Positions 1 to 64,000 of a stretch of 64,000 nt of DNA are shown here, in pieces. Positions within the stretch are counted from its first letter, which is position 1. Every line of letters starts with the position of its first letter. A model generated the notes under the pieces. That model saw only the letters and a program-made list of their open reading frames with translations. It was not told the DNA's origin and made no database searches. The stretch spans positions 1,798,001 to 1,862,000 of the forward strand of contig NW_027590120.1 in the NCBI RefSeq assembly GCF_964213995.1, in the 5' to 3' direction. The stretch is from Mustelus asterias. Its lineage: Eukaryota. Both the position numbers and the translations under genes were made by a program.

Positions 1-148
1 ATCCATTTTCCCCCCAGGGTGTGTAGGTTAGGGAGATTAGTGGGGTAAATAAGTTGGGTTATGTTGTTGGGGCCTTGGTGGGATGCTCTGTCGGAGAGTT
101 GACTTGATGGGCCAAATAGCCTCCTTCCGAGCTGTGGAATTCTATGAA
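1..148 (+). mobile_element. HE1/V-SINE 3' part with HER1-LINE-like tail
   Basis: gtgtaggttaggg...gacttgatgggccaaatagcctcctt...ttctatga, same tail as 12850-13022 and 62240-62335. Confidence 0.6.
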
Positions 149-149
149 T

Positions 150-335
150 ATATCTATCCTGGACTGACAGTGATGACTTTTGTAAATTCCCTTTGCAGGA
201 TATTGGAAAGGAGGATTTACAGCAAGAAAACACAAACCAAACATCACGTTGAGATCTGACAGTCACTCGGATCATTAGGAGCTGATTGTTATTGTCTTTG
301 AACAGGGAAGGAGAATTGTTTGTTCTGTCTGTGAC
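150..335 (+). pseudogene. Orphan relic of ZNF exon 5' cassette (acceptor ttgcag|gatattgg, exon start 199), no finger array follows
   Basis: Homologous to the acceptor cassettes at 6180-6380, 24240-24420, 28800-28990. Confidence 0.6.
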
Positions 336-789
336 AATACACAAACAGGCCATTCGGTTTATCGAGTCTGTACTGGAGTTTATACTCCACATGAGTCTCC
401 TCTCATTCTGATCACCACATCTCAGCTTTTCACTTGATTTTTCCAATCCCTTTTCTCTCATAAGCTCATATATTTTCCTTTTGAAAGCATCTAAAGTATT
501 TGTGTCAACCACTTCCAGTCGCAGTGAGTTCCAAATTCTAACAACTGTCTGAAGAAAGAAACATCTCCTATTTTCCTGTCTGATTTATTTGTTGTCTGTT
601 CATGGTTCCCAGTCATGGAAAAACCAACAAGTGGAAACATTCCATTCACATCTACCTACTTATCCCATTCAGAAAGCCCGTATCAGAAGAGACAACATTT
701 TCTCTTGGTTTGAGCTTGTGGTGTGTAAATCCTCCCTTTCTAACCCCCTGGAACAAAAAATATCCAAAATCCATCACGATAGAAAATCC

Positions 790-2720
790 AGGTACAAGTA
801 ATTCAGAAAGCTATTATTTGTTATGAGGGGAATGGAGTAAAAGCAGTGAAGTTATGTTTCAGTTGCACACGGTGAGTCTGTATCTGGAGCAATGTTTACA
901 TTATCGATTTCCTTATTTAAGGAAAAATATAAATGCATTAGAAGTTCATAGAAGGTTTAGTCGACTAACACCTGGAATAGGTGGATAGTCTGATGAGGAG
1001 CAGTGAGACAGTCTCTGCTCGAGTTTAAAAGAGTAAGAGGCAACTTAATTTAAACCTTTCAGATCCTGAAAGGTCTTGGATGTGGAGAGGAGTCATCGAG
1101 GTTTATAGCATGGAAACAGGCCCTTCAGCCCAACTTGTCCATGCTGCCCCTTTTTTTAACCCCGAAACTAGTCCCAATTGCCCGCATTTGGCCCATATCC
1201 CTCTATACCCATCATACCAGTGTAACTATCTAAATGCTTTTCAAAAGACAAAATTGTACCCGCCTCTACTACTACCTCTGGCAGTTTGCTCAAGACACTC
1301 CCCACCCTCTGTATGAAAATATTGCCCCTCTGGACCCTTTGTATCTCTCCCTTCTCACCTGAAATCTATGCCCTCTAGTTTTAGACTCCCCTACCTTTGC
1401 AAAAAGATATTGACTATCTAGCTGATCTATGGCCCTCATTATTTTATAGACCGCTATAGGATCACCCCTATGCCTCCTGCGCTCCAGAAAAAAAATTCCC
1501 AGTCTATCCAGTCTCTCCTTATAACCATCAAATCCCAGTAGCATCCTCGTAAATCTTTTCTGCACTCTTTCTCGTTTAATAACAACCTTTCTATAATAGG
1601 GTGACCAGAACTGCACACAGTATTCCAAGTGTGGTCTGACACAAGTCTTGTACAACTTCAACAAGACGTCCCAACTCCTGTATTTAATGTTCTGACCAAT
1701 GAAACCAAGCATGCCGAATGCCTTCTTCGCCACTCTACCTATGAACCTGTACCCCTAGATCTCTTTGTTCTGTAACTCTCCCCAATGCCCTACCATTAAC
1801 TGAGTAAGTCCTGTCCTGGTTCAATCTACCAAAATGCATCACCTCGCATTTATCAAAATTAAACTCCATCTGCCATTCACCAGCCCACTGGCCCAATTGA
1901 TCAAGATCCCGATGCAATCCGAGGTAACCTTCTTCACTGTCCACTATGCCACCAATCCTGGTGTCATCTGCAAACTTACTAACCATACTGCAAACTTACT
2001 AACCATGCCTACTAAATTCTCATCCACATCATGAATATAAACGACAAATAACAGTGGACCCAACACCGATCACTGAGGCACACGGCTGGTCACAGGCCTC
2101 CAGTTTGAAAAACAACGATCTACAACCACCCGTCTTCTGTCATCAAGCCAGTTTTGTACCTATTTGGCTACCTCATCCTGGATCCCGTGAGATTACCCTT
2201 ATGCAACAACTTACCATTTGATACCTTGTCAAAGGCCTTGCTAAAGTCCATGTAAAGAACATTAACTGCACTGCCCTCTTCTAACTTCTTGGTTACCCAT
2301 TCAAAAAACTCAATCAAATTTGTGAGACATGATTTTCCACTCCAAAGCCATGCTGACTGTTTCTAATCAGTCCTTGCCTCTCTACATGCCTGTAGATCCT
2401 GTCTCTCAAAATACCTTCCAACAACTTGTTGGAAGTGTTGTTTACTCTTATGGGAGAATCTCGGGGTCACTGTTTAAACAAGTGTTGCGCATAGAGACAG
2501 AGATTAGATATTTTTCACACAGTGGGTCGTGAATCTTTGGATCTCCATTCCTCAAAAGTAGATATATATCTCTTGGGGCAAAAGGGATATTATGGGGGGA
2601 TGGGTGGGACAAGGGTATTGAATTTGAGGATCAGCCATGACCATAATGAATGGCAGGGAATGTTCAAAGGGCTGAATGGCCTCCTTCCGCTTCTATTTTC
2701 TATGCATGTTTCTATGTAAA
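790..2720. mobile_element. Old + strand CR1-clade LINE 3' fragment interrupted by a younger minus-strand CR1/HER1 LINE fragment (~1090-2430)
   Basis: Minus ORFs 1290-1733 (RPHLEYCVQFWSP) and 1735-1986 (KFADDT) are the RT C-terminus; flanks are degenerate same-clade sequence. Confidence 0.85.
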
Positions 2721-2754
2721 CATGAGGAGCTTGGGGCTGAAGTGTAACCAAAAG

Positions 2755-3990
2755 GCCATAAGACATAGGAGCAGAATTAGGCCACTCGGCCCATCGAGGC
2801 TGCTTCACCATTCAGTCATGGGCTGATATTTTTCTCATCCCCATTCTCCTACCTTTTCCCCATAACCCCTGATCCACTTATTAATCAAGAACCTATCTAT
2901 CTCTGTCTTAAAGACACTCAATGACCTGGCCTCCACAGCCTTCTGTGGCAAAGAGTTCCACAGATTCACCACTCTCTGGTGGGCCAGTGGGCTGACGAAT
3001 GGCAGATGGAATTTAATTTCGACAAATGCGAAGTGATGCATTTTGGTAGATTGAACCAGGACAGGACTTACTCAGTTAATGGTAGGGCGTTGGGGAGAGT
3101 TACAGAACTAAGAGATCTAGGGGTACATGTTCATAGCTCCTTCAAAGTGGAGTCACAGGTGGACAGAGTGGTGAAGAAGGCATTCGGCATGCTTGGTTTC
3201 ATCGGTCAGAACATTGAATACAGGAGTTGGGACATCTTGTTGAAGTTGTACAAGACATTGGTAAGGCCACACTTGGAATACTGTGTGCAATTCTGGTCAC
3301 CCTATTATAGAAAGGATAGTATTAAACTAGAAAGAGTGCAGAAAAGATTTAGTAGAATGCTACCGGGACTTGATGGATTGAGTATAAGGAGAGGCTGAAT
3401 GGACTGGAACTTTTTTCTCTGGAGCGTAGGAGGCTGAGGGGTGATCTTATAGAAGTCTATAAAATAATGAGGGGCATAGTCAATATCTTTTCCCAAAGGT
3501 AGATAGTCAATATCTTTTCCCAAAGGTAGGGGAGTCTAAAACTAGAGGGCACAGGTTTAAGGTGGGAGATACAAAAGTGTCCAGAGGGGCAATTTGTTCA
3601 CACAGAGGGTGGTGAGTGTCTGGAACAAGCTGTGGGTACAATTGTATCTTTTAAAAAGCATTTAGATAGTTACATGGGTACGATGGGAATAGAGGGATAT
3701 GGGCCAAATGTAGGCAATTGGGATTCGCTTCAGGGGTTTTAAAAAAAAGGGCGGCATGGACAAGTTGGGCCGAAGGGCCTGTTTCCATGCTGTAAACCTC
3801 AATGACTCTGGCTGAAGAAATTCTTCCTCATCTCTGTTTGAAAGGAACATCCCTTTAGTCTGAGGTTGTGCCCTCTGGTTCTAGTTTTTCCTACTAGTGG
3901 AAACATCCTCTCCATGTCCACTCTGTCCAGGCCACGCCGTACCCCGTAAGTTTCAATAAATTCCTCCTCAACCTTCTAAACTCCAACAAG
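2755..3990. mobile_element. Nested CR1/HER1 LINEs: + copy 2979-3808 inserted in a minus copy (2755-2978 and 3809-3990)
   Basis: ORF 2979-3398 is RT C-terminus; host element resumes after ctctgg, which is present at both junctions. Confidence 0.85.
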
Positions 3991-4159
3991 TACAAAAGCC
4001 GTGTAACCGCTTCAGGTAAATATTCCGGATGCCACCTCTCATACTGAATATGTACATGACCCATTAACTTCTCTCGGCTGCAAACGTGAGGTGCAGCCTG
4101 GGAGTGGGTGAAGCTGTTTGAAAATCTGATGCTCAAATTTAGTCATGTTTCCGAGCACT

Positions 4160-4800
4160 AGGACCCGGTGGGAGCAGAAACACAAAGACCCGCCCCCTCA
4201 CGGTTGCGTCACCAAAACACCAGCGCATGCGCTCTGCTCCCTGCTCAATCAAGATGGCGGCTGTTAACCTGAGCTTTGTCTCGGGAAAAAGACCTGAAGC
4301 TGCAAACACGGGACCTACGGGCTCATATTCGATGTTTGAGGCCTTCAACAGGTATTTAGAAACCCTCTACGTCCATCCGCCGGTTCCATTGCTCCCTCTA
4401 TGTTTCTGCATCCTTACCGGCTGCTGATGAGACACAGGAACTTCTCTCCAGTCGCTGTCACCCGCACTGCGCGTGCTGCAAACGCCTTTGCTTACCGCGC
4501 ATGCGCACGTCTCCCATGCGTGGAACAGGGAACTCTTCCGATTGGTCCGGAGCTGCGCATGTTTCAGGTCTGCCCCTCATTCACTCCGATTGGTTGGAGG
4601 ACCAGCCGCTCCCGCTCGGTCCTCCAGTCCCGCCCTCTCTTCCGATTGGTTCGGAGCTGCCGTCAATCAGTCCCCTGGGCATTGTGATGTGGAGCATGCG
4701 CAGTGTCATTGCTGTCCTTGGCGCTTGTTTGTCCCGGAGAAGCGGAGTCAGCGTTAGGCGGTGGCTGGGAGGATTTGGAAACACTTTGTGGATCCGCAAA
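4160..4800. promoter_or_regulatory. CpG-rich composite promoter of ZNF at 6601; putative exon 1 ending at CAG|GTATTT (4351)
   Basis: GCGCATGCGC NRF1 sites (4223, 4497), YY1 CAAGATGGCGGC (4250), TTGCGTCA, several ATTGG boxes, GC boxes, palindrome 4595-4626. Confidence 0.75.
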
Positions 4801-5123
4801 CCCTTCAGAATCATTGTCAGCTCCCTGGTTTGCAGCTGCGGGGCTTCTCCCTCCCTCCCTCCCGGGAACAGGCCCAGGTTAACGGCCCCATCCTGGCTCA
4901 GCCACTGGAGGATGGTTCACATCAGAGGATGGGGGAGGGGGACAATAAATAAGAGGTTACACTTTGGCCTCAAATCAATGAGGACTCTGATCTCTGGGAA
5001 GGAAGGAAACCCTGGGAGGTGGGCGGGGAGGATTCACAAACACCCGCTGGAGGCCCCAACATCCCCAATAAGACCCATTGGTTTTATTGTCAGTCTGCAG
5101 ACAGCAGCTGGAGAACTGAATCC

Positions 5124-6003
5124 ACAGTAAGAGTTTTAACAACACCAGGTTAAAGTCCAACAGGTTTATTTGGCAGCAAATGCCATGAGCTTTCGGAGCA
5201 CTGCTCCTTTGTCCGATTGAGTGGATATCTGCTCTCAAACAGGGCATACAGAGACAGAAAATCAAGTTACAGAATACTGATTAGAATGCGAATCTTTACA
5301 GCTAATCAGGTCTTAAAGATACAGACAGTGTGAGTGGAGGGAGCATTAGGCACAGGTTAATGAAATGAGTATTGTCTCCAGACAGGACAGCCAGTGAGAT
5401 TCTGCAAGTCCAGGAGGCAAGCTGTGGGGGTTACCGATAGTGTGACATGAACCCAAGATCCCGGTTTAGGCCGCCCTCATGTGTGCGGAACTTGGCTCTC
5501 AGTTCTGCTCAGCGACTCTGCGCTGTCGTGTGTCGTGAAGGCTGCCTTGGAGAATGCTTACCCGAAGATCAGAGGCTGAATGCCCATGACCGCTGAAGTG
5601 TTCCCCAACAGGAAATGAATGGTCTTGCCTGGTGATTGTCGAGCGGTGTTCATTCAGCCGTTGTCGTAGCGTCTGCATGGTTTTCCCAATGTACTATGCC
5701 TCGGGGCATCCTTTCCTGCAGCGTATCAGGTAGACAATGTTGGCCGAGTTGCAAGAGTAGGTACCGTGTACCAGGTAGATGGTGTTCTCACGTGAGATGA
5801 TGGCATCCGTGTCGATGATCCAGCACGTCTTGCAGAGGTTGCTGTGGCAGGGTTGTGTGGTGTCGTGGTCACTGTTCTCCTGAAGGCTGGTTAGTTTGCT
5901 GCGGACAATGGTCTGTTGGAGGTTGTGCGGTTGTTTGAAGGCGAGAAGTGGGGGTGTGGGGATGGTCTTGACGAGATGTTCGTCTTCATCAATGACATGT
6001 CAT
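5124..6003 (-). mobile_element. Penelope-like element 3' fragment (GIY-YIG endonuclease remnant plus terminal repeat)
   Basis: Minus translation SCNSANIVYLIRCRKGCPEA*YIGKTMQTLRQRLNEHR...VGEHFSGHGH; terminal repeat shared with 20014-20812, 44389-44866, 47014-47740. Confidence 0.85.
5176..5232 (-). ncRNA. Decayed hammerhead ribozyme, family 1 (PLE terminal repeat)
   Basis: CAAU-CGGACAAA-GGAGC.AGU.GCUCC-GAA-AGCU-C-AUGG; core mutated. Confidence 0.6.
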
Positions 6004-6600
6004 TGATCAGAACTGAATCCAGACAGAGGAGAGGGAGGGAGGGAGAAAACTGGGAATGGAGGAAAAGAATGTTGGAGATGATGAGATGGGTTTGGATTTC
6101 AGCCCAGGGAGGAGGGTGAGTGTGTGGGATGGGGATTTACAGATTTGGGGGAACAAGCGGAAAAAATGTTCCAGAGAAACTAGAATTGTCTGTTCAGAAT
6201 TTCGATCCTGGACTGACAGTAGTTTTGTTATCTTCTTTTGCAGGATATTTGAAGGGGAAGATTTACAGACTGGAAACTCAAATCAAATTTCATACGAATA
6301 TTTTACAATCATTCGATTTATCAGCACCTAAACTCAATTAGCCTTTGAATGTGGAAGGAAAAATGTTTGTTCTGCCTGTGGGAAAAGATTTCAAACATCA
6401 GTGTGACTGGAGAAGCATCGAGACACATGCACACACTGGAGTGAGACTGTTCCAGTGAACTGACTGGAAAGAGCTTTACCCAGTTACGCAGCCTGAAAAA
6501 CATCACACCATTCACTGTCAGGTGAAACCGTACACGCATTCTGTGTGGACGAGGATTTAACAGATCATCCAACCTGGAGAGACACAAAGACACCAGCACC

Positions 6601-7824
6601 ATGGAGAAACAGTGGAAATGTGAAGACTGTGGAAAAGTATGTAAAACCCCATCTCAGCTGGAAATTCATCGACGCAGTCACACTGGGGAGAGACCATTCA
6701 GCTGCTGTATGTGTGGTAAAAAATTCGCACAGTCATTTAGCCTGGTGTCACACCAGCGAGTTCACACTGAGGACAGACCTTTTAAATGCTCTGACTGTGG
6801 GAGCAGTTTTAAGAGTTCTGAGGGTTTAATTCAACATCAACGGGTTCACACTGGCGAGAGACCATTCAATTGCTCTCAATGTGGGAAGAACTTCAGGCAA
6901 GTATCTCACCTCACTGAACACCTACGTGTTCACACTGGGGAGAAACCGTTCACCTGCTCCATGTGTGGGAAGGGATTCACTTGTGCTTCCCACCTCACTG
7001 AACACAAGCGTGTTCACACTGGGGAGAGACCATTCAGCTGCTCTCAGTGTGGGAAACATTTCAGGCAGTATTCCACCCTCACTGAACACAAGCGTGTTCA
7101 CACTGGGGAGAGACCATTTCTTTGCTCCTTTTGTGGGAAAGGATTTGTTAAATCATCCCATCTTCTCAGACACCAGCGCATCCACACTGGAGAGAGACCA
7201 TTCACCTGCGCTGAGTGTGGGAAGAGATTCACTACAACATCTCACCTCAGTGAACACCAGAGTCTTCACACTGGGGAGAAACCTTTCACCTGCTGCTTAT
7301 GTGGCAAGGGATTCACATGTTTATCCTACCTCAGAAGAGACAAAATTGTTCACTCCGATGAGAGACCCTGTAAGTGTTCTGACTGTGGGAAGAGGTTTAA
7401 AAGCAGAAATGAACTGATGAAACACCAGCCTCTTCACACAGGGGAGAGACCGTTTGCTTGCTCTGTGTGTGGGAAGGGATTCACTCAGTCATCACAGCTC
7501 AGCAACCATCAGCTTGTTCACACTGATAAGAGACCGTTTAAATGCTCTGACTGTGGAAAGAGCGTTAAAAGTGCAGGGAATCTGCAGAGACACCAAACCA
7601 CCCACACTGAGAGAGGCTGTTCAGCTGCTCTTCATCTGGGAACTGATTCACTACTTCATCCCAAATCACTGAACACCTGCGGGTTCACACTGGTGGGAGG
7701 CCATTCCTCTGATTTGAGTGTGGGAAGGGATTCACTGTCATCCAGCCTGCTAAAGCACCAGTGCACCCCCACTGAGGGAGCATGTTCACCTGCTCCGTGT
7801 GAGACAAGGGATTCAATCAGTTAA
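6601..7824 (+). CDS. C2H2 zinc-finger protein, 12 fingers (finger 9 has H>D), frameshifted tail; decayed fingers continue to ~8505; exon acceptor at 6243|6244
   Basis: CxxC-x12-HxxxH repeats with TGERPF linkers in the ORF translation; no KRAB/SCAN/BTB visible. Confidence 0.88.
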   Translation: MEKQWKCEDCGKVCKTPSQLEIHRRSHTGERPFSCCMCGKKFAQSFSLVSHQRVHTEDRPFKCSDCGSSFKSSEGLIQHQRVHTGERPFNCSQCGKNFRQVSHLTEHLRVHTGEKPFTCSMCGKGFTCASHLTEHKRVHTGERPFSCSQCGKHFRQYSTLTEHKRVHTGERPFLCSFCGKGFVKSSHLLRHQRIHTGERPFTCAECGKRFTTTSHLSEHQSLHTGEKPFTCCLCGKGFTCLSYLRRDKIVHSDERPCKCSDCGKRFKSRNELMKHQPLHTGERPFACSVCGKGFTQSSQLSNHQLVHTDKRPFKCSDCGKSVKSAGNLQRHQTTHTERGCSAALHLGTDSLLHPKSLNTCGFTLVGGHSSDLSVGRDSLSSSLLKHQCTPTEGACSPAPCETRDSIS

Positions 7825-8754
7825 GCAGCTTTATTTCACATCAACTTGTTCAGACCGAAAAATACATGGTTTTGATGTTCTGATTGTGACGAGATTTAAA
7901 AGTGCAATGGATCTGCTGCAACACAAGCACAACACTGAGCAGAGGCTGTTTACCTGCTCCATGTGTGGGAAGGGATTCACTCAGTCATTGTATCTCAGTG
8001 AACATCAACTTGTTCACAATGAGAAGAGACTGTTTAAATGCTTGGACTGTGAGAAGAGGTTTAAAAGCTCCCTCCCTAACAGCACCGTGTACCTGTACCA
8101 TTGGGATTGCAGTGATTGAAGAAGGCAGCTCACCACCACCTTCACAGAGTAATGAGGAAGGAGCAATAAATGCGGGCCTGAGCATTTGAAAAATGGATAG
8201 AAGTCATCGGTGATTTTTCACTCAGTTATTAAGAAGCAACAGTTTAGATATGATACATAAAAGACAGACAACCTGTAATAGGTAAGATCCCGGATGAAGG
8301 AAATACTGATCTCCGCTGATCGCTGGAGGTGATATTCTCCTCGGAATGGGATGTGGACAGAGATGCCCACATCCTGTAAATTAATATGAAAAAAGTAATC
8401 TGCTGAGACACCAACCCACAGATACTGGAGAGGCCTTTTACCTGCAGTGTGAGAGAAGCAATTTATTCTCATTCACCCTGCAGACACACCAGTGAGATAA
8501 TAAGTGATTCCAGGGGTTGGATTCTGCTTTAATCACATCCGGGACTCAACTGTGTTCATTCTGATATTTGGAGGGTTTTTTTCAGTTGACGTTAATAATC
8601 CCTGGAACTGGGCTGGAGTTTAATAATCTGTATATAATTAAATCAGCTTTGTGACAAACTCAGTGTTGGAGTCCTTGATTTCACTGAGAGGAGACTGATT
8701 GATGTCCTGTTACTGACTGTTCCATTGTTGGGTCTTTTTTCCTTTTTTAATGGA

Positions 8755-9050
8755 AGATTTATATTTATAATAGCACCTTTCACAACTTCAGGATGTCCCA
8801 AAGTGCTTTTACAGCCAATGAAGTTCTTTGAAGTGTAATCAATGCCTTAGTGTAGGAAATGCAGTCCCCAAATTATGCACAGCAAGATCCCACACACAAA
8901 TGTGATTGTGAGCAGAGAATCTGTTCAGTGATGATTGTTGAGGGATAAATATTAAGCAATAAACTTCTCCGCTCTTTGGAATAACATCCTGGGAAATTTT
9001 ACACCCAACTAAGAGGGCAGATGGGGCCATGGTTGAAGGTCTCATCTGAT
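8755..9050 (-). mobile_element. Deu-domain SINE (SacSINE1/AmnSINE-like) 3' part
   Basis: Reverse complement ends ...cattggctgtaaaagcactttgggacatcctgaagttgtgaaaggtgcta...; smaller piece at ~18585-18680; family from recall. Confidence 0.6.
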
Positions 9051-9690
9051 TTTCAGGGATGGGTAATAGGATCCTTTACCACAGTCCTCATATTTCCACG
9101 ATTTCTCCAATGTGGCTGTGTCAGTGGTTTTCCAGATGGGATGGATAATTGAATCCTTTACCAAAATCCTCACATTTCCATGGTGTCTTCATACAGCCAG
9201 AGCTCTTGTGTCTCTCCAGGTTGGACAGTCAGCGCCGTTCACATACAGAATAGGTTTACTATCGAGTCCCCCGCTGTCACTGGAACAATGTTTTTTTTCA
9301 GGTTGTGAAACTAATCAAAACTCACTTCACTGCAACACCCAGGTGTATATCTCGGTGCTTTTTCTAATCACACTGATGTTTGGAAGGTTTTTCCACAGAT
9401 TGAATCTGGAAAATGAAGTTTTTCTCCATCCTAAGGCTGATGATATTCAGATCCTGATGAATAATATGAGGGTATCAGATCTTGATGTGATGTTTGATTT
9501 GAATTTCCTGTATGCAAATGTTCTTTTAATAAATTCCGTAAAAGGAATTTTAAAATGTAACCAGTGTCAGTCCAGCATTAAGATGCAGAACAGACAATTC
9601 TAGCTTCTCTGGAACATGTTTCTGTCTGTTGTTCCTCCAAATCTGTAAATACCCATCCCACACACACTCCCTCCTCCCTGGGCTGAAATT
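9045..9690 (-). pseudogene. Truncated ZNF pseudogene with mutated acceptor
   Basis: Minus translation MKTPWKCEDFGKGFNYPSHLENH*HSH; upstream cassette ctagaattgtctgttctg present, acceptor AG changed to GG near 9537. Confidence 0.75.
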
Positions 9691-10141
9691 AAAATAAAGT
9701 TATGGATAATTATTTCTGTATGCTTTTAACAAATTTGGTATAGAATGATGTCCAAAGAGATGGATCAGCATAAGCTCATTTAATAATAGAGCTTGATGGC
9801 CGAATGGCCTACTCTGGCTCCTATTTCCTATTTCCCATGATCTTGTGTTCTCAAGTGTTATATATCAACTTATTAATTGTCACGAGTGTTGCCTGTATCT
9901 CCATTATTTTTTACCATTTACCTATGTGAACTGCTGGTGTGTATCAAATGGAATGTGTACTGTACTTTCATTGCACTATTGGAGTTTTACAATGTTTATG
10001 CCATTGTGGGATATCTTCTGAGAAAGGTGATGAATTAAAAGTAACAAGTACAAGGAAAGATTTACAACATACAAGCTGTCAACGGCAGGAACAAATCAAT
10101 CCTTGCATTGTGTTGGCTGCTGGCTGCGGAATATAATTGGG

Positions 10142-10421
10142 ACATACACACTGGGCAGTGCTGTACAGTGTAATAGGGGCACACACACTGGGCAGTGCTG
10201 TACAGTGTAATAGGGGCACACATACTGGGCAGTGCTGTACAGTGTAATAGGGGCACACACACTGGGCAGTGCTGTACAGTGTAATAGGGGCACACACACT
10301 GGGCAGTGCTGTACAGTGTAATAGGGGCACACATACTGGGCAGTGCTGTACAGTGTAATAGGGGCACACATACTGGGCAGTGCTGTACAGTGTAATAGGG
10401 GCACACACACTGGGCAGTGCT
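10142..10421. repeat. 37-bp minisatellite, ~7.5 copies
   Basis: ctgggcagtgctgtacagtgtaataggggcacaca(c/t)a at 10151, 10188, 10225, 10262, 10299, 10336, 10373, 10410. Confidence 0.95.
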
Positions 10422-10422
10422 A

Positions 10423-12850
10423 AAGGGACTTTAACTTTGCAAATATTGACTGGAAAAGCTATAGTTCGAGTACTTTAGATGGGTCAGTTTTTGTCCAATG
10501 TGTGCAGGAGGGTTTCCTGACACAGTATGTGGATAGGCCAACAAGAGGCAAGGCCGCATTGGATTTGGTACTGGGTAATGAACCAGACCAGGTGTTAGAT
10601 TTGGAGGTAGGGGAGCACTTTGGTGATAGTGACCACAATTTGGTTATGTTTACTTTAGAGATGGAAAGGAATAGGTATATACTGAAGGGCAAATATTATA
10701 GTTGGGGGAAAGGAAATTATGATGCGATTAGGTGAGATTTAGGATGCATAGGTTGGGGAAGGAAACTGCAGGGGATGGGCACAATTGAAATGTGGAGCTT
10801 GTTCAAGGAACAGCTACTGGGTTTCCCTGATAAGTATGTACCTGTCAGGCAGGGAGGAAGTGGTCGAGTGAGGGAATCGTGGTTTACTAAAGAAGTTGAA
10901 TCTCTTGTGAAGAGGAAGAAGGAGACTTATATAAAGATGAGACGTGAAGGCTCAGTTAGGGCGCTTGAGAGTTACAAGTTAGCCAGGAAGGACCTAAAGA
11001 GAGAGTTAAGAAGAGCCAGGAGGGAACATGAGAGGTCTTTGGCAGGTAGGATCAAGGAAAACCCTAAAGCTTTCTATAGGTATGTCAGGAATAAAAGAAT
11101 GACTAGGGTAAGATTAGGGCCAGTCAAGGACGGTAGTGGGAAGTTGTGCGTGGAGCATGAAGAGATAGGAGAGGCGCTAAATGAATATTTTTCGTCAGTA
11201 TTCACGCAGGAAAAAGACAATGTTGTCGAGGAGAATACTGAGATACAGGCTATTGGACTAGATGGGATTGAGGTTAATAAGGAGGAGGTGTTAGCAATTC
11301 TGGACAGTGTGAAAATAGATAAGTCCCCTGGGCCGGATGGGATTCATCCCAGGATTCTCTGGGAGGCTAGGGAGGAGATTGCAGAGCCTTTGCCTTTGAC
11401 CTTTATGTCGTCATTGACTACAGGAATAGTGCCAGAAGACTGGAGGATAGCAAATGTTGTCCCTTTGTTCAAGAAGGGGAGTAGAGACAACCCTGGCAAT
11501 TATAGACCAGTGAGCCTTACTTCTGTTGTGGGCAAAGTTTTGGAAAGGATTATAAGAGATAGGATTTATAATCATCTGGAATGGAATAATTTGATTAGGG
11601 ATAGTCAACACGGTTTTATGAAGGGTAGGTCGTGCCTCACAAACCTTATTGAGTTTTTTGAGAAGGTGACCAAAGAGGTGGATGAGGGTAAAGCAGTTGA
11701 TGTGGTGTATATGGATTTCAGTAATGCGTTTGATAAGGTTCCCCACGGTAAGCTATTGCAGAAGATACGGAGGCATGAGATTGAGGGTGATTTAGCGGTT
11801 TGGATCAGGAATTGGCTAGCTGTAAGAAGGTGGTGGTTGATGGGAAATGTTCATCCTGGAGTTCAGTTACTAGTGGTGTACCACAAGGATCTGTTTTGGG
11901 GCCACTGCTGTTTGTCATTTTTATAAATGACCTGGATGAGGGCGCAGAAGGATGGGTTAGTAAATTTGTGGATGACACTAAAGTTGGTGGAGCTGTGGAG
12001 TGCAGAAGGTTGTTGCAGGTTACAGAGGGACATAGATAAGCTGCAGTGCTGGGCTGAGAGGAGGCAAATGGAGTTCAATGCGCAAAAGTGTGAGGTGATT
12101 CGCTTTTGAAGGAGTAACAGGATTACAGAGTACTGGGCTAATGGTAAGATACTTGGTAGTGTGGATGAACAGAGAGATCTCGGTGTCCATGTGCATAGAT
12201 CCCTGAAAGTTGGCACCCAGGTTGATAGGGTTGTTAAGAAGGCGTACGGAGTGTTAGCTTTTATTGGTAGAGGGATTGAGTTTCGGAGCCAGGAGGTCAT
12301 GTTGCAGCTGTACAAAACTCTGGTCCAGCCGCACTTGGAGTATTGCGGACAGTTCTGGTCACCGCATTATAGGAAGGATGTGGAAGCATTGGAAAGGGTG
12401 CAGAGGAGATTTACTAGGATGTTGCCTGGTATGGTGGGAAGGTCTTATGAGGAAAGGCTGAGGGACTTGAGGTTGTTTTCGTTAGAGAGAAGGTTAAGAG
12501 GTGACTTAATAGAGGCTTACAAGATGATCAGAGGATTAGATAGGGTGGATAGTGAGAGACTTTTTCCTCAGATGGTGATAGCTAGCACGAGGGGACATAG
12601 CTTTAAATTGAGGGGTGATAGATATAGGACAGATATCAGAGGTAGGTTCTTCACTCAGAGAGTAGTAAGGGCGTGGAATGCCCTGCCTGCAGCAGTAGTG
12701 GACTCGCCAACATTAAGGACATTTAAATGGTCATTGGATAAACATATGGATGATATTGGAATAGTGTAGGTTAGAGGGGCTTTAGATTGGTTTCACTGGT
12801 CGGCACAACATCGAGGATGAAGGGCCTGTACTGCGCTGTTATGTTCTATG
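10423..12850 (+). mobile_element. 5'-truncated CR1/HER1 LINE (end of APE domain, RT, 3' tail), frameshifted
   Basis: ORFs 10502 (LDLVLGNE..SDH), 10775 (KSPGPDG, NYRPVSLTS, QHGF, YMDFSNAFDKVPH), 11800 ([10 protein letters not shown]), 12161; tail gttatgttctatg. Confidence 0.95.
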
Positions 12851-13022
12851 TGCAGGTAAGGTGGATTGGCCATGCTAAATTGCCCTTTGGTGTTTGGAGA
12901 GGGGGGGGGGGGGAGGGGTGGTGGCTAGCAAGGTGAATGCATGGGGTTGTGGGGATGGGGCCTGGTGCAGACTTGATGGGCCAAATGGCCTCCTTCTGCA
13001 CTGTCGGGATTTTATGATTCTA
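12850..13022 (+). mobile_element. HE1 SINE 3' half
   Basis: ggtggattggccatgctaaattgccc...tgcagacttgatgggcc...tatgattcta. Confidence 0.7.
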
Positions 13023-13129
13023 GAGGAACAGACCTTGTATCCAGAACTGACTGCGTGGAGATTTTCTTAGAGCAGCCAAACAAGAGGAAAGGTTTCCTGC
13101 TGCTGTGCTGAGAATCCAGATTGCACTAA

Positions 13130-13600
13130 ACACGCCCACGCCCCCCGACATTGACCTCTCCTGGATACCTCACACTGCCTGGCGAGTGATTGACAGCAGC
13201 TTGGGGCCAATAGGGTGAGAGGGCGGGGTTGGAGGACCGATCGGGAGCGGCTGGTCCTCCAAGCAATTAGAGTGAATGAGGGGGCGGGGCTTGGCTGTGA
13301 GTGAAGCATGCGCAGTCCAGTTAATGGCGACGGAGACAAGATTTTTTTCTTTGGATCTGCCATCCGTAACGGAGAGAATGGCGAGACGAAGGGAACCACG
13401 GATCAGGTGAGTGACTGGATACGTTCCGTAAACACGTTACACAAACCGCAAATGCGGAAAAATATCCCATCGTTTCCCGTGAACCGTTGCCCCCTCCCTG
13501 CAGCAGGGGCCGCAGCTTTCTCACAGAGCTGGGTTCAGCGGCCGCTATCTTTCTCCAGGCATTAGCAGCAGCGCGCATGCGCGGCCTCATCTTTGTTCGG
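13130..13600 (+). promoter_or_regulatory. CpG promoter and exon 1 (donor CAG|GTGAGT at 13406) of ZNF at 15050
   Basis: CCAAT, GGGCGGGG x2, palindrome 13229-13262, GCATGCGCA, GCGCATGCGC (13573), perfect donor. Confidence 0.75.
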
Positions 13601-13829
13601 GGCAGTAACAGCAGAATGTGTCCATCGCCGCCACCTTTGTTGGGGGCAACAATTTTGATTATCTCCAAGTGAGAATCTCCATCAACCTGCTTCACTCTGT
13701 CACTTCCAGTTTCTTACTGATGAGGCAGAACAATGATATATATCCAGGGCAGTCACCATTATTTGGATTTATATTGTGCATGAATAGAATTAAACTTTTA
13801 AAGACATTTCAGAGAAAGGTTATGAAATA

Positions 13830-14130
13830 ACAATTGACATTGAGCCACATGACGAGATATTAGGTTTTAAGGAGAATTTTAACTGAGAAAAATAAGGTGG
13901 CGAATCAGAGAGGTTTAAGGAGGAAATTCCAGAGCTTCTGAAATAGGCAAAATCAGTAATGATGGAACGATTAAAATCAGGAATGCTCAAGTGGTCAAAA
14001 TTAGATGAGTGCTGAGATCTCAGAGGGTGTGGGCCTGGAGGAGATTACAGAGATTGGGATGATTGCAACCATGGAGGAAAACAAGGATAAGACATTTACA
14101 ATCTTGGTGCATCTTAAAATGAAGCATTGT
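13830..14130 (-). mobile_element. Old L2-type LINE 3' fragment
   Basis: ggttttaaggag...ggaggaaattccagagct pattern typical of L2 3' ends in antisense; from recall. Confidence 0.45.
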
Positions 14131-14180
14131 ATTTCAGTGAGCATTTGTTTGTAGATCAGCATTTGTCAATATATGTGCCA

Positions 14181-14470
14181 TGGGTGGCACAGTGGTTCGC
14201 ACTGCTGCCTCACAGCGTCAGGCACCTGGGTTCGATTCCCGGCTTGGGTCACTGTCTGCGTGGAGCTTGCATGTTCTCCCCGTGCCTGCGTGGGTTTCCT
14301 CCGAGTGCTCCGGTTTCCTCCCACAGTCTGAAAGACATGCTGGTTAGCTGCATTGATCCGAACAGGTGCCGGAGTGTGGCGACTAGGGGAATTTCACAGT
14401 AACTCCATTGTAGTGTTGATGAAAGCCTACTTGTGACGAATAAATAAACTTTAGCTTTAACTTTAGTATT
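14181..14470 (+). mobile_element. tRNA-derived V-SINE (HE1 head, alternative tail)
   Basis: Box A tggcacagtgg, box B ggttcgattcc, V-domain tctccccgtg...ggtttcctcc, tail ...cctacttgtgacgaataaa. Confidence 0.85.
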
Positions 14471-15049
14471 TAAATGGGGGACATTTCTGCTTATCGAACC
14501 TAGGATTTCAGACAAGTTCGGATGCTATGTAGCTTGGAGGGGAACTTGCAGGTGATGGTGTCCACATACTCTTGCTGCCCTGGTCCATCCAGGTGGTGGA
14601 GGTTGAGGGCTTAGGAGATTGTGGTTCAGTTCTAGGTCGAGAAAATGCCTTCCATTTGCCCCTGTCTCTTGCTACTTTCCCTCTGTTTTTCTCTCTGTCT
14701 CTCTTGTAACATAGATTTCTCTGGCCCAGGGTGCTACATCATTCAATATGATGATGACATGTGGTTGAAAGGCAGAGCAGCTTCGACAGGCTGAATGGCC
14801 TCCTCCTGCTCCTATTTCTTGTGTTCTTGCAGAGGTCAGAACCTTGTGTAGACTCAGACCAGAGGCAGGCTTTTTTCCCTGAAGGACATTAGTGACCATT
14901 TCACTTCTGACAAAGGATCAAACAGGTTTCATAGTCACTTTTTCCTTGTGCCAGCCCCATAAATGACCAGATTAATTCAGCTCAATTTCACAACCTGCCT
15001 TTTGTGAGTTCTTTCTCACCCCCTTTTTTCTGTTTAAAATCAATTTCAG

Positions 15050-16188
15050 ATCATCTGAAGTGGAGGATTTCCAATCAGAAAACTCAAACCAAACATCCCA
15101 TCAGGATCAGATGGAGTCACCCAATTTATTGTCAGCTGAATATTTGTGAATTTTGAACATGGAAGGAAAAAGCACCGTTCACAGTGGGGAGAAATGCTGG
15201 GAATGTGGGGAGGGATTCAGTTCCCCACCTGAAGTGGAAACACATTGGCCCAGACACACCGGGGAGAGGTCATTCACTTGCTCCAAGTGTGGGAAGGGAT
15301 TCTCTCGCTCATCCAGCCTGCTGCAACACCAGTGAGTTCACACTGGAGAGAGACCTTTCAATTGTTCCAACTGTGGGAAGGGATTCGCTCAGTCAGGCAA
15401 CCTGCTGAGACACCAGCGAGTTCACACTGGGAAGAGACCATTCACTTGCTCAGAGTGTGGGAAAGGATTCGCTCGATCCTCTGACTTGATGGTGCACCAG
15501 CGAGTTCACACTGACGAGAGACCATTTAAATGTCCAGACTGTGCGAAGTGCTATAAAAGTTCCCGGGACCTGATACTCCATCAACGTGCTCACAGTGACG
15601 AGAGGCCATTCAGATGCTCTCATTGTGGGACTGGGTTCAAACAATCATCTCAACTCACTGAGCACCAGTGTAGTCACACCGGGGAGAGGACATTCACCTG
15701 CTCTGTGTGTGGGAATGGGTTCAGTCGGTCATCTAACCTGCGGATACACCAGAGAATTCACACTGGGGAGAGACCTTTCACCTGTTCTGAGTGTGGGAAG
15801 GGATTCACTCAGTTATCCACTCTGCTGAATCACCAGAGTGTTCACAATGAGAAGAGACCATTTCAATGTCCAGACTGCAGGAAGTGCGACAAAAGTTCCC
15901 GGCAACTGCTCCACCATCAACGAGTTCACACTGAGGAGAGACCTTTTAAATGCCCAGACTTGTGAGAAGTGTTTTAAAAGTTCCAGGGAACTGATGCGCC
16001 ATCGACGTGTCCACACCGACGAGAAACCATTCAGGTGCTCTCACTGTGACGCTGGGTTCAAGACATCATCTGATCTCACTGTACATCAGCGAGTTCACAC
16101 TGGGGAGAAACCATTCACCTGCTCCCAGTGTGGGAAGGGATTCACTCAGTCATCCCCCCTGCTGACACACCAGCGAGTTCATAGGTAA
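15050..16188 (+). pseudogene. C2H2 ZNF pseudogene (~12 fingers; ATG 15159, TGA at 15333-15335, frameshift ~15960)
   Basis: ORFs 15153, 15486 (same frame) and 15838 tile one finger array. Confidence 0.85.
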
Positions 16189-16274
16189 CTAAGGTGATTA
16201 GATTTTACTGTTAATAAGATCAGGACTGATCCATGTTCATTGGGGTCTGTTTCTGTTCATGTTGGTAAACTTCA

Positions 16275-16378
16275 AACCAAAAGAGAAAATGCTGGAAAAT
16301 CTCAGCAGGTCTGGCAGCATCTTTAAAGAGAGAAAAGAGCTGACGTTTCAAGTCCAGATGACCCTTTGTCAAAGCTTA
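16275..16378 (-). ncRNA. Repeat arm with family-2 hammerhead motif (16338-16376), U3:A8 core
   Basis: AGCU-UUGACAA-A-GGGUC.AUCUG.GACUU-GAA-ACGU-C-AGCU on minus strand. Confidence 0.7.
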
Positions 16379-16489
16379 GTTGGTAAACTTCAACCCAGTT
16401 ACATGGGCTAATACTCTGGATAAAAGTTAAATAAGTCAACATTGTGTTCGCACATTATGTTGAATCTTTTAACACCTCAAACATTAGTT

Positions 16490-17430
16490 AGTTCCTTCTG
16501 AAGGTCTCTTTCTCGCCCATCTCCTCCATTCTCACCTCCAACAAGTGTGAGGAGTTCATGAAGCTTCTTTGTTACTAAGATTGAGATAATTCGATCAGCT
16601 GCCGCTGCTGTATCCCTCCCTTCCACTCGCCTACTGGGACAAAACATGTCTAAAGTTCCCTCTTGACCAAGCCCAGAACAGACATCTTTCTCCAGTTTCT
16701 CTCCTATCTCCCCTCGTGCCCGCTCCATGTTTATCTTGTCCATGAGACCCACCCCGTGCTCCATCGACCCTATTCTCACTAAATTGCTGATCATCCAACT
16801 TCCCCACATTTGGTGATATTGTTAATGGTTCTCTCTTTTCCCTGGTACTGTCCCCCTCACTTTTGAATCCTCTGAAATCACCCACCCTGAAAAAAACACT
16901 CAATCCCAGTCTTTGCCAACTATTGCCCCATCTCCAATCTCCCTTTCCTCTCCAAACCCCCTGAACTCGGTGAGCCCCAAGGATCTATCCTTGGCCCCTC
17001 CGAGTTCTCATCCACATGCTGCCACTGAATGACATCATCCAAAAGCACCGTGTTAGTTTTCCCATCTACACTGACAACACCCAGCTCTACCCATCCCTCT
17101 CCATTTCTCCACTGTTACTAAATTATCAAACTGCTTATCCCACATTCAGTACTGGATCAACAGAAATTTCCTCCAATTAAAAATTGGGAAGACCAAAGTC
17201 ATTGTCTTCAGTCACCACTACAAATTCTGTTCCCTAACTGCCAAGTCCATCCCTCTCCCTGGGAGCTGTCTGAAGCTGAATCACACTCTTCACAATCTCC
17301 ATGTCAGATTTGACCCCAAGATGAGTTTCTGACCACATATCCACACCATCACTAATACCAGATATTTCAATCCCCGTAACGTCACCTGACCCCACCCCAC
17401 CCCACCCCAGCTCATCTGCTGTAGCTCCTT
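16490..17430 (+). mobile_element. Degenerate L2 LINE RT fragment
   Basis: ccccaaggatctatccttggcccc (PQGSILGP), tacactgacaacacccagctctac (Y.D.TQLY), aatttcctccaattaaaaattgggaagacc; related minus piece ~59620-59810. Confidence 0.75.
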
Positions 17431-17672
17431 ACCCAGCAGCCCAGTGTGGAGGCACTGCGCCAGTCCCATTGGCCTGAGCCAACTGAGCATGTGTGGTGCT
17501 GGCAGGTGATCTGCATATTTAAAGGGACACTGTCCCTCTATGCAGTTGTCATTTGAACAGGACAGAAGTATTGTGAGAGAGACTCATTTCAACAAAGAAG
17601 AGAGCTGGATTTAGGGGAATAAAAATGTAAAGTTATAAAACTGTCCAAAAATTTGTCCTTTTTTCTTTACAG

Positions 17673-18450
17673 TAATTACTGATATAAATGGTTAAATGGA
17701 CAGGAAGCTCAGACTAGACATCACATCAATCTAACCGAGTCACTCGATTCAGGACTGAATATCATTGGCATCATGGAAGGGGAGAGCAGCAGTCACAGCG
17801 AAGACAAACTGTACACGTGTTCCACATGTGGATCTGGATTCAACCAATCGACTGTTATGGGAAGGCACAAGTGTAACCGAAACAGGGAGAGTCCGTGTGG
17901 ACAATGTGGGAATACTGGGAATGGATTCCATTATCCCTCTGATCAGGAAACTAATCGATTTGGTCACACTGGGGAGAGTCCATGTGGGCAATGTGGGGAT
18001 ACCAGGAAGGGATTCTGTTATCCCTCTGATCAGGAAATTCATCAATGCAGTCACACTGGGGAGAGTCCATTCACCTGCCCCCTGTGCGAAAAGGGATTCA
18101 CTCGATTTTCAAACATGTTGCGACACCAGCAGGTTCACACCGGGGAGAAACCTTTCACCTGCATCCCACCTGCTGACACACCAGCGAGTTCACACCGGGG
18201 AGAGACCGTTGACCTGCTGTGTGTGTGAAAAGAGATTTACTGAGTCATCGGCCCTGCTGAGACACAAGCGAGTTCACACCGGGGAGAGACCATTCCCCTG
18301 CTGTGTGTGTGGGAAGGGATTTGCTGAATCATCAATCCTGCTGCGACACCAGCAAGTTCATACCGGGGAGAGGCCATTCACCTGCTCAGTGTGTGGGAAG
18401 GGATTCACTCAATCATCCAACCTTGTGAGACACCAGTAGGTTCACAAGCA
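17673..18450 (+). pseudogene. C2H2 ZNF pseudogene (MEGESSSH start at 17773; internal deletion/frameshift ~18160; stop 18437-18439)
   Basis: ORFs 17773 and 17765 each carry part of the finger array. Confidence 0.8.
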
Positions 18451-18899
18451 ACTGCACTGTTCTGATTCAGCAGTTATTACTGCTGTTAATCAGATTCGGG
18501 GGTGAACCTTGTTCATTATAAAACAGGGGAGTCTTGATGCTGTTGCTGATAACCACAGCAACTGGGCTGCAGTTGGAAGAATTTTCATTTATATAGTGCC
18601 TTTCACAACCTCAGGGTACCTCGATGCGCAGACAGAAATGTGATGCTGATCAGAGGTGATCTGTTTTTAGTGAGGTTGGATGAGAGCGAAATATATAATA
18701 AATTTATAATAGAATTTTACACTAAGTTTGAAAACAATGTTACTCAATCTGAAACAGGAGTCTTAAATCCTAACAGAAGTAACCGTGAAGTTATGAGGGG
18801 GCAACTGGATTGTGGTGTATTAGGAAAATACCGAAAAGCAGTGGATCCGTTGTCAACAAATGTATTCCCACAAACAAAGCTGATAAATGACTGAGTCAA

Positions 18900-19130
18900 T
18901 CTCTTCCCACACACACAACCACCATCATCTAGAAGGACAAGGACAGCAGACACATGGGAACACCACCTGCTGGAAATTCCCCTCCGAGCCACACACCTTC
19001 CTAACTTGGAAATACATCACCGTTCCTTCATTGTCACTGGATCAAAATCCTGTAATTCCCTCCCTAACAGCACTATGGGTGTACCTACAACACATGGACT
19101 GAAGGAAGGCAGCTCACCACCACCTTCTCA
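18900..19130 (+). mobile_element. 3' end of a second CR1-clade LINE family (also 8066-8190, 20812-20920, 26360-26430, 51530-51720, 53740-54010)
   Basis: Shared caaaatcctggaattccctccctaacagcactgtgg...aagaaggcagctcaccacc. Confidence 0.65.
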
Positions 19131-19149
19131 GTAAATTTATGCAAAAGTC

Positions 19150-19375
19150 TGAAAACATGTACCAAACGACTCAAGAACAACTTCTTCCTTACTGTCATGT
19201 TTGAATGGTCCTATCATATATTAAGCTGATCTTTCTCTTCACCCTACCTGTACCTGCACCCTATCCTTTCCTTCTCCCCATGTACTCCATGAAAGGTATG
19301 CTTTGTCTGTATAGCGTGCAAGCAACAATACTTTTCAGTGGATCCCAATACATTTGACAATAAATCAAATCAAAA
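19150..19375 (+). mobile_element. Rex1/Babar LINE 3' end (also 21660-21852 minus)
   Basis: Homologous to 54130-54562; tail caataaatcaaatcaaa. Confidence 0.65.
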
Positions 19376-19429
19376 TTTAATGCACATGTTGTGAAGTAGA
19401 AATCATGCAGGGCAATTGCAACACTTGTG

Positions 19430-19921
19430 AGGGACAGTGCAAGGCTCCCTCTACACTTTCCCATCAAACACTCCTGAGGTATGTACAACCCATCTAAGGT
19501 ACAGAGGAAAGTTCTCTCTCAATCATCCTGTGAAAAACTCCCAGGGGAAGCACTGCCCAAGCTAGGTACAAAGGAAAACTCCCATTACATGCCACATCAA
19601 ACAGTGCCAGAGAGGAGGAACACTTTGGATAAGAAAAACTCCATCTGCACTGCCCCACCAAACACTCCCAGCCCATAATGAGCTGGGTTCCAGGAGGTTA
19701 GTTACCAGGCGATTAAATTATGTCATAAAGCAACACCATTTAATCCAGCTGGTCCTCTCTTTGACCTTTTAAAAATGGAGAATTGGGACATCCTTTCCCC
19801 AAACAGCGCCAGAGAGTAGGCACAGTTTTCATAAACTCCCTCTACACCGCCCCATCAAACACTCCCAGCCCAGAATGAGCTGAGCTCAAGGAGGTTAGTT
19901 ACCAGGCAATGAAATTATGTC
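19430..19921. repeat. Degenerate satellite-like repeat (ctccctctacac..cccatcaaacactccc) with ~90-bp duplication
   Basis: Motif recurs at ~19445, 19510, 19575, 19637, 19835; 19637-19725 resembles 19835-19921. Confidence 0.6.
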
Positions 19922-20013
19922 TTTGGTGGAGGCAGGCACGCTGACATCGTTTAAGACTTACCTGGATTGTCACATGAGCAGCCTGGGAATGGAGGGATAC
20001 AAACGATTGGTCT

Positions 20014-20812
20014 AAAGTCCAACAGGTTTATTTGGTAGCAAAAGACACTAGCTTTCGGAGCGCTGCTCCTTTGTCAGGTGAATGGGATTTCAGTTCACAA
20101 ACAGGGCATATAAAGACAAACTCAATTTACAAAATAATGGTTGGAATGCGAGTCTTTATAGGTAATCCAGTCTTAAAGGTACAGACACTGTGAGTGGAGA
20201 GAGGGTTAAGCACAGGTTAAAGAGATGTGTATTGTCTTCAGCCAGGACAGTTAGTGAGATTTTGCAAGCCCAGGCAAGTCGTGGGGGTTACAGATGGTGT
20301 GACATGAACCCAAGATCCTGGTTGAGGCCGTCCTCATGTGTGCGGAACTTGGCCATCAGTCTCTGCATTCTCCAAGGCGGCCTTCACGACAACGCAGAGT
20401 CGCTGAGCAGAGACTGATAGCCAATTTCCGCGCACGAGGACGGCCTCAACCGGGATCTTGGGTTCATGTCACACTATCTGTAACCCCAACGACTTGCAAA
20501 ATCTCACTAACTGTCCTGGCTGGAGACAATACACATCTCTTTAACCTGTGCTTAACCCTCTCTCCACTCACATTGTCTGTACCTTTAAGACTTGATTACC
20601 TGTAAAGACTCGCATTCTAACCATTATTTTGTAAATTGAGTTTGTATCTTTATATGCCCTGTTTGTGAACAGAACTCCCACTCACCTGAAGAAGGGGCTT
20701 GGGGCTCCGAAAGCTCGTGGCTTTTGCTATCAAATAAACCTGTTGGACTTTAACCTGGTGTTGTGACACTTCTTACTGTGTTTACCCCAATTCAACGCTG
20801 GCATCTCCACAT
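20014..20812. mobile_element. Inverted pair of Penelope-like 3' fragments (minus 20014-20365, plus 20366-20812)
   Basis: Arms are reverse complements; encode ILQGGLHD...AEQRLIA endonuclease end; one hammerhead motif per arm. Confidence 0.85.
20683..20719 (+). ncRNA. Minimal type I hammerhead ribozyme, intact core (family 1); predicted cleavage after C20716
   Basis: CAC-CUGAAGA-A-GGGGC.UUGGG.GCUCC-GAA-AGCU-C-GUG. Confidence 0.75.
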
Positions 20813-20949
20813 TTTGGAAATATATCACCATTCCTTCACAGTCGCTGGGTCAAAATCCTGGAATTCCCTCCCTATCAGCAGGGTGGATGTACTTGCACAA
20901 CATGGACGGCAGTGGGTTCAGGTCCCATACATCACAAAGGTAGACACTC

Positions 20950-21640
20950 CTGCGCCCCCTACAAACATGGCGATCCCTGCTGCACATTGCCCCTTACAAA
21001 GATGCCGGCCGCACATGCGCACTGATAGACATTGCCACCAACAGATTGGCGGCCGTCAGCCCAGCCCAACACGACAAGTTGCGCCTCCAATTTGGTACCA
21101 ACAGGGTGCCCGGGAAGTTATTTTCCAGGGTTTGGATTTGAACAACATGTTTACGAAGGCTCTCCACCCACCCGCCACATTCATCGCTCTCCGCGCGCCG
21201 CTCTCTACCTTGAACTGATCTTGGATCCGAGTTAAAACCGTCCGTCCGCCGCCATTACCCGCACTGCGCATGCTTCAGACCCCTTCCCTATTCACGCTGG
21301 TTGGAGGACAAGCTGCTCCCGCTCGGTCCTCCAGCCCCGCCCCCTTTTCCTCTTGGCCCGGAACCGCCGTCAATCAGTCCCCGGGCATTGTGACGTTGGG
21401 CATGCGCAGTGCGGCTCATCCCCAGGGACAGGCGCTTGTTTGTCTGATCTTCAGGCGGGAAGGAGGCGGATAAGCGGAGGCAGCGTTAGGGGCAGTGGGT
21501 GGGAGGGGAGGCTCCACACACCCAGTGGAGGCTTCAACACCCCCAATAAGGAACTAGCGGCACCGCCTCAACACCCAACACAACGGCAGCTGCAGCGCTT
21601 CCTCCCGGGGCCAGGCCCCAGTGGACAAATGTGGCTTCAG
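20950..21640. promoter_or_regulatory. CpG promoter paralog, probably of ZNF at 24313
   Basis: ACTGCGCATGC (21263), GCATGCGCAGT (21400), AACATGGCG, palindrome 21302-21333; colinear with 4550-4760. Confidence 0.7.
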
Positions 21641-21852
21641 GAAGGAAATGCAGCAATGGGTTTGATTTGATTTATTGTCACATGTATTGGGATACAGTGA
21701 AAAGTATTGTTTCTTGCGCGGTGTACAGACAAAGCATACTGTTCATAGAGTACATAGGGGAGTAGGAAAGGAGAGAGTGCAGAATGTAGTGTTACAGTTA
21801 CAGAAAGGGTGAAGAGAAAGATCAGCTTAATATGAGGTAGGTCCATTCAAAA

Positions 21853-22950
21853 GGAGGAGGCTTTGGAGAGGGTACAGAAAAGATTTACCAGGATGTTGCC
21901 TGGTATGGAGGGCATTAGTTATGAGAAGAGGTTGGAGAAACTTGGTTTGTTCTCACTGGAACAACGGAGGTTGAGGGGTGAACTGATAGAATTCTACAAG
22001 ATTATGAGGGGCATGGACAGAGTGGATAGTCAGAAGCTTTTTCCCAGGATGGAAGAGTCAATTACTAGGAGGCACAGGTTTAAGGTGTGAGGGGTGAGGT
22101 TTAATGGAGATGTTTGAGGCAAGTTTTTTACACATAGTCATAGAGGTTTACAGCATGGAAACAGGTCCTTTGGCCAACTTGTCCATGCCACCCTTTTTTT
22201 AAAAAACTTCTAAGCTAATCCCAATTGCCCGCATTTGGCCCATATCCCTCTATGCCCATTGTACCCATGTAACTGTCTAAATGCTTTTTAAAAGACAAAA
22301 TTGTACCCGCCTCTACTCCTACGTCTGGCAGCTTGTTCCAGACACTCACCACCCTCTGTGTGAAAAAATTGCCCCTCTGGACACTTTTGTATCTCTCCCC
22401 TCTCACCTTGAACCTATGCCCTCTAGTTTTAGATTCCCCTACCTTTGGGAAAAGATATTGACCATCTCGCTGATCTGTGCCTCTCATTATTTTATAGACC
22501 TCTACAAGATCAACCCTCAGCCTCCGACGCTCCAGAGAAAAAAGTCCCAGTCTATCCAGTCTCTCCTCATAACTCAATCCATCAAGTCCTGGTCGCATCC
22601 TAGTAAATCTTTTCTGCACTCTTTCTAGTTTAATAATATCCTTTCTATAATAGGGTGACCAGAATTACACACAGTATTCCAAGTGTGGCCTTACCAATGT
22701 CTTGTCCCACTTCAACAAGACATTCCAACTCCTGTATTCAGTGTTCTGACTGATGAAACCAGGCATGCCGAATGCCTTCTTCACCATTCTGTCCACCTGT
22801 GACTCCATTTTCAAGGAGCTATGAACATGTACCCCAAGATCTCTTTGTTCTGTAACTCTCCCCAACGCCCTACCATTAACTGAGTAAGTCCTGCCCTGGT
22901 TCAATCTACCAAAATGCATCACCTTGCATTTGTCTAAATTAAACTCCACC
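21853..22950. mobile_element. Two CR1/HER1 LINE 3' fragments (plus 21853-22135, minus 22136-22950)
   Basis: ORFs 21863, 22215, 22665 with LERVQKRFTRM and RPHLEYCV. Confidence 0.9.
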
Positions 22951-23424
22951 CGCAAGTGGTTCTGATGTTACAGAAAAATAACTTGGCAATAATAGTCAAT
23001 TACAGCAAATCAGAAACCAGGAATGTTTCTAATCCTTCATTGACGGACATATTCGCTAATTAAATCCTAGCTTTTCACCCTTTCGCATTCGATGAAAAAT
23101 TGACTCCTGCTAATCTTTTATTTGCATAGCATATCCCCATATCTCGCCTTTGGTATTTGTTATGGAGAAATCTGGCCTTGCTCACCCTCTGGTGAAGGCC
23201 GAAAAGCAGAATGTTCTGGGGCCTACGCAGGTGAAGATTAGCCTGTTCATGCTGAAATAGCAGACACTGACTCCTTTGAAGGTCTGCAAGCCGATAAACA
23301 TTTTCACTCGCTGTTAAAGAGAAGGCAGGAAACTTTAATCTGAGCATTTCCACATAGTCAGCCCTGCTTCGTGCATGTGTTAGAGTGGGCCAAGGCTGAG
23401 GCAGCTGTCGTATATATATTTATA

Positions 23425-23605
23425 GAGAGAGAATAGATGAACATTTCGAGTCTGGATGACCCTTTGTCAGAACTCTGATGAAGGGCCATCCAGACTTTAA
23501 ATGTTGGCTCCATTCTCTCTCCACAGATGCTGTCAGACCTGCTGACATTTTCCAGCATTTTCTGTTTTTGTTTCAGATTCCAGCATCCGCAATATTTTGC
23601 TTTTA
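23425..23605. mobile_element. Palindromic non-coding repeat with two decayed head-to-head family-2 hammerheads (other copies 38015-38200, 41865-42030, 42782-42930, 59478-59605)
   Basis: ttcgagtctggatgaccctttgtcag-aact-ctgatgaagggccatccagact; arm acagatgctg.cagacctgctgagattttccagcattttctg. Confidence 0.75.
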
Positions 23606-24620
23606 TATGTATTTATATATCCAAATGTGCTATGTTAACAAAATGGACAGTTACTAACCGAAACATAAAGCATCATGTGATTTAGCTGACTTGACCATAT
23701 TCCTATAGTTATTCAGTCATTAAAGACACAGTCATGGAGCATTAAACTTGCCAAGCAGGGTCCCTTGTATCAGCACACAGGCCGCTGCTTTGTGAGACTG
23801 CGAGCAGAACAGACAAGTCAGAGATAAGAGTGTCTTGAGAAGAGAGATTCATTGTGAAGGATCAGGGACAGTTGATAAGATGTAGGAATTCTATGATTCT
23901 AATGAACATTCTTTCCTCTCTCATTTCCCAAAAGCTGTAAATCTCCATCCCACACACTCTCCCTCCATTCTCACTCTGCTGTATCTAATATTCACCCTCC
24001 CAGTTCTCCTGAAGGTGCTGATTGAGGCTGATTAACAGATCCATGCTCACTGCTTCCTGTCCTGGACACAGAAATCATAAGAAACAGGAGCTGCAGTTGG
24101 CCATTCAGCCCATCGAACTGCCTCAACCATTCATTGAGAATTGGCTGATCTACCACAGCATCATTTCCCACGCTATCCCCCAGATAGAGAGAGAATAGAG
24201 CCAATGTTTCGAGTCTGGAGAGAGGAAAGAATGTTCCATAGAAACTAGAATTGTGTGTTCTGAATTTCTATCCTGCACTGACACTGATGATCTCTGTAAA
24301 CTTGTTTGACAGGATATTGAAAGAGGAATCACAGGCCGAAATCTCAAACGTTGTGTCTAGACCTGACAGAGTCATATTCCTTAGGACCTGAATATCATCG
24401 GCCTTTGAATCGAGGAGAAATGGTTGTCCGGTCTGATGACTTGAAAAGATTTCAAACATCAGTGTGACTGGAAAAGTGCCAACACACTGCCAGACTGGAG
24501 TGAGTGTGTTCCAGTGCACTGAGCTTGAACCAGTTACACAGCCTGAATAAATATCACACCATTCACAGCAGGGGTGTGGACGAGTCTTCAACTGAAGAGA
24601 GAGGCAAGGACACCTGCACC

Positions 24621-25547
24621 ATGGAGAAACCATGGAAATGTGGGGACTGTGGGAAGAGATACAGATACCCATCTGATCTGGAAGCTCATCGGCGCAGCCA
24701 CACTGGGGAGAGGCCATTTACTTGCTCTCACTGTGCGAAGGGATTCAGTCAGTTATCCAGCCTGCGGACACACCAGCGAGTTCACACTGGGGAGAGGCCA
24801 TTCACCTGCTCTCAGTGTGAGAAGGGATTCACTGATTTATCCACCCTGCGGACACACCAGCGAGTTCACACTGGGGAGAGGCCGTTCACCTGCTCTCAGT
24901 GTGGGAAGGGGTTCAGTCGATTATCCAGCCTGCAGAGACACCAACGAGCTCACACTGGGGAGACACCATTCACCTGTTCTCAGTGTGGGAAGGAATTCAC
25001 TCGGTCATCCAGCCTGCAGACACACCAGCGAGTTCACACTGGGGAGAGACCGTTCACCTGCTCTCAGTGTGGGGAGGGATTCACTCGGTCATCCAGCCTG
25101 CGGACACACCAGCGAGTTCATGCTGGGGAGAGGCCATTCACCTGCTCTCAGTGTGAGAAGGGATTCACTGATTTATCCACCCTGCAGAGACACCAGCGAG
25201 TTCACACTGGGGAGAGACCGTTCACCTGCTCTCAGTGTGGGAAGGGATTCACTGATTTATCCACCCTGCGGAGACACCAGCGAGTTCACACTGGGGAGTG
25301 GCCGTTCACCTGCTCTATGTGTGGGAAGGGGTTCAGTCAATTAGCTAAGCTGGAGACCCACCAGCGTGTTCACACTGGGGAGAGACCATTCACCTGCTCT
25401 CAGTGTGAGAAGGGATTCACTAGTTTATTCACCCTGCGGAGTCACCAGCGAGTTCACACTGGGGAGAGGCCGTTCACCTGCTCTCAGTGTGGGAAGGGAT
25501 TCAGACTTTCATCCCAGCTGCTGAGACACCAACAAGTTCACAAGTGA
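24621..25547 (+). CDS. C2H2 zinc-finger protein, 11 intact fingers, 308 aa from ATG 24621; acceptor 24312|24313
   Basis: Uninterrupted 11 x 28-aa array, MEKPWKC...HQQVHK*. Confidence 0.9.
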
Positions 25548-25859
25548 TTCCAGGGGTTGGATTCTGCTGTTATTGTTTCTGCTCTCAATTACAGGATTTC
25601 TGTAATTGATTTCTGTAATTTCTGTAATCTATTGTCTCTGCTCTCAATTACATCCAGGATTGCATTTTGTTCATTCTCACAGTTGGTCAATGGGGAGGGT
25701 CGGAGGGTTTCTTTCTGCTGGACTGGCCGGTCTCATGACTTTGCCTCCAGTGGGCTGATGCTCTTTGAGTCTTGTTGCAAATACCTGGTTTCAGATTTCA
25801 CAAGGATCACAGAGTGACAGGGTGTTAGGAAGTTCAGAGATATTTCGTCAGCATTTCTG

Positions 25860-26160
25860 TTTGAAACCTTCCAATGCCCATCCAATTTCCTTTGTAATTG
25901 TTTATTGTCTCCACTTCCTCCACCCTCGTAGGCAGCGAGTACCAGGTCATTACCATTCGCTGCATCAAAATATTCTTCCTCACATCCCCCCTTCCTCTCT
26001 GACCCAAAACCATAAATCTGTGACCCCCTCATCCTTGTCCTGTCAGCTAATGGGAACAGCTTTTCTTTGTCCACCTTATCTAAACCTGTCAGAATCTTGT
26101 CCACCTCTATCAAATCTCCCCTCAACCTCCTTTGCTCCAAGGGGAAGAGCCCCAGCCTGA
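25860..26160 (-). mobile_element. Old CR1 LINE 3' fragment, duplicated with the gene (paralog 36125-36430 plus)
   Basis: LGLFPLEQRRLRGDLIEVDKIL in ORF 25733-26185. Confidence 0.8.
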
Positions 26161-26499
26161 CATTGACAATAAAGAACAAACTCACAGAATATGTTAATAC
26201 CTGAAATCAAATGGGAATGTTGAATTTCTGTTTTAAAGAAATCATGAATATATTGTCCTGTACAATAAAGGGATTTGAATAACTCAGCTTGGGTGCAGTT
26301 GAATGAAATGTATCAATCTGGTATCCACCCACAGTCCCGAGGAAGTGTGGAATGTGTAGCTGGAAATCCCTCCCTAACAGCACTGTGGTGTACCTACACC
26401 TCAGGCATGATAGCAGTTCAGGAAGGCAGTGTTGGTGCTGATCGTGGGCGAGGCAGCGACAAACAGCCACATGTCCTGTTATAATTGTAAGTTTCAATC

Positions 26500-26937
26500 T
26501 GAAGCTCATTGGACAACTTCCGCATTGAGCAGGCCCGGGCGCCCGGACACGGGAGCCCCGCCCCCACCCTATATTCCCCCTCCCCCTGCACCTCTTCCAG
26601 CCACGGTTTCCAGGCAACCAGCTGGCGGTTCCGGCCAGAGCGAGAAGCCGCGCGGTGACTGCGCATGTCCAAGGGAGAGGGGAAGATGCGCGTGTTCGGG
26701 GGAACCAACCTTTTGACCTGCAGGCTGAGGTGTTGGCCAATGGAAAGTTGGAGGACCGGAAGTTCACTGGTCCTCCAGCCAATCAGAGCGCCCCCATTGT
26801 CTGAATGCGGAAGTGGACAATGAGCTTGTTCAGCTGCTCATTCCTGCCCAGCAAAGTTGCTGCTGCTGCTCTCTCTCAATGAAGATTGAGCTTCAGACAG
26901 ACTCAAACTTCCTCCTGTCTCTCCAACATCTGTGAGT
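26500..26937 (+). promoter_or_regulatory. CpG promoter and exon 1 (donor GTGAGT at 26932) of ZNF at 28876
   Basis: CCCCGCCCC, ACTGCGCATG, CCAAT x2, CGGAAGT ETS x2, palindrome 26749-26777. Confidence 0.7.
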
Positions 26938-27544
26938 AAAATACTTTCTTTTCTCCCCCTTTCCATTCTTTTCTCATTCTGGGGGAAATTGGGGACTTGC
27001 AGCAACTGAAGGAAAAGGAAGTGAATCCAGGGAGGCTGCATACTCTGGAAAGGTTGGCCCAGGTCTCTCTCTCTCTCTCTTAAAGACATTTGCTCCCTCA
27101 GCTTGACACATTGATTTGTCTGGCTAAAAGGTCCCTTTCCTAGTGTTCACAATTAAAGGGCTGGTTTCCCCAGGAGAAGGCTGACATTTAAAAGAACAAT
27201 AAATTAATATAGGACAGAGATATGCCTAGTGTTGTTATATTGTAGATTTGATATATTATTTATGGTTCTGTAACAAAGTACGTTTATTATTATTTCTCGT
27301 TTTGTAATGTAGCACTGAAGCAATGTTATATATTTTCATTCATCGAGTCATTACAGCGCAGAAGGAGTCCATTCAGTAACTCGAGTCCATGCTGACTCTC
27401 TGTAGAACAATCCAGTCAGTTCCATTCCCTTTCTATATTCCCGTTCCCCTGCAACTTTATTTCCTTCATGTGCCCATCTAATTTCTGAAATATATTAAAG
27501 GGGACAGTAAACTAATATCGGACAGAGACGTGTCTGATGTTTTT

Positions 27545-27915
27545 TTATTCATCCTTGGGACACGGGCATTGCCGGCTGGGCCAGCATTTATTGCCCATCC
27601 CTAATTCCCCTTGAACTGAGTGGCTCGCTCGGCCATTTCAGAAGCTGGTTGAGAGTCAACCACATTGCTGTGGCTCTGGAGTCACATGTAGGCCAGACTA
27701 GGTAAGGACGGCAGATTTCCTTCCCTAAAGCACATTAATGAACCAGATGGGTTTTTTGGTCAATCGACAATGGTTTCATGGTCATCAGTAGATTCTTAAT
27801 TCTAGATTTTGTTTTTAAATTCAAATTCCACCATTTGTTGTGGCGGGATTCGAACCTGGGTCCCCATTAGCTAAGTTTCTGGATTAATAGTCTAGTGATA
27901 ATACCACGAGGCTTT
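27545..27915 (-). mobile_element. tRNA-derived SINE sharing the tail of the second CR1 family (other copies 32790-33170 minus, 57640-57995 plus)
   Basis: Box B ggttcgaatcc on minus; tail gatgggcaataaatgctggcccagcc. Confidence 0.7.
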
Positions 27916-29224
27916 CAGCTCCCCTGTTGTTATATGGGACAGATTAGATATATTATTTATAGCTCTGTAATAAAATACACTTATTATATCTGGCTGTGTA
28001 ATTTTGGACTGCAGCTATATTATATATTTCCAACAATCTCTTCCCTCAGAGAATTGTTAGTATCTAGATTTCTCTTCCATAGGGACCAGTGGAGGGATTG
28101 AATATATTCAAGGATGAGTTGGACAGTTTGTGAATGACAAGGGAGTCAATAATTATTGGGAACGGGCTGGAAAATGGAGAGAAAGCTCAGATGAGGAAGG
28201 ATTTCATCACTGAAGGATGTGGTGATGTTTTGGATTCTCTACCCCAGAGGACGATAGAGCCTCAGTCATCAAGAATTTTCAAGAGAGGGATTGATAGGTT
28301 TCTAGATATTGAAGATATCGATGGATATGGGGGACAGTGTGGGGAAAATAATGCAGAGGTAGATCAACCAATAATCTCAATGAATGGTTGAGCAGACTCG
28401 ATGGGCCGAATGCTGACTGCAGCTCCTATTTGTTCTGATTTCTGTGCTGGACAGGAAGCAGTGAGCATGGATCTGTCAATCAGCCTCAATCAGCACCTTC
28501 AGGAGAATTGGGAGGGTGAATATTAGATGCAGCAGAGTGAGAATGGAGGGAGAGTGTGTGGGATGGAGATTCACAGCTTTTGGGGAATGAGAGGGGAAAG
28601 AATGTTCATTAGAATCATAGAATTGCTGCATCTTATCAACCGTCCCTGAGCTTTCACAATGAATCCCACTTCTGAGGACACCCTTATCTCTGACTTGTCT
28701 GTACTGCTGGCAGTCTCACAAAGCAGCTGCCTGTGTGCTGATACGGGAGGCCCTGCTGGGCAGGTTTAATGCTCCATGACTGTGTCTTTAATGAATGCTC
28801 CATAGAAACTAGAAATGTAGATTTGAATTTCGATCGTATTCTGAATTGCGATGTTTTTTCTAAATTGACTTACAGGATATTAGACAAGGAGAAATCAGAC
28901 AGAAATCTCCAACATCACATCGAGATCTGACAGAGTGACTCGATTTCTTGGGACCTGAAATCATCGGCCTTTGAATCGAGCAGGAGAAATGTTTGTTTGG
29001 CCTCTTGGCTTCAAAAGATTGTAAACATCGCTGTGACTAGAAATGCACTGAGATACACACACCCGAGTGAGAGTGTTCCAGTGCACTGAGTGTGGAAAGA
29101 GCTTTAACCAGTTACACAGCCTGAAAATACATCGCAGCATTCACAGTGGGGAGAGACTGTACCCGTGTTCTGTGTGAGATTTAACTGATTGTTTAACCTG
29201 GAGAGTCACAAGGACACCCGCACC

Positions 29225-30505
29225 ATGGAGAAACCGTGGAAATGTGGGAAGGGATTCAGGTTCCCATCTGAGCTGGAAATTCATCAACACAGTCACACTG
29301 GGGAGAGACCATTCACCTGCTCTGTGTGTGGGAAGGGATTCACTGACTTACCTAATCTGCAGAGACACCAACGAGTTCACACTCGGGAGAGGCCATTCAC
29401 CTGCTCTGTGTGTGGGAAGGGATTCACTCAGTTATCCAGCCTGCAGAAACACAATCTCTCTCACACCAATGAGAGACCCTTTAAATGCTCTGACTGTGGG
29501 AGTGGTTTCAAAAGCTCTCGGGAACTGATGATCCACCAGCGCATTCACACCGAGGAGAGACCGTTCAGCTGCTCTCACTGCACAAAGACATTTAGAACAT
29601 CATCCCACCTGCGGGAGCACCAACGAGTTCACACCGGGGAGAGACTGTTCACCTGCTCGGTGTGTGGGAAGGGATTCACTCATTCATCAAACCTGTGCAG
29701 ACACAATCTCACTCACAGCAATGAGAGACCCTTTAAATGCTCTGACTGTGGGAGCGGATTCAAAAGCTCTCATGGACTGATGTCCCACCAGCGCATTCAC
29801 ACTGAGGACAGACCGTTCAGCTGCTCTCACTGCACAAAGAGATTTAGAACTTCATCCGAACTGCGGAGACACCAGCGAGTTCACACCGCGGAGAGGCCGT
29901 TCCCCTGCTCTGTGTGTGGGAAGGGATTCAGTCAGTCATCCAGCCTGCAGAAACACAAAGCCACTCACTCCAATGAGAGACCATTTAAATGCTCTGACTG
30001 TGGGAATGGATTCAAAAGCTCTCAGGATCTGATGTCCCACCAGCGCATTCACACTGAGGAGAGACCGTTCAGCTGCTCTCACTGCACAAAGAGGTTTAGA
30101 ACATCATACAGCCTGCTGAAACACCATCGAGTTCACACCGGGGAGAGACCATTCACCTGCTCGGTGTGTGGGAAGGGATTCACTACTTCATCCCACCTGC
30201 GCAGACACAAAGTCACTCACACTAATGAGAGACCGTTTAAATGCTCTGACTGTGGGAGCGAATTCAAAAGCTCTCAGGATCTGGTGTCCCACCAGCGCAT
30301 TCACACTGAGGAGAGACCGTTCAGCTGCTCTCACTGCTCAAAGAGGTTTAAAAGGTCATCCAGCCTGAGGGAACATCAGCGAGTTCACACTGGGGAGAGA
30401 CCATTCACCTGCTCTGTGTGTGGGAAGGGATTCACTACTTCATCCATCCTGCTGAGACACAAAGCCACTCACTCCAAGGAGAGACCCTTTAAATGCTGTG
30501 CCTGA
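29225..30505 (+). CDS. C2H2 zinc-finger protein, 15 fingers (first lacks one Cys via 9-nt deletion), 426 aa; decayed fingers to ~30885; acceptor 28875|28876
   Basis: ORF 29189-30505; periodic CSVC/CSDC/CSHC fingers. Confidence 0.9.
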   Translation: MEKPWKCGKGFRFPSELEIHQHSHTGERPFTCSVCGKGFTDLPNLQRHQRVHTRERPFTCSVCGKGFTQLSSLQKHNLSHTNERPFKCSDCGSGFKSSRELMIHQRIHTEERPFSCSHCTKTFRTSSHLREHQRVHTGERLFTCSVCGKGFTHSSNLCRHNLTHSNERPFKCSDCGSGFKSSHGLMSHQRIHTEDRPFSCSHCTKRFRTSSELRRHQRVHTAERPFPCSVCGKGFSQSSSLQKHKATHSNERPFKCSDCGNGFKSSQDLMSHQRIHTEERPFSCSHCTKRFRTSYSLLKHHRVHTGERPFTCSVCGKGFTTSSHLRRHKVTHTNERPFKCSDCGSEFKSSQDLVSHQRIHTEERPFSCSHCSKRFKRSSSLREHQRVHTGERPFTCSVCGKGFTTSSILLRHKATHSKERPFKCCA

Positions 30506-30969
30506 GAGGCCGGCTTCAGAAGCTCTCAGGAACTGATGATCCCCGAGCACATTCACACCGGGGAGAGGCCGTTCAGCTGCTCTCACTGTTCAAGGAGGTT
30601 TAGAATATCATCAACACTGCTGAAACACCAGTGAGTTCACACCGGGGAGAAACCATTCACCTGCTCGGTGTGTGCGAAAGGATTTACTCAGTTATCCAGC
30701 CTGCCCAGACACAACATCATCACACCCAGGAGAGACTCTTTAAATGTGGGCGTGGCTTCAAAAGCTCTCGGGGACTCGTGTCCCACCAGTGAGTTCACAC
30801 CAGGCAGAGGCTGGTCACCTGCTCTGACTGGGAAGGGATTCACTCAGTCAGCAAACTTGGTGAAACACCAGTGAGTTCACAAGTGATTACAGTTCTGGGA
30901 TTATTCTTGTGAATCTTTCTTGCCCCTTCTCCAGTGCCTCTATTTCCTTTTTCTAAATGGAGATCACAA

Positions 30970-32148
30970 ATAGAACGTAGAACAGTACAGCACAGGAACA
31001 GACCCTTCAGCTCACCATGTTGTGTCAAACATGATGCCAAATTAAACTATTCCTTTCTGCCTGCCCTTGGTCCATATTCCTCTATTCCTTGCATATTCAT
31101 GTGCTTATTTAAAACCCCCTTAAACGCCCCTATCATATCTGCCTCCACCACCATCCCTGGCAGCGTGTTCCAGACACCTACCACTCTCTGTGTAAAACAA
31201 CCTACCTCTCACATCTCCTTTGAACTTTCCCCGTCTCACCTTAAGTGCATGCCCCCTGGTATTAGACATATCAACTCTGGGGGAAAAGATTCTATGTCTC
31301 TCATTTTATAGACTGCTATCAGGTCTCCCCTCACCCTCCACCGCTATCGAGAAAACAACCCTCGTTTGTCAGTCGCTCACACCCTCCAGTCCAGGCAGCA
31401 TCCTGGGAAACCTCTTCTGCACCCTCATCAAAACCTCTGCATCCTTTCTGTAATGTGGCGACCAGAATTGAACGCAATATTCTAAGCACGGCCCAAACAA
31501 ACTTTTATAAAGCTGCAACATGGCATGCTGACTCTTGTACTCAATAAAGGCAAGCATGCCATATGCCTTCTTTAGTGACTAAATATTTGTGTGGCTAATT
31601 TCAGGGAGCTCTGGACTTGAACCCCACGATCCCTCTGTAACTGTACACTTATCCTTAATATTTGATCTCCCAAAGTGCAGCACCTCACACTTGCCCGGAT
31701 TAAAATCCATCTGTCATTTCTCTGCTCATATCTGCAGCTGATCTACATCCCACTGTATCCTTTGACAACCTTCTACACTATCTACAACTCCATCGAGCTT
31801 TGTGTCGTCTGCCAGCTTGCTAACCCACCCATCCACGTTTTCATTCAAGTCATTGATATATATCACAAATAGCGCAGGTCCCAGTATGGATCCCTGCAGA
31901 ACACCACTAGTCATGGACCTCTAGCCAGAAAAACACCCTCCACCGCTATTCTCTGACTTCTATGGGCAAGTCAATTCTGAATCCAAGTGGCCAAGTCACC
32001 GTGAATCCCATGCATCTTAATCTTCTGGATGAGCCGACCATGAGGGACCTTGTCGAAAGCCTCACTAAAATCCATGTTCACAACATCCACTGCTCTACCC
32101 TCATCGATCACCTTCGTCACCTCCCCGATAAAATCAATCAAGTCAGTA
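30970..32148 (-). mobile_element. Degenerate CR1/HER1 LINE RT fragment
   Basis: ORFs 31369 (LEYCVQFWSPHY) and 31726 ([16 protein letters not shown]). Confidence 0.9.
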
Positions 32149-33819
32149 AGATGTTGACGGTGCTCCCACTGCAGTCCTGTGATGAAAATATAGACTGGTT
32201 GGTGAAATGTAGATAACAGGTAGAATTGATATCTAATGAGGACTTTATACTTTAGAATTGAATACAGGGCTCATTGTTACTAACGGGGAAAGAAGGGCTA
32301 AAACCCTTACCCAGAACCCTTTTCACACACACGTGGACATCTCTGAATCTGACACACACCAAATGGAACGTTACACAAGGGGCTGGAATTCACTGGAATT
32401 TCTTAACAACCTTTCAATAGAAATGTCCTGGTACAGACTGTGACAAAGGACACAACAGACAGCAAGAACCAGGAGGAACCTTTAACACAGAGAATGTTAA
32501 TAACCTTGTTCAGGACACCGGTGCCAGGCACAGGAGGATCCCAGGAAAAACGGAACATTTAATTTCTGTGTTTCACAATTCTAAATGACTGATTCTTTAA
32601 CATAGGAATGTTTAAAAACAGCATTGTGATATTCCAAGGTCAACTGTGTCTGGGAAAGGGGCACACTGATGTGTTTTTATTTTAAACAGGAGGATCCATT
32701 GAAAAGCAGCTCTGGGCGATATGAGCACCTCCTGACCTACTTTCAATTCATTTCAAATCACCCATCACTTTCCGTGGAATATTCTTTATTCTTTCCTGGG
32801 ATGTGGACACTGCTGGCAAAGCCCCAGCACACGTTGCTCATCTCCTAATTGCCCTTGAACGGAGTGACTTGCTCGGCCATTTCAGAGGGACAGTTAAGAT
32901 TCACCCACATCGCTGTGTGGGTCTGGATTCACATGTCGGCCAGACCGGGTAAGGATGGCAGATTTCCCTCCCTAATAGGGAGCATGAAGAGGGTGAACTG
33001 GAAGGGTTTTTACAACAGTCGATAGTATCATGGTTACCGTTTCTGAGACTAACTTTATATAATTCCAGATTGATTCACTGAATTGAAATCCCACCAGCTG
33101 CCTGTCCCCAGATCCTTTGCTGGGTCTCTGCATTACTCGGCCAGAGACATTCCCACTATCCCACCACCTCCCACTGAATGGAATATTCCACACAACCCCT
33201 TAGTTAAACAGGAAGTAGAAAAGAGAAAGGCTTTGACCTTTGGATGACCTCATCACCAACTACAGAAACCTTACAGCTGACCATTCTGTAAAAGTTTATA
33301 AACTTTATTTTTATAAAACACAGAGTAAGAAACAGGTGAAAAGTAACGATGGACGTTGTGACTGACATCAGAAACATTGATTGACCGGATAAACACTCAC
33401 TACATCACAGAGCGATCCTCAACCATTAAAGAATTGACCCACAATAAGGAATGAGAGAGCCTTATAAAAAGGGGCAGGAGTTTACACAGAGAGGTGACAT
33501 CCACAGCTGCTCAGGATGATGGAATTCAGTTCAGGAAGGGGATAAAGTGAGAAGCTTTTGTGATTCAAGACAGAAGTATTGAACAATCTGGAATCAGTGC
33601 TTCTCGAGCTTGCTGAAGAGCCGAACACATCAATTAATCTCATCATAAAAACCCCCAGTGTAAATAACATGGATTTGACTGGCAAATGTTGAAGTGTTGA
33701 TTCAGAGACACAAGTTTTGACTTCCCATTTGAGCCTGGGACACCTTTCTGTCTCTCTATTGCTCATGTCAATGACAGCCAGGCGACGGAGCTGAGGGCTG
33801 AATTTAGCTGAGATTAACA

Positions 33820-34010
33820 GGGCCTGCGCCCCAGTTGGGAAACTGCCCTGGGCATTGCACTTATAGAGAGACAGGAAGCTGCTGGAGGACTGACTGGGAA
33901 ATGGGCCTCCAACCAATCAGGGCACCGGAGGAGGTGACCGGGGCTGATGGTGATGTGACCCCCGGGGTTCAGTGTCCCTGTATCCAAAGCGGGGAGTCGC
34001 GGGAACAGGG
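33820..34010. promoter_or_regulatory. Decayed promoter-like module with degenerate palindrome and CCAAT
   Basis: tggaggact-N11-gggcctcca-accaatcag (33883-33920) mirrors 26749-26786. Confidence 0.4.
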
Positions 34011-36683
34011 TACAGAGGAGCTGAAGAGAAACCATTTGTGTCCAGAACATTGTGAACATCCTTTACTCTGGTTGTCTTTGATCCTCAAGTCATTTTCTGT
34101 TTGTTTTAACCATGTTCTGTTTCATTAATAAACTTTTATCAGTAAAAATATTTGATTTTTCTGGACATTTCCTGATGAGATTGATGCACTTTAGGGAAAG
34201 TGGGTGGGAGGGGTTGGCAGGCTCTTTAACAGAAAGTGAGTCCCTCTAAGGTAATTGGCAAAGGAACCAGAGGGGGAGATGGGATTTTATTTTTGACTCA
34301 GCGATGTCAGAAAATGGAGTTCAGGGAGTCAATTAACCCTTTCTCCCCTTTTCCCAAACTCTGAAATGATTCCCAGTGATAACCCTTATTGGTGACAGTG
34401 GTTAGATTTTATTCAGTATCAATAAGAGCCGACACAGGCTAATGTCTGAGCAGTCGTATCAAAGTGCAGCAGCATTACCATTACACTCTGGGAAGAAGCA
34501 GCATCTCCACGGAAATGCTCCCTGCTCTGCCCCAGATGCCATGGCACCAGTCAATGCAATATGTAAAACCTCGACAAATCTCTGTGCTCGGGGAATCCCT
34601 TCTTATACTTTTTTACATCACAAAGTCTATGGAGACTGATTTAACCCAATCATTGCTCAGCTAACACGTGAACGGATCAATTACAAAACCTGTCATTGAA
34701 CCATCTGTACCTGCCCAAGCCATGTCAAACTCTCAAACAATTGTCTTCCCACGCTCCGTCCCTGGTACAGGGAGTCAGCATTCCCATGCCAAGCAGTGAA
34801 AACATGGTGTTCGTGACACCCAGGTGTCATCCAGGATTCAAGGCACTCCTGTTTTCTCTGTCCTCTGGGAGCTGTTTATCTCCCTGTTCCCACACAGCAA
34901 GTCGTCTGTTCTCAGCTCTGCTGGATTTCTGCTGAAGTTTGACCCCTTTTACACCTTTCGGATCAATAAAACATTTGGTTAATGAAGATCCAAACCACAA
35001 TTTCCCATCCTGTCACCTGTCAACCATCCTTACCCAGAGCGTAATCACAACAGGAATAAAAACAGGAGAAGTGTCACAATCAAATTCAAAATCAATGCAC
35101 AGCCAGTCATAGAATTTAATTTAATATTCACTAATTAGCAAGAAAACCCAAAGTAGGGGGTCCCCCAGGATTCTTACAGTCCACACCTTGAGGGGGGAGA
35201 ACTCTCTCTCTGACCCCTCACTCAATTTCAATCCGTTATTGTCCAGTTCTGGCCCCGCCTGGGGTAACATCTACTTGATCTTTCCTACTCCTGAAGGAGC
35301 ACCGTGAGTTCTAGGTTACTTGTACATAAGGACAGATGCTTCAAGCAACAGATCAAGCATGGATGTAAAAGATTCTCCAGCTCTCTCTTTACCCCTATCT
35401 AAGTTGTGGACAGTTCTTACTGTGTTATTTCCCCCAAGCCCTTAATTGTCCCAATCTATAATATTATCCATTTTATTTTAATTTTCCTCACTGTGTGAGC
35501 ATGTGCAGTGTGTTTAATTGGATCCTGATTGTTTTGAACTCAGTTTCTCTGGAGTGTGTGTCAGTGCCTTGATGATGTCACAATGTTGTCTCAATCCCCT
35601 GGCCACATGAACCATTTCATCTCCTGCTGTGTCTCAAGTAGCTGTGTGTGTTTGGGACCCGCTCTTCACTCCATCTCACCATGGATTTAGGCTTGCTATT
35701 TTTCACATGTAACACATCACATCTGCACACTCACTCCGGTATCCCAAAATCATGTCACACATTCTTAACTTTCAGATGTGCTGATGAAAAGATCAAAGTG
35801 AGTGTCTGTCTTTCTTATCTCCCCCTGTTATGGTGCTGATATTTCATGTAGTGGCCGGGCTTTCAAACAAAGTTCATGGACAAAGTTGTAAATATCTCCC
35901 AGAGAAAGTGATCAACTTATTCATCCCATCCCATTCCAGACTTTCACTAGACTGTAGGTGGATACCAGATTGATATATTCCATTCAACCACTCGCAAGGT
36001 GAGTTATTCCAATTTCTTTATTGTCCAGGACAATATATTCACAATATCTTTAAAACAGAAATTAAACATTCCCATTTGATTTCAGGTATTAACACATTCT
36101 GTTAGTTTGTTCTTTATTGTCGATGTCAGGCTGGGGTTGTTCTCCTTGGAGCAAAGGAGGTTGAGGGGAGATTTGATAGAGGTGGACAAGCTTCTGACAG
36201 GTTTAGATAAGGTGGACAAAGAAAAGCTGTTCCCATTAGTTGATGAGACAAGGACGAGGGGGACACAGATTTAAGGTTCTGGATCAGAGGCGTGGAGGGG
36301 AGGGGGGGCGGATGTGAGGAAGAATATTTTGAAGCAGTGAATGGTAATGACCTGGAACTCGCTGCCTATGAGGGAGGAGGAAGTGGAGACAACAAACAAT
36401 TACAAAGGAAATTGGACGGGCATTGGGGGGTTTCAAACAGAAATGCTGACTAAATATCTCTGACCTTCCTCACATCCTGTCACTCTGTGATCCTTGTGAA
36501 ATTTGAAACCAGGTATTCGCAACAAGACTGAAAGAGCATCAGCCCACTGGAGGCTGAGACCGGCCAGTCCAGCAGAAAGAAACCCTCTGACCCTCCCCAT
36601 TGACCAACTGTGAGAATGAACAAAATGCAGTCCTGGATGCAACTGAGAGCAGAAACAAGAACAGCAGAATCCAACCCCTGGAA

Positions 36684-37526
36684 TCACTCGTGAACTTGCT
36701 GGTGTCTCAGCAGGTGGGATGAAACTCTGAATCCCTTCCCACACTGAGAGCAGGTGAATGGTTTCTCCCCAGTGTGAACTCGCTGGTGTGCCCGCAGGTC
36801 GGATGATTGAGTGAATCCCTTCCCACACTGGGAGCAGGTGAACGGCCTCTCCCCAGTGTGAATTCGCTGGTGTGTCTGCAGGCTGGATAACTGAGTGAAT
36901 CCCTTCCCACACTGGGAGCAGGTGAATGGCCTCTCCCCAGTGTGAACTCGCTGGTGTGTCTGCAGGGTGGATAACTGAGTGAATCCCTTCCCACACTGAG
37001 AGCAGGTGAACGGTCTCTCCCCAGTGTGAACTCGCTGGTGTGTCTGCAGGTTAGATGAACAAGTGAATCCCTTCCCACACTGAGAGCAGGTGAACGGCCT
37101 CTCTCCAATGTGAACTCGCTGGTGTCTCTGCAGGCTGGATAACTGAATGAATCCCTTCCCACACTGAGAGCAGGTGAATGGCCTCTCCTCAGTGTGAACT
37201 CGCTGGTGTGTCTGCAGGTGGGATGACTGAGTGAATCCCTTCCCACATTGAGAGCAGGTGAATGGCCTCTCCTCAGTGTGAACTCGCTGGTGTGTCTGCA
37301 GGTGGGATGACTGAGTGAATCCCTTCCCACATTGAGAGCAGGTGAATGGCCTCTCCCCTGTGTGAACTCGCTGGTGTGTCTGCAGGCTGGATAACTGAAT
37401 GAATCCCTTCTCACACTGAGAGCAGATGAACGGCCTCTCCCCAGTGTGGCTGCGCCAATGAGCTTCCAGCTGTGATGGGGCTCTGTATCCCTTCCCACAG
37501 TCCACACATTTCCATGGTTTCTCCAT
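36684..37526 (-). CDS. C2H2 zinc-finger protein, 10 intact fingers, 280 aa from ATG 37526; acceptor at 37877; inverted paralog of the 24621 gene
   Basis: Uninterrupted 10 x 28-aa array. Confidence 0.9.
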
Positions 37527-38199
37527 GGTGCAGGTGTCCTTACCTCTCTCTTGGGTGGACAATTAGTTGAAACTTCGTCCACACACAGAACAAGATTACA
37601 GTCTCTACCCGCTGTGAATGGTGTGATATTTATTCAGACTGTGTAATTGGTTTAAGCTCTTTAGTCAGTGCAATGGAACACTCTCACTCGAGTGTGGCAG
37701 TGTGTCGATGCTTTTTCACTCACACTGACATTTCAAATCTTTTCAAATTGACAGACTGGACAATCATTTCTCCTTCTGGATTCAAAGTCTGATGATATTG
37801 AGGTCCCAAGGAATATGATTCTGTCGCGTCTAGACGTGACGTTTGAGATTTCAGCCTGTGATTCCTCTTTCAATATCCTGTAAAATGAGTTTACAAAAGT
37901 CATCAGTGTCAGTACAGGATAGAAATTCAGAACAGACAATTTCTATGGAACATTCTTTCCTCTCTCATTCCCCAAAAGCTGGAAATCTCCATCCCACACA
38001 CTCTCTCCCCATTCTCAGCAGGTCTGGCAGCATCTGTATGGAGAGAAAAGAACTGATGTTTCAGAGCTTTGACAAAGGGTCGTCTAGACAAGAAACATCA
38101 GCTCTTTTCTCTCCTTACAGATGCTGCCAGACCTGCTGACATTTTCCAGCATTTTCTCTCTTGGTTTCAGATTCCAGCATCCGCAGTAATTTGCTTTTA

Positions 38200-39230
38200 T
38201 AAGGCTGCAGATACCTCCTCCCAAGTAACATGCGTGTGCCCAAGACATCACCACTTGTTTCCCTTATTTCTTTAGCACCCATGGTGCTCTCCGCAGTAAA
38301 CACAGAGGAGAAGTATTCATTAAAAATCTCACCCATCTCCTGTGGCTCCACACACAGATGGCCATACTGATTTTTAAGGGGATCTATTCTCTCTCTCTAG
38401 CCACCCTTTTACTCTTAATATAGCTATAGAACCTCTTGGAATTTTCTTTAATCTTACCTGCCAGATCCATATCATACCCTCTTTTTGTCCTCCTGATTTC
38501 CCTCCTCAGTATTTTCTTACACTTTTTATAGTCAGAGTGATTCACTTGTCCCCGATTTCCTAAACCCAATGTATGCTTCCTTCTTTTACCTGACCAGAGC
38601 CTCAATGTCCCTTGTCTGCCAGAGATCCTTAAATTTACCATTATTTCCCTTCACCTTAACAGGAATATACTGCCCCTGGACTCTTGATATCACACTTTTA
38701 AAACCTCCCATTTGCCAGTCATTCCTTTCCCTTCAAACAAACTCACCGAATCGACATCTGCTCGATCCTGCCTAATGGCCACAAAAGTGGCCCTGCTCCA
38801 GTTTAGGGCCTTGACCTGTGGACCTGTCCTATTTTTTTCCAGAACTATTTTGAAACTATTGGTGCTCCCAATAGTGCTCCCTGACTGACACTTCAGTCAC
38901 TTGCTCCACCTCATTTCTTAACTGTCTAATAGAAAGTGAGTCCAGGAATTGATGATGAAAAATAAGGAGCTGGGAGATGAATTGAACAAGTATTTTGCCT
39001 CGATGTTCACAATAGAGGATACAGTTAAAACTCAGAAACAGCTGGAAATCAGAAAACAGAAGTGTGGGATGAACCCTGAAAAAGCACAATTCCCAGGGAA
39101 GTGGTCCTCAGCAAACTGTTGGAGCTGTGGGCTGATGGGTCCTCGGGTCCTGCTGGGCTTCATTCTCGGGTCCTGCTGGGCTTCATTCTCGGGTCCTGCT
39201 GGGCTTCATTCTCGGGTCTGAACAGAGGGA
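38200..39230. mobile_element. Internal CR1 ORF2 fragments (minus ~38200-38925, plus ~38930-39230) ending in a 23-bp tandem (39142-39218)
   Basis: KIKENSKRFYSYIKSKR, EIFNEYFSSVFT, ELNKYFASMFT; gggtcctgctgggcttcattctc x3. Confidence 0.75.
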
Positions 39231-39259
39231 GATAGTTGATGTTGTTCAATTTTCTAAAC

Positions 39260-39728
39260 CGTCTGTCGCCATTCCCCGCACTGCGCATGCTTCAGGTCCC
39301 GCCCCTCATTCACTCCCATTGGTTGGAGGACCAGCCGCTCCTGCTCGGTCCTCCAGCCCCGCCCCCTCTTTCTATTGGTCCGGAGCTGCCGTCAATCAGT
39401 CCCCGGGCATTGTGATGTGGAGCATGCGCAGTGTCATTGCTGTCCTTGGCGCTTGTTTGTCCCGGAGAAGCGGAGTCAGCGTTAGGCGGTGGCTGGGAGG
39501 ATTTGGAAACACTTTGTGGATCCGCAAACCCTTCAGAATCATTGTCAGCTCCCTGGTTTGCAGCTGCGGGGCTTCTCCCTCCCTCCCTCCCGGGAACAGG
39601 CCCAGGTTAACGGCCCCATCCTGGCTCAGCCACTGGAGGATGGTTCACATCAGAGGATGGGGGAGGGGGACAATAAATAAGAGGTTACACTTTGACCTCA
39701 AATCAATGAGGACTCCGATCTCTGGGAA
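39260..39728. promoter_or_regulatory. Bidirectional-type CpG promoter, near-identical to 4550-5000; likely drives minus-strand ZNF at 37877
   Basis: NRF1 half-sites at both ends, ATTGG x2, GC boxes, palindrome 39324-39355. Confidence 0.75.
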
Positions 39729-40526
39729 GAACATAGAACAGTATAGCACAGAACAGGCCCTTCGGCCCACGATGTTGTGCCGAGCTTTATCTGAAACCAA
39801 GATCAAGCTATCCCACTCCCTATCATCCTGGTGTGCTCCATGTGCCTATCCAATAACCGCTTAAATGTTTCTAAAGTGTCTGACTCCACTATCACTGCAG
39901 GCAGTCCATTCCACACCCCAACCACTCTCTGCGTAAAGAACCTACCTCTGATATCCGTCCTGTATCTCCCACCACGAACCCTATAGTTATGCCCCCTTGT
40001 AATAGCTCCATCCACCCGAGGAAATAGTCTTTGAACGTTCACTCTATCTATCCCCTTCATCATTTTATACACCTCTATTAAGTCTCCCCTCAGCCTCCTC
40101 CGCTCCAGAGAGAACAGCCCTAGCTCCCTCAACCTTTCCTCATATGACCTACCCTCCAAACCAGGCAGCATCCTGGTAAATCTCCTCTGCACTCTTTCCA
40201 GCGCTTCCACATCCTTCTTATAGTGAGGTGACCAGAACTGCACACAATATTCCAAATGTGGTCTCACCAAGGTCCTGTACAGTTGCAGCATAACCCCACG
40301 GCTCTTAAACTCCAACCCCCTGTTAATAAAAGCTAACACACTATAGGCCTTCTTCACAGCTCTATCCACTTGACTGGTAACCTTTAGAGATCTGTGGATA
40401 TGGACCCCAAGATCTCTCTGTTCCTCCACAGTCTTCAGAACCCTACCTTTGACCCTGTAATCCACATTTAAATTTGTCCTACCAAAATGAATCACCTCAC
40501 ATTTATCAGGGTTAAACTCCATTTGC
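39729..40526 (-). mobile_element. Young 5'-truncated CR1/HER1 LINE, open frame
   Basis: ORF 39803-40522 uninterrupted RT C-terminus; tail ctgttctatgttc. Confidence 0.95.
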
Positions 40527-41429
40527 CCTGGGAGGTGGGCGGGGAGGATTCACAATCACCCGCTGGAGGCCCCAACACCCCCAGTAAAAAGCTGCAGCTC
40601 CCTGCAGTGACCGGGAAAGAAAATAATTGATTTTATTTTCACTCTGTACAAAAGAGAACTGAACCCAGCCAGAATAGAGGGTGGGAGAAAAGATTTGTGA
40701 AGATATTTCACACTGGGTTTGCCAGGCTGACCAACTCTCTCTGAGAAAATGAAAGGACATCCTTCATGAGTCTGTCGGAGCAGGTGAGCAGTATTGTGTG
40801 CGGTGCTGCTGGAACTGCGAGGGTGGGCACGGGCTGGTTGGCAGCCAGAACAGCTGGAAGAGGGTGCTGCACACATCCATCTTATGGGTGAAACAGCGCC
40901 CATACGCCATGCAGCCTGGCACACTGGAGTCATGGGACAATCCATTGAAATATGAGCTGGTTGGTCAGTGTGGGAGTTGGTTGCAGGACAGGGAGGAGGG
41001 AAAGTGTTCAGGATGAGGATTTACTGCTGCACAGGAACAAGTGAGGAAACGATGTTCCACAGAACATAGTTTCAAATTCCAGCATCCGCAGTAATTTGCT
41101 TTGATTCCAAATAAACTTATTGGACTTTAACCTGGTGTTCTGAGACTTCTTACTGTGCAAACTCCACAGAGACAGTCACCCACCGCTGGAATCGAACCCA
41201 GACTCAATGAGGCAGCAGTGCGAACCACTGTGTCACAGTGAAGGGAGTTTGCCGCAAATTTCGGGTGATAACAATGGGCTGGATGTTGCTCAGAATGTGG
41301 AGCACTGCAGCAAAGTACAGAGAGACAGAGACAGAGCAGCAAACTGGACTGAGAAATGGAGTCTGCAGACTGGAACTGGCAGCATGAGGAGAGGTTATTT
41401 AGTCTAACACTCACAGCAATCTACAACCC

Positions 41430-42775
41430 ACCCCCATTACCGAGACAGTGAGACAGAGATTACAAACACTCACCAACACAGCTCCACTGAAACGTCCCAG
41501 GAAAAAGAGGGAATCTGTGGCGGTTCCTGTCCTGAAATAGCCCCAGGACTGTCACTCAAACCCCCAACCCGGCCCAGTTCACAGCTCAGCCTCTCAGCTT
41601 GCAGCTTCCTGCACCTTGAGCCAACCCTGTCCAGGTGTGGGAGGGATGTGGAACCACAGAGTGGGGGGAGGGGTGACCTCCTGCTGTGCCCCAAATAGTT
41701 TCTCCTTCCCCTCCCCCATGACGCTCTAAGGTCTGAATGTGGATGTGTTGATGGACATTGCAGAGCCTCACGGAGCTGCGCCTGTCCCTTATCCTGGGTC
41801 ACCCCCTCCCCCTGGGTCCAGTGTGTTCAGTTCGCTGCTTCTTTCCCTGCTGAACCTTCAGTTAATCAAAAACAGAAAGTGCTGGAAAACCTCAGCAGGT
41901 CTGATCGCATCTGTGATCATCCAGACTGGAAACATTAACTCCATTCTCTCTCCACAGATGCTGTCAGACCTGCTGAGATTTTCCAGCATTTTCTGTTTCA
42001 GATTCCAACACCCGCAGTATTTTGCTTTTATCTTCATTTAAAGAAGCATTCTGTGAAGGCCTTTACCCCCATTGCTCCTTTCCAGAGCTTCCCACCTTCT
42101 GCTATTGTCCCTGACTCCCACAGTAACTGTCATTCCTTCCCTTTATCCCGCTCACATCCCGCTCGAAACTCAGGCTCAGAGTTTTACCGCCATCTCCCCC
42201 TCCCCCAGCTCCCACATCCCAACACCCGGAATCTCTAACCCAGCGGTTCCAGTTTGTCTGGTTTGAGTTCAGATTTGCCGCAGCACCGACAGGATTTCAC
42301 TTCAAACCAGCCGGAACTGACTGCTCACAAATCCCAAAACGTTTCTCCAGCAGCCCGGGCTTGTTCACGTTGTTTAAAGTCAGCGCCCAAATGCAGTTAC
42401 TCTCCTCAGTTTAAAAAACTTCTCCGTTTAATCCAAAGTATTATTCGCACCAGACATAAACACAAAATTGTGAACGTTACCCACCGCCCCCCTCTCCTCT
42501 CCCCCGCCCCCCCCAACCAGACCCGAGCTGGGGTGTCCTGAGTAAGAGACATCTGTTTCGGGTGTGACAATTCTTACACATTCTCTGGTTGACATCAAAC
42601 GGAAAACGCTGGAAATTGCCCCCATTACCGAGATAGTGAGACAGAGATTACAAACACTCACCAACACAGCTCCAGTGAAATGTCCCAGGGAAAAGGGGGA
42701 ATCTGTGGCTGTTCCTGTCCTGATATCGCCCCAGGACTGTCACTCAAAACCTCAACGCCGCCCAGTTCACAGCAA
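41430..42775. repeat. ~155-bp direct duplication (41430-41585 and 42619-42774) containing a minus-strand donor TTG|GTGAGT
   Basis: cccccattaccgaga.agtgagacagagattacaaacactcaccaacacagctcca in both. Confidence 0.8.
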
Positions 42776-42971
42776 ATTGCTGCTTTTGTCAAAAGGGTCA
42801 CTTGGACTCGAAACCTCAGCTCTTTTTGTCTCCTTACAGATGCTGCCAGACCTGCTGAGATTTTCCAGCGTTTTCTCTTTTGGCTGGAAATACTCAACAA
42901 GTCAGGCAGCCTCTGTGGAGAGAGAAACAGACTGAATGTGACCTGTCATCGGAACTGGGAAATATAATATT

Positions 42972-44027
42972 AGAGGGTGGTGGTTGATAGTAAATATTCA
43001 TCATGGAGTGCGGTTACAAGTGGTGTACCTCAGGGATCTGTTTTGGGGCCACTGCTGTTTGTAATATTTATTAATGATCTGGATGAGGGTATAGTTGGGT
43101 GGATTAGCAAATTTGCTGATGACACCAAAGTCGGTGGTGTGGTAGACAGTGAGGAAGGGTGTCGTAGTTTGCAGGAAGACTTAGACAGGTTGCAAAGTTG
43201 GGCCGAGAGGTGGCGGATGGAGTTTAATGCGGAGAAGTGTGAGGTAATTCACTTTGGTAGGAATAACAGATGTGTTGAGTATAGGGCTAACGGGAGGACT
43301 TTGAATAGTGTGGAGGAGCAGAGGGATCTAGGTGTATGTGTGCATAGATCCCTGAAAGTTGGGAATCAAGTAGATAAGGTTGTTAAGAAGGCATATGGTG
43401 TCTTGGCGTTTATTGGTAGGGGGATTGAATTTAGGAGTCGTAGCGTTATGTTGCAACTGTACACAACTCTGGTGCGGCCGCACTTGGAGTACTGTGTGCA
43501 GTTCTGGTCCCCACATTACAGGAAGGATGTGGAGGCTTTGGAGAGGGTGCAGAGGAGGTTTACCAGGATGTTGCCTGGTATGGAGGGGAGATCCTATGAG
43601 GAGAGGCTGAGGGATTTGGGATTGTTTTCGCTGGAAAGGCGGCGGCTAAGAGGGGATCTTATTGAAACATATAAGATGATTAGAGGTTTAGATAGGGTGG
43701 ATAGTGATAGCCTTTTTCCTCTGATGGAGAAATCCAGCACGAGGGGGCATGGCTTTAAATTGAGGGGGGGTAGTTATAGAACCGATGTCAGGGGTAGGTT
43801 CTTTACCCAGAGGGTGGTGAGGGATTGGAATGCCCTGCCAGCATCAGTAGTAAATGCGCCTAGTTTGGGGGCGTTTAAGAGATCCGTAGATAGGTTCATG
43901 GACGAAAAGAAATTGGTTTAGGTTGGAGGGTCACAGTTTTTTTTTTTTAACTGGTCGGTGCAACATCGTGGGCCGAAGGGCCTGTTCTGCGCTGTAATGT
44001 TCTATGTTCTATGTTCTATGTTCTATT
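42972..44027 (+). mobile_element. Young 5'-truncated CR1/HER1 LINE, open frame, (tgttcta)n tail
   Basis: ORF 42977-43921, 314 aa, [16 protein letters not shown]. Confidence 0.95.
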
Positions 44028-44333
44028 TCTCGCAACTGAAAGAAACACTTTACAGCCTTTAGAACAAAACTGAGCTCAACAATTTTACACCACAATCTCT
44101 GCCCCCATTGTGTTCTGTGTTTCGTTGCTGCTTTTTTCACCTCATTTCCCTTTTGTTCACTTTACATTCAGACTATCGCTCACCGGCTATTCACACCTCA
44201 TCCAGAACATCTTTTGTGTCTTTACTTGTCCCATTACCACTCGCTTTGGTCTTGGGCCGTGAAACATTTTGTCAGTTTGCAGATCTTTCATTTTGTTCTT
44301 CTCCACCTCCCTCTCTCAATTCTTCAGAGGTCA

Positions 44334-44371
44334 GTCTTTGACAAAGGGTCATCTGGACTCGAAACGTCAGC
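44334..44371 (+). ncRNA. Family-2 hammerhead motif with U3:A8 core; predicted GUC cleavage after 44368
   Basis: GUCU-UUGACAA-A-GGGUC.AUCUG.GACUC-GAA-ACGU-C-AGC; stem I weakened. Confidence 0.7.
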
Positions 44372-44388
44372 ACTTTTCTCTCCTGACA

Positions 44389-44866
44389 AATGCCCGTGAC
44401 CACTGAAGTGCGTCATGGGCATTCAGCCTCTGATCTTTGGGTAAACATTCTCCAAGGCGGCCTTCAGGACACACGACAGCGCAGAGTCGCTGAGCAGAAA
44501 CTGATAGCCAAGTTCCGCACACATGAGGACGGCCTAAACCGGGATGTTGGCTTGATGTCACACTATCAGTAATCCCCACAGCTTGCCTCCTGGACTTGCT
44601 GGTTGTCCTGTCTGGAGACAATACGAATCTCTTTAACCTGTGCTTAATGCTCCCTCCACTCACATTGTCTGTATCTTTAAGAACTGGTTGGCTGTAGAGA
44701 TTTGCATTCTAATCAGTATTCTGTAACTTGATTTTGTGTCTCTGTGCACTGTTTGAGAGCAGATTTCCACTCCATCTGACGAAGGAGCAACGCTCCAAAA
44801 GCTAATGGTATTTGCTATCAAATAAACCTGTTGGACTTTAACCTGGTGTTGTTAAAACTGTTACTC
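44389..44866 (+). mobile_element. Penelope-like 3' fragment with short inverted 5' end; hammerhead 44772-44808 carries G12A
   Basis: ORF 44390 HGHSASDLWVNILQGGLQDTRQRRVAEQKLIAKFRTHEDGLNRD. Confidence 0.85.
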
Positions 44867-44925
44867 TAAATATATCCCCATCGCTCTGGGTGGGAGTGGA
44901 ATTGATGATTTCTTGACTGTCTGTC

Positions 44926-45533
44926 TGCACTGCTGCCTCACACTGCCAGGGACCCGGGTTCAATTCCCAGCTTGGGTCACTGTCTGTGTGGAGTCTGTAC
45001 GTTCTCCCCGTGTCTGTGTGGGTTCCCTCCGGGTGCTCCAGTTTCCTCCCACAGTCTGAAAGATGCGCTATTTAGGTGCATTGACCCAAATAGGTGCTGG
45101 AGTGTGGCGACTCGGGGAATTTCACAGTAACTTCATTGCAGTGTTAATGTCAGCCTTACTTGTGACTAATAAATAAATTTAACTTTTAACTTTAATTTTG
45201 TGAACTCATAGAATCATAGAATCTTACAGTGCAGAAGAAGGCCATTCAGCCCATCGAGTCTGCACCAACCACAATCCCACCCAGGCCCTATCCCCGTAAC
45301 TCCACATATTTAACCTGCTAATCCTCCTGACACTAGGGTCAATTTAGCATGGCCAGTCAACCTAAGCAGCACATCTTTGGACTGTGGGAGGAAACCGGAG
45401 CACCCGGAGGAAACCCACGCAGACACAGGGAGAATATGCAGACTCTGCACAGACAGTGACCCAAGCCAGGAATTGAACTCAGGTACGTGGCGCTGTGAGG
45501 CAGTAGTGCTAACCGCTGTGCCACCATGCCGCC
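44926..45533. mobile_element. Tail-to-tail V-SINEs: alternative-tail copy plus (44926-45195), HE1 minus (45206-45533)
   Basis: A/B boxes and V-domain on respective strands. Confidence 0.85.
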
Positions 45534-45705
45534 CTAATCTCCTTGAACAAATAGTAAATTGTAGAGATTATAAAGTTTGAATTGTAATATCTAATGGTGT
45601 AAAGTATCTGGGAGCAGAGTGGATGTGATAAAGGCTGGAATACAGACTGTGGGAATGAGGGTGAAACTGCTGTGCTCAGTGAATGGTTCTTATTGGAGGG
45701 AGGGA

Positions 45706-47012
45706 TGTAGCGGGATCTTCCTTGTTACTCCACTTACAGGCCGATGTTTGAGGGTCTGCCGATAGCTGTGAGTGTCTCTCTCTTACAGGCCTTGAAATTT
45801 CAAAGGCCGGGGAATGCTGCACTGGGGCAACTCCACAGGAGAGAGCGCTGAACCAGGCTCACCGTTTATACCTGATCGGTAACCTGATACTTATATCACA
45901 CAGCCATCCCAAAACCACCACCAAGGCCTGAGTGATTCTCTCCCTTGTCGGTGGGACAATGGCCACCCTGCACCCACTCCACTCGAGTAGGTCTCCAAGA
46001 GAGAGAACAGAGAGACTCCGTTCTTTATCTCCTGACCAGCAGTCTCCCTTGAGTGAGTGGGTTTGAATCGCTCAGATCACCCTCGGTTCCAGACTCCGGA
46101 TTTATGGTAAGGGATATTGAAGCTGTGACCTCGTCAGAGTGCACTGATGAGAGAACAAGAGGCAAGACAAACTCCAAATGAGTTTCAAAACTTACAGTGA
46201 TTTATTTAACAATAAAATCAACCTCTTCAATACCCCACCACACATGAATAAAACTTATACTTTATACTACACTATGGGAGAAATGCTAATGGGTACAATG
46301 TATTACTGAACTTTAAAATTACAATACACCACCCCTCCCCTTGCCTCAACCTCTATCCTATCCTCGGGAGCTTCGCATGGTTGGCTGGGATACTCACAAT
46401 TCTAAAAGGGGTTCCTTTGTGGTCGGCTCAAATGTCTTAGTGCAGGGTCGAAACTGAAGAGAGCTCGGTCCTGCTGGTCTGCTTCTCAGCTTGCGATTCT
46501 GGAAGAGAGCTTGGTCCTGCTTGTCTGTGTCACTGCTTGCGATTCTGGAAGAGAGCTTGGTTCTGCTTGTCTGTGTCACTGCTTGTGATTCTGGAAGAGA
46601 GCTTGGTTCTGCTTGTTTGACTCTCAGCTCAATTTAACAAAAACACCTTCCCTGCCCCAATAGGTGATTTTCAAGGACAATGGGGCTTTCGATCACCGGC
46701 AGTTTCAGTTTAATTCAGTCAAGTCCACACACAAAAGGCTGGAACTGCCTTGACCCCCCGTGGGTCGTTATTTCAATGTCTTCTGTGGATGGGCCGATTT
46801 CTGTGGTCATGGACTCCCTGCTGGTCTGTTTACTGTCCTTTGTCCTTCTGATGATTTGATCACTGGTGTGTCTGCCTTTTTGGCCACTTGCATATTCAGG
46901 GGGCTCACACCTTTTTTTCTCTTCGCACAGTCCACCGACAGGTTATGTTTGTCCTGCCGAACCTTCTGGGAGGTTTTTATCAGCCAGCAGCCAGAGTTGG
47001 CCACTTTTAAAC
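45706..47012. other. Unclassified insertion, possibly LTR-like, containing 46-bp tandem repeat (46457-46617, ~3.5 copies)
   Basis: Starts tgta, AT-rich polyA-like tract ~46200; tandem gaagagagcttggt.ctgcttgtctgtgtcactgcttg.gattctg is certain, LTR call is not. Confidence 0.3.
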
Positions 47013-47013
47013 T

Positions 47014-47740
47014 GCTGCGACAACGGATCATAGAAATCATAGAAACCCTACAGTGCAGAAGGAGGCCATTCGGCCCATCGAGTCTGCACCGACCACAATC
47101 CCACCCAGGCCCTACCCCCACATATTTACCCACTAATCCCTCTAACCTACGCATCTCAGGACTCTAAGGGGCAATTTTTAACCTGGCCAATCAACCTAAC
47201 CCGCACGTCTTTGGACTTTGGATGAATGAACACCGCTCGACCATCATCAGGAAAGACTGTTCTCTTCCTGTGGGGGAGCACTTCAGCAGTCACGGGCATT
47301 CAGCCTTGGATCTTCAGGTAAGCATTCTCCAAGGCGGCCTACACGACAGCGCAGAGTCGCTGAGCAGAAACTGATAACCAAGTTCCGCACACATGAGGAC
47401 GGCCTAAACCGGGATGTTGGATTTATGTCACATTATCAGTAACCCCCACAGCTTGCCCCCTGGACTTGCAGAATCTTACTAGCTGTTCTGTCTGGAGACA
47501 ATACACATCTCTTTAACCTGTGTTTAATGCTCCCTCCACCCACATTGTCTGTACCTTTAAGACCTGGCTGGTTGTAGGGATTCGCATTCTAATTAGTATT
47601 CTGTAACTTGATTTGTGTCTCTGTGCACTGTTTGAGAGCACATTTCCACTCCATCTGACGAAGGAGCAGCGCTCCGAAAGCTTATGGTATTTGCTACCAA
47701 ATAAACTTGTTGGACTTTAACCTGGTGTTGTGAGACTCAC
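47014..47740 (+). mobile_element. Penelope-like 3' fragment interrupted by minus HE1 3' half (47028-47219)
   Basis: ctgcgacaacggat|SINE|ggatgaatgaacaccgc rejoins to LRQRMNEHR. Confidence 0.85.
47651..47687 (+). ncRNA. Minimal type I hammerhead ribozyme, intact core (family 1); predicted cleavage after U47683
   Basis: CCAU-CUGACGA-A-GGAGC.AGC.GCUCC-GAA-AGCU-U-AUGG. Confidence 0.78.
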
Positions 47741-48185
47741 TGGAGCCCCAGGCCATTCTTGCCATCCTGCCAGGTCTCGGGTACTGAGGCCAGTAGTAAA
47801 GTTTATTAATGCGTCACAAGAAGGTTTACATTCGCACTGTAAGTAAGTTACTGTGAAAATCCCCGAGTCGCCACACTCCGGCACCTGTTCGGGTACACTG
47901 AGGGAGAATTCAGCATGGCCAATGCACCTAACCATTATGGTATTTGCTACCAAATAAACCTGTTGGACTTTAACCTGGTGTTGTGAGACCTCTTACCGTG
48001 TTCACCCCAGTCCAACGCTGGCATCGCCACATCATCCCCTCCTGTCCACCAGAGGTCGCTGTAGGCCTCCCAGCTGCTGCTCCTCCCAGTGTCACCTCTT
48101 GCCCACTCCAGCCCCTCCAGTACACCTCACTGGAGCCCCAGGCCATTCTTGCCATCCTGCCAGGTCTCGGGTACTGAGGCCAGTA

Positions 48186-48467
48186 GTAAAGTTTATTAAT
48201 GCGTCACAAGAAGGTTTACATTCGCACTGTAAGTAAGTTACTGTGAAAATCCCCGAGTCGCCACACTCCGGCACCTGTTCAGGTACACTGAGGGAGAATT
48301 CAGCTTGGTCAATGCACCTAACCAGCACATCTTTTGGACTGTGGGAGGAAACCGGAGCACCTGGAGGAAATCCACAGACACGTGGAAAATGTGCAAACTC
48401 CACACAGTGACCCAAGCCGGGAATCAATTCCAAATCCCTGGCGCTAACCACTGTGCCACTGTACCAC
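48186..48467 (-). mobile_element. V-SINE alternative-tail copy (partial duplicate at 47797-47934)
   Basis: Same sequence family as 14181-14470. Confidence 0.8.
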
Positions 48468-49099
48468 CCAGTGCTCTGAGGTTAAGTTTCTTCTTCAAAC
48501 CTAAGAAGATTCAGTGTCACATCAGGGCGGGGAAAAAGGAGTCCATTGGCTTCAGATGGATAATGGTAAAAGTTAATATCCCAATTTATTCACTTTATTC
48601 CTTCAAGCTGAGGTTTACAAAGTGAGAATTCCGCTGTTTATAGCAGTGACTAAATAAGCAATGACACTGATCCTATATTTAAATTAGTCTGGAATACACC
48701 TCAATTTCACACAGGTTAACATTTTTCAAGCATTTGGAACCCCAAATGTCTGCTGATGTGTCATCCAGAGCTGTTTTCCTGGCAGTTTGTGTCAGTAGCA
48801 GGCTGCCGTTACCATCCACTCTTGGGCAGGGTGAGGAGACAGCTCCGACACCGACCTCAGCTGGAATGGGGATTGAACCATACATTAGTCCGCAGGCCAG
48901 CAATGCTGCAGGAATTGCAAAGGGGCTGCACAGAGGTCCAGAATTGGAAGAGGGGGTTGTGAAGATGGAGGAAGCGTCTGCAAGACATGGGGACATTTTG
49001 GATTATCTCAAAATTACAGAATGTGGGAGACCAGTCAGGAATGTGTTGAAATTGTCAAGTCTGGCGGTATGTGGATGTGGGATTCAGCAGCAGATGAAG

Positions 49100-49400
49100 G
49101 GCTGCACGGTGGAACAGTGGTTGGCACTGCTGCCTGACAGCAGTGGGTTTCTGTGCATGTTCTCCCTGTGTCTGAGTTTCCTCTGGGTGCTTCCGTTTCC
49201 TCCTACATTCCAAAGATGTGCAGGTTAGGTGGATTGGCCATGTCAAATTATCCGTTAGCGTCCAAAGATGTGTAGGTTAGGGGGGGTTAGCAGGGTAAAT
49301 GCACAAGGGTACAGGGCCCATCGAGTCTGCACCGACTCTCCAACAGAGCATCTTACCCAGGCCCTATCCCCGTAACCACACATATTTACCCTGCTATTCC
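49100..49400. mobile_element. Degenerate HE1 SINE with inverted tail piece
   Basis: gcacggtggaacagtggttggcactgctgcct head; V-domain remnant. Confidence 0.65.
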
Positions 49401-49881
49401 ACTGTGTTACTTATTCATTACAAAAGGACCAGAGTCTGAGGTTATAAATGGGTGAGTTTACTCCAATAGTAATTCCTTAACATCTGACAAGTTTACAGCT
49501 ATGAATATCCCGCCTATCAAATAGCTCCAGCCTACAGATGAGAGGACCAACATTCAGAGCTTACACATCCTCATCCTGAAGTTACAAAACAGACTTTAGT
49601 CATCGGCCTGCTGATACATCGGCACATTCACACAGGGGTGGATTGGACTGTGATCTGTTTATTATTCATCTTTAGTTCAATACAGTTTCTGAGTGATTTA
49701 AATTTAAAACAAGGTCTGCAGGCGTGAAGATTTATTGACATATGAATGAGAGATGCTGTGGGGTATTCTACAAGTCCAACAGGGTTGATTTACATCAGAA
49801 AAACTCCAACTATCAGTATAAACATAATTCAGTCTGGGATGTAATTAACAGCAGCAATAACAGCAGAATCACCCCCTGTGA

Positions 49882-51087
49882 TCACTGGTGAACTCGCTGG
49901 TGTCTCACCAGGTTGTGTGACTGGGTGAATCCCTTTCCACACATTGAACAAGTGAACGGCTTCTCCTCACTATGAACTTGTTGGTGTCTCAGCAGAATGG
50001 ATGACCGGGTGAATCCTTTCCCACACTCAGTGCAGGTGAACGGTCTCTCCTCAGAGTGATTTCGCTGGTGTGCGAGCAGAAGTTTTCTGCTTTTAAAGCT
50101 CTTCTCACAGTCAGAACATTTGAACGGTCTCTCATTTGTGTGAACAAGTTGGTGTGAAGTGAGAGAGGATAAACAAGTGAATCCCTTCCCACACACAGGG
50201 CAGGTGAACGGCCTCTCCCCAGTGTGAGTTCGCTGGTGTACAGTGAGGTCGCCTGATCGCCTGAAGCCAGTCCCGCAGTGAGAACACATGAATGGTCTCT
50301 CGTCAGAGTGAACACGTTGATGGTGACGCAGTTCCTCAGAACTTTTATAGCCCTTCCCGCAGTCTGGACATTTAAACAGTCTCTCTTCACTGTGAACTCG
50401 TTGGTGTTTCTGCAGGTTGAATGATCGGTTAAACCCCTTCCCACATTCAGAGCAGGTGAATGGCCTCTCTCCAGTGTGAATGCGCTCATGTGCCACAAGG
50501 TGGAATGATGTCCTGAACCCCTTCTGGCAGTGGGAGCAGCTGAACGGTGTGGAACCGGTGTGAATGTACTGGTGCTCCCGGAGTGTGCGTGGAGTTTTAA
50601 AACTCTTTCCACACTCAGTGCATTTAAACTCTCTCCTGTCGGTGTGAACTGGCTGGTGTCTCTGCAGGGCAGAGAAATCTGTGAATCCCTTCCCACACTC
50701 AGAGCAGGTGAATGGCCTCTCCCCTGTGTGAATGTGCTGATGTATCAGCAGGGCCGATGACTGAGTAAATCCTTTTCCACATTCGGAGCAGGTGAACTGC
50801 CTCTCCCTGCTGTGAATGCGCTGGTGAATCAACAGGCCAGCTGTCTGAGTGAATCCCTTCCCACACACAGGGCAGGTAAAAGGTCTCTCTCCAGTGTGAG
50901 TGCGTTGGTGATTTTGCAGGTCAACTGGATAATTGAATCCTTTCCCACAGTCTCCACATTTATACGGTCTCTCCCTGGTGTGACTGCGCTTGTGTCTCGA
51001 CAGGCCAGATGATCGATTGAAGCCTTGTCCACATACAGAACACGTGTACAGTGTCTCCTCTCTGTGAACGGTGCTTTTTTCTTCCAT
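49882..51087 (-). CDS. C2H2 zinc-finger protein, 14 intact fingers (401 aa from ATG 51087; frame open back to acceptor 51193, possibly 470 aa with exon 54994-54894)
   Basis: ORF 49882-51345; ttttcag acceptor; MEEKSTVH start homologous to 15159 and 17773. Confidence 0.9.
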
Positions 51088-51814
51088 GTTCAAAGGCTGA
51101 TGATGTTTAGATCCTGATGAATCAAAGCTCCCTGTCTGATCTTGATGTGATCCTTGATTTACAATTTTCTGTAATTCCTCACCTTCTAATCCGCTGAAAA
51201 ATGAATTGAAAACAGAAAGAGGGAACCATGAGAGACAAGCCATAAATATACAAAGACAAAATGTGAAATTGAGTTGAACTAATCTGGTAAATTGTGGGAT
51301 TCGGACTAGGACATAGTGGATATGAAAGCTGCTGGATTGTGACAAAGCCTCAAACTGTTTACCAATGCACTGAGGGAAAGGAACGCTCCACCTCTTCAGA
51401 GCCTACAACAAGAATCCAGCCTTTATGCGTGAAGAGGGAGAGGTCGGGAGGAGGGTGACGGAGAGAGACTTTATACATCAGCAACTCAACCAGGATTTTG
51501 GCAGAATCTCCTCAACCCACAATCTTCCCCACCTGGAAGTACCAGAGCAACTGGGACATGGGAAAACCACACAACTTCCTGACTTGGACAAATATCACTG
51601 TCCCTTCAACGTGACTGGGTTAAAATTCTAATGCTCTTGCATTGTGGGAGCACCTTTACTATATGGACTGCAGAGGTTCAAGAAGAAGAAGGCCAACTAT
51701 CACCATCACAAAGGATAATTGGTGATTGGTAACGTATCGCTGTCTGTGATAGTAATTCAGGACAAATACCTGGGCCTTTTTTGTTCTTTTGCAAATCTGT
51801 ATGAAACCTGCAAG

Positions 51815-53706
51815 TTCATAAGATATAGGAGCAGAATTAGACCATTCGGCCCCTCGAGTCCGCTCCGCCATTCAATCATGGCTGATATGCTTCTCATCCC
51901 CATTTTCCTGCCTTCTCCCCATAACCTTTCAACCCATAACCAATTAAAAATCTGTCCAACTCCTCCTTAAATTACTCACTGCCCAGCATCCACCGCACTT
52001 TGGGGTAGCAAATTCCACAGATGAACAAAGAACAAAGAACAATACAGCACAGGAACAGGCCCTTCAGCTCTCCAAGCCCGCGCCGCTCCCCGGTCCAGGA
52101 TTGAATCCTGAATCCAGGATCCCCGCCCAATTTTCCAGCCTATCTACATCCTAATATCCTATCCACCGAGCTGTCCCTCACAGCTACGATGCTTTGTTCA
52201 TCACAACCTATTAACTCACCCCCACCCCCCCATTCCAGACCATGTGATCTCCAGGGAGAGGCGAAAACCCAGAGTGAAAACCCCAGGGCCAATATGGGGA
52301 AAAAAAATCTGGGAAATTCCTCTCCGACCCCCTGTGGCGATCGAAACGAGTCCAGGAGATCACACTGGCCCTGATCAGAAAATGCTTCCCAACCCTATTC
52401 ATTTCCACTTCTGCTTTACGAACACCATCTGAATTCCCTGCCCCCGAGACAGGTTCCCAACTATCCGCAGTCTCGCTCTGTACTGGCACCAGCAAGATGA
52501 TCATAGAATGAAGCCTTGAAACGAGAAACAAAGAACAATTAGCCCGCGCTGCTCCCTGGTCCAAACTAGACCACTCTTTTGTATCCCTCCATTCCCACTC
52601 CGTTCATATAGCTGTCTAGATAAGTCTTAAACGTTCCCAGTGTGTCCGCCTCCACCACCTTGCCCGGCAACACATTCCAGGCCCCCACGACCCTCAGTGT
52701 AAAATATGTCCTTCTGATATCTGTGTTAAACCTCCCCCCTTCACCTTGAACCTATGACCCCTCGTGAACGTCACCAGCGACCCGGGGAAAAGCTTCCCAC
52801 CGTTCACCCTATCTATGCCTTTCATAATTTTATACACCTCTATTAAGTCTCCCCTCATCCTCCGTCTTTCCAAGGAGAACAACCCCAGTTTCCCCAATCT
52901 CTCCTCATAACCAAGCCCCTCCATACCAGGCAACATCCTGGTAAACCTCCTCTGTACTCTCTCCAAAGCCTCCACGTCCTTCTGGTAGTGGCGACCAGAA
53001 CTGGACGCAGTATTCCAAATGCGGCCGAACCAACGTTCTATACTTCTGCAACATCAGACCCCAACTTTTATACTCTATGCCCCGTCCTATAAAGGCAAGC
53101 ATGCCATATGCCTTCTTCACCACCTTCTCCACCTGTGACGTCACCTTCAATGATCTGTGGACTTGCACACCCAGGTCCCTCTGCGTCTCTACACCCTTTA
53201 TGGTTCTTCCATTTATCGTGTAGCTCCTCCCTACATTATTCCCACCAAAATGCATCACTTCGCATTTATCAGGATTGAACTCCATCTGCCATTTCTTTGC
53301 CCAAATTTCCAGCCGACCTATATCCTTCTGTAGCCTCTGACAATGTTCCTCACTACCTGCTAGTCCTGCCAGTTTTGTGTCGTCCGCAAACTTACTGATC
53401 ACCCCAGTTACTCCTTCTTCCAGATCATTTATATAAATCACAAACAGCAGAGGTCCCAATACAGAGCCCTGCGGAACACCACTAGTCACAGGCCTCCAGC
53501 CGGAAAAAGACCCTTCCACTACTACCCTCTGTCTTCTATGACCAAGCCAGTTCTCCACCCATCTAGCCACCTCCCCCTTTATCCCATGAGATCCAACCTT
53601 TTTCACTAGCCTACCATGAGGGACTTTGTCAAACGCTTTACTAAAGTCCATATAGACAACATCCACGGCCCTTCCTTCGTCAACCATTCAGGTCACTTCT
53701 TCAAAA
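51815..53706 (-). mobile_element. CR1/HER1 LINE fragment with long 3' UTR (52022-53706), abutting an older LINE tail (51815-52021)
   Basis: ORFs 52905-53687 and 52694-52975; tail ttctttgttctttgttc. Confidence 0.92.
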
Positions 53707-54129
53707 AAGAAAGGAAAACAAGGAAACAAAACCAATGACCGCTACAATCTAGGAGGACAAGGACAGTGGACAGATGGGAAAACCACCACCTGGAAGTCCC
53801 CCTCCAAGCCACTCAGCATCTTGACTTGGAAATATGTCACTGTTCCTTCAATGTCATTGGATCAAAATCCTGGAATTCCCTCCCTAACAACACTGTGGAT
53901 GTACCTACACCACATAGACTGCAGCGATTCAAGAAGGCAGCTCACCACCAGCTTTTCAAGGGCAATTAAGAATGGGCAATAAATGCTAGTCCAGCCAATG
54001 ACTAGAATCAATTGAACAATTTAAAAAATGACTTGGAATATCCATCAGAAAACAATCCTGACAGTTACTCAAATAAATACTTCACTCAGTCACACCAGCT
54101 TCTGAGTTTATATTTGACTGAAGTGGTTG

Positions 54130-54562
54130 GATTTTGCTGCTGTTTGTGGAAAACTTTGGGGCATTTGCCCAGTCCATTACGCAAACTAGCCTCCCATCCA
54201 GTGACTCCATCTACACTTCCCGCTTCCTCGGAAAAGCAGCCAACATAATCGAGAATGTCACACACCCCGGACATACTCTCTTCAACCTTTTTCCGACAAG
54301 AAAAAAGTACAAAAGTCTGAGATCATGTACCAACTGATTCAAGAAACCCTTCTTCCCTGTTGCCATCAGACTTTTGAATAGACCTACTTCTCATTAAGTT
54401 GATCTTTCTCTACAGCCTAACTGTGACTGTAACACTACATTCTGCACCCTTTTCTTTCCTTCTCTCCTATCTGCTCTATGAATGGAATGCTTTGTCTGTA
54501 CAGTGTGCAAGAAATAATAATTTTCACTGTAAACCATAACATGTGACAATAATAAATCAAAA
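54130..54562 (+). mobile_element. Rex1/Babar LINE 3' fragment
   Basis: AQSITQTSLPSSDSIYTSRFLGKAANIIENVTHPGHTLFNLFP...YKSLRSCTN resembles Rex1 ORF end. Confidence 0.75.
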
Positions 54563-54764
54563 TTATCCACCAGTTCCCACTTCTGTTCTTTCTGATGAAT
54601 GAAGGATCTGTGCACAGCTTTTTCGACCCTCCTCCCAATCTCCACATCACAGGAAAAAGATCACCAGTCAATAATAACTACTTTCAATGACGGAGGGTTT
54701 ACCCAGCATTCGCCGCGGTGGTAAATGTCCCCTATTTACACCTGAGGAAGGCGCAATATCACCA

Positions 54765-55087
54765 GTATTGGCGCATGCGCACTGTCAGTCATGGCGCTGG
54801 AGTGAGTCTTTTTGTCTCTTTGCCACGAGGAAGGAAACGGAAACTCTGAGGGAGCGATGGAGCCGGCTCTGGAGAAGAAGAGTTTCTAAACACCTGGTGG
54901 ACGCCTCAAACCACGATTGAGACTCTGCGCTTCCGTGTTTGCAGCTCCGGATCTTTTTCCGCCCGAGGCCCAAGTCCAGGTTAACGGCCGCCATCTTGGA
55001 TCAACGAGAGGCGCATGCGCCAGGGGTCTTCGTGACGCAACACTGAGGGCGGGGCTTAGGTTTTACAGTTCCCACCGGGTCCTAGTT
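54765..55087. promoter_or_regulatory. CpG promoter, inverted paralog of 4160-4480; minus exon 1 for the 51193 ZNF and possible plus exon (GTGAGT 54802)
   Basis: GCGCATGCGC at 54771 and 55011, GCCGCCATCTTG YY1 (54987), TGACGCAA, GGGCGGGG. Confidence 0.75.
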
Positions 55088-55107
55088 TCCAGTACATCAG
55101 AATTCAA

Positions 55108-55378
55108 ATTATTTATTCGTGTCAGAAGTAGGTTTACATTGACACGACAATGAAGTTACTGTGAAAATCCCCGAGTCGCCACACTCCGGCGCCTGTTCGG
55201 GTCCACTGAGAGAGAATTTAGCATGGCCAGTGCACCTAACCAGCACATATTTCGGACTGTGGGAGGAAACCTGAGCACCTGAAGGAAACCCACAGACACA
55301 GGGATAATCTGCAAACTCTACACAGACAGTGACCCAATCCGGGAACTGAAGCCAGGTCTAACCACTGTGCCACCGTGC
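55108..55378 (-). mobile_element. V-SINE alternative-tail copy (also 61900-62200 minus)
   Basis: Same family as 14181-14470. Confidence 0.8.
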
Positions 55379-55940
55379 CTCCCACCAAACTGGGCAACAG
55401 GTGTCTAAACAGTTTCACCCGCTCCCAGCCTGCAGCTGATGTTTGCAGGAGTCCATGAACCATGTACATATTCAGTGTGAGAGGTTGCAGTTCCTGAAGG
55501 AGCTGCTTCTCCACTTCTAGTTCCACTTCTATTCTTCCCCACGCTCCTAATCATTGGCTTCCCATGTGGAGAAGGCTTGGGAGGTCAGAGGATCTTTCCC
55601 TGGACCTGCTCTTGGGGCTGGTTAAAACAGTGATTTGTAGATCAGCATGGGGTAACTAGGTTGTCGGCCTCTCTCCCACGGTCTTGTCCATGCTCTTGTG
55701 GTCCTGGAGAAGAACCGTGCAGTGTCGACTGGAACACTCGAAAACTCCACAACTCAGGGTACAGAGTGTCTCATAGACACTGGAAACAAAGTTCTGGTTT
55801 ACTTGAGATGGAAGTTTGATTGGACCACAAGATTGGGGAAACAAAAGATAAAAGAATATTCCATGGAAACTAGAATTGTCTGTTCTGACTTTCTATCCTG
55901 TACTGACAATGATACTGACTCTGTCAATATCTTTTACAAG

Positions 55941-56606
55941 GTCCACGAGGGCGATGAATTGCTGATGGGAAACTGAAACCAAACATCACATCAAGAGCTG
56001 ACAGAGTCCCTCAATTCATCAGAACCTGAATATCATCGACCTTTAAATGTGGAAGGAGAAATGTTTTTCTGTTTTGGCGGTGAGGAAAGATTTCAAACAT
56101 CAGTGTGACTGGAAAAGCACCAAGACTTACACACACACCCGAGTGAGAGTGTTCCAGTAAACTGACTGAGGAAAGAGCTTTAACCAGTTACACAGCCTGA
56201 TTTTTAAAAAAAACTCACTATTCACAGCAGAGAGCCAAAGGATGAGAAGATCTTGGAGCAGAATTAGGCCATTGGGCCCATTCAGTCTGCTCACTATTCA
56301 CTGATCTGATATAATCCTGAATTCCACTTTCCTGCCTTACCCCCATGACCCTTGATTCCTTTACTGAGAAATAATACACACGTTCTTTGTGTGGACAAGG
56401 CTTGAACAGATTGTTTAACCTCGACGGACACAAGGACACCCAAGGAAACCACGGAAATGTGGGGACTGTGGGAAGGGATTCAGTTACCCTTCGCTGCTGG
56501 AAATACATCGCCGCAGTCACACTGGGGAGAAACCATTCACTTGCTCTGTGTGCAGGAAGGGATTCATTCAGTCATCCCACCTGCTGACCCACCAGCAAGT
56601 TCACAT
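55941..56606 (+). pseudogene. ZNF pseudogene, 2-3 decayed fingers, interrupted by LINE tail (~56245-56368) and truncated by LINE at 56607
   Basis: Acceptor cassette 55860-55940; aaatgtggggactgtgggaagggattc...cacactggggagaaaccattcacttgc. Confidence 0.8.
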
Positions 56607-57430
56607 TGAAGATGGAAGACAATGTGGAGAAGTGTGAGGTTATGCACTTTGGAAGGAGGAATGGAGGCGTAGACTATTTTCTAAATGGGAAAATGCTTAG
56701 GAAATCAGAAACACAAAAGGACTTGGGAGTCCGTGTTCAAGATTCTCTTAAGGTTAACCTGCAGGTTCAGTTGGCAGTTAGGAAGGAAAATGCAATGTTA
56801 GCATTCATGTCGAGAGGGCTAGAATACAAGAGCAGGGATGTACTTCTGAAGCTGTCTAAGGCTCTGGTCAGGCTCCATTTGGACTATTATGAGCAGTTTT
56901 GGGCCTCGTATCTAAGGAAGGATGTGCTGGCCTTGGAAAGGGTCCAGAGGAGGTTCACAAGAATGATCCCTGAAATGAAGAGCTTGTCGTATGAGGAACG
57001 GTTGAGGACTCTGGGTCTGTACTGGTTGGAGTTTAGAAGGATGAGGGGGGATCTTATTGAAACTTACAGGATACTGCGAGGCCTGGATAGTGTGGATGTG
57101 GAGAGGATGTTTCCACTAGTAGGAAAAACTAGAACCAGAGGGAACACAACCTCAGGCTAAAGGGATGATCCTTTAAAACAGAGATGAGGAATTTCTTCAG
57201 CCAGAGAGTGGTGAATCTGTGGAAGTCTTTGCCGCAGGAGGCTGTTGAGGCCAGGTCATTGAGTGTCTTTAAGACAGAGGTCGATAGGTTCTTGATTAAT
57301 AAGGGGATCAGGGGTTATTGGGAAAAGGTAGGAGAATGGGGATGAGAAAAATATCAGCCATGATTGAATGGTGGAGCAGACGCAATGGGCCGAGTGGCCT
57401 AATTCTGCTCCTATGTCTTATGGTCTTATT
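56607..57430 (+). mobile_element. CR1/HER1 LINE 3' fragment
   Basis: ORF 56606-57160 KCEVMHFG...LERVQRRFTRMIP; tail tatgtcttatggtctta. Confidence 0.92.
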
Positions 57431-58689
57431 GGGAAGAGTGTGGGTTTGGGAGTTATTTAAGACAAAGATTGATATCGGATACAAAGGGAATTTAGCATTA
57501 TGGGGAGGGTGAAGATCAGGCATGATCTTATTGAGTAGCAGAGCAGGCCTGAAGGGCTGAATGGCCTCTTCCTGCTTCTATTTCTTATGTTTAATCAGCA
57601 ACTTCCTCATTAGTGTAGAGGTTAGTATCCCCGCCTGTCAGGGGACGCGGTGGTATAGTGGTATCGTCACTGGACTAGCAATCCAGAGACCCAGGGTGAT
57701 CCTCTGGGAACCCAGGTTCAAATTCCAGCGCGGCAGATGGTGAAATTTGAATTCAATAAAAATATGGAATTAAATGTCTGATGATGACCATGAAACCATT
57801 GTCAATTGTTGTAAAAACCCATCTGGTTCACCATCTGATCCTTTAGGGAAGGAAATCTGCCATCCTTACCCGGTCTGGCCTACAATGTGACTCCAGATCC
57901 TCAGCAATGTGGTCGACTCTTAAATGCCCTCAGAGATGGGCAACAAATGCTGGCCCAGCCAGTGACCCTCACATCCCATGGACGAATAAAAAAAGATTAA
58001 CCCTCAGTCTGGTTCCCCTCAAACTGCTGAGTGAGTGAAGTTAATCTTCTTTCACAAATTACCAAGACATCAGACTATACGTCAGGACATGAACATTATT
58101 TGTTGGTTACAAATTGCAGTTAAATTTGGCACACAGACCCTTTCTAGACATGTCTAAATGTAATCAGAGTTATCCTGCAGTTCAAAACTAATGGGGAGAA
58201 CTAGTTCACAAAACAAGTAACCAAGATCCTACAGGATAGTCAGTGATTCACTGTAAGTCAGCCCTAATGGATGCTGAGTATTCATTACAGCAGGGACCAG
58301 AGTCTGAGGATATAAACTGTTAAATTTACTTTCAGAATAATTCCTTCAATATCTGACAAGTTAATAACTTTGAACAACCTGTCAAACAGCTCAAAACAAC
58401 ATGTGATTACCAACATTCAGAGCTAACACAGTCTCATCCTAGAGCTGCAAGATTGGACTGTGATCTGTTTATTGTTCATCTTTATTTCAACACGGTTTCT
58501 AAATGATATAAATTTAAAATGAGGTTTGCAGACATGACGATCTATTGTTTGAGAGATGCGGTGGGGTACATGCTCAGTCTAACATGGGTAACTGACATTA
58601 GAGATCAGCTTCAACTGTCAGAATGAACATGTTTCAGTCCTGGATGGGATTAACAGCAGCAATACCTGCAAAATATAACTTCTGTAATC

Positions 58690-61719
<3,030 letters not shown>

Positions 61720-62550
61720 CTGTGAAATTGATTTAAAATAGAAAAAAAAGGGAATGAGAGAGAATCCACAAAAACACAAACACAGGTCATGAAATTGAGG
61801 CCAGCACTAGGAAACAGTGACCATTAAAACTGGTGCGTTGTCATAACCCAACTGATTCACTCATGTCCTTCACGGAAGGAAACCCGCCACTTGGTCTAAA
61901 GTTTTAAAGTTTATTCATTTGTGTCACAAGTAGGCTTACATTAACACTGCAATGAAGTTACTGTGAAAATCCCCTAGTTGCCACACCCGGCGCCTGTTCA
62001 GGTACACTGAAGGAAAATTTAGCATGGCCAATGCACCTAACCAGCATGTCTTTCGGACTGTGGGAGGAAACCAGAGAACCCAGAGGAAACCCACGCAGAC
62101 ATGGGGAGAATGTGCAGACTCCATGCAGAAAGTGACCAAAGCCAGGATTCAAACCCAGGTCCCTAGCGCTGTGAGGCAGCAGTGCTAACCACTGTGCCAC
62201 CCAATCTAGAATGTAACCTCAATGGGAGGAGGAGAGTTGGGGTGGGGGAGAGGGCCTGGGTAAGACACTCTGTCACAAAGTCGGTGCAGACTTGATGGGC
62301 TGAATAGCCTCCTTCTGCACTGTAGGGATTCTATGAATGGACTCGAGGCTGGGTGAAGCATATTTTTAACCCACACGGGAGCCAAGGGTTACCAGTGGTG
62401 TGGGTATGCAGGGCAGGGTCAGGAAAGTTGTGTGCACACAAGCCATGATCTTGTTGAATTGAAAGTATTATTGATGGACCGAATGGCCTCTTCCTGATCC
62501 TAATTCTGATGTTCCTCTGATGGAGGGATACATGGCCATGAGCAGATGGT

Positions 62551-64000
62551 GACCCTGAGCCCGGACCCGTCGCCACGTCCTGAGCCCGGGCCCGTCGCCG
62601 TGCCCTGAACCCGGGCCTGTCACCGCACCCTGAACCCAGGCCCTGAACCCAGGCCCATCACCGCGCCCTGAACCCAAGCCTGTCGCCGCGCCCTGAACCC
62701 AAGCCTGTCGCCGCGCCCTGAACCCGGGCCTGTCACTGCGCCCTGAACCCAGGCCCCGAACCCGGGCCCATCACCGCGCCCTGAACCTGAGCCTGTTGCC
62801 GCGCCCTGAACCCAGGCCTGTCACCGCGCCCTGAACCCGGGCCCATCACCGCGCCCTGAACCCAAGCCTGTCGCCGCGCCCTGAACCCAAGCCTGTCGCC
62901 GCGCCCTGAACCCGGGCCTGTCACTGCGCCCTGAACCCAGGCCCCGAACCCGGGCCCATCACCGCGCCCTGAACCTGAGCCTGTTGCCGCGCCCTGAACC
63001 CAGGCCTGTCACCGCGCCCTGAACCCGAGCCTGTCACCGTGCCCCGAACCCGGGCCTGTCGCCGCGCCCTGAACCCGGGCCTGTCGCCGCGCCCTGAACC
63101 CGGGCCCATCACCGCGCCCTGAACCCGGGCCTGTCACCGCGCCCTGAACCCGGGCCTGTCACCGCGCCCTGAACCCGAGCCTGTCACCGTGCCCTGAACC
63201 CGGGCCTGTCGCCGCGCCCTGAACCCGGGCCCATCACCGCACCCTGAACCCGGGCCTGTCACCGCGCCCTGAACCCGGGCCTGTCACCGCGCCCTGAACC
63301 CGGGCCCATCACCGCGCCCTGAACCCGGGCCCATCACCGCGCCCTGAACCCGGGCCTGTCACCGCGCCCTGAACCCGGGCCTGTCACCGCGCCCTGAACC
63401 CGGGCCTGTCACCGCGCCCTGAACCCGGGCCCATCACCGCGCCCTGAACCCGGGCCCATCACCGCGCCCTGAACCCGGGCCTGTCACCGCGCCCTGAACC
63501 CGGGCCCGTCACCGCGCCCTGAACCCGGGCTGTCACCGCGCCCTGAACCTGAGCCTGTCGCCGCGCCCTGAACCTGAGCCTGTCGCCGCGCCCTGAACCC
63601 GGGCTGTCACCGCGCCCTGAACCTGAGCCTGTCGCCGCGCCCTGAACCCGGGCCCCGAACCTGGGCCCATCACCGTGCCCTGAACCCGAGCCTGTCGCCG
63701 CGCCCTGAACCCGAGCCTGTCGCCGCGCCCTGAACCCGAGCCTGTCGCCACGTCCTGAACCCGAGCCTGTCGCCCTGCCCTGAACCCGAGCCTGTCGCCG
63801 CGCCCTGAACCCGAGCCTGTCGCCCTGCCCTGAACCCGAGCCTGTCGCCGCACCCTGAACCCGAGCCTGTCGCCGCGCCCTGAACCCGAGCCTGTCGCCG
63901 CGCCCTGAACCCGGGCCTGTCGCCGCGTCCTGAACCCGGGCCTGTCGCCGTGCCCTGAACCCGGGCTCGTCGCCGCGCCCTGAACCCGAGCCTGTCGCCG
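62551..64000. repeat. GC-rich 25-bp tandem array, runs off the window
   Basis: ccctgaacccg(g/a)gcctgtc(a/g)ccgcg with period 25; local 188-bp higher-order duplication near 62640-63020. Confidence 0.97.

Follow-up and report, generated by a model that had tools for sequence, protein, structure and literature searches.

Hammerheads of Penelope-Like Elements and Retrozymes

Minimal hammerhead ribozymes (min-HHRs) have been described in the pseudo-LTRs (pLTRs) of metazoan Penelope-like elements (PLEs); Cervera and De la Pena (2014; PMC4209133) report among them a U3-A8 variant in the Cercyon PLE of Schistosoma mansoni, with ~1,300 hits. In vitro activity has also been stated for natural core variants with U3 and A8 (Perreault et al., 2011; PMC3088659). 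In the anole PLE, uncut RNA is the main template, hammerhead cleavage is not needed for insertion, priming is internal and cleavage needs protein (Frangieh et al., 2024; PMC11167929). The role of the hammerhead in PLEs has been called unclear (PMC8557442). Finally, the non-LTR retrozymes of animals are ORF-less tandem monomers of 170-400 nt, expressed as circles (Cervera and De la Pena, 2020; PMC7229834).

Here, a 64,000-nt stretch of shark DNA, called the window, and the genome to which it belongs were searched for hammerheads with a U3:A8 core. We propose, with a probability of about 0.7, that these motifs are hammerheads of the pLTR of a coding PLE, that their U3:A8 pair has a single origin, that it supports weak cleavage assisted by a dimer or by protein, and that the RNA of the element starts at stem I.

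Hammerhead Motifs in the Window

The window is a zinc-finger gene cluster with many LINE fragments. Three hammerhead motifs with a UUGACAA core are present, at 44334-44372 (+), 16338-16376 (-) and 38065-38103 (+), and inspection of the sequence confirms the arrangement of core and stems that a first-pass annotation had given for them. All copies of this family within the window are damaged. The 44334 copy has two of the four stem I pairs left, with core, stem II and stem III intact, and the 16338 copy carries C11.1 to U (CpG decay). The 38065 copy, said earlier to have damaged stems, indeed retains three of five stem II pairs and a non-palindromic stem III. Two sister copies, at 23471-23509 (+) and 59566-59604 (-), had been presented as canonical; they do match CUGANGA but are not canonical otherwise, G12 being lost in both. 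Several copies had been overlooked: a C3:A8 motif at 23436-23474 (-) that partners the 23475 copy in inverted orientation, a decayed motif at 42783-42821 (+) and a core-truncated pair at 41874-42031. Related copies were separated into subfamilies A and B by bases downstream of the core, and the features of the window are then as follows.

44334..44372, + strand: U3:A8 minimal type I hammerhead of subfamily A, predicted to be cut after 44368
44336..44393, + strand: extent of the subfamily A stub at this site, from about +3 of the likely RNA start, with a shortened tail (blastn and edge mapping)
16274..16376, - strand: subfamily A stub starting at the first stem I base, with hammerhead 16338-16376 (C11.1 to U) and tail
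38065..38200, + strand: subfamily A stub from stem I through the full tail, with hammerhead 38065-38103, stems II and III broken
38015..38062, - strand: inverted arm paired with the 38065 stub; it covers just the tail side and lacks the core
23471..23606, + strand: subfamily B (C3:G8) stub, with hammerhead 23471-23509, G12 lost
23425..23474, - strand: inverted partner arm; its hammerhead (23436-23474) has a C3:A8 core, a CpG-decay product
59478..59604, - strand: subfamily B stub, with hammerhead 59566-59604, C3:G8, G12 to A
42783..42883, + strand: decayed subfamily A stub, core scrambled
41874..42031, both orientations: head-to-head pair of related stubs, both ending inside stem II, without core
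44405..44572, + strand: endonuclease C-terminus of a different PLE family, inserted directly behind the 44336 stub and outside the U3:A8 element

Rfam returned no hammerhead in the window (E values up to 5), and five loci that carry near-master copies, of U3:A8 or C3:G8 type, likewise gave none. As near-master C3:G8 copies also escape Rfam, the U3:A8 pair is not the cause of the miss.

The window holds other repeats and genes. C2H2 zinc-finger arrays, each in a single exon and either intact or frameshifted, lie at 6526-7824, 24504-25547, 29189-30505, 36684-37562, 49882-51402 and 60913-61641, and a GC-rich 25-bp minisatellite and a 37-bp tandem repeat at 62500-64000 and 10086-10455. Other PLE families contribute C3:G8 min-HHRs at 20681-20720, 44770-44815, 47650-47690 and 47949 (+), and also at loci L066-L130; stem I covaries between lineages in these families, with five pairings found, and the copy near 47949 starts at about its own cut site.

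Core States Across the Genome

A degenerate 30-base pattern of the core has 5,134 exact matches in the 3.68-Gb genome and none for the reversed control, a number far above chance. On background A, 3,758 exact U3-C7-A8 copies were counted. Another 218 copies have a base other than U at position 3; the first 100 of these, read by eye, comprise 43 C3:A8, 8 C3:G8 and 49 with A or G. U3 accompanied by a base other than A8 occurs in 97 copies (by eye 59 G, 23 C and 15 U). On this background there are ~94 C3:A8 copies versus 59 U3:G8. Background B comprises 2,236 copies, the first 100 of which by eye are 73 C3:G8, 19 C3:A8, 4 U3:G8 and 4 with C8, with no U3:A8. At C7-G8, 17 B copies read CA and 29 TG (p 0.10 against symmetry); C3:A8 copies thereby mirror U7:G8 copies, which is the signature of CpG decay at C7-G8.

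The same picture is obtained when the core is disregarded. U3:A8 is present in 26 of 27 copies picked via the endonuclease end and in 70 of the 78 core-bearing copies among 100 picked by their tail. Since these picks agree with the pattern counts, the master of subfamily A carried U3:A8, and the idea that a master element bore both changes holds. Judged from these counts, U3:A8 is the inherited state of the whole of subfamily A, and C3:G8 that of its sister, subfamily B.

Exact matches to a 32-base stretch of the tail put the family at 9,267 copies or more. Its divergence is ~4% outside CpG and 22% at CpG sites (23 copies), and because of this CpG decay intact U3:A8 copies are a minority. In 814 kb of unselected DNA, a generic descriptor picked up 24 min-HHRs that are fully intact, of which 23 are C3:G8 and one A3:G8; intact U3:A8 motifs were absent from the same 814 kb, and shuffled sequence gave no intact min-HHR. 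The expectation that CUGANGA searches would overlook the subfamily is borne out, with at least 3,758 motifs missed in the genome.

Copies of subfamily B (for instance at L070 and L015) combine U17 with a U-G pair at 2.1-1.1, which under hammerhead rules makes a weaker cleavage triplet. Several B copies have a deletion from stem II to stem I via a 5-base look-alike (L298, L310, L317, L319). Elsewhere, a cluster of ~97%-identical duplicated segments (L174-L200; G000:C15, 80-84 Mb) has in each segment a PLE fragment beside a GPCR-like gene end, and six of these segments carry a hammerhead variant with A9 to G.

The Carrier Element

The hammerhead of the U3:A8 family is of type I, with a 4-bp stem I, a bulged A before stem II and the G10.1-C11.1 pair. 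In the subfamily master, stem II has 5 bp and stem III is the palindromic minimal ACGU; the core fits YUGANRA and GAA, with A15.1-U16.1 and H17, and the 3-8 pair is Watson-Crick. Its identification as a PLE minimal hammerhead is upheld; it lies in the pLTR of an element encoding a reverse transcriptase (RT) and a GIY-YIG endonuclease. In long copies, the hammerhead is preceded by a 410-nt 3' UTR and, upstream, by the RT-endonuclease ORF, so that the earlier term "non-coding repeat" does not apply. Pfam matches in copies contiguous with a U3:A8 motif are RVT_1 (PF00078) with E values of 7.8e-9 and 6e-7 and GIY-YIG (PF01541) with E values of 0.017 and 0.006, the latter two below the Pfam cut-off. 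At one locus (L202), a stop-free frame of 732 aa covers RT and endonuclease (PF00078, E 6e-7; PF01541, E 0.006, below cut-off) and is followed by the U3:A8 motif. Its translation contains a CX4CxxC linker ~30 aa ahead of the GIY-YIG core and a CxxC...H...H pattern. A CX2-5CxxC linker and a CCHH motif define the Neptune/Nematis type (PMC8557442). By this linker motif, the carrier is an endonuclease-bearing (EN+) PLE of Neptune/Nematis type.

The ORF-bearing unit is ~3 kb long and runs without a break through ORF, 3' UTR, TATA box, hammerhead and tail. The element shows partial tandems, inverted pLTRs and a tail with 3' ends piled at its end. In one partial tandem (L201), the endonuclease end, 3' UTR, hammerhead and tail are followed by the next ORF; in this single decayed copy, a candidate start codon lies ~170 nt downstream of stem I. 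The subfamily B hammerhead also stands behind an endonuclease end (L010). The leader at L201:2560-2735 has three pyrimidine-tract-AG motifs that resemble splice acceptors and a 22-codon upstream ORF that ends ~30 nt before the candidate start codon.

Origin of the U3:A8 Pair

Linkage between positions 3 and 8 had been suggested as evidence of compensation, with an excess of U3A8 over U3G8 as the test. The excess exists (3,758 versus 59), but descent explains it. Among 130 copies (99 A and 31 B, mostly selected by pattern), the association of U3, expressed as phi, is 0.66 for A8, 0.76 for C17, 0.84 for A1.1 and 0.73 for a loop base; positions 3 and 8 vary independently within each subfamily. 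Linkage as a proof of compensation is thus ruled out by the equal or tighter association of U3 with diagnostic sites that do not pair. As U3 is tied no more tightly to A8 than to C17, A1.1 or the loop base, the data point to one ancestral event and not thousands.

A comparison of the two masters is more informative on the fold. Of the 39 positions of the hammerhead, six differ between them (3, 8, two loop bases, 17 and 1.1), and the consensus is never broken; by comparison, the 3' UTR is 50% and the endonuclease end 79% identical between A and B (two single copies). The second change in the core hits the very base that pairs with G8; G12, likewise part of a CpG, is unchanged, as are the eight remaining invariant bases, and stems I-III are paired. 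By our own arithmetic, two changes among 11 invariant core bases would fall on the one pair with a chance of ~1 in 55; had G8 first decayed as a CpG, the chance would be ~1 in 10 to 20. This comparison gives modest support to selection on an active fold, and it rests on one event. It should also be noted that the leader from +1 to +135 is conserved throughout, with 15 differences between A and B, so the constraint is not specific to catalysis.

A coding explanation was also considered, both swaps being synonymous in one frame that is open across the leader. It was rejected, since several other A/B differences in this frame change amino acids, and it is also contradicted by the candidate ORF start, which lies downstream of the swaps.

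Traces of Cleavage

Copying of cut RNA would leave copies that start at the cut site (+36). Subfamily A has 73 such candidates genome-wide. None of 30 that were inspected by eye starts there with its own flank: 16 are AGCT-sharing inversions with a full arm, 3 are other inverted joints and 11 are deletions or point changes. Since AGCT stands at both ends of the motif, such inversions require no cut. Likewise, among 100 tail-picked A copies, two start at the cut, both of them AGCT inversions, and none with its own flank. In the control, made of other PLE families with C3:G8, 92 tail-picked copies include 4 to 5 whose start coincides with the cut or lies no more than two bases from it. In subfamily B, 5 to 6 of 30 inspected candidates, out of 39 in total, have their own flank (by eye). 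The difference between A (0/30) and B (6/30) has a p of 0.024, with no control at neighbouring positions. These counts, small as they are, lean against strong cleavage by U3:A8 in vivo; cut RNA may, however, simply not be copied. In the predicted best fold of the monomer, G5-A6-C7 pairs with the GUC cut site (probability unpaired 0.05), which is consistent with a need for a dimer or for protein.

These data bear on the possibility that the carrier is as described here and that its U3:A8 hammerhead is dead or irrelevant. In that case, decay of G8 as part of a CpG and a separate, unrelated transition of C3 to U would have been fixed in a master that had ceased to need cleavage, and the leader would be kept for the promoter, RT binding or translation. 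Such a course would fit the lack of a cleavage footprint in A, set against the few percent in C3:G8 families, the spread of at least 9,267 copies from templates that mostly retained the core, and a monomer fold predicted to be inactive. Moreover, hammerhead mutants of the anole element insert normally in vitro (PMC11167929), and Naiads thrive without a hammerhead (PMC8557442). Nevertheless, we consider it unlikely. The second change would have had to hit exactly the partner of G8, with G12, the eight other invariant bases and the stems kept, and the same swap is found in unrelated hammerheads (PMC4209133; PMC3088659). The footprint argument is also less sharp than it seems, since uncopied cut RNA would leave the same record and since the gap between A and the other families, 2/100 versus 4-5/92, is small if AGCT inversions count as cuts. 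Judging from the pair swap, it is plausible that U3:A8 retained cleavage, of which the genome bears no trace.

Where Copies Begin

In both A and B, a TATAAAT motif precedes the first A of stem I by exactly 30 nt, while the spacer diverges. Copies begin at this same A: 1,694 have their 5' edge at +1, with three non-element letters before it, versus 8 three bases upstream. Among the 100 tail-picked copies, 33 start at +1, 53 from +1 to +5 and 6 at +3; 20 are long, and in 80 the start is no further upstream than -5. By eye, about 54 of the first 100 copies with a +1 start are head-to-head palindromes centred on AGCT. Such palindromes mean that microhomology inflates the peak; the remainder is still far above the control. 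Assembled contigs from runs on other organisms have loose ends at the same +1 base (28, 20 and 25 in X1, X2 and X6; 315 in X15), the runs being presumed RNA and the contigs revealing neither RNA ends nor strand; these contigs also end at the tail end, before AT-rich DNA. From the TATA box at -30 and the edges at stem I, both read in DNA, an RNA start at stem I is deduced. It is likely that the hammerhead makes up the first 39 nt of the transcript and that uncut RNA is copied.

Perfect head-to-head palindromes on the stem I AGCT were seen, as well as full arms joined to an arm that starts from the second AGCT (L141-L170, L229, L257). Such AGCT palindromes are likely to result from annealing of two cDNA ends or from snap-back, via the self-complementary stem I sequence.

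Alternatively, the pile of edges at stem I could mark the end of an intron, or a stop of the RT at the stem, rather than the start of transcription. A putative TATA and an Inr have been noted in the pLTR of a rotifer PLE (PMC3846280). The promoter of the Penelope element of D. virilis has no TATA (PMC2377424), the intron of this element extends as far as the 5' boundary of helix I (PMC4209133), and in the shark element a pyrimidine tract with AG before the core resembles a 3' splice site. Splicing would, however, drop the AG that is retained in the most frequent start (33 copies at +1 versus 6 at +3). Besides, flanks are unique or consist of inverted arms, a shared upstream exon being absent, TATAAAT is held at -30 despite the diverging spacer, and the contig joints listed include no GT-AG joint. 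An intron end or an RT stop thus appears improbable, and a transcription start at stem I is preferred.

The first-pass reading of a non-autonomous, retrozyme-like element whose active U3:A8 hammerhead cuts out monomers or circles that are then copied would suit the many short, ORF-less copies (80 of the 100 tail-picked) and the palindromic stem III, apt for dimer cleavage, but it is very improbable and largely refuted by the ORF link: long copies reach RT and endonuclease, no tandem monomers of 170-400 nt were found in the 1.49 Mb examined, and short copies, dispersed or head-to-head, span stem I to tail and not cut site to cut site.

A Proposed Life Cycle

In the account that we favour, a coding PLE with its hammerhead at the RNA start, U3:A8 likely arose once, from a C3:G8 ancestor. 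The likely route is a change of G8 to A by CpG decay, followed by C3 to U, which would restore the Watson-Crick pair. The new pair likely keeps only weak cleavage, assisted by a dimer or by protein. Transcription would begin at the first stem I base, 30 nt behind the TATA box, and the hammerhead would thus be the first 39 nt of the mRNA. The RT of the element would prime in the tail, ~90-135 nt downstream, as the anole PLE does in vitro, and run off the 5' end of uncut RNA, leaving thousands of stubs of ~135 bp. Head-to-head pairs would join via the self-complementary AGCT. A cut after GUC would strip the 35 nt that bear the cap; cleavage would then be a side path, in decapping, turnover or translation control, and not the step that makes templates.

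It is tempting to go further and to view the cut of the shark PLE hammerhead as a self-decapping switch on a TATA-driven, capped mRNA rather than as the release of monomers, U3:A8 being a natural, low-cutting variant that grew into the larger of the two sister lineages and left hardly any copies starting at the cut; this more specific proposal is speculative and we hold it doubtful. If it were true, the A/B pair would test whether PLE hammerheads restrain or serve their carrier. Self-cleavage in viral 5' UTRs is reported to have a role in cap-independent translation (PMC13725137), and this is one possible function for a hammerhead at the start of an mRNA.

Comparison With Known Systems

A literature search for U3-A8 hammerheads by that name returned PMC4209133 only, and one supplement file of that paper which was searched contains no shark entry. 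No paper was found in the literature on PLE hammerheads of sharks or cartilaginous fish, on a TATA-hammerhead layout of the pLTR or on rescue of G8A; Lunse (2017), on PLE hammerhead variants, was outside the coverage of this search and may list shark or U3:A8 cases.

The closest likeness is to the metazoan PLE min-HHRs (PMC4209133). These share with the shark motif the type I topology, the 4-bp stem I, the extra base between A9 and G10.1, the G10.1-C11.1 pair and the palindromic minimal stem III, as well as the occurrence mostly as single motifs in truncated copies, the opposite-strand pairs and the U3-A8 swap itself. In comparison with Schistosoma Cercyon, the host here is a shark-like vertebrate, stem II has 5 bp, and the variant forms one dominant subfamily beside a C3:G8 sister. 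The TATA box at -30 and the edges at stem I found here are not treated in the results and discussion of that paper. The variants of Perreault et al. (PMC3088659) show the same covariation; in the available extract, they are not described as the master state of a high-copy vertebrate retroelement.

With Poseidon PAc of Anolis carolinensis (Frangieh et al., 2024; PMC11167929), the shark element has in common a pLTR hammerhead before the RT-GIY-YIG ORF, AT-rich targets at the tail and an uncut template. PAc, however, has C3:G8 and an ORF that starts inside the hammerhead, whereas the candidate start here lies ~170 nt downstream (one decayed copy), and the shark ORF differs from that of PAc by the CX2-5CxxC linker of Neptune/Nematis. 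Retrozymes (PMC7229834) likewise have a type I hammerhead, a stem III of the dimer type and a high copy number; unlike them, the shark family has an ORF, and its dispersed stubs start at stem I.

U3:A8 in PLE hammerheads has thus already been published, and the swap adds a vertebrate case of a known variant; fresher are the TATA box at -30 and the copies that start at stem I. With two sister subfamilies that have the same promoter layout and different core pairs, and with an RNA start and a cut site that can be mapped, it becomes testable whether the cut is a decapping brake, an aid to translation or a vestige.

Follow-up and report, generated by a model that had tools for sequence, protein, structure and literature searches.

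The stretch of Mustelus asterias DNA analysed here (64,000 nucleotides, referred to as the window) encompasses a cluster of C2H2 zinc-finger genes that is rich in LINE and SINE remnants (Table 1). A GC-rich segment that may be a promoter or a first exon is found twice in the window (4553-5001 and 39281-39729, 97% match), and a GC-rich tandem repeat at 62553-64000 runs out of the window end, with a GC fraction of 0.68 in the last 2 kb. Using blastn with the repeat around the hammerhead motif at 47651, we collected from the 64-kb window five long copies, designated A to E in Table 1, and three short 3' fragments.

Table 1. Hammerhead motifs, element remnants and zinc-finger ORFs, with positions counted from the first nucleotide of the window.
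Feature	Positions	Strand	Description
PLE remnant A	47220..47737	+	3' end of GIY-YIG ORF (stop 47440-47442) and 3' repeat; 5'-truncated
Hammerhead, copy A	47651..47687	+	type I minimal, core complete; C3 47655, G8 47660, G12 47676, H17=U 47683; stem I CCAU/AUGG, stem II GGAGC/GCUCC, loop AGC, AGCU palindrome, extra A 3' of A9
Distal helix arms, copy A	47637-47643 with 47689-47695	+	7x1 internal loop; C.U mismatch at 47641
AAUAAA, copy A	47700..47705	+	17 nt 3' of copy A cut site; seen in 5/5 copies
PLE remnant B	20365..20812	+	with tail; direct half of inverted-pair insertion
Hammerhead, copy B	20682..20720	+	core complete; N7=A; H17=C at 20716; stem I 4 bp UCAC/GUGG, stem II GGGGC/GCUCC (G.U wobble), loop UUGGG
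PLE remnant C	44412..44865	+	short 5' inversion at 44389-44411
Hammerhead, copy C	44772-44808	+	G12A at 44797 (CpG to CpA); H17=A
PLE remnant D	20013..20366	-	inverted half of the insertion of B, without tail
Hammerhead, copy D	20080-20046	-	G8A at 20072 (CpG to CpA); H17=A
PLE remnant E	5122..5999	-	longest; CX4CxxC linker, GIY-YIG core
Hammerhead, copy E	5219-5183	-	U4G plus G8A; H17=C; one stem I mismatch
Fragment F	47935..48032	+	3' part of repeat plus ~33-nt tail
Fragment G	41100..41157	+	repeat 3' of hammerhead only, fused to family-2 element tail
Marginal 3' fragment	35403-35426		blastn match of repeat
Family-2 copy	16376-16338	-	
Family-2 copy	59604-59566	-	
Family-2 copy	about 44336	+	
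Family-2 copy	38067	+	
Family-2 copy	42792	+	
Family-2 copy	23473	+	
Family-2 copy	23470	-	
Family-2 copy	41917	+	
C2H2 zinc-finger ORFs	6526-7824, 24504-25547, 29189-30505, 36684-37562, 49882-51402, 60913-61641	both	

The parent Penelope-like element and its insertions

All of the hammerhead copies sit 3' of the end of an RT/GIY-YIG ORF, that is, in the pseudo-LTR (pLTR) of a Penelope-like element (PLE). In remnant A, which is inserted into a SINE-like repeat, C3 of the hammerhead lies 213 nt beyond the ORF stop. Remnant E retains a GIY-YIG core with two Cys residues before YIG and His residues downstream, in keeping with the CCHH motif of Neptune-clade elements, interrupted by a stop codon and a frameshift; its Pfam GIY-YIG match (E 0.0033, 18.1 bits) is under the 22.6 cut-off. 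The first 100 residues of this remnant matched 26 of 33 candidate proteins. The top six matches of the endonuclease are M. asterias proteins (84-92% identity), followed by proteins of Heptranchias, Scyliorhinus and Chiloscyllium (68-79% identity), and RVT_1 is present in four of the five relatives that were scanned. The initial annotation had assigned hammerheads to the terminal repeats of PLEs, an assignment borne out by this ORF context, by the RVT_1-bearing relatives and by the consensus given in PMC4209133.

A CX2-5CxxC linker is described as marking the Neptune and Nematis clades and as missing from Penelope/Poseidon (PMC8557442). The linker of remnant E, taken together with the GIY-YIG core and the RVT_1-bearing relatives, points to a Neptune-type parent; the clade is called from the linker motif, which is shared with Nematis, as there is no RT in the window. 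Like the shark remnants, the Neptune EN+ PLEs of PMC8557442 have a GIY-YIG domain with two core Cys residues and the linker upstream of it, although for this comparison the shark window holds 3' remnants only. The Anolis Poseidon element PAc (PMC11167929) likewise has a pLTR hammerhead and two 3'-end classes but, unlike the shark element, no linker finger, and its ORF starts inside stem II; the ORF start of the shark family could not be located. Shark gene models, P0026 and P0001 among them, carry PLE sequence as coding exons and are probably annotation artefacts; in a shark septin 5a isoform, the first ~230 residues are PLE endonuclease plus translated pLTR.

The five copies are four insertions, old and 5'-truncated, rather than five, because 20046(-) and 20683(+) are inverted halves of one. 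Remnants D and B abut at 20365-20366 in head-to-head orientation, overlapping by 2 nt, and the two diverge by 6.5% versus 16.3-18.1% from the remaining copies. An inverted 5'-truncated copy with a 30-40 bp tail at a single end is a published PLE pattern, and the Neptune EN+ PLEs (PMC8557442) share with the shark remnants the 5' truncation, the inverted 5' copy and the one-ended tail. Inspected by eye, the insertion that contains B and D showed no target-site duplication. The 3' ends fall into two classes ~33 nt apart, with C, E and G in one and B and F in the other, which we liken to the pair of sites at which reverse transcription starts in the anole PLE, where two 3'-end classes define the tail (PMC11167929).

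Tail-only insertions starting at the hammerhead cut site were considered for the short fragments and rejected. Fragment F restarts at U16.1, 2 nt before the copy A cut site, but is best read as a local duplication holding the tail of A (47736-47934 is duplicated at 48126-48324, with 3 differences in 199), and for fragment G, microhomology with the family-2 tail makes the start uncertain.

Hammerhead motifs and their subfamilies

Motifs were found at all five locations proposed in the initial annotation, and in copy A the letters are CCAU CUGACGA A GGAGC AGC GCUCC GAA AGCU U AUGG. The core (CUGANGA, GAAA and UH, where H is not G) is complete in two of the five copies, A and B, and mutated in the others as had been described, with one lesion in C (G12A), one in D (G8A) and two in E (U4G plus G8A); the cut sites claimed at 47683 and 20716 coincide with the H17 positions. 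The topology is type I, with a helix I of 4 bp and a helix II of 5 bp, and the RNAalifold consensus agrees. One additional nucleotide lying between position 9 and position 10.1, and a G10.1-C11.1 pair, are present in 5/5 copies, as is an AGCU palindrome across 15.1-16.1, with helix III absent, so the palindrome and the extra A past A9 listed earlier are both upheld. Stem II, said to keep GGAGC/GCUCC pairing, does stay paired throughout, but in copy B it is GGGGC/GCUCC with a G.U wobble. The distal helix that had been proposed as an extension of stem I is perfect in C and E only; it is mismatched in the headline copy A (C.U) and in B and D (both A.C). The AAUAAA that follows the hammerhead is a possible poly(A) signal.

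By all features tested, the motif belongs to the already published class of PLE minimal hammerheads (min-HHRs). The metazoan PLE min-HHRs described in PMC4209133 share with it the extra nucleotide after position 9, the G10.1-C11.1 pair, the palindrome at 15-16 and the short helix I. Among the motifs listed in PMC4209133 (Fig. S3), the closest is that of Chrysemys picta bellii (the GAAA column is displaced in the PDF text of that figure), with stems GCAU/AUGC and GUGGG/CCCAC and, as in the shark copies, the palindrome, a downstream AAUAAA and a similar 5' flank. The shark copies have a possible distal helix of 5-7 bp beyond the 7x1 loop, whereas loop 1 of S. mansoni is poorly defined according to PMC4209133. 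Two other identities were rejected. The canonical Schistosoma-type hammerhead has a helix I of 6 bp, a helix II of 4 bp and docking loops, whereas the shark motif has 4+5 bp and no Rfam match. Non-LTR retrozymes (PMC7229834; preprint 10.64898/2026.07.22.740005) are PLE-related and carry type I hammerheads like the shark motif, but they are described as tandem non-coding units of 150-450 nt with a hammerhead in each, and the shark copies are dispersed singles plus one inverted pair, all with ORF remnants. Type I hammerhead retrozymes are reported in one chondrichthyan genome (preprint 10.64898/2026.07.22.740005). No sharks were found among the Fig. S3 rows of PMC4209133 or in a search of its supplement, and a literature search found no description of the shark family, although published supplements may already name shark motifs. 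With this finding, sharks join the hosts of a motif that was described in 2014 as occurring in the repeats of PLEs across animals, as a specialist would expect.

Several search results would agree with a chance likeness to a hammerhead within a repeat. The core letters alone gave 8 matches in the window versus 6.84 expected, so that the core pattern by itself is uninformative; scans with the Rfam hammerhead models, covering the full window as well as 141-nt pieces surrounding copies A and B, gave no match at E<=10; and the 71-nt regions around these two copies fold no better than shuffles (z -0.56 for A, +0.68 for B). A descriptor that combines the core with stems I and II, however, has two perfect matches, A and B, whereas 150 dinucleotide shuffles average 0.013 matches and 0/150 reach two, and the motif lies at the site where PLE hammerheads are expected, with features outside the descriptor also in agreement. 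The descriptor enrichment and the agreement with the published turtle motif refute the chance explanation in practice, and we assign it next to no probability. A covariance model built from the five copies recovered, by construction, just those five (E<1e-17), the next match having an E value of 0.69.

Copies A, C and E differ from B and D at 28 diagnostic columns of 366, with a divergence of 6.5-11.8% within the two groups and 16.3-18.1% between them. The two subfamilies proposed initially are thus recovered, but in the window the second is one insertion (B and D), joined by P0026 and P0027 when their amino acids are read out. P0026, a Scyliorhinus torazame gene model, translates the repeat and reads HSPEEGAVLQKLVT, with S-P...L-V-T where copy A gives P-S...L-M-V; these residues would imply UCAC/GUGA and N7=A. 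P0027 crosses first an antisense and then a sense B-type copy, apparently with an ordinary 3-nt loop II, again as read from amino acids. Judged by these two read-outs, the two sequence subfamilies are real and the loop UUGGG is private to copy B rather than a subfamily trait. A comparison of P0026 residues 178-231 with shorter proteins gave 0 matches for further shark copies, an antisense-frame alignment search gave 1 match among 6350 candidates, and a representative protein library gave three matches, of which P0027 was used and two are weak (E 2e-4 and 6e-4).

Two of the 16 proposed pairs are doubly changed between the subfamilies: in stem I, U2.1-A1.1 is replaced by C-G, and the innermost pair of the distal helix goes from U-A to A-U; among the other pairs, one C-G has become U.G and one distal pair is broken. 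Each doubly changed pair is a single event among the five copies in the window. The switch in stem I that had been called compensatory is so, but it comprises one pair and one event, with a chance estimated at 0.14-0.21. The chance of both double changes is 0.005-0.012, the distal helix having been chosen after seeing the data. Zero of the 28 diagnostic changes fall in the 28 columns of the core and stem II (chance 0.10). Loop II varies, as the initial annotation had pointed out, but mostly through private change or CpG decay, such as that of AGC(G) to AGU, and with no sign of selection. A search by eye for a tertiary contact between loop II and the bulge found room for no more than 2-3 bp and no covariation, and we do not claim such a contact.

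A second hammerhead family

The window also contains eight aligned copies of another min-hammerhead (family 2, as opposed to family 1 described above), with stem II GGGUC/GACUC and an ACGU palindrome. It resembles the Neptune motif of Acropora digitifera in Fig. S3 of PMC4209133, and its anatomy suggests a PLE origin, with no ORF attached. U3/A8 goes with H17=C in four copies and C3/G8 with H17=U in two; of the remaining copies, both unpaired at 3-8, one has C3/A8 and the other is degenerate; the same core swap between U3-A8 and C3-G8 is reported for Schistosoma in PMC4209133. The inverted twins at 23473 and 23470 read CUGAUGA and CUGACAA, two decay products of CUGACGA. Short inverted pairs of the family-2 repeat (23418-23528, 38013-38140, 41864-42004 and 42792-42935) explain the sub-threshold miRNA-like Rfam matches in the window. 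Most of the direct copies start 4-8 nt upstream of position 3, and the copy at 16376 shows a target-site duplication some 15 bp long. A pyrimidine tract, CAG and ATG follow just 3' of the hammerhead (16330-16305 on the minus strand and the equivalent segments of family 2), an arrangement that looks like a putative 3' splice site before a start codon.

The family-1 pieces C and G lie directly behind family-2 pieces of the same orientation (44336-44412 and 41069-41157), twice in 64 kb; either PLEs insert beside PLEs, or a template switch took place at a shared short motif. The abundant shark copies, with natural swaps between subfamilies, inverted twins and the U3-A8 core of family 2, would be material for testing computationally whether the catalytic core is under selection and how the cut site mutates.

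Decay, folding and possible activity

Lesions are present at 4/55 core sites, and private changes at 52/1320 flanking sites (Fisher p 0.28, with little power at five copies). At the background rate, the chance that a copy keeps all 11 core bases is ~0.64, so intact copies are expected by chance. Three of the four core lesions, namely both G8A changes and the G12A, turn CpG into CpA, in a window that is depleted in CpG (observed/expected 0.40). Within the limits of n=5, the inserted copies decay neutrally, with no sign of selection on any of them, and since most of the lesions are of the CpG type and the core mutates at the background rate, function would lie with the source elements and not with these copies. 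The functional ribozyme family claimed in the initial annotation is therefore plausible for source elements but unsupported for the copies in the window. Position 17 is U, A or C and not G, as was also claimed, but the chance of never finding G is 0.75^5=0.24, which is no evidence of selection.

The isolated 37-mer of copy A folds stems I and II as its minimum free energy structure (-10.7 kcal/mol, ensemble frequency 0.51, z -1.99). In a context of about 180-220 nt, the pairing probability of stem I is 0.05 for A, 0.01 for C and 0.00 for B, and the hammerhead fold is predicted to be a minor conformer there. Subfamily-specific hairpins at 47684-47698 and 20710-20725 compete for the 3' strand of stem I and could act as a folding switch. 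Cleavage by a monomer was rejected on anatomy (stem III of 1 bp, loop of 2 nt): only A15.1-U16.1 can pair around a GC dinucleotide, hence there is no stem III and the monomer should be inactive. A designed double hammerhead reached -18.1 kcal/mol, versus -28.7 for an inactive dimer with swapped stem II, and was not better than two monomers. These energies are unfavourable to an active dimer and fit the reports of low activity and protein dependence, in which published min-HHRs cleave poorly even as dimers (PMC4209133), 8/9 Xenopus retrozyme dimers are without cleavage (preprint 10.64898/2026.07.22.740005), and cleavage by the anole PLE hammerhead depends on protein (PMC11167929).

With a probability of about 0.8, we read the motif at 47651 as the min-HHR of the 3' pseudo-LTR of a Neptune-type PLE, a ribozyme that acts as a dimer in the source element and whose inserted copies are decaying. 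In the source-element RNA, two copies, either in tandem or on two RNAs bound to the element's protein, would base-pair through the AGCU palindrome of each and exchange the strands of stem I, a dimer that we infer from PMC4209133. Each core, composed of CUGANGA, stem II and GAAA, would cut the partner copy after H17, with G12 as the general base and the 2'-OH of G8 as the acid (PMC6155905). Cleavage would probably be weak and, by analogy with the anole PLE (PMC11167929), assisted by the protein of the element; it would most likely trim a tandem or read-through precursor RNA. Selection during past rounds of retrotransposition would have left the compensatory changes between the subfamilies, and the copy at 47651 would be without host function. 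Copies C and A are on the same strand, 2,879 nt apart; if they are co-transcribed, the core of A could cut C after 44804, but the site of A itself would need the mutated G12 of C.

Alternatively, the element may retain the motif for its structure, as a module descended from a hammerhead that serves RNA dimerisation or binds protein and hardly cleaves in vivo. This would account for the normal insertion in vitro of anole hammerhead mutants, which makes the hammerhead dispensable for that step, and for the lack of RNA-seq reads ending at the anole cut site, both reported in PMC11167929. Naiad PLEs are described as thriving without canonical hammerheads, PMC7761336 calls the in vivo role 'still a mystery', and in the window copies the active fold is only a minor conformer. 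A module of this kind is nevertheless hard to square with the conservation of G12, G8 and a non-G H17 across the subfamilies and from shark to turtle, with the joint replacement of C3-G8 by U3-A8 in family 2, a pair that matters for catalysis (PMC11167929), or with the cleavage seen for the anole hammerhead when protein is present (PMC11167929), and we hold it to be unlikely, if still worth keeping in mind. Far less probable is a reading in which the intact copies at 47651 and 20683 are ribozymes, active or domesticated, at work in the processing of host transcripts from the zinc-finger cluster. Two of the five copies do retain the full core, C and A could pair in one transcript, and B shares its strand with the flanking zinc-finger ORFs, but such intactness is what the background rate predicts for each copy, A would be left without a working-core partner by the G12 mutation of C if the dimer geometry holds, the nearest zinc-finger ORF (49882-51402) is on the minus strand and thus antisense to A, and the fold of B is outcompeted in context.

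The behaviour of position 17 deserves separate consideration. It is U, A and C within the A/C/E subfamily and also differs between B and D, and is the sole column with both properties, three-state columns numbering 4/346 and columns that differ between B and D 22/339. The twins B and D differ at 7/37 hammerhead columns plus a 2-nt indel, versus 15/302 columns outside, an excess that is about four times denser in the hammerhead (Fisher p 0.005, post hoc); the changes of B itself fall on free positions or preserve pairing. The variability at position 17 and between the twins is most plainly explained by a source whose two repeats differ slightly, together with positions that are free to vary. 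It is conceivable, although we consider it doubtful, that one insertion was copied from two RNAs joined via the hammerhead dimer and that the RT mis-read across a junction cleaved and re-ligated at position 17; with n=5 there is one twin pair, several of its differences are in CpGs, and position 17 is constant in each family-2 group (C in 4 copies, U in 3). If it were true, PLE hammerheads that cleaved and ligated in vivo would have left in shark genomes a fossil record that can be counted, and this would bear on the puzzle of hypervariability that PMC4209133 raises.
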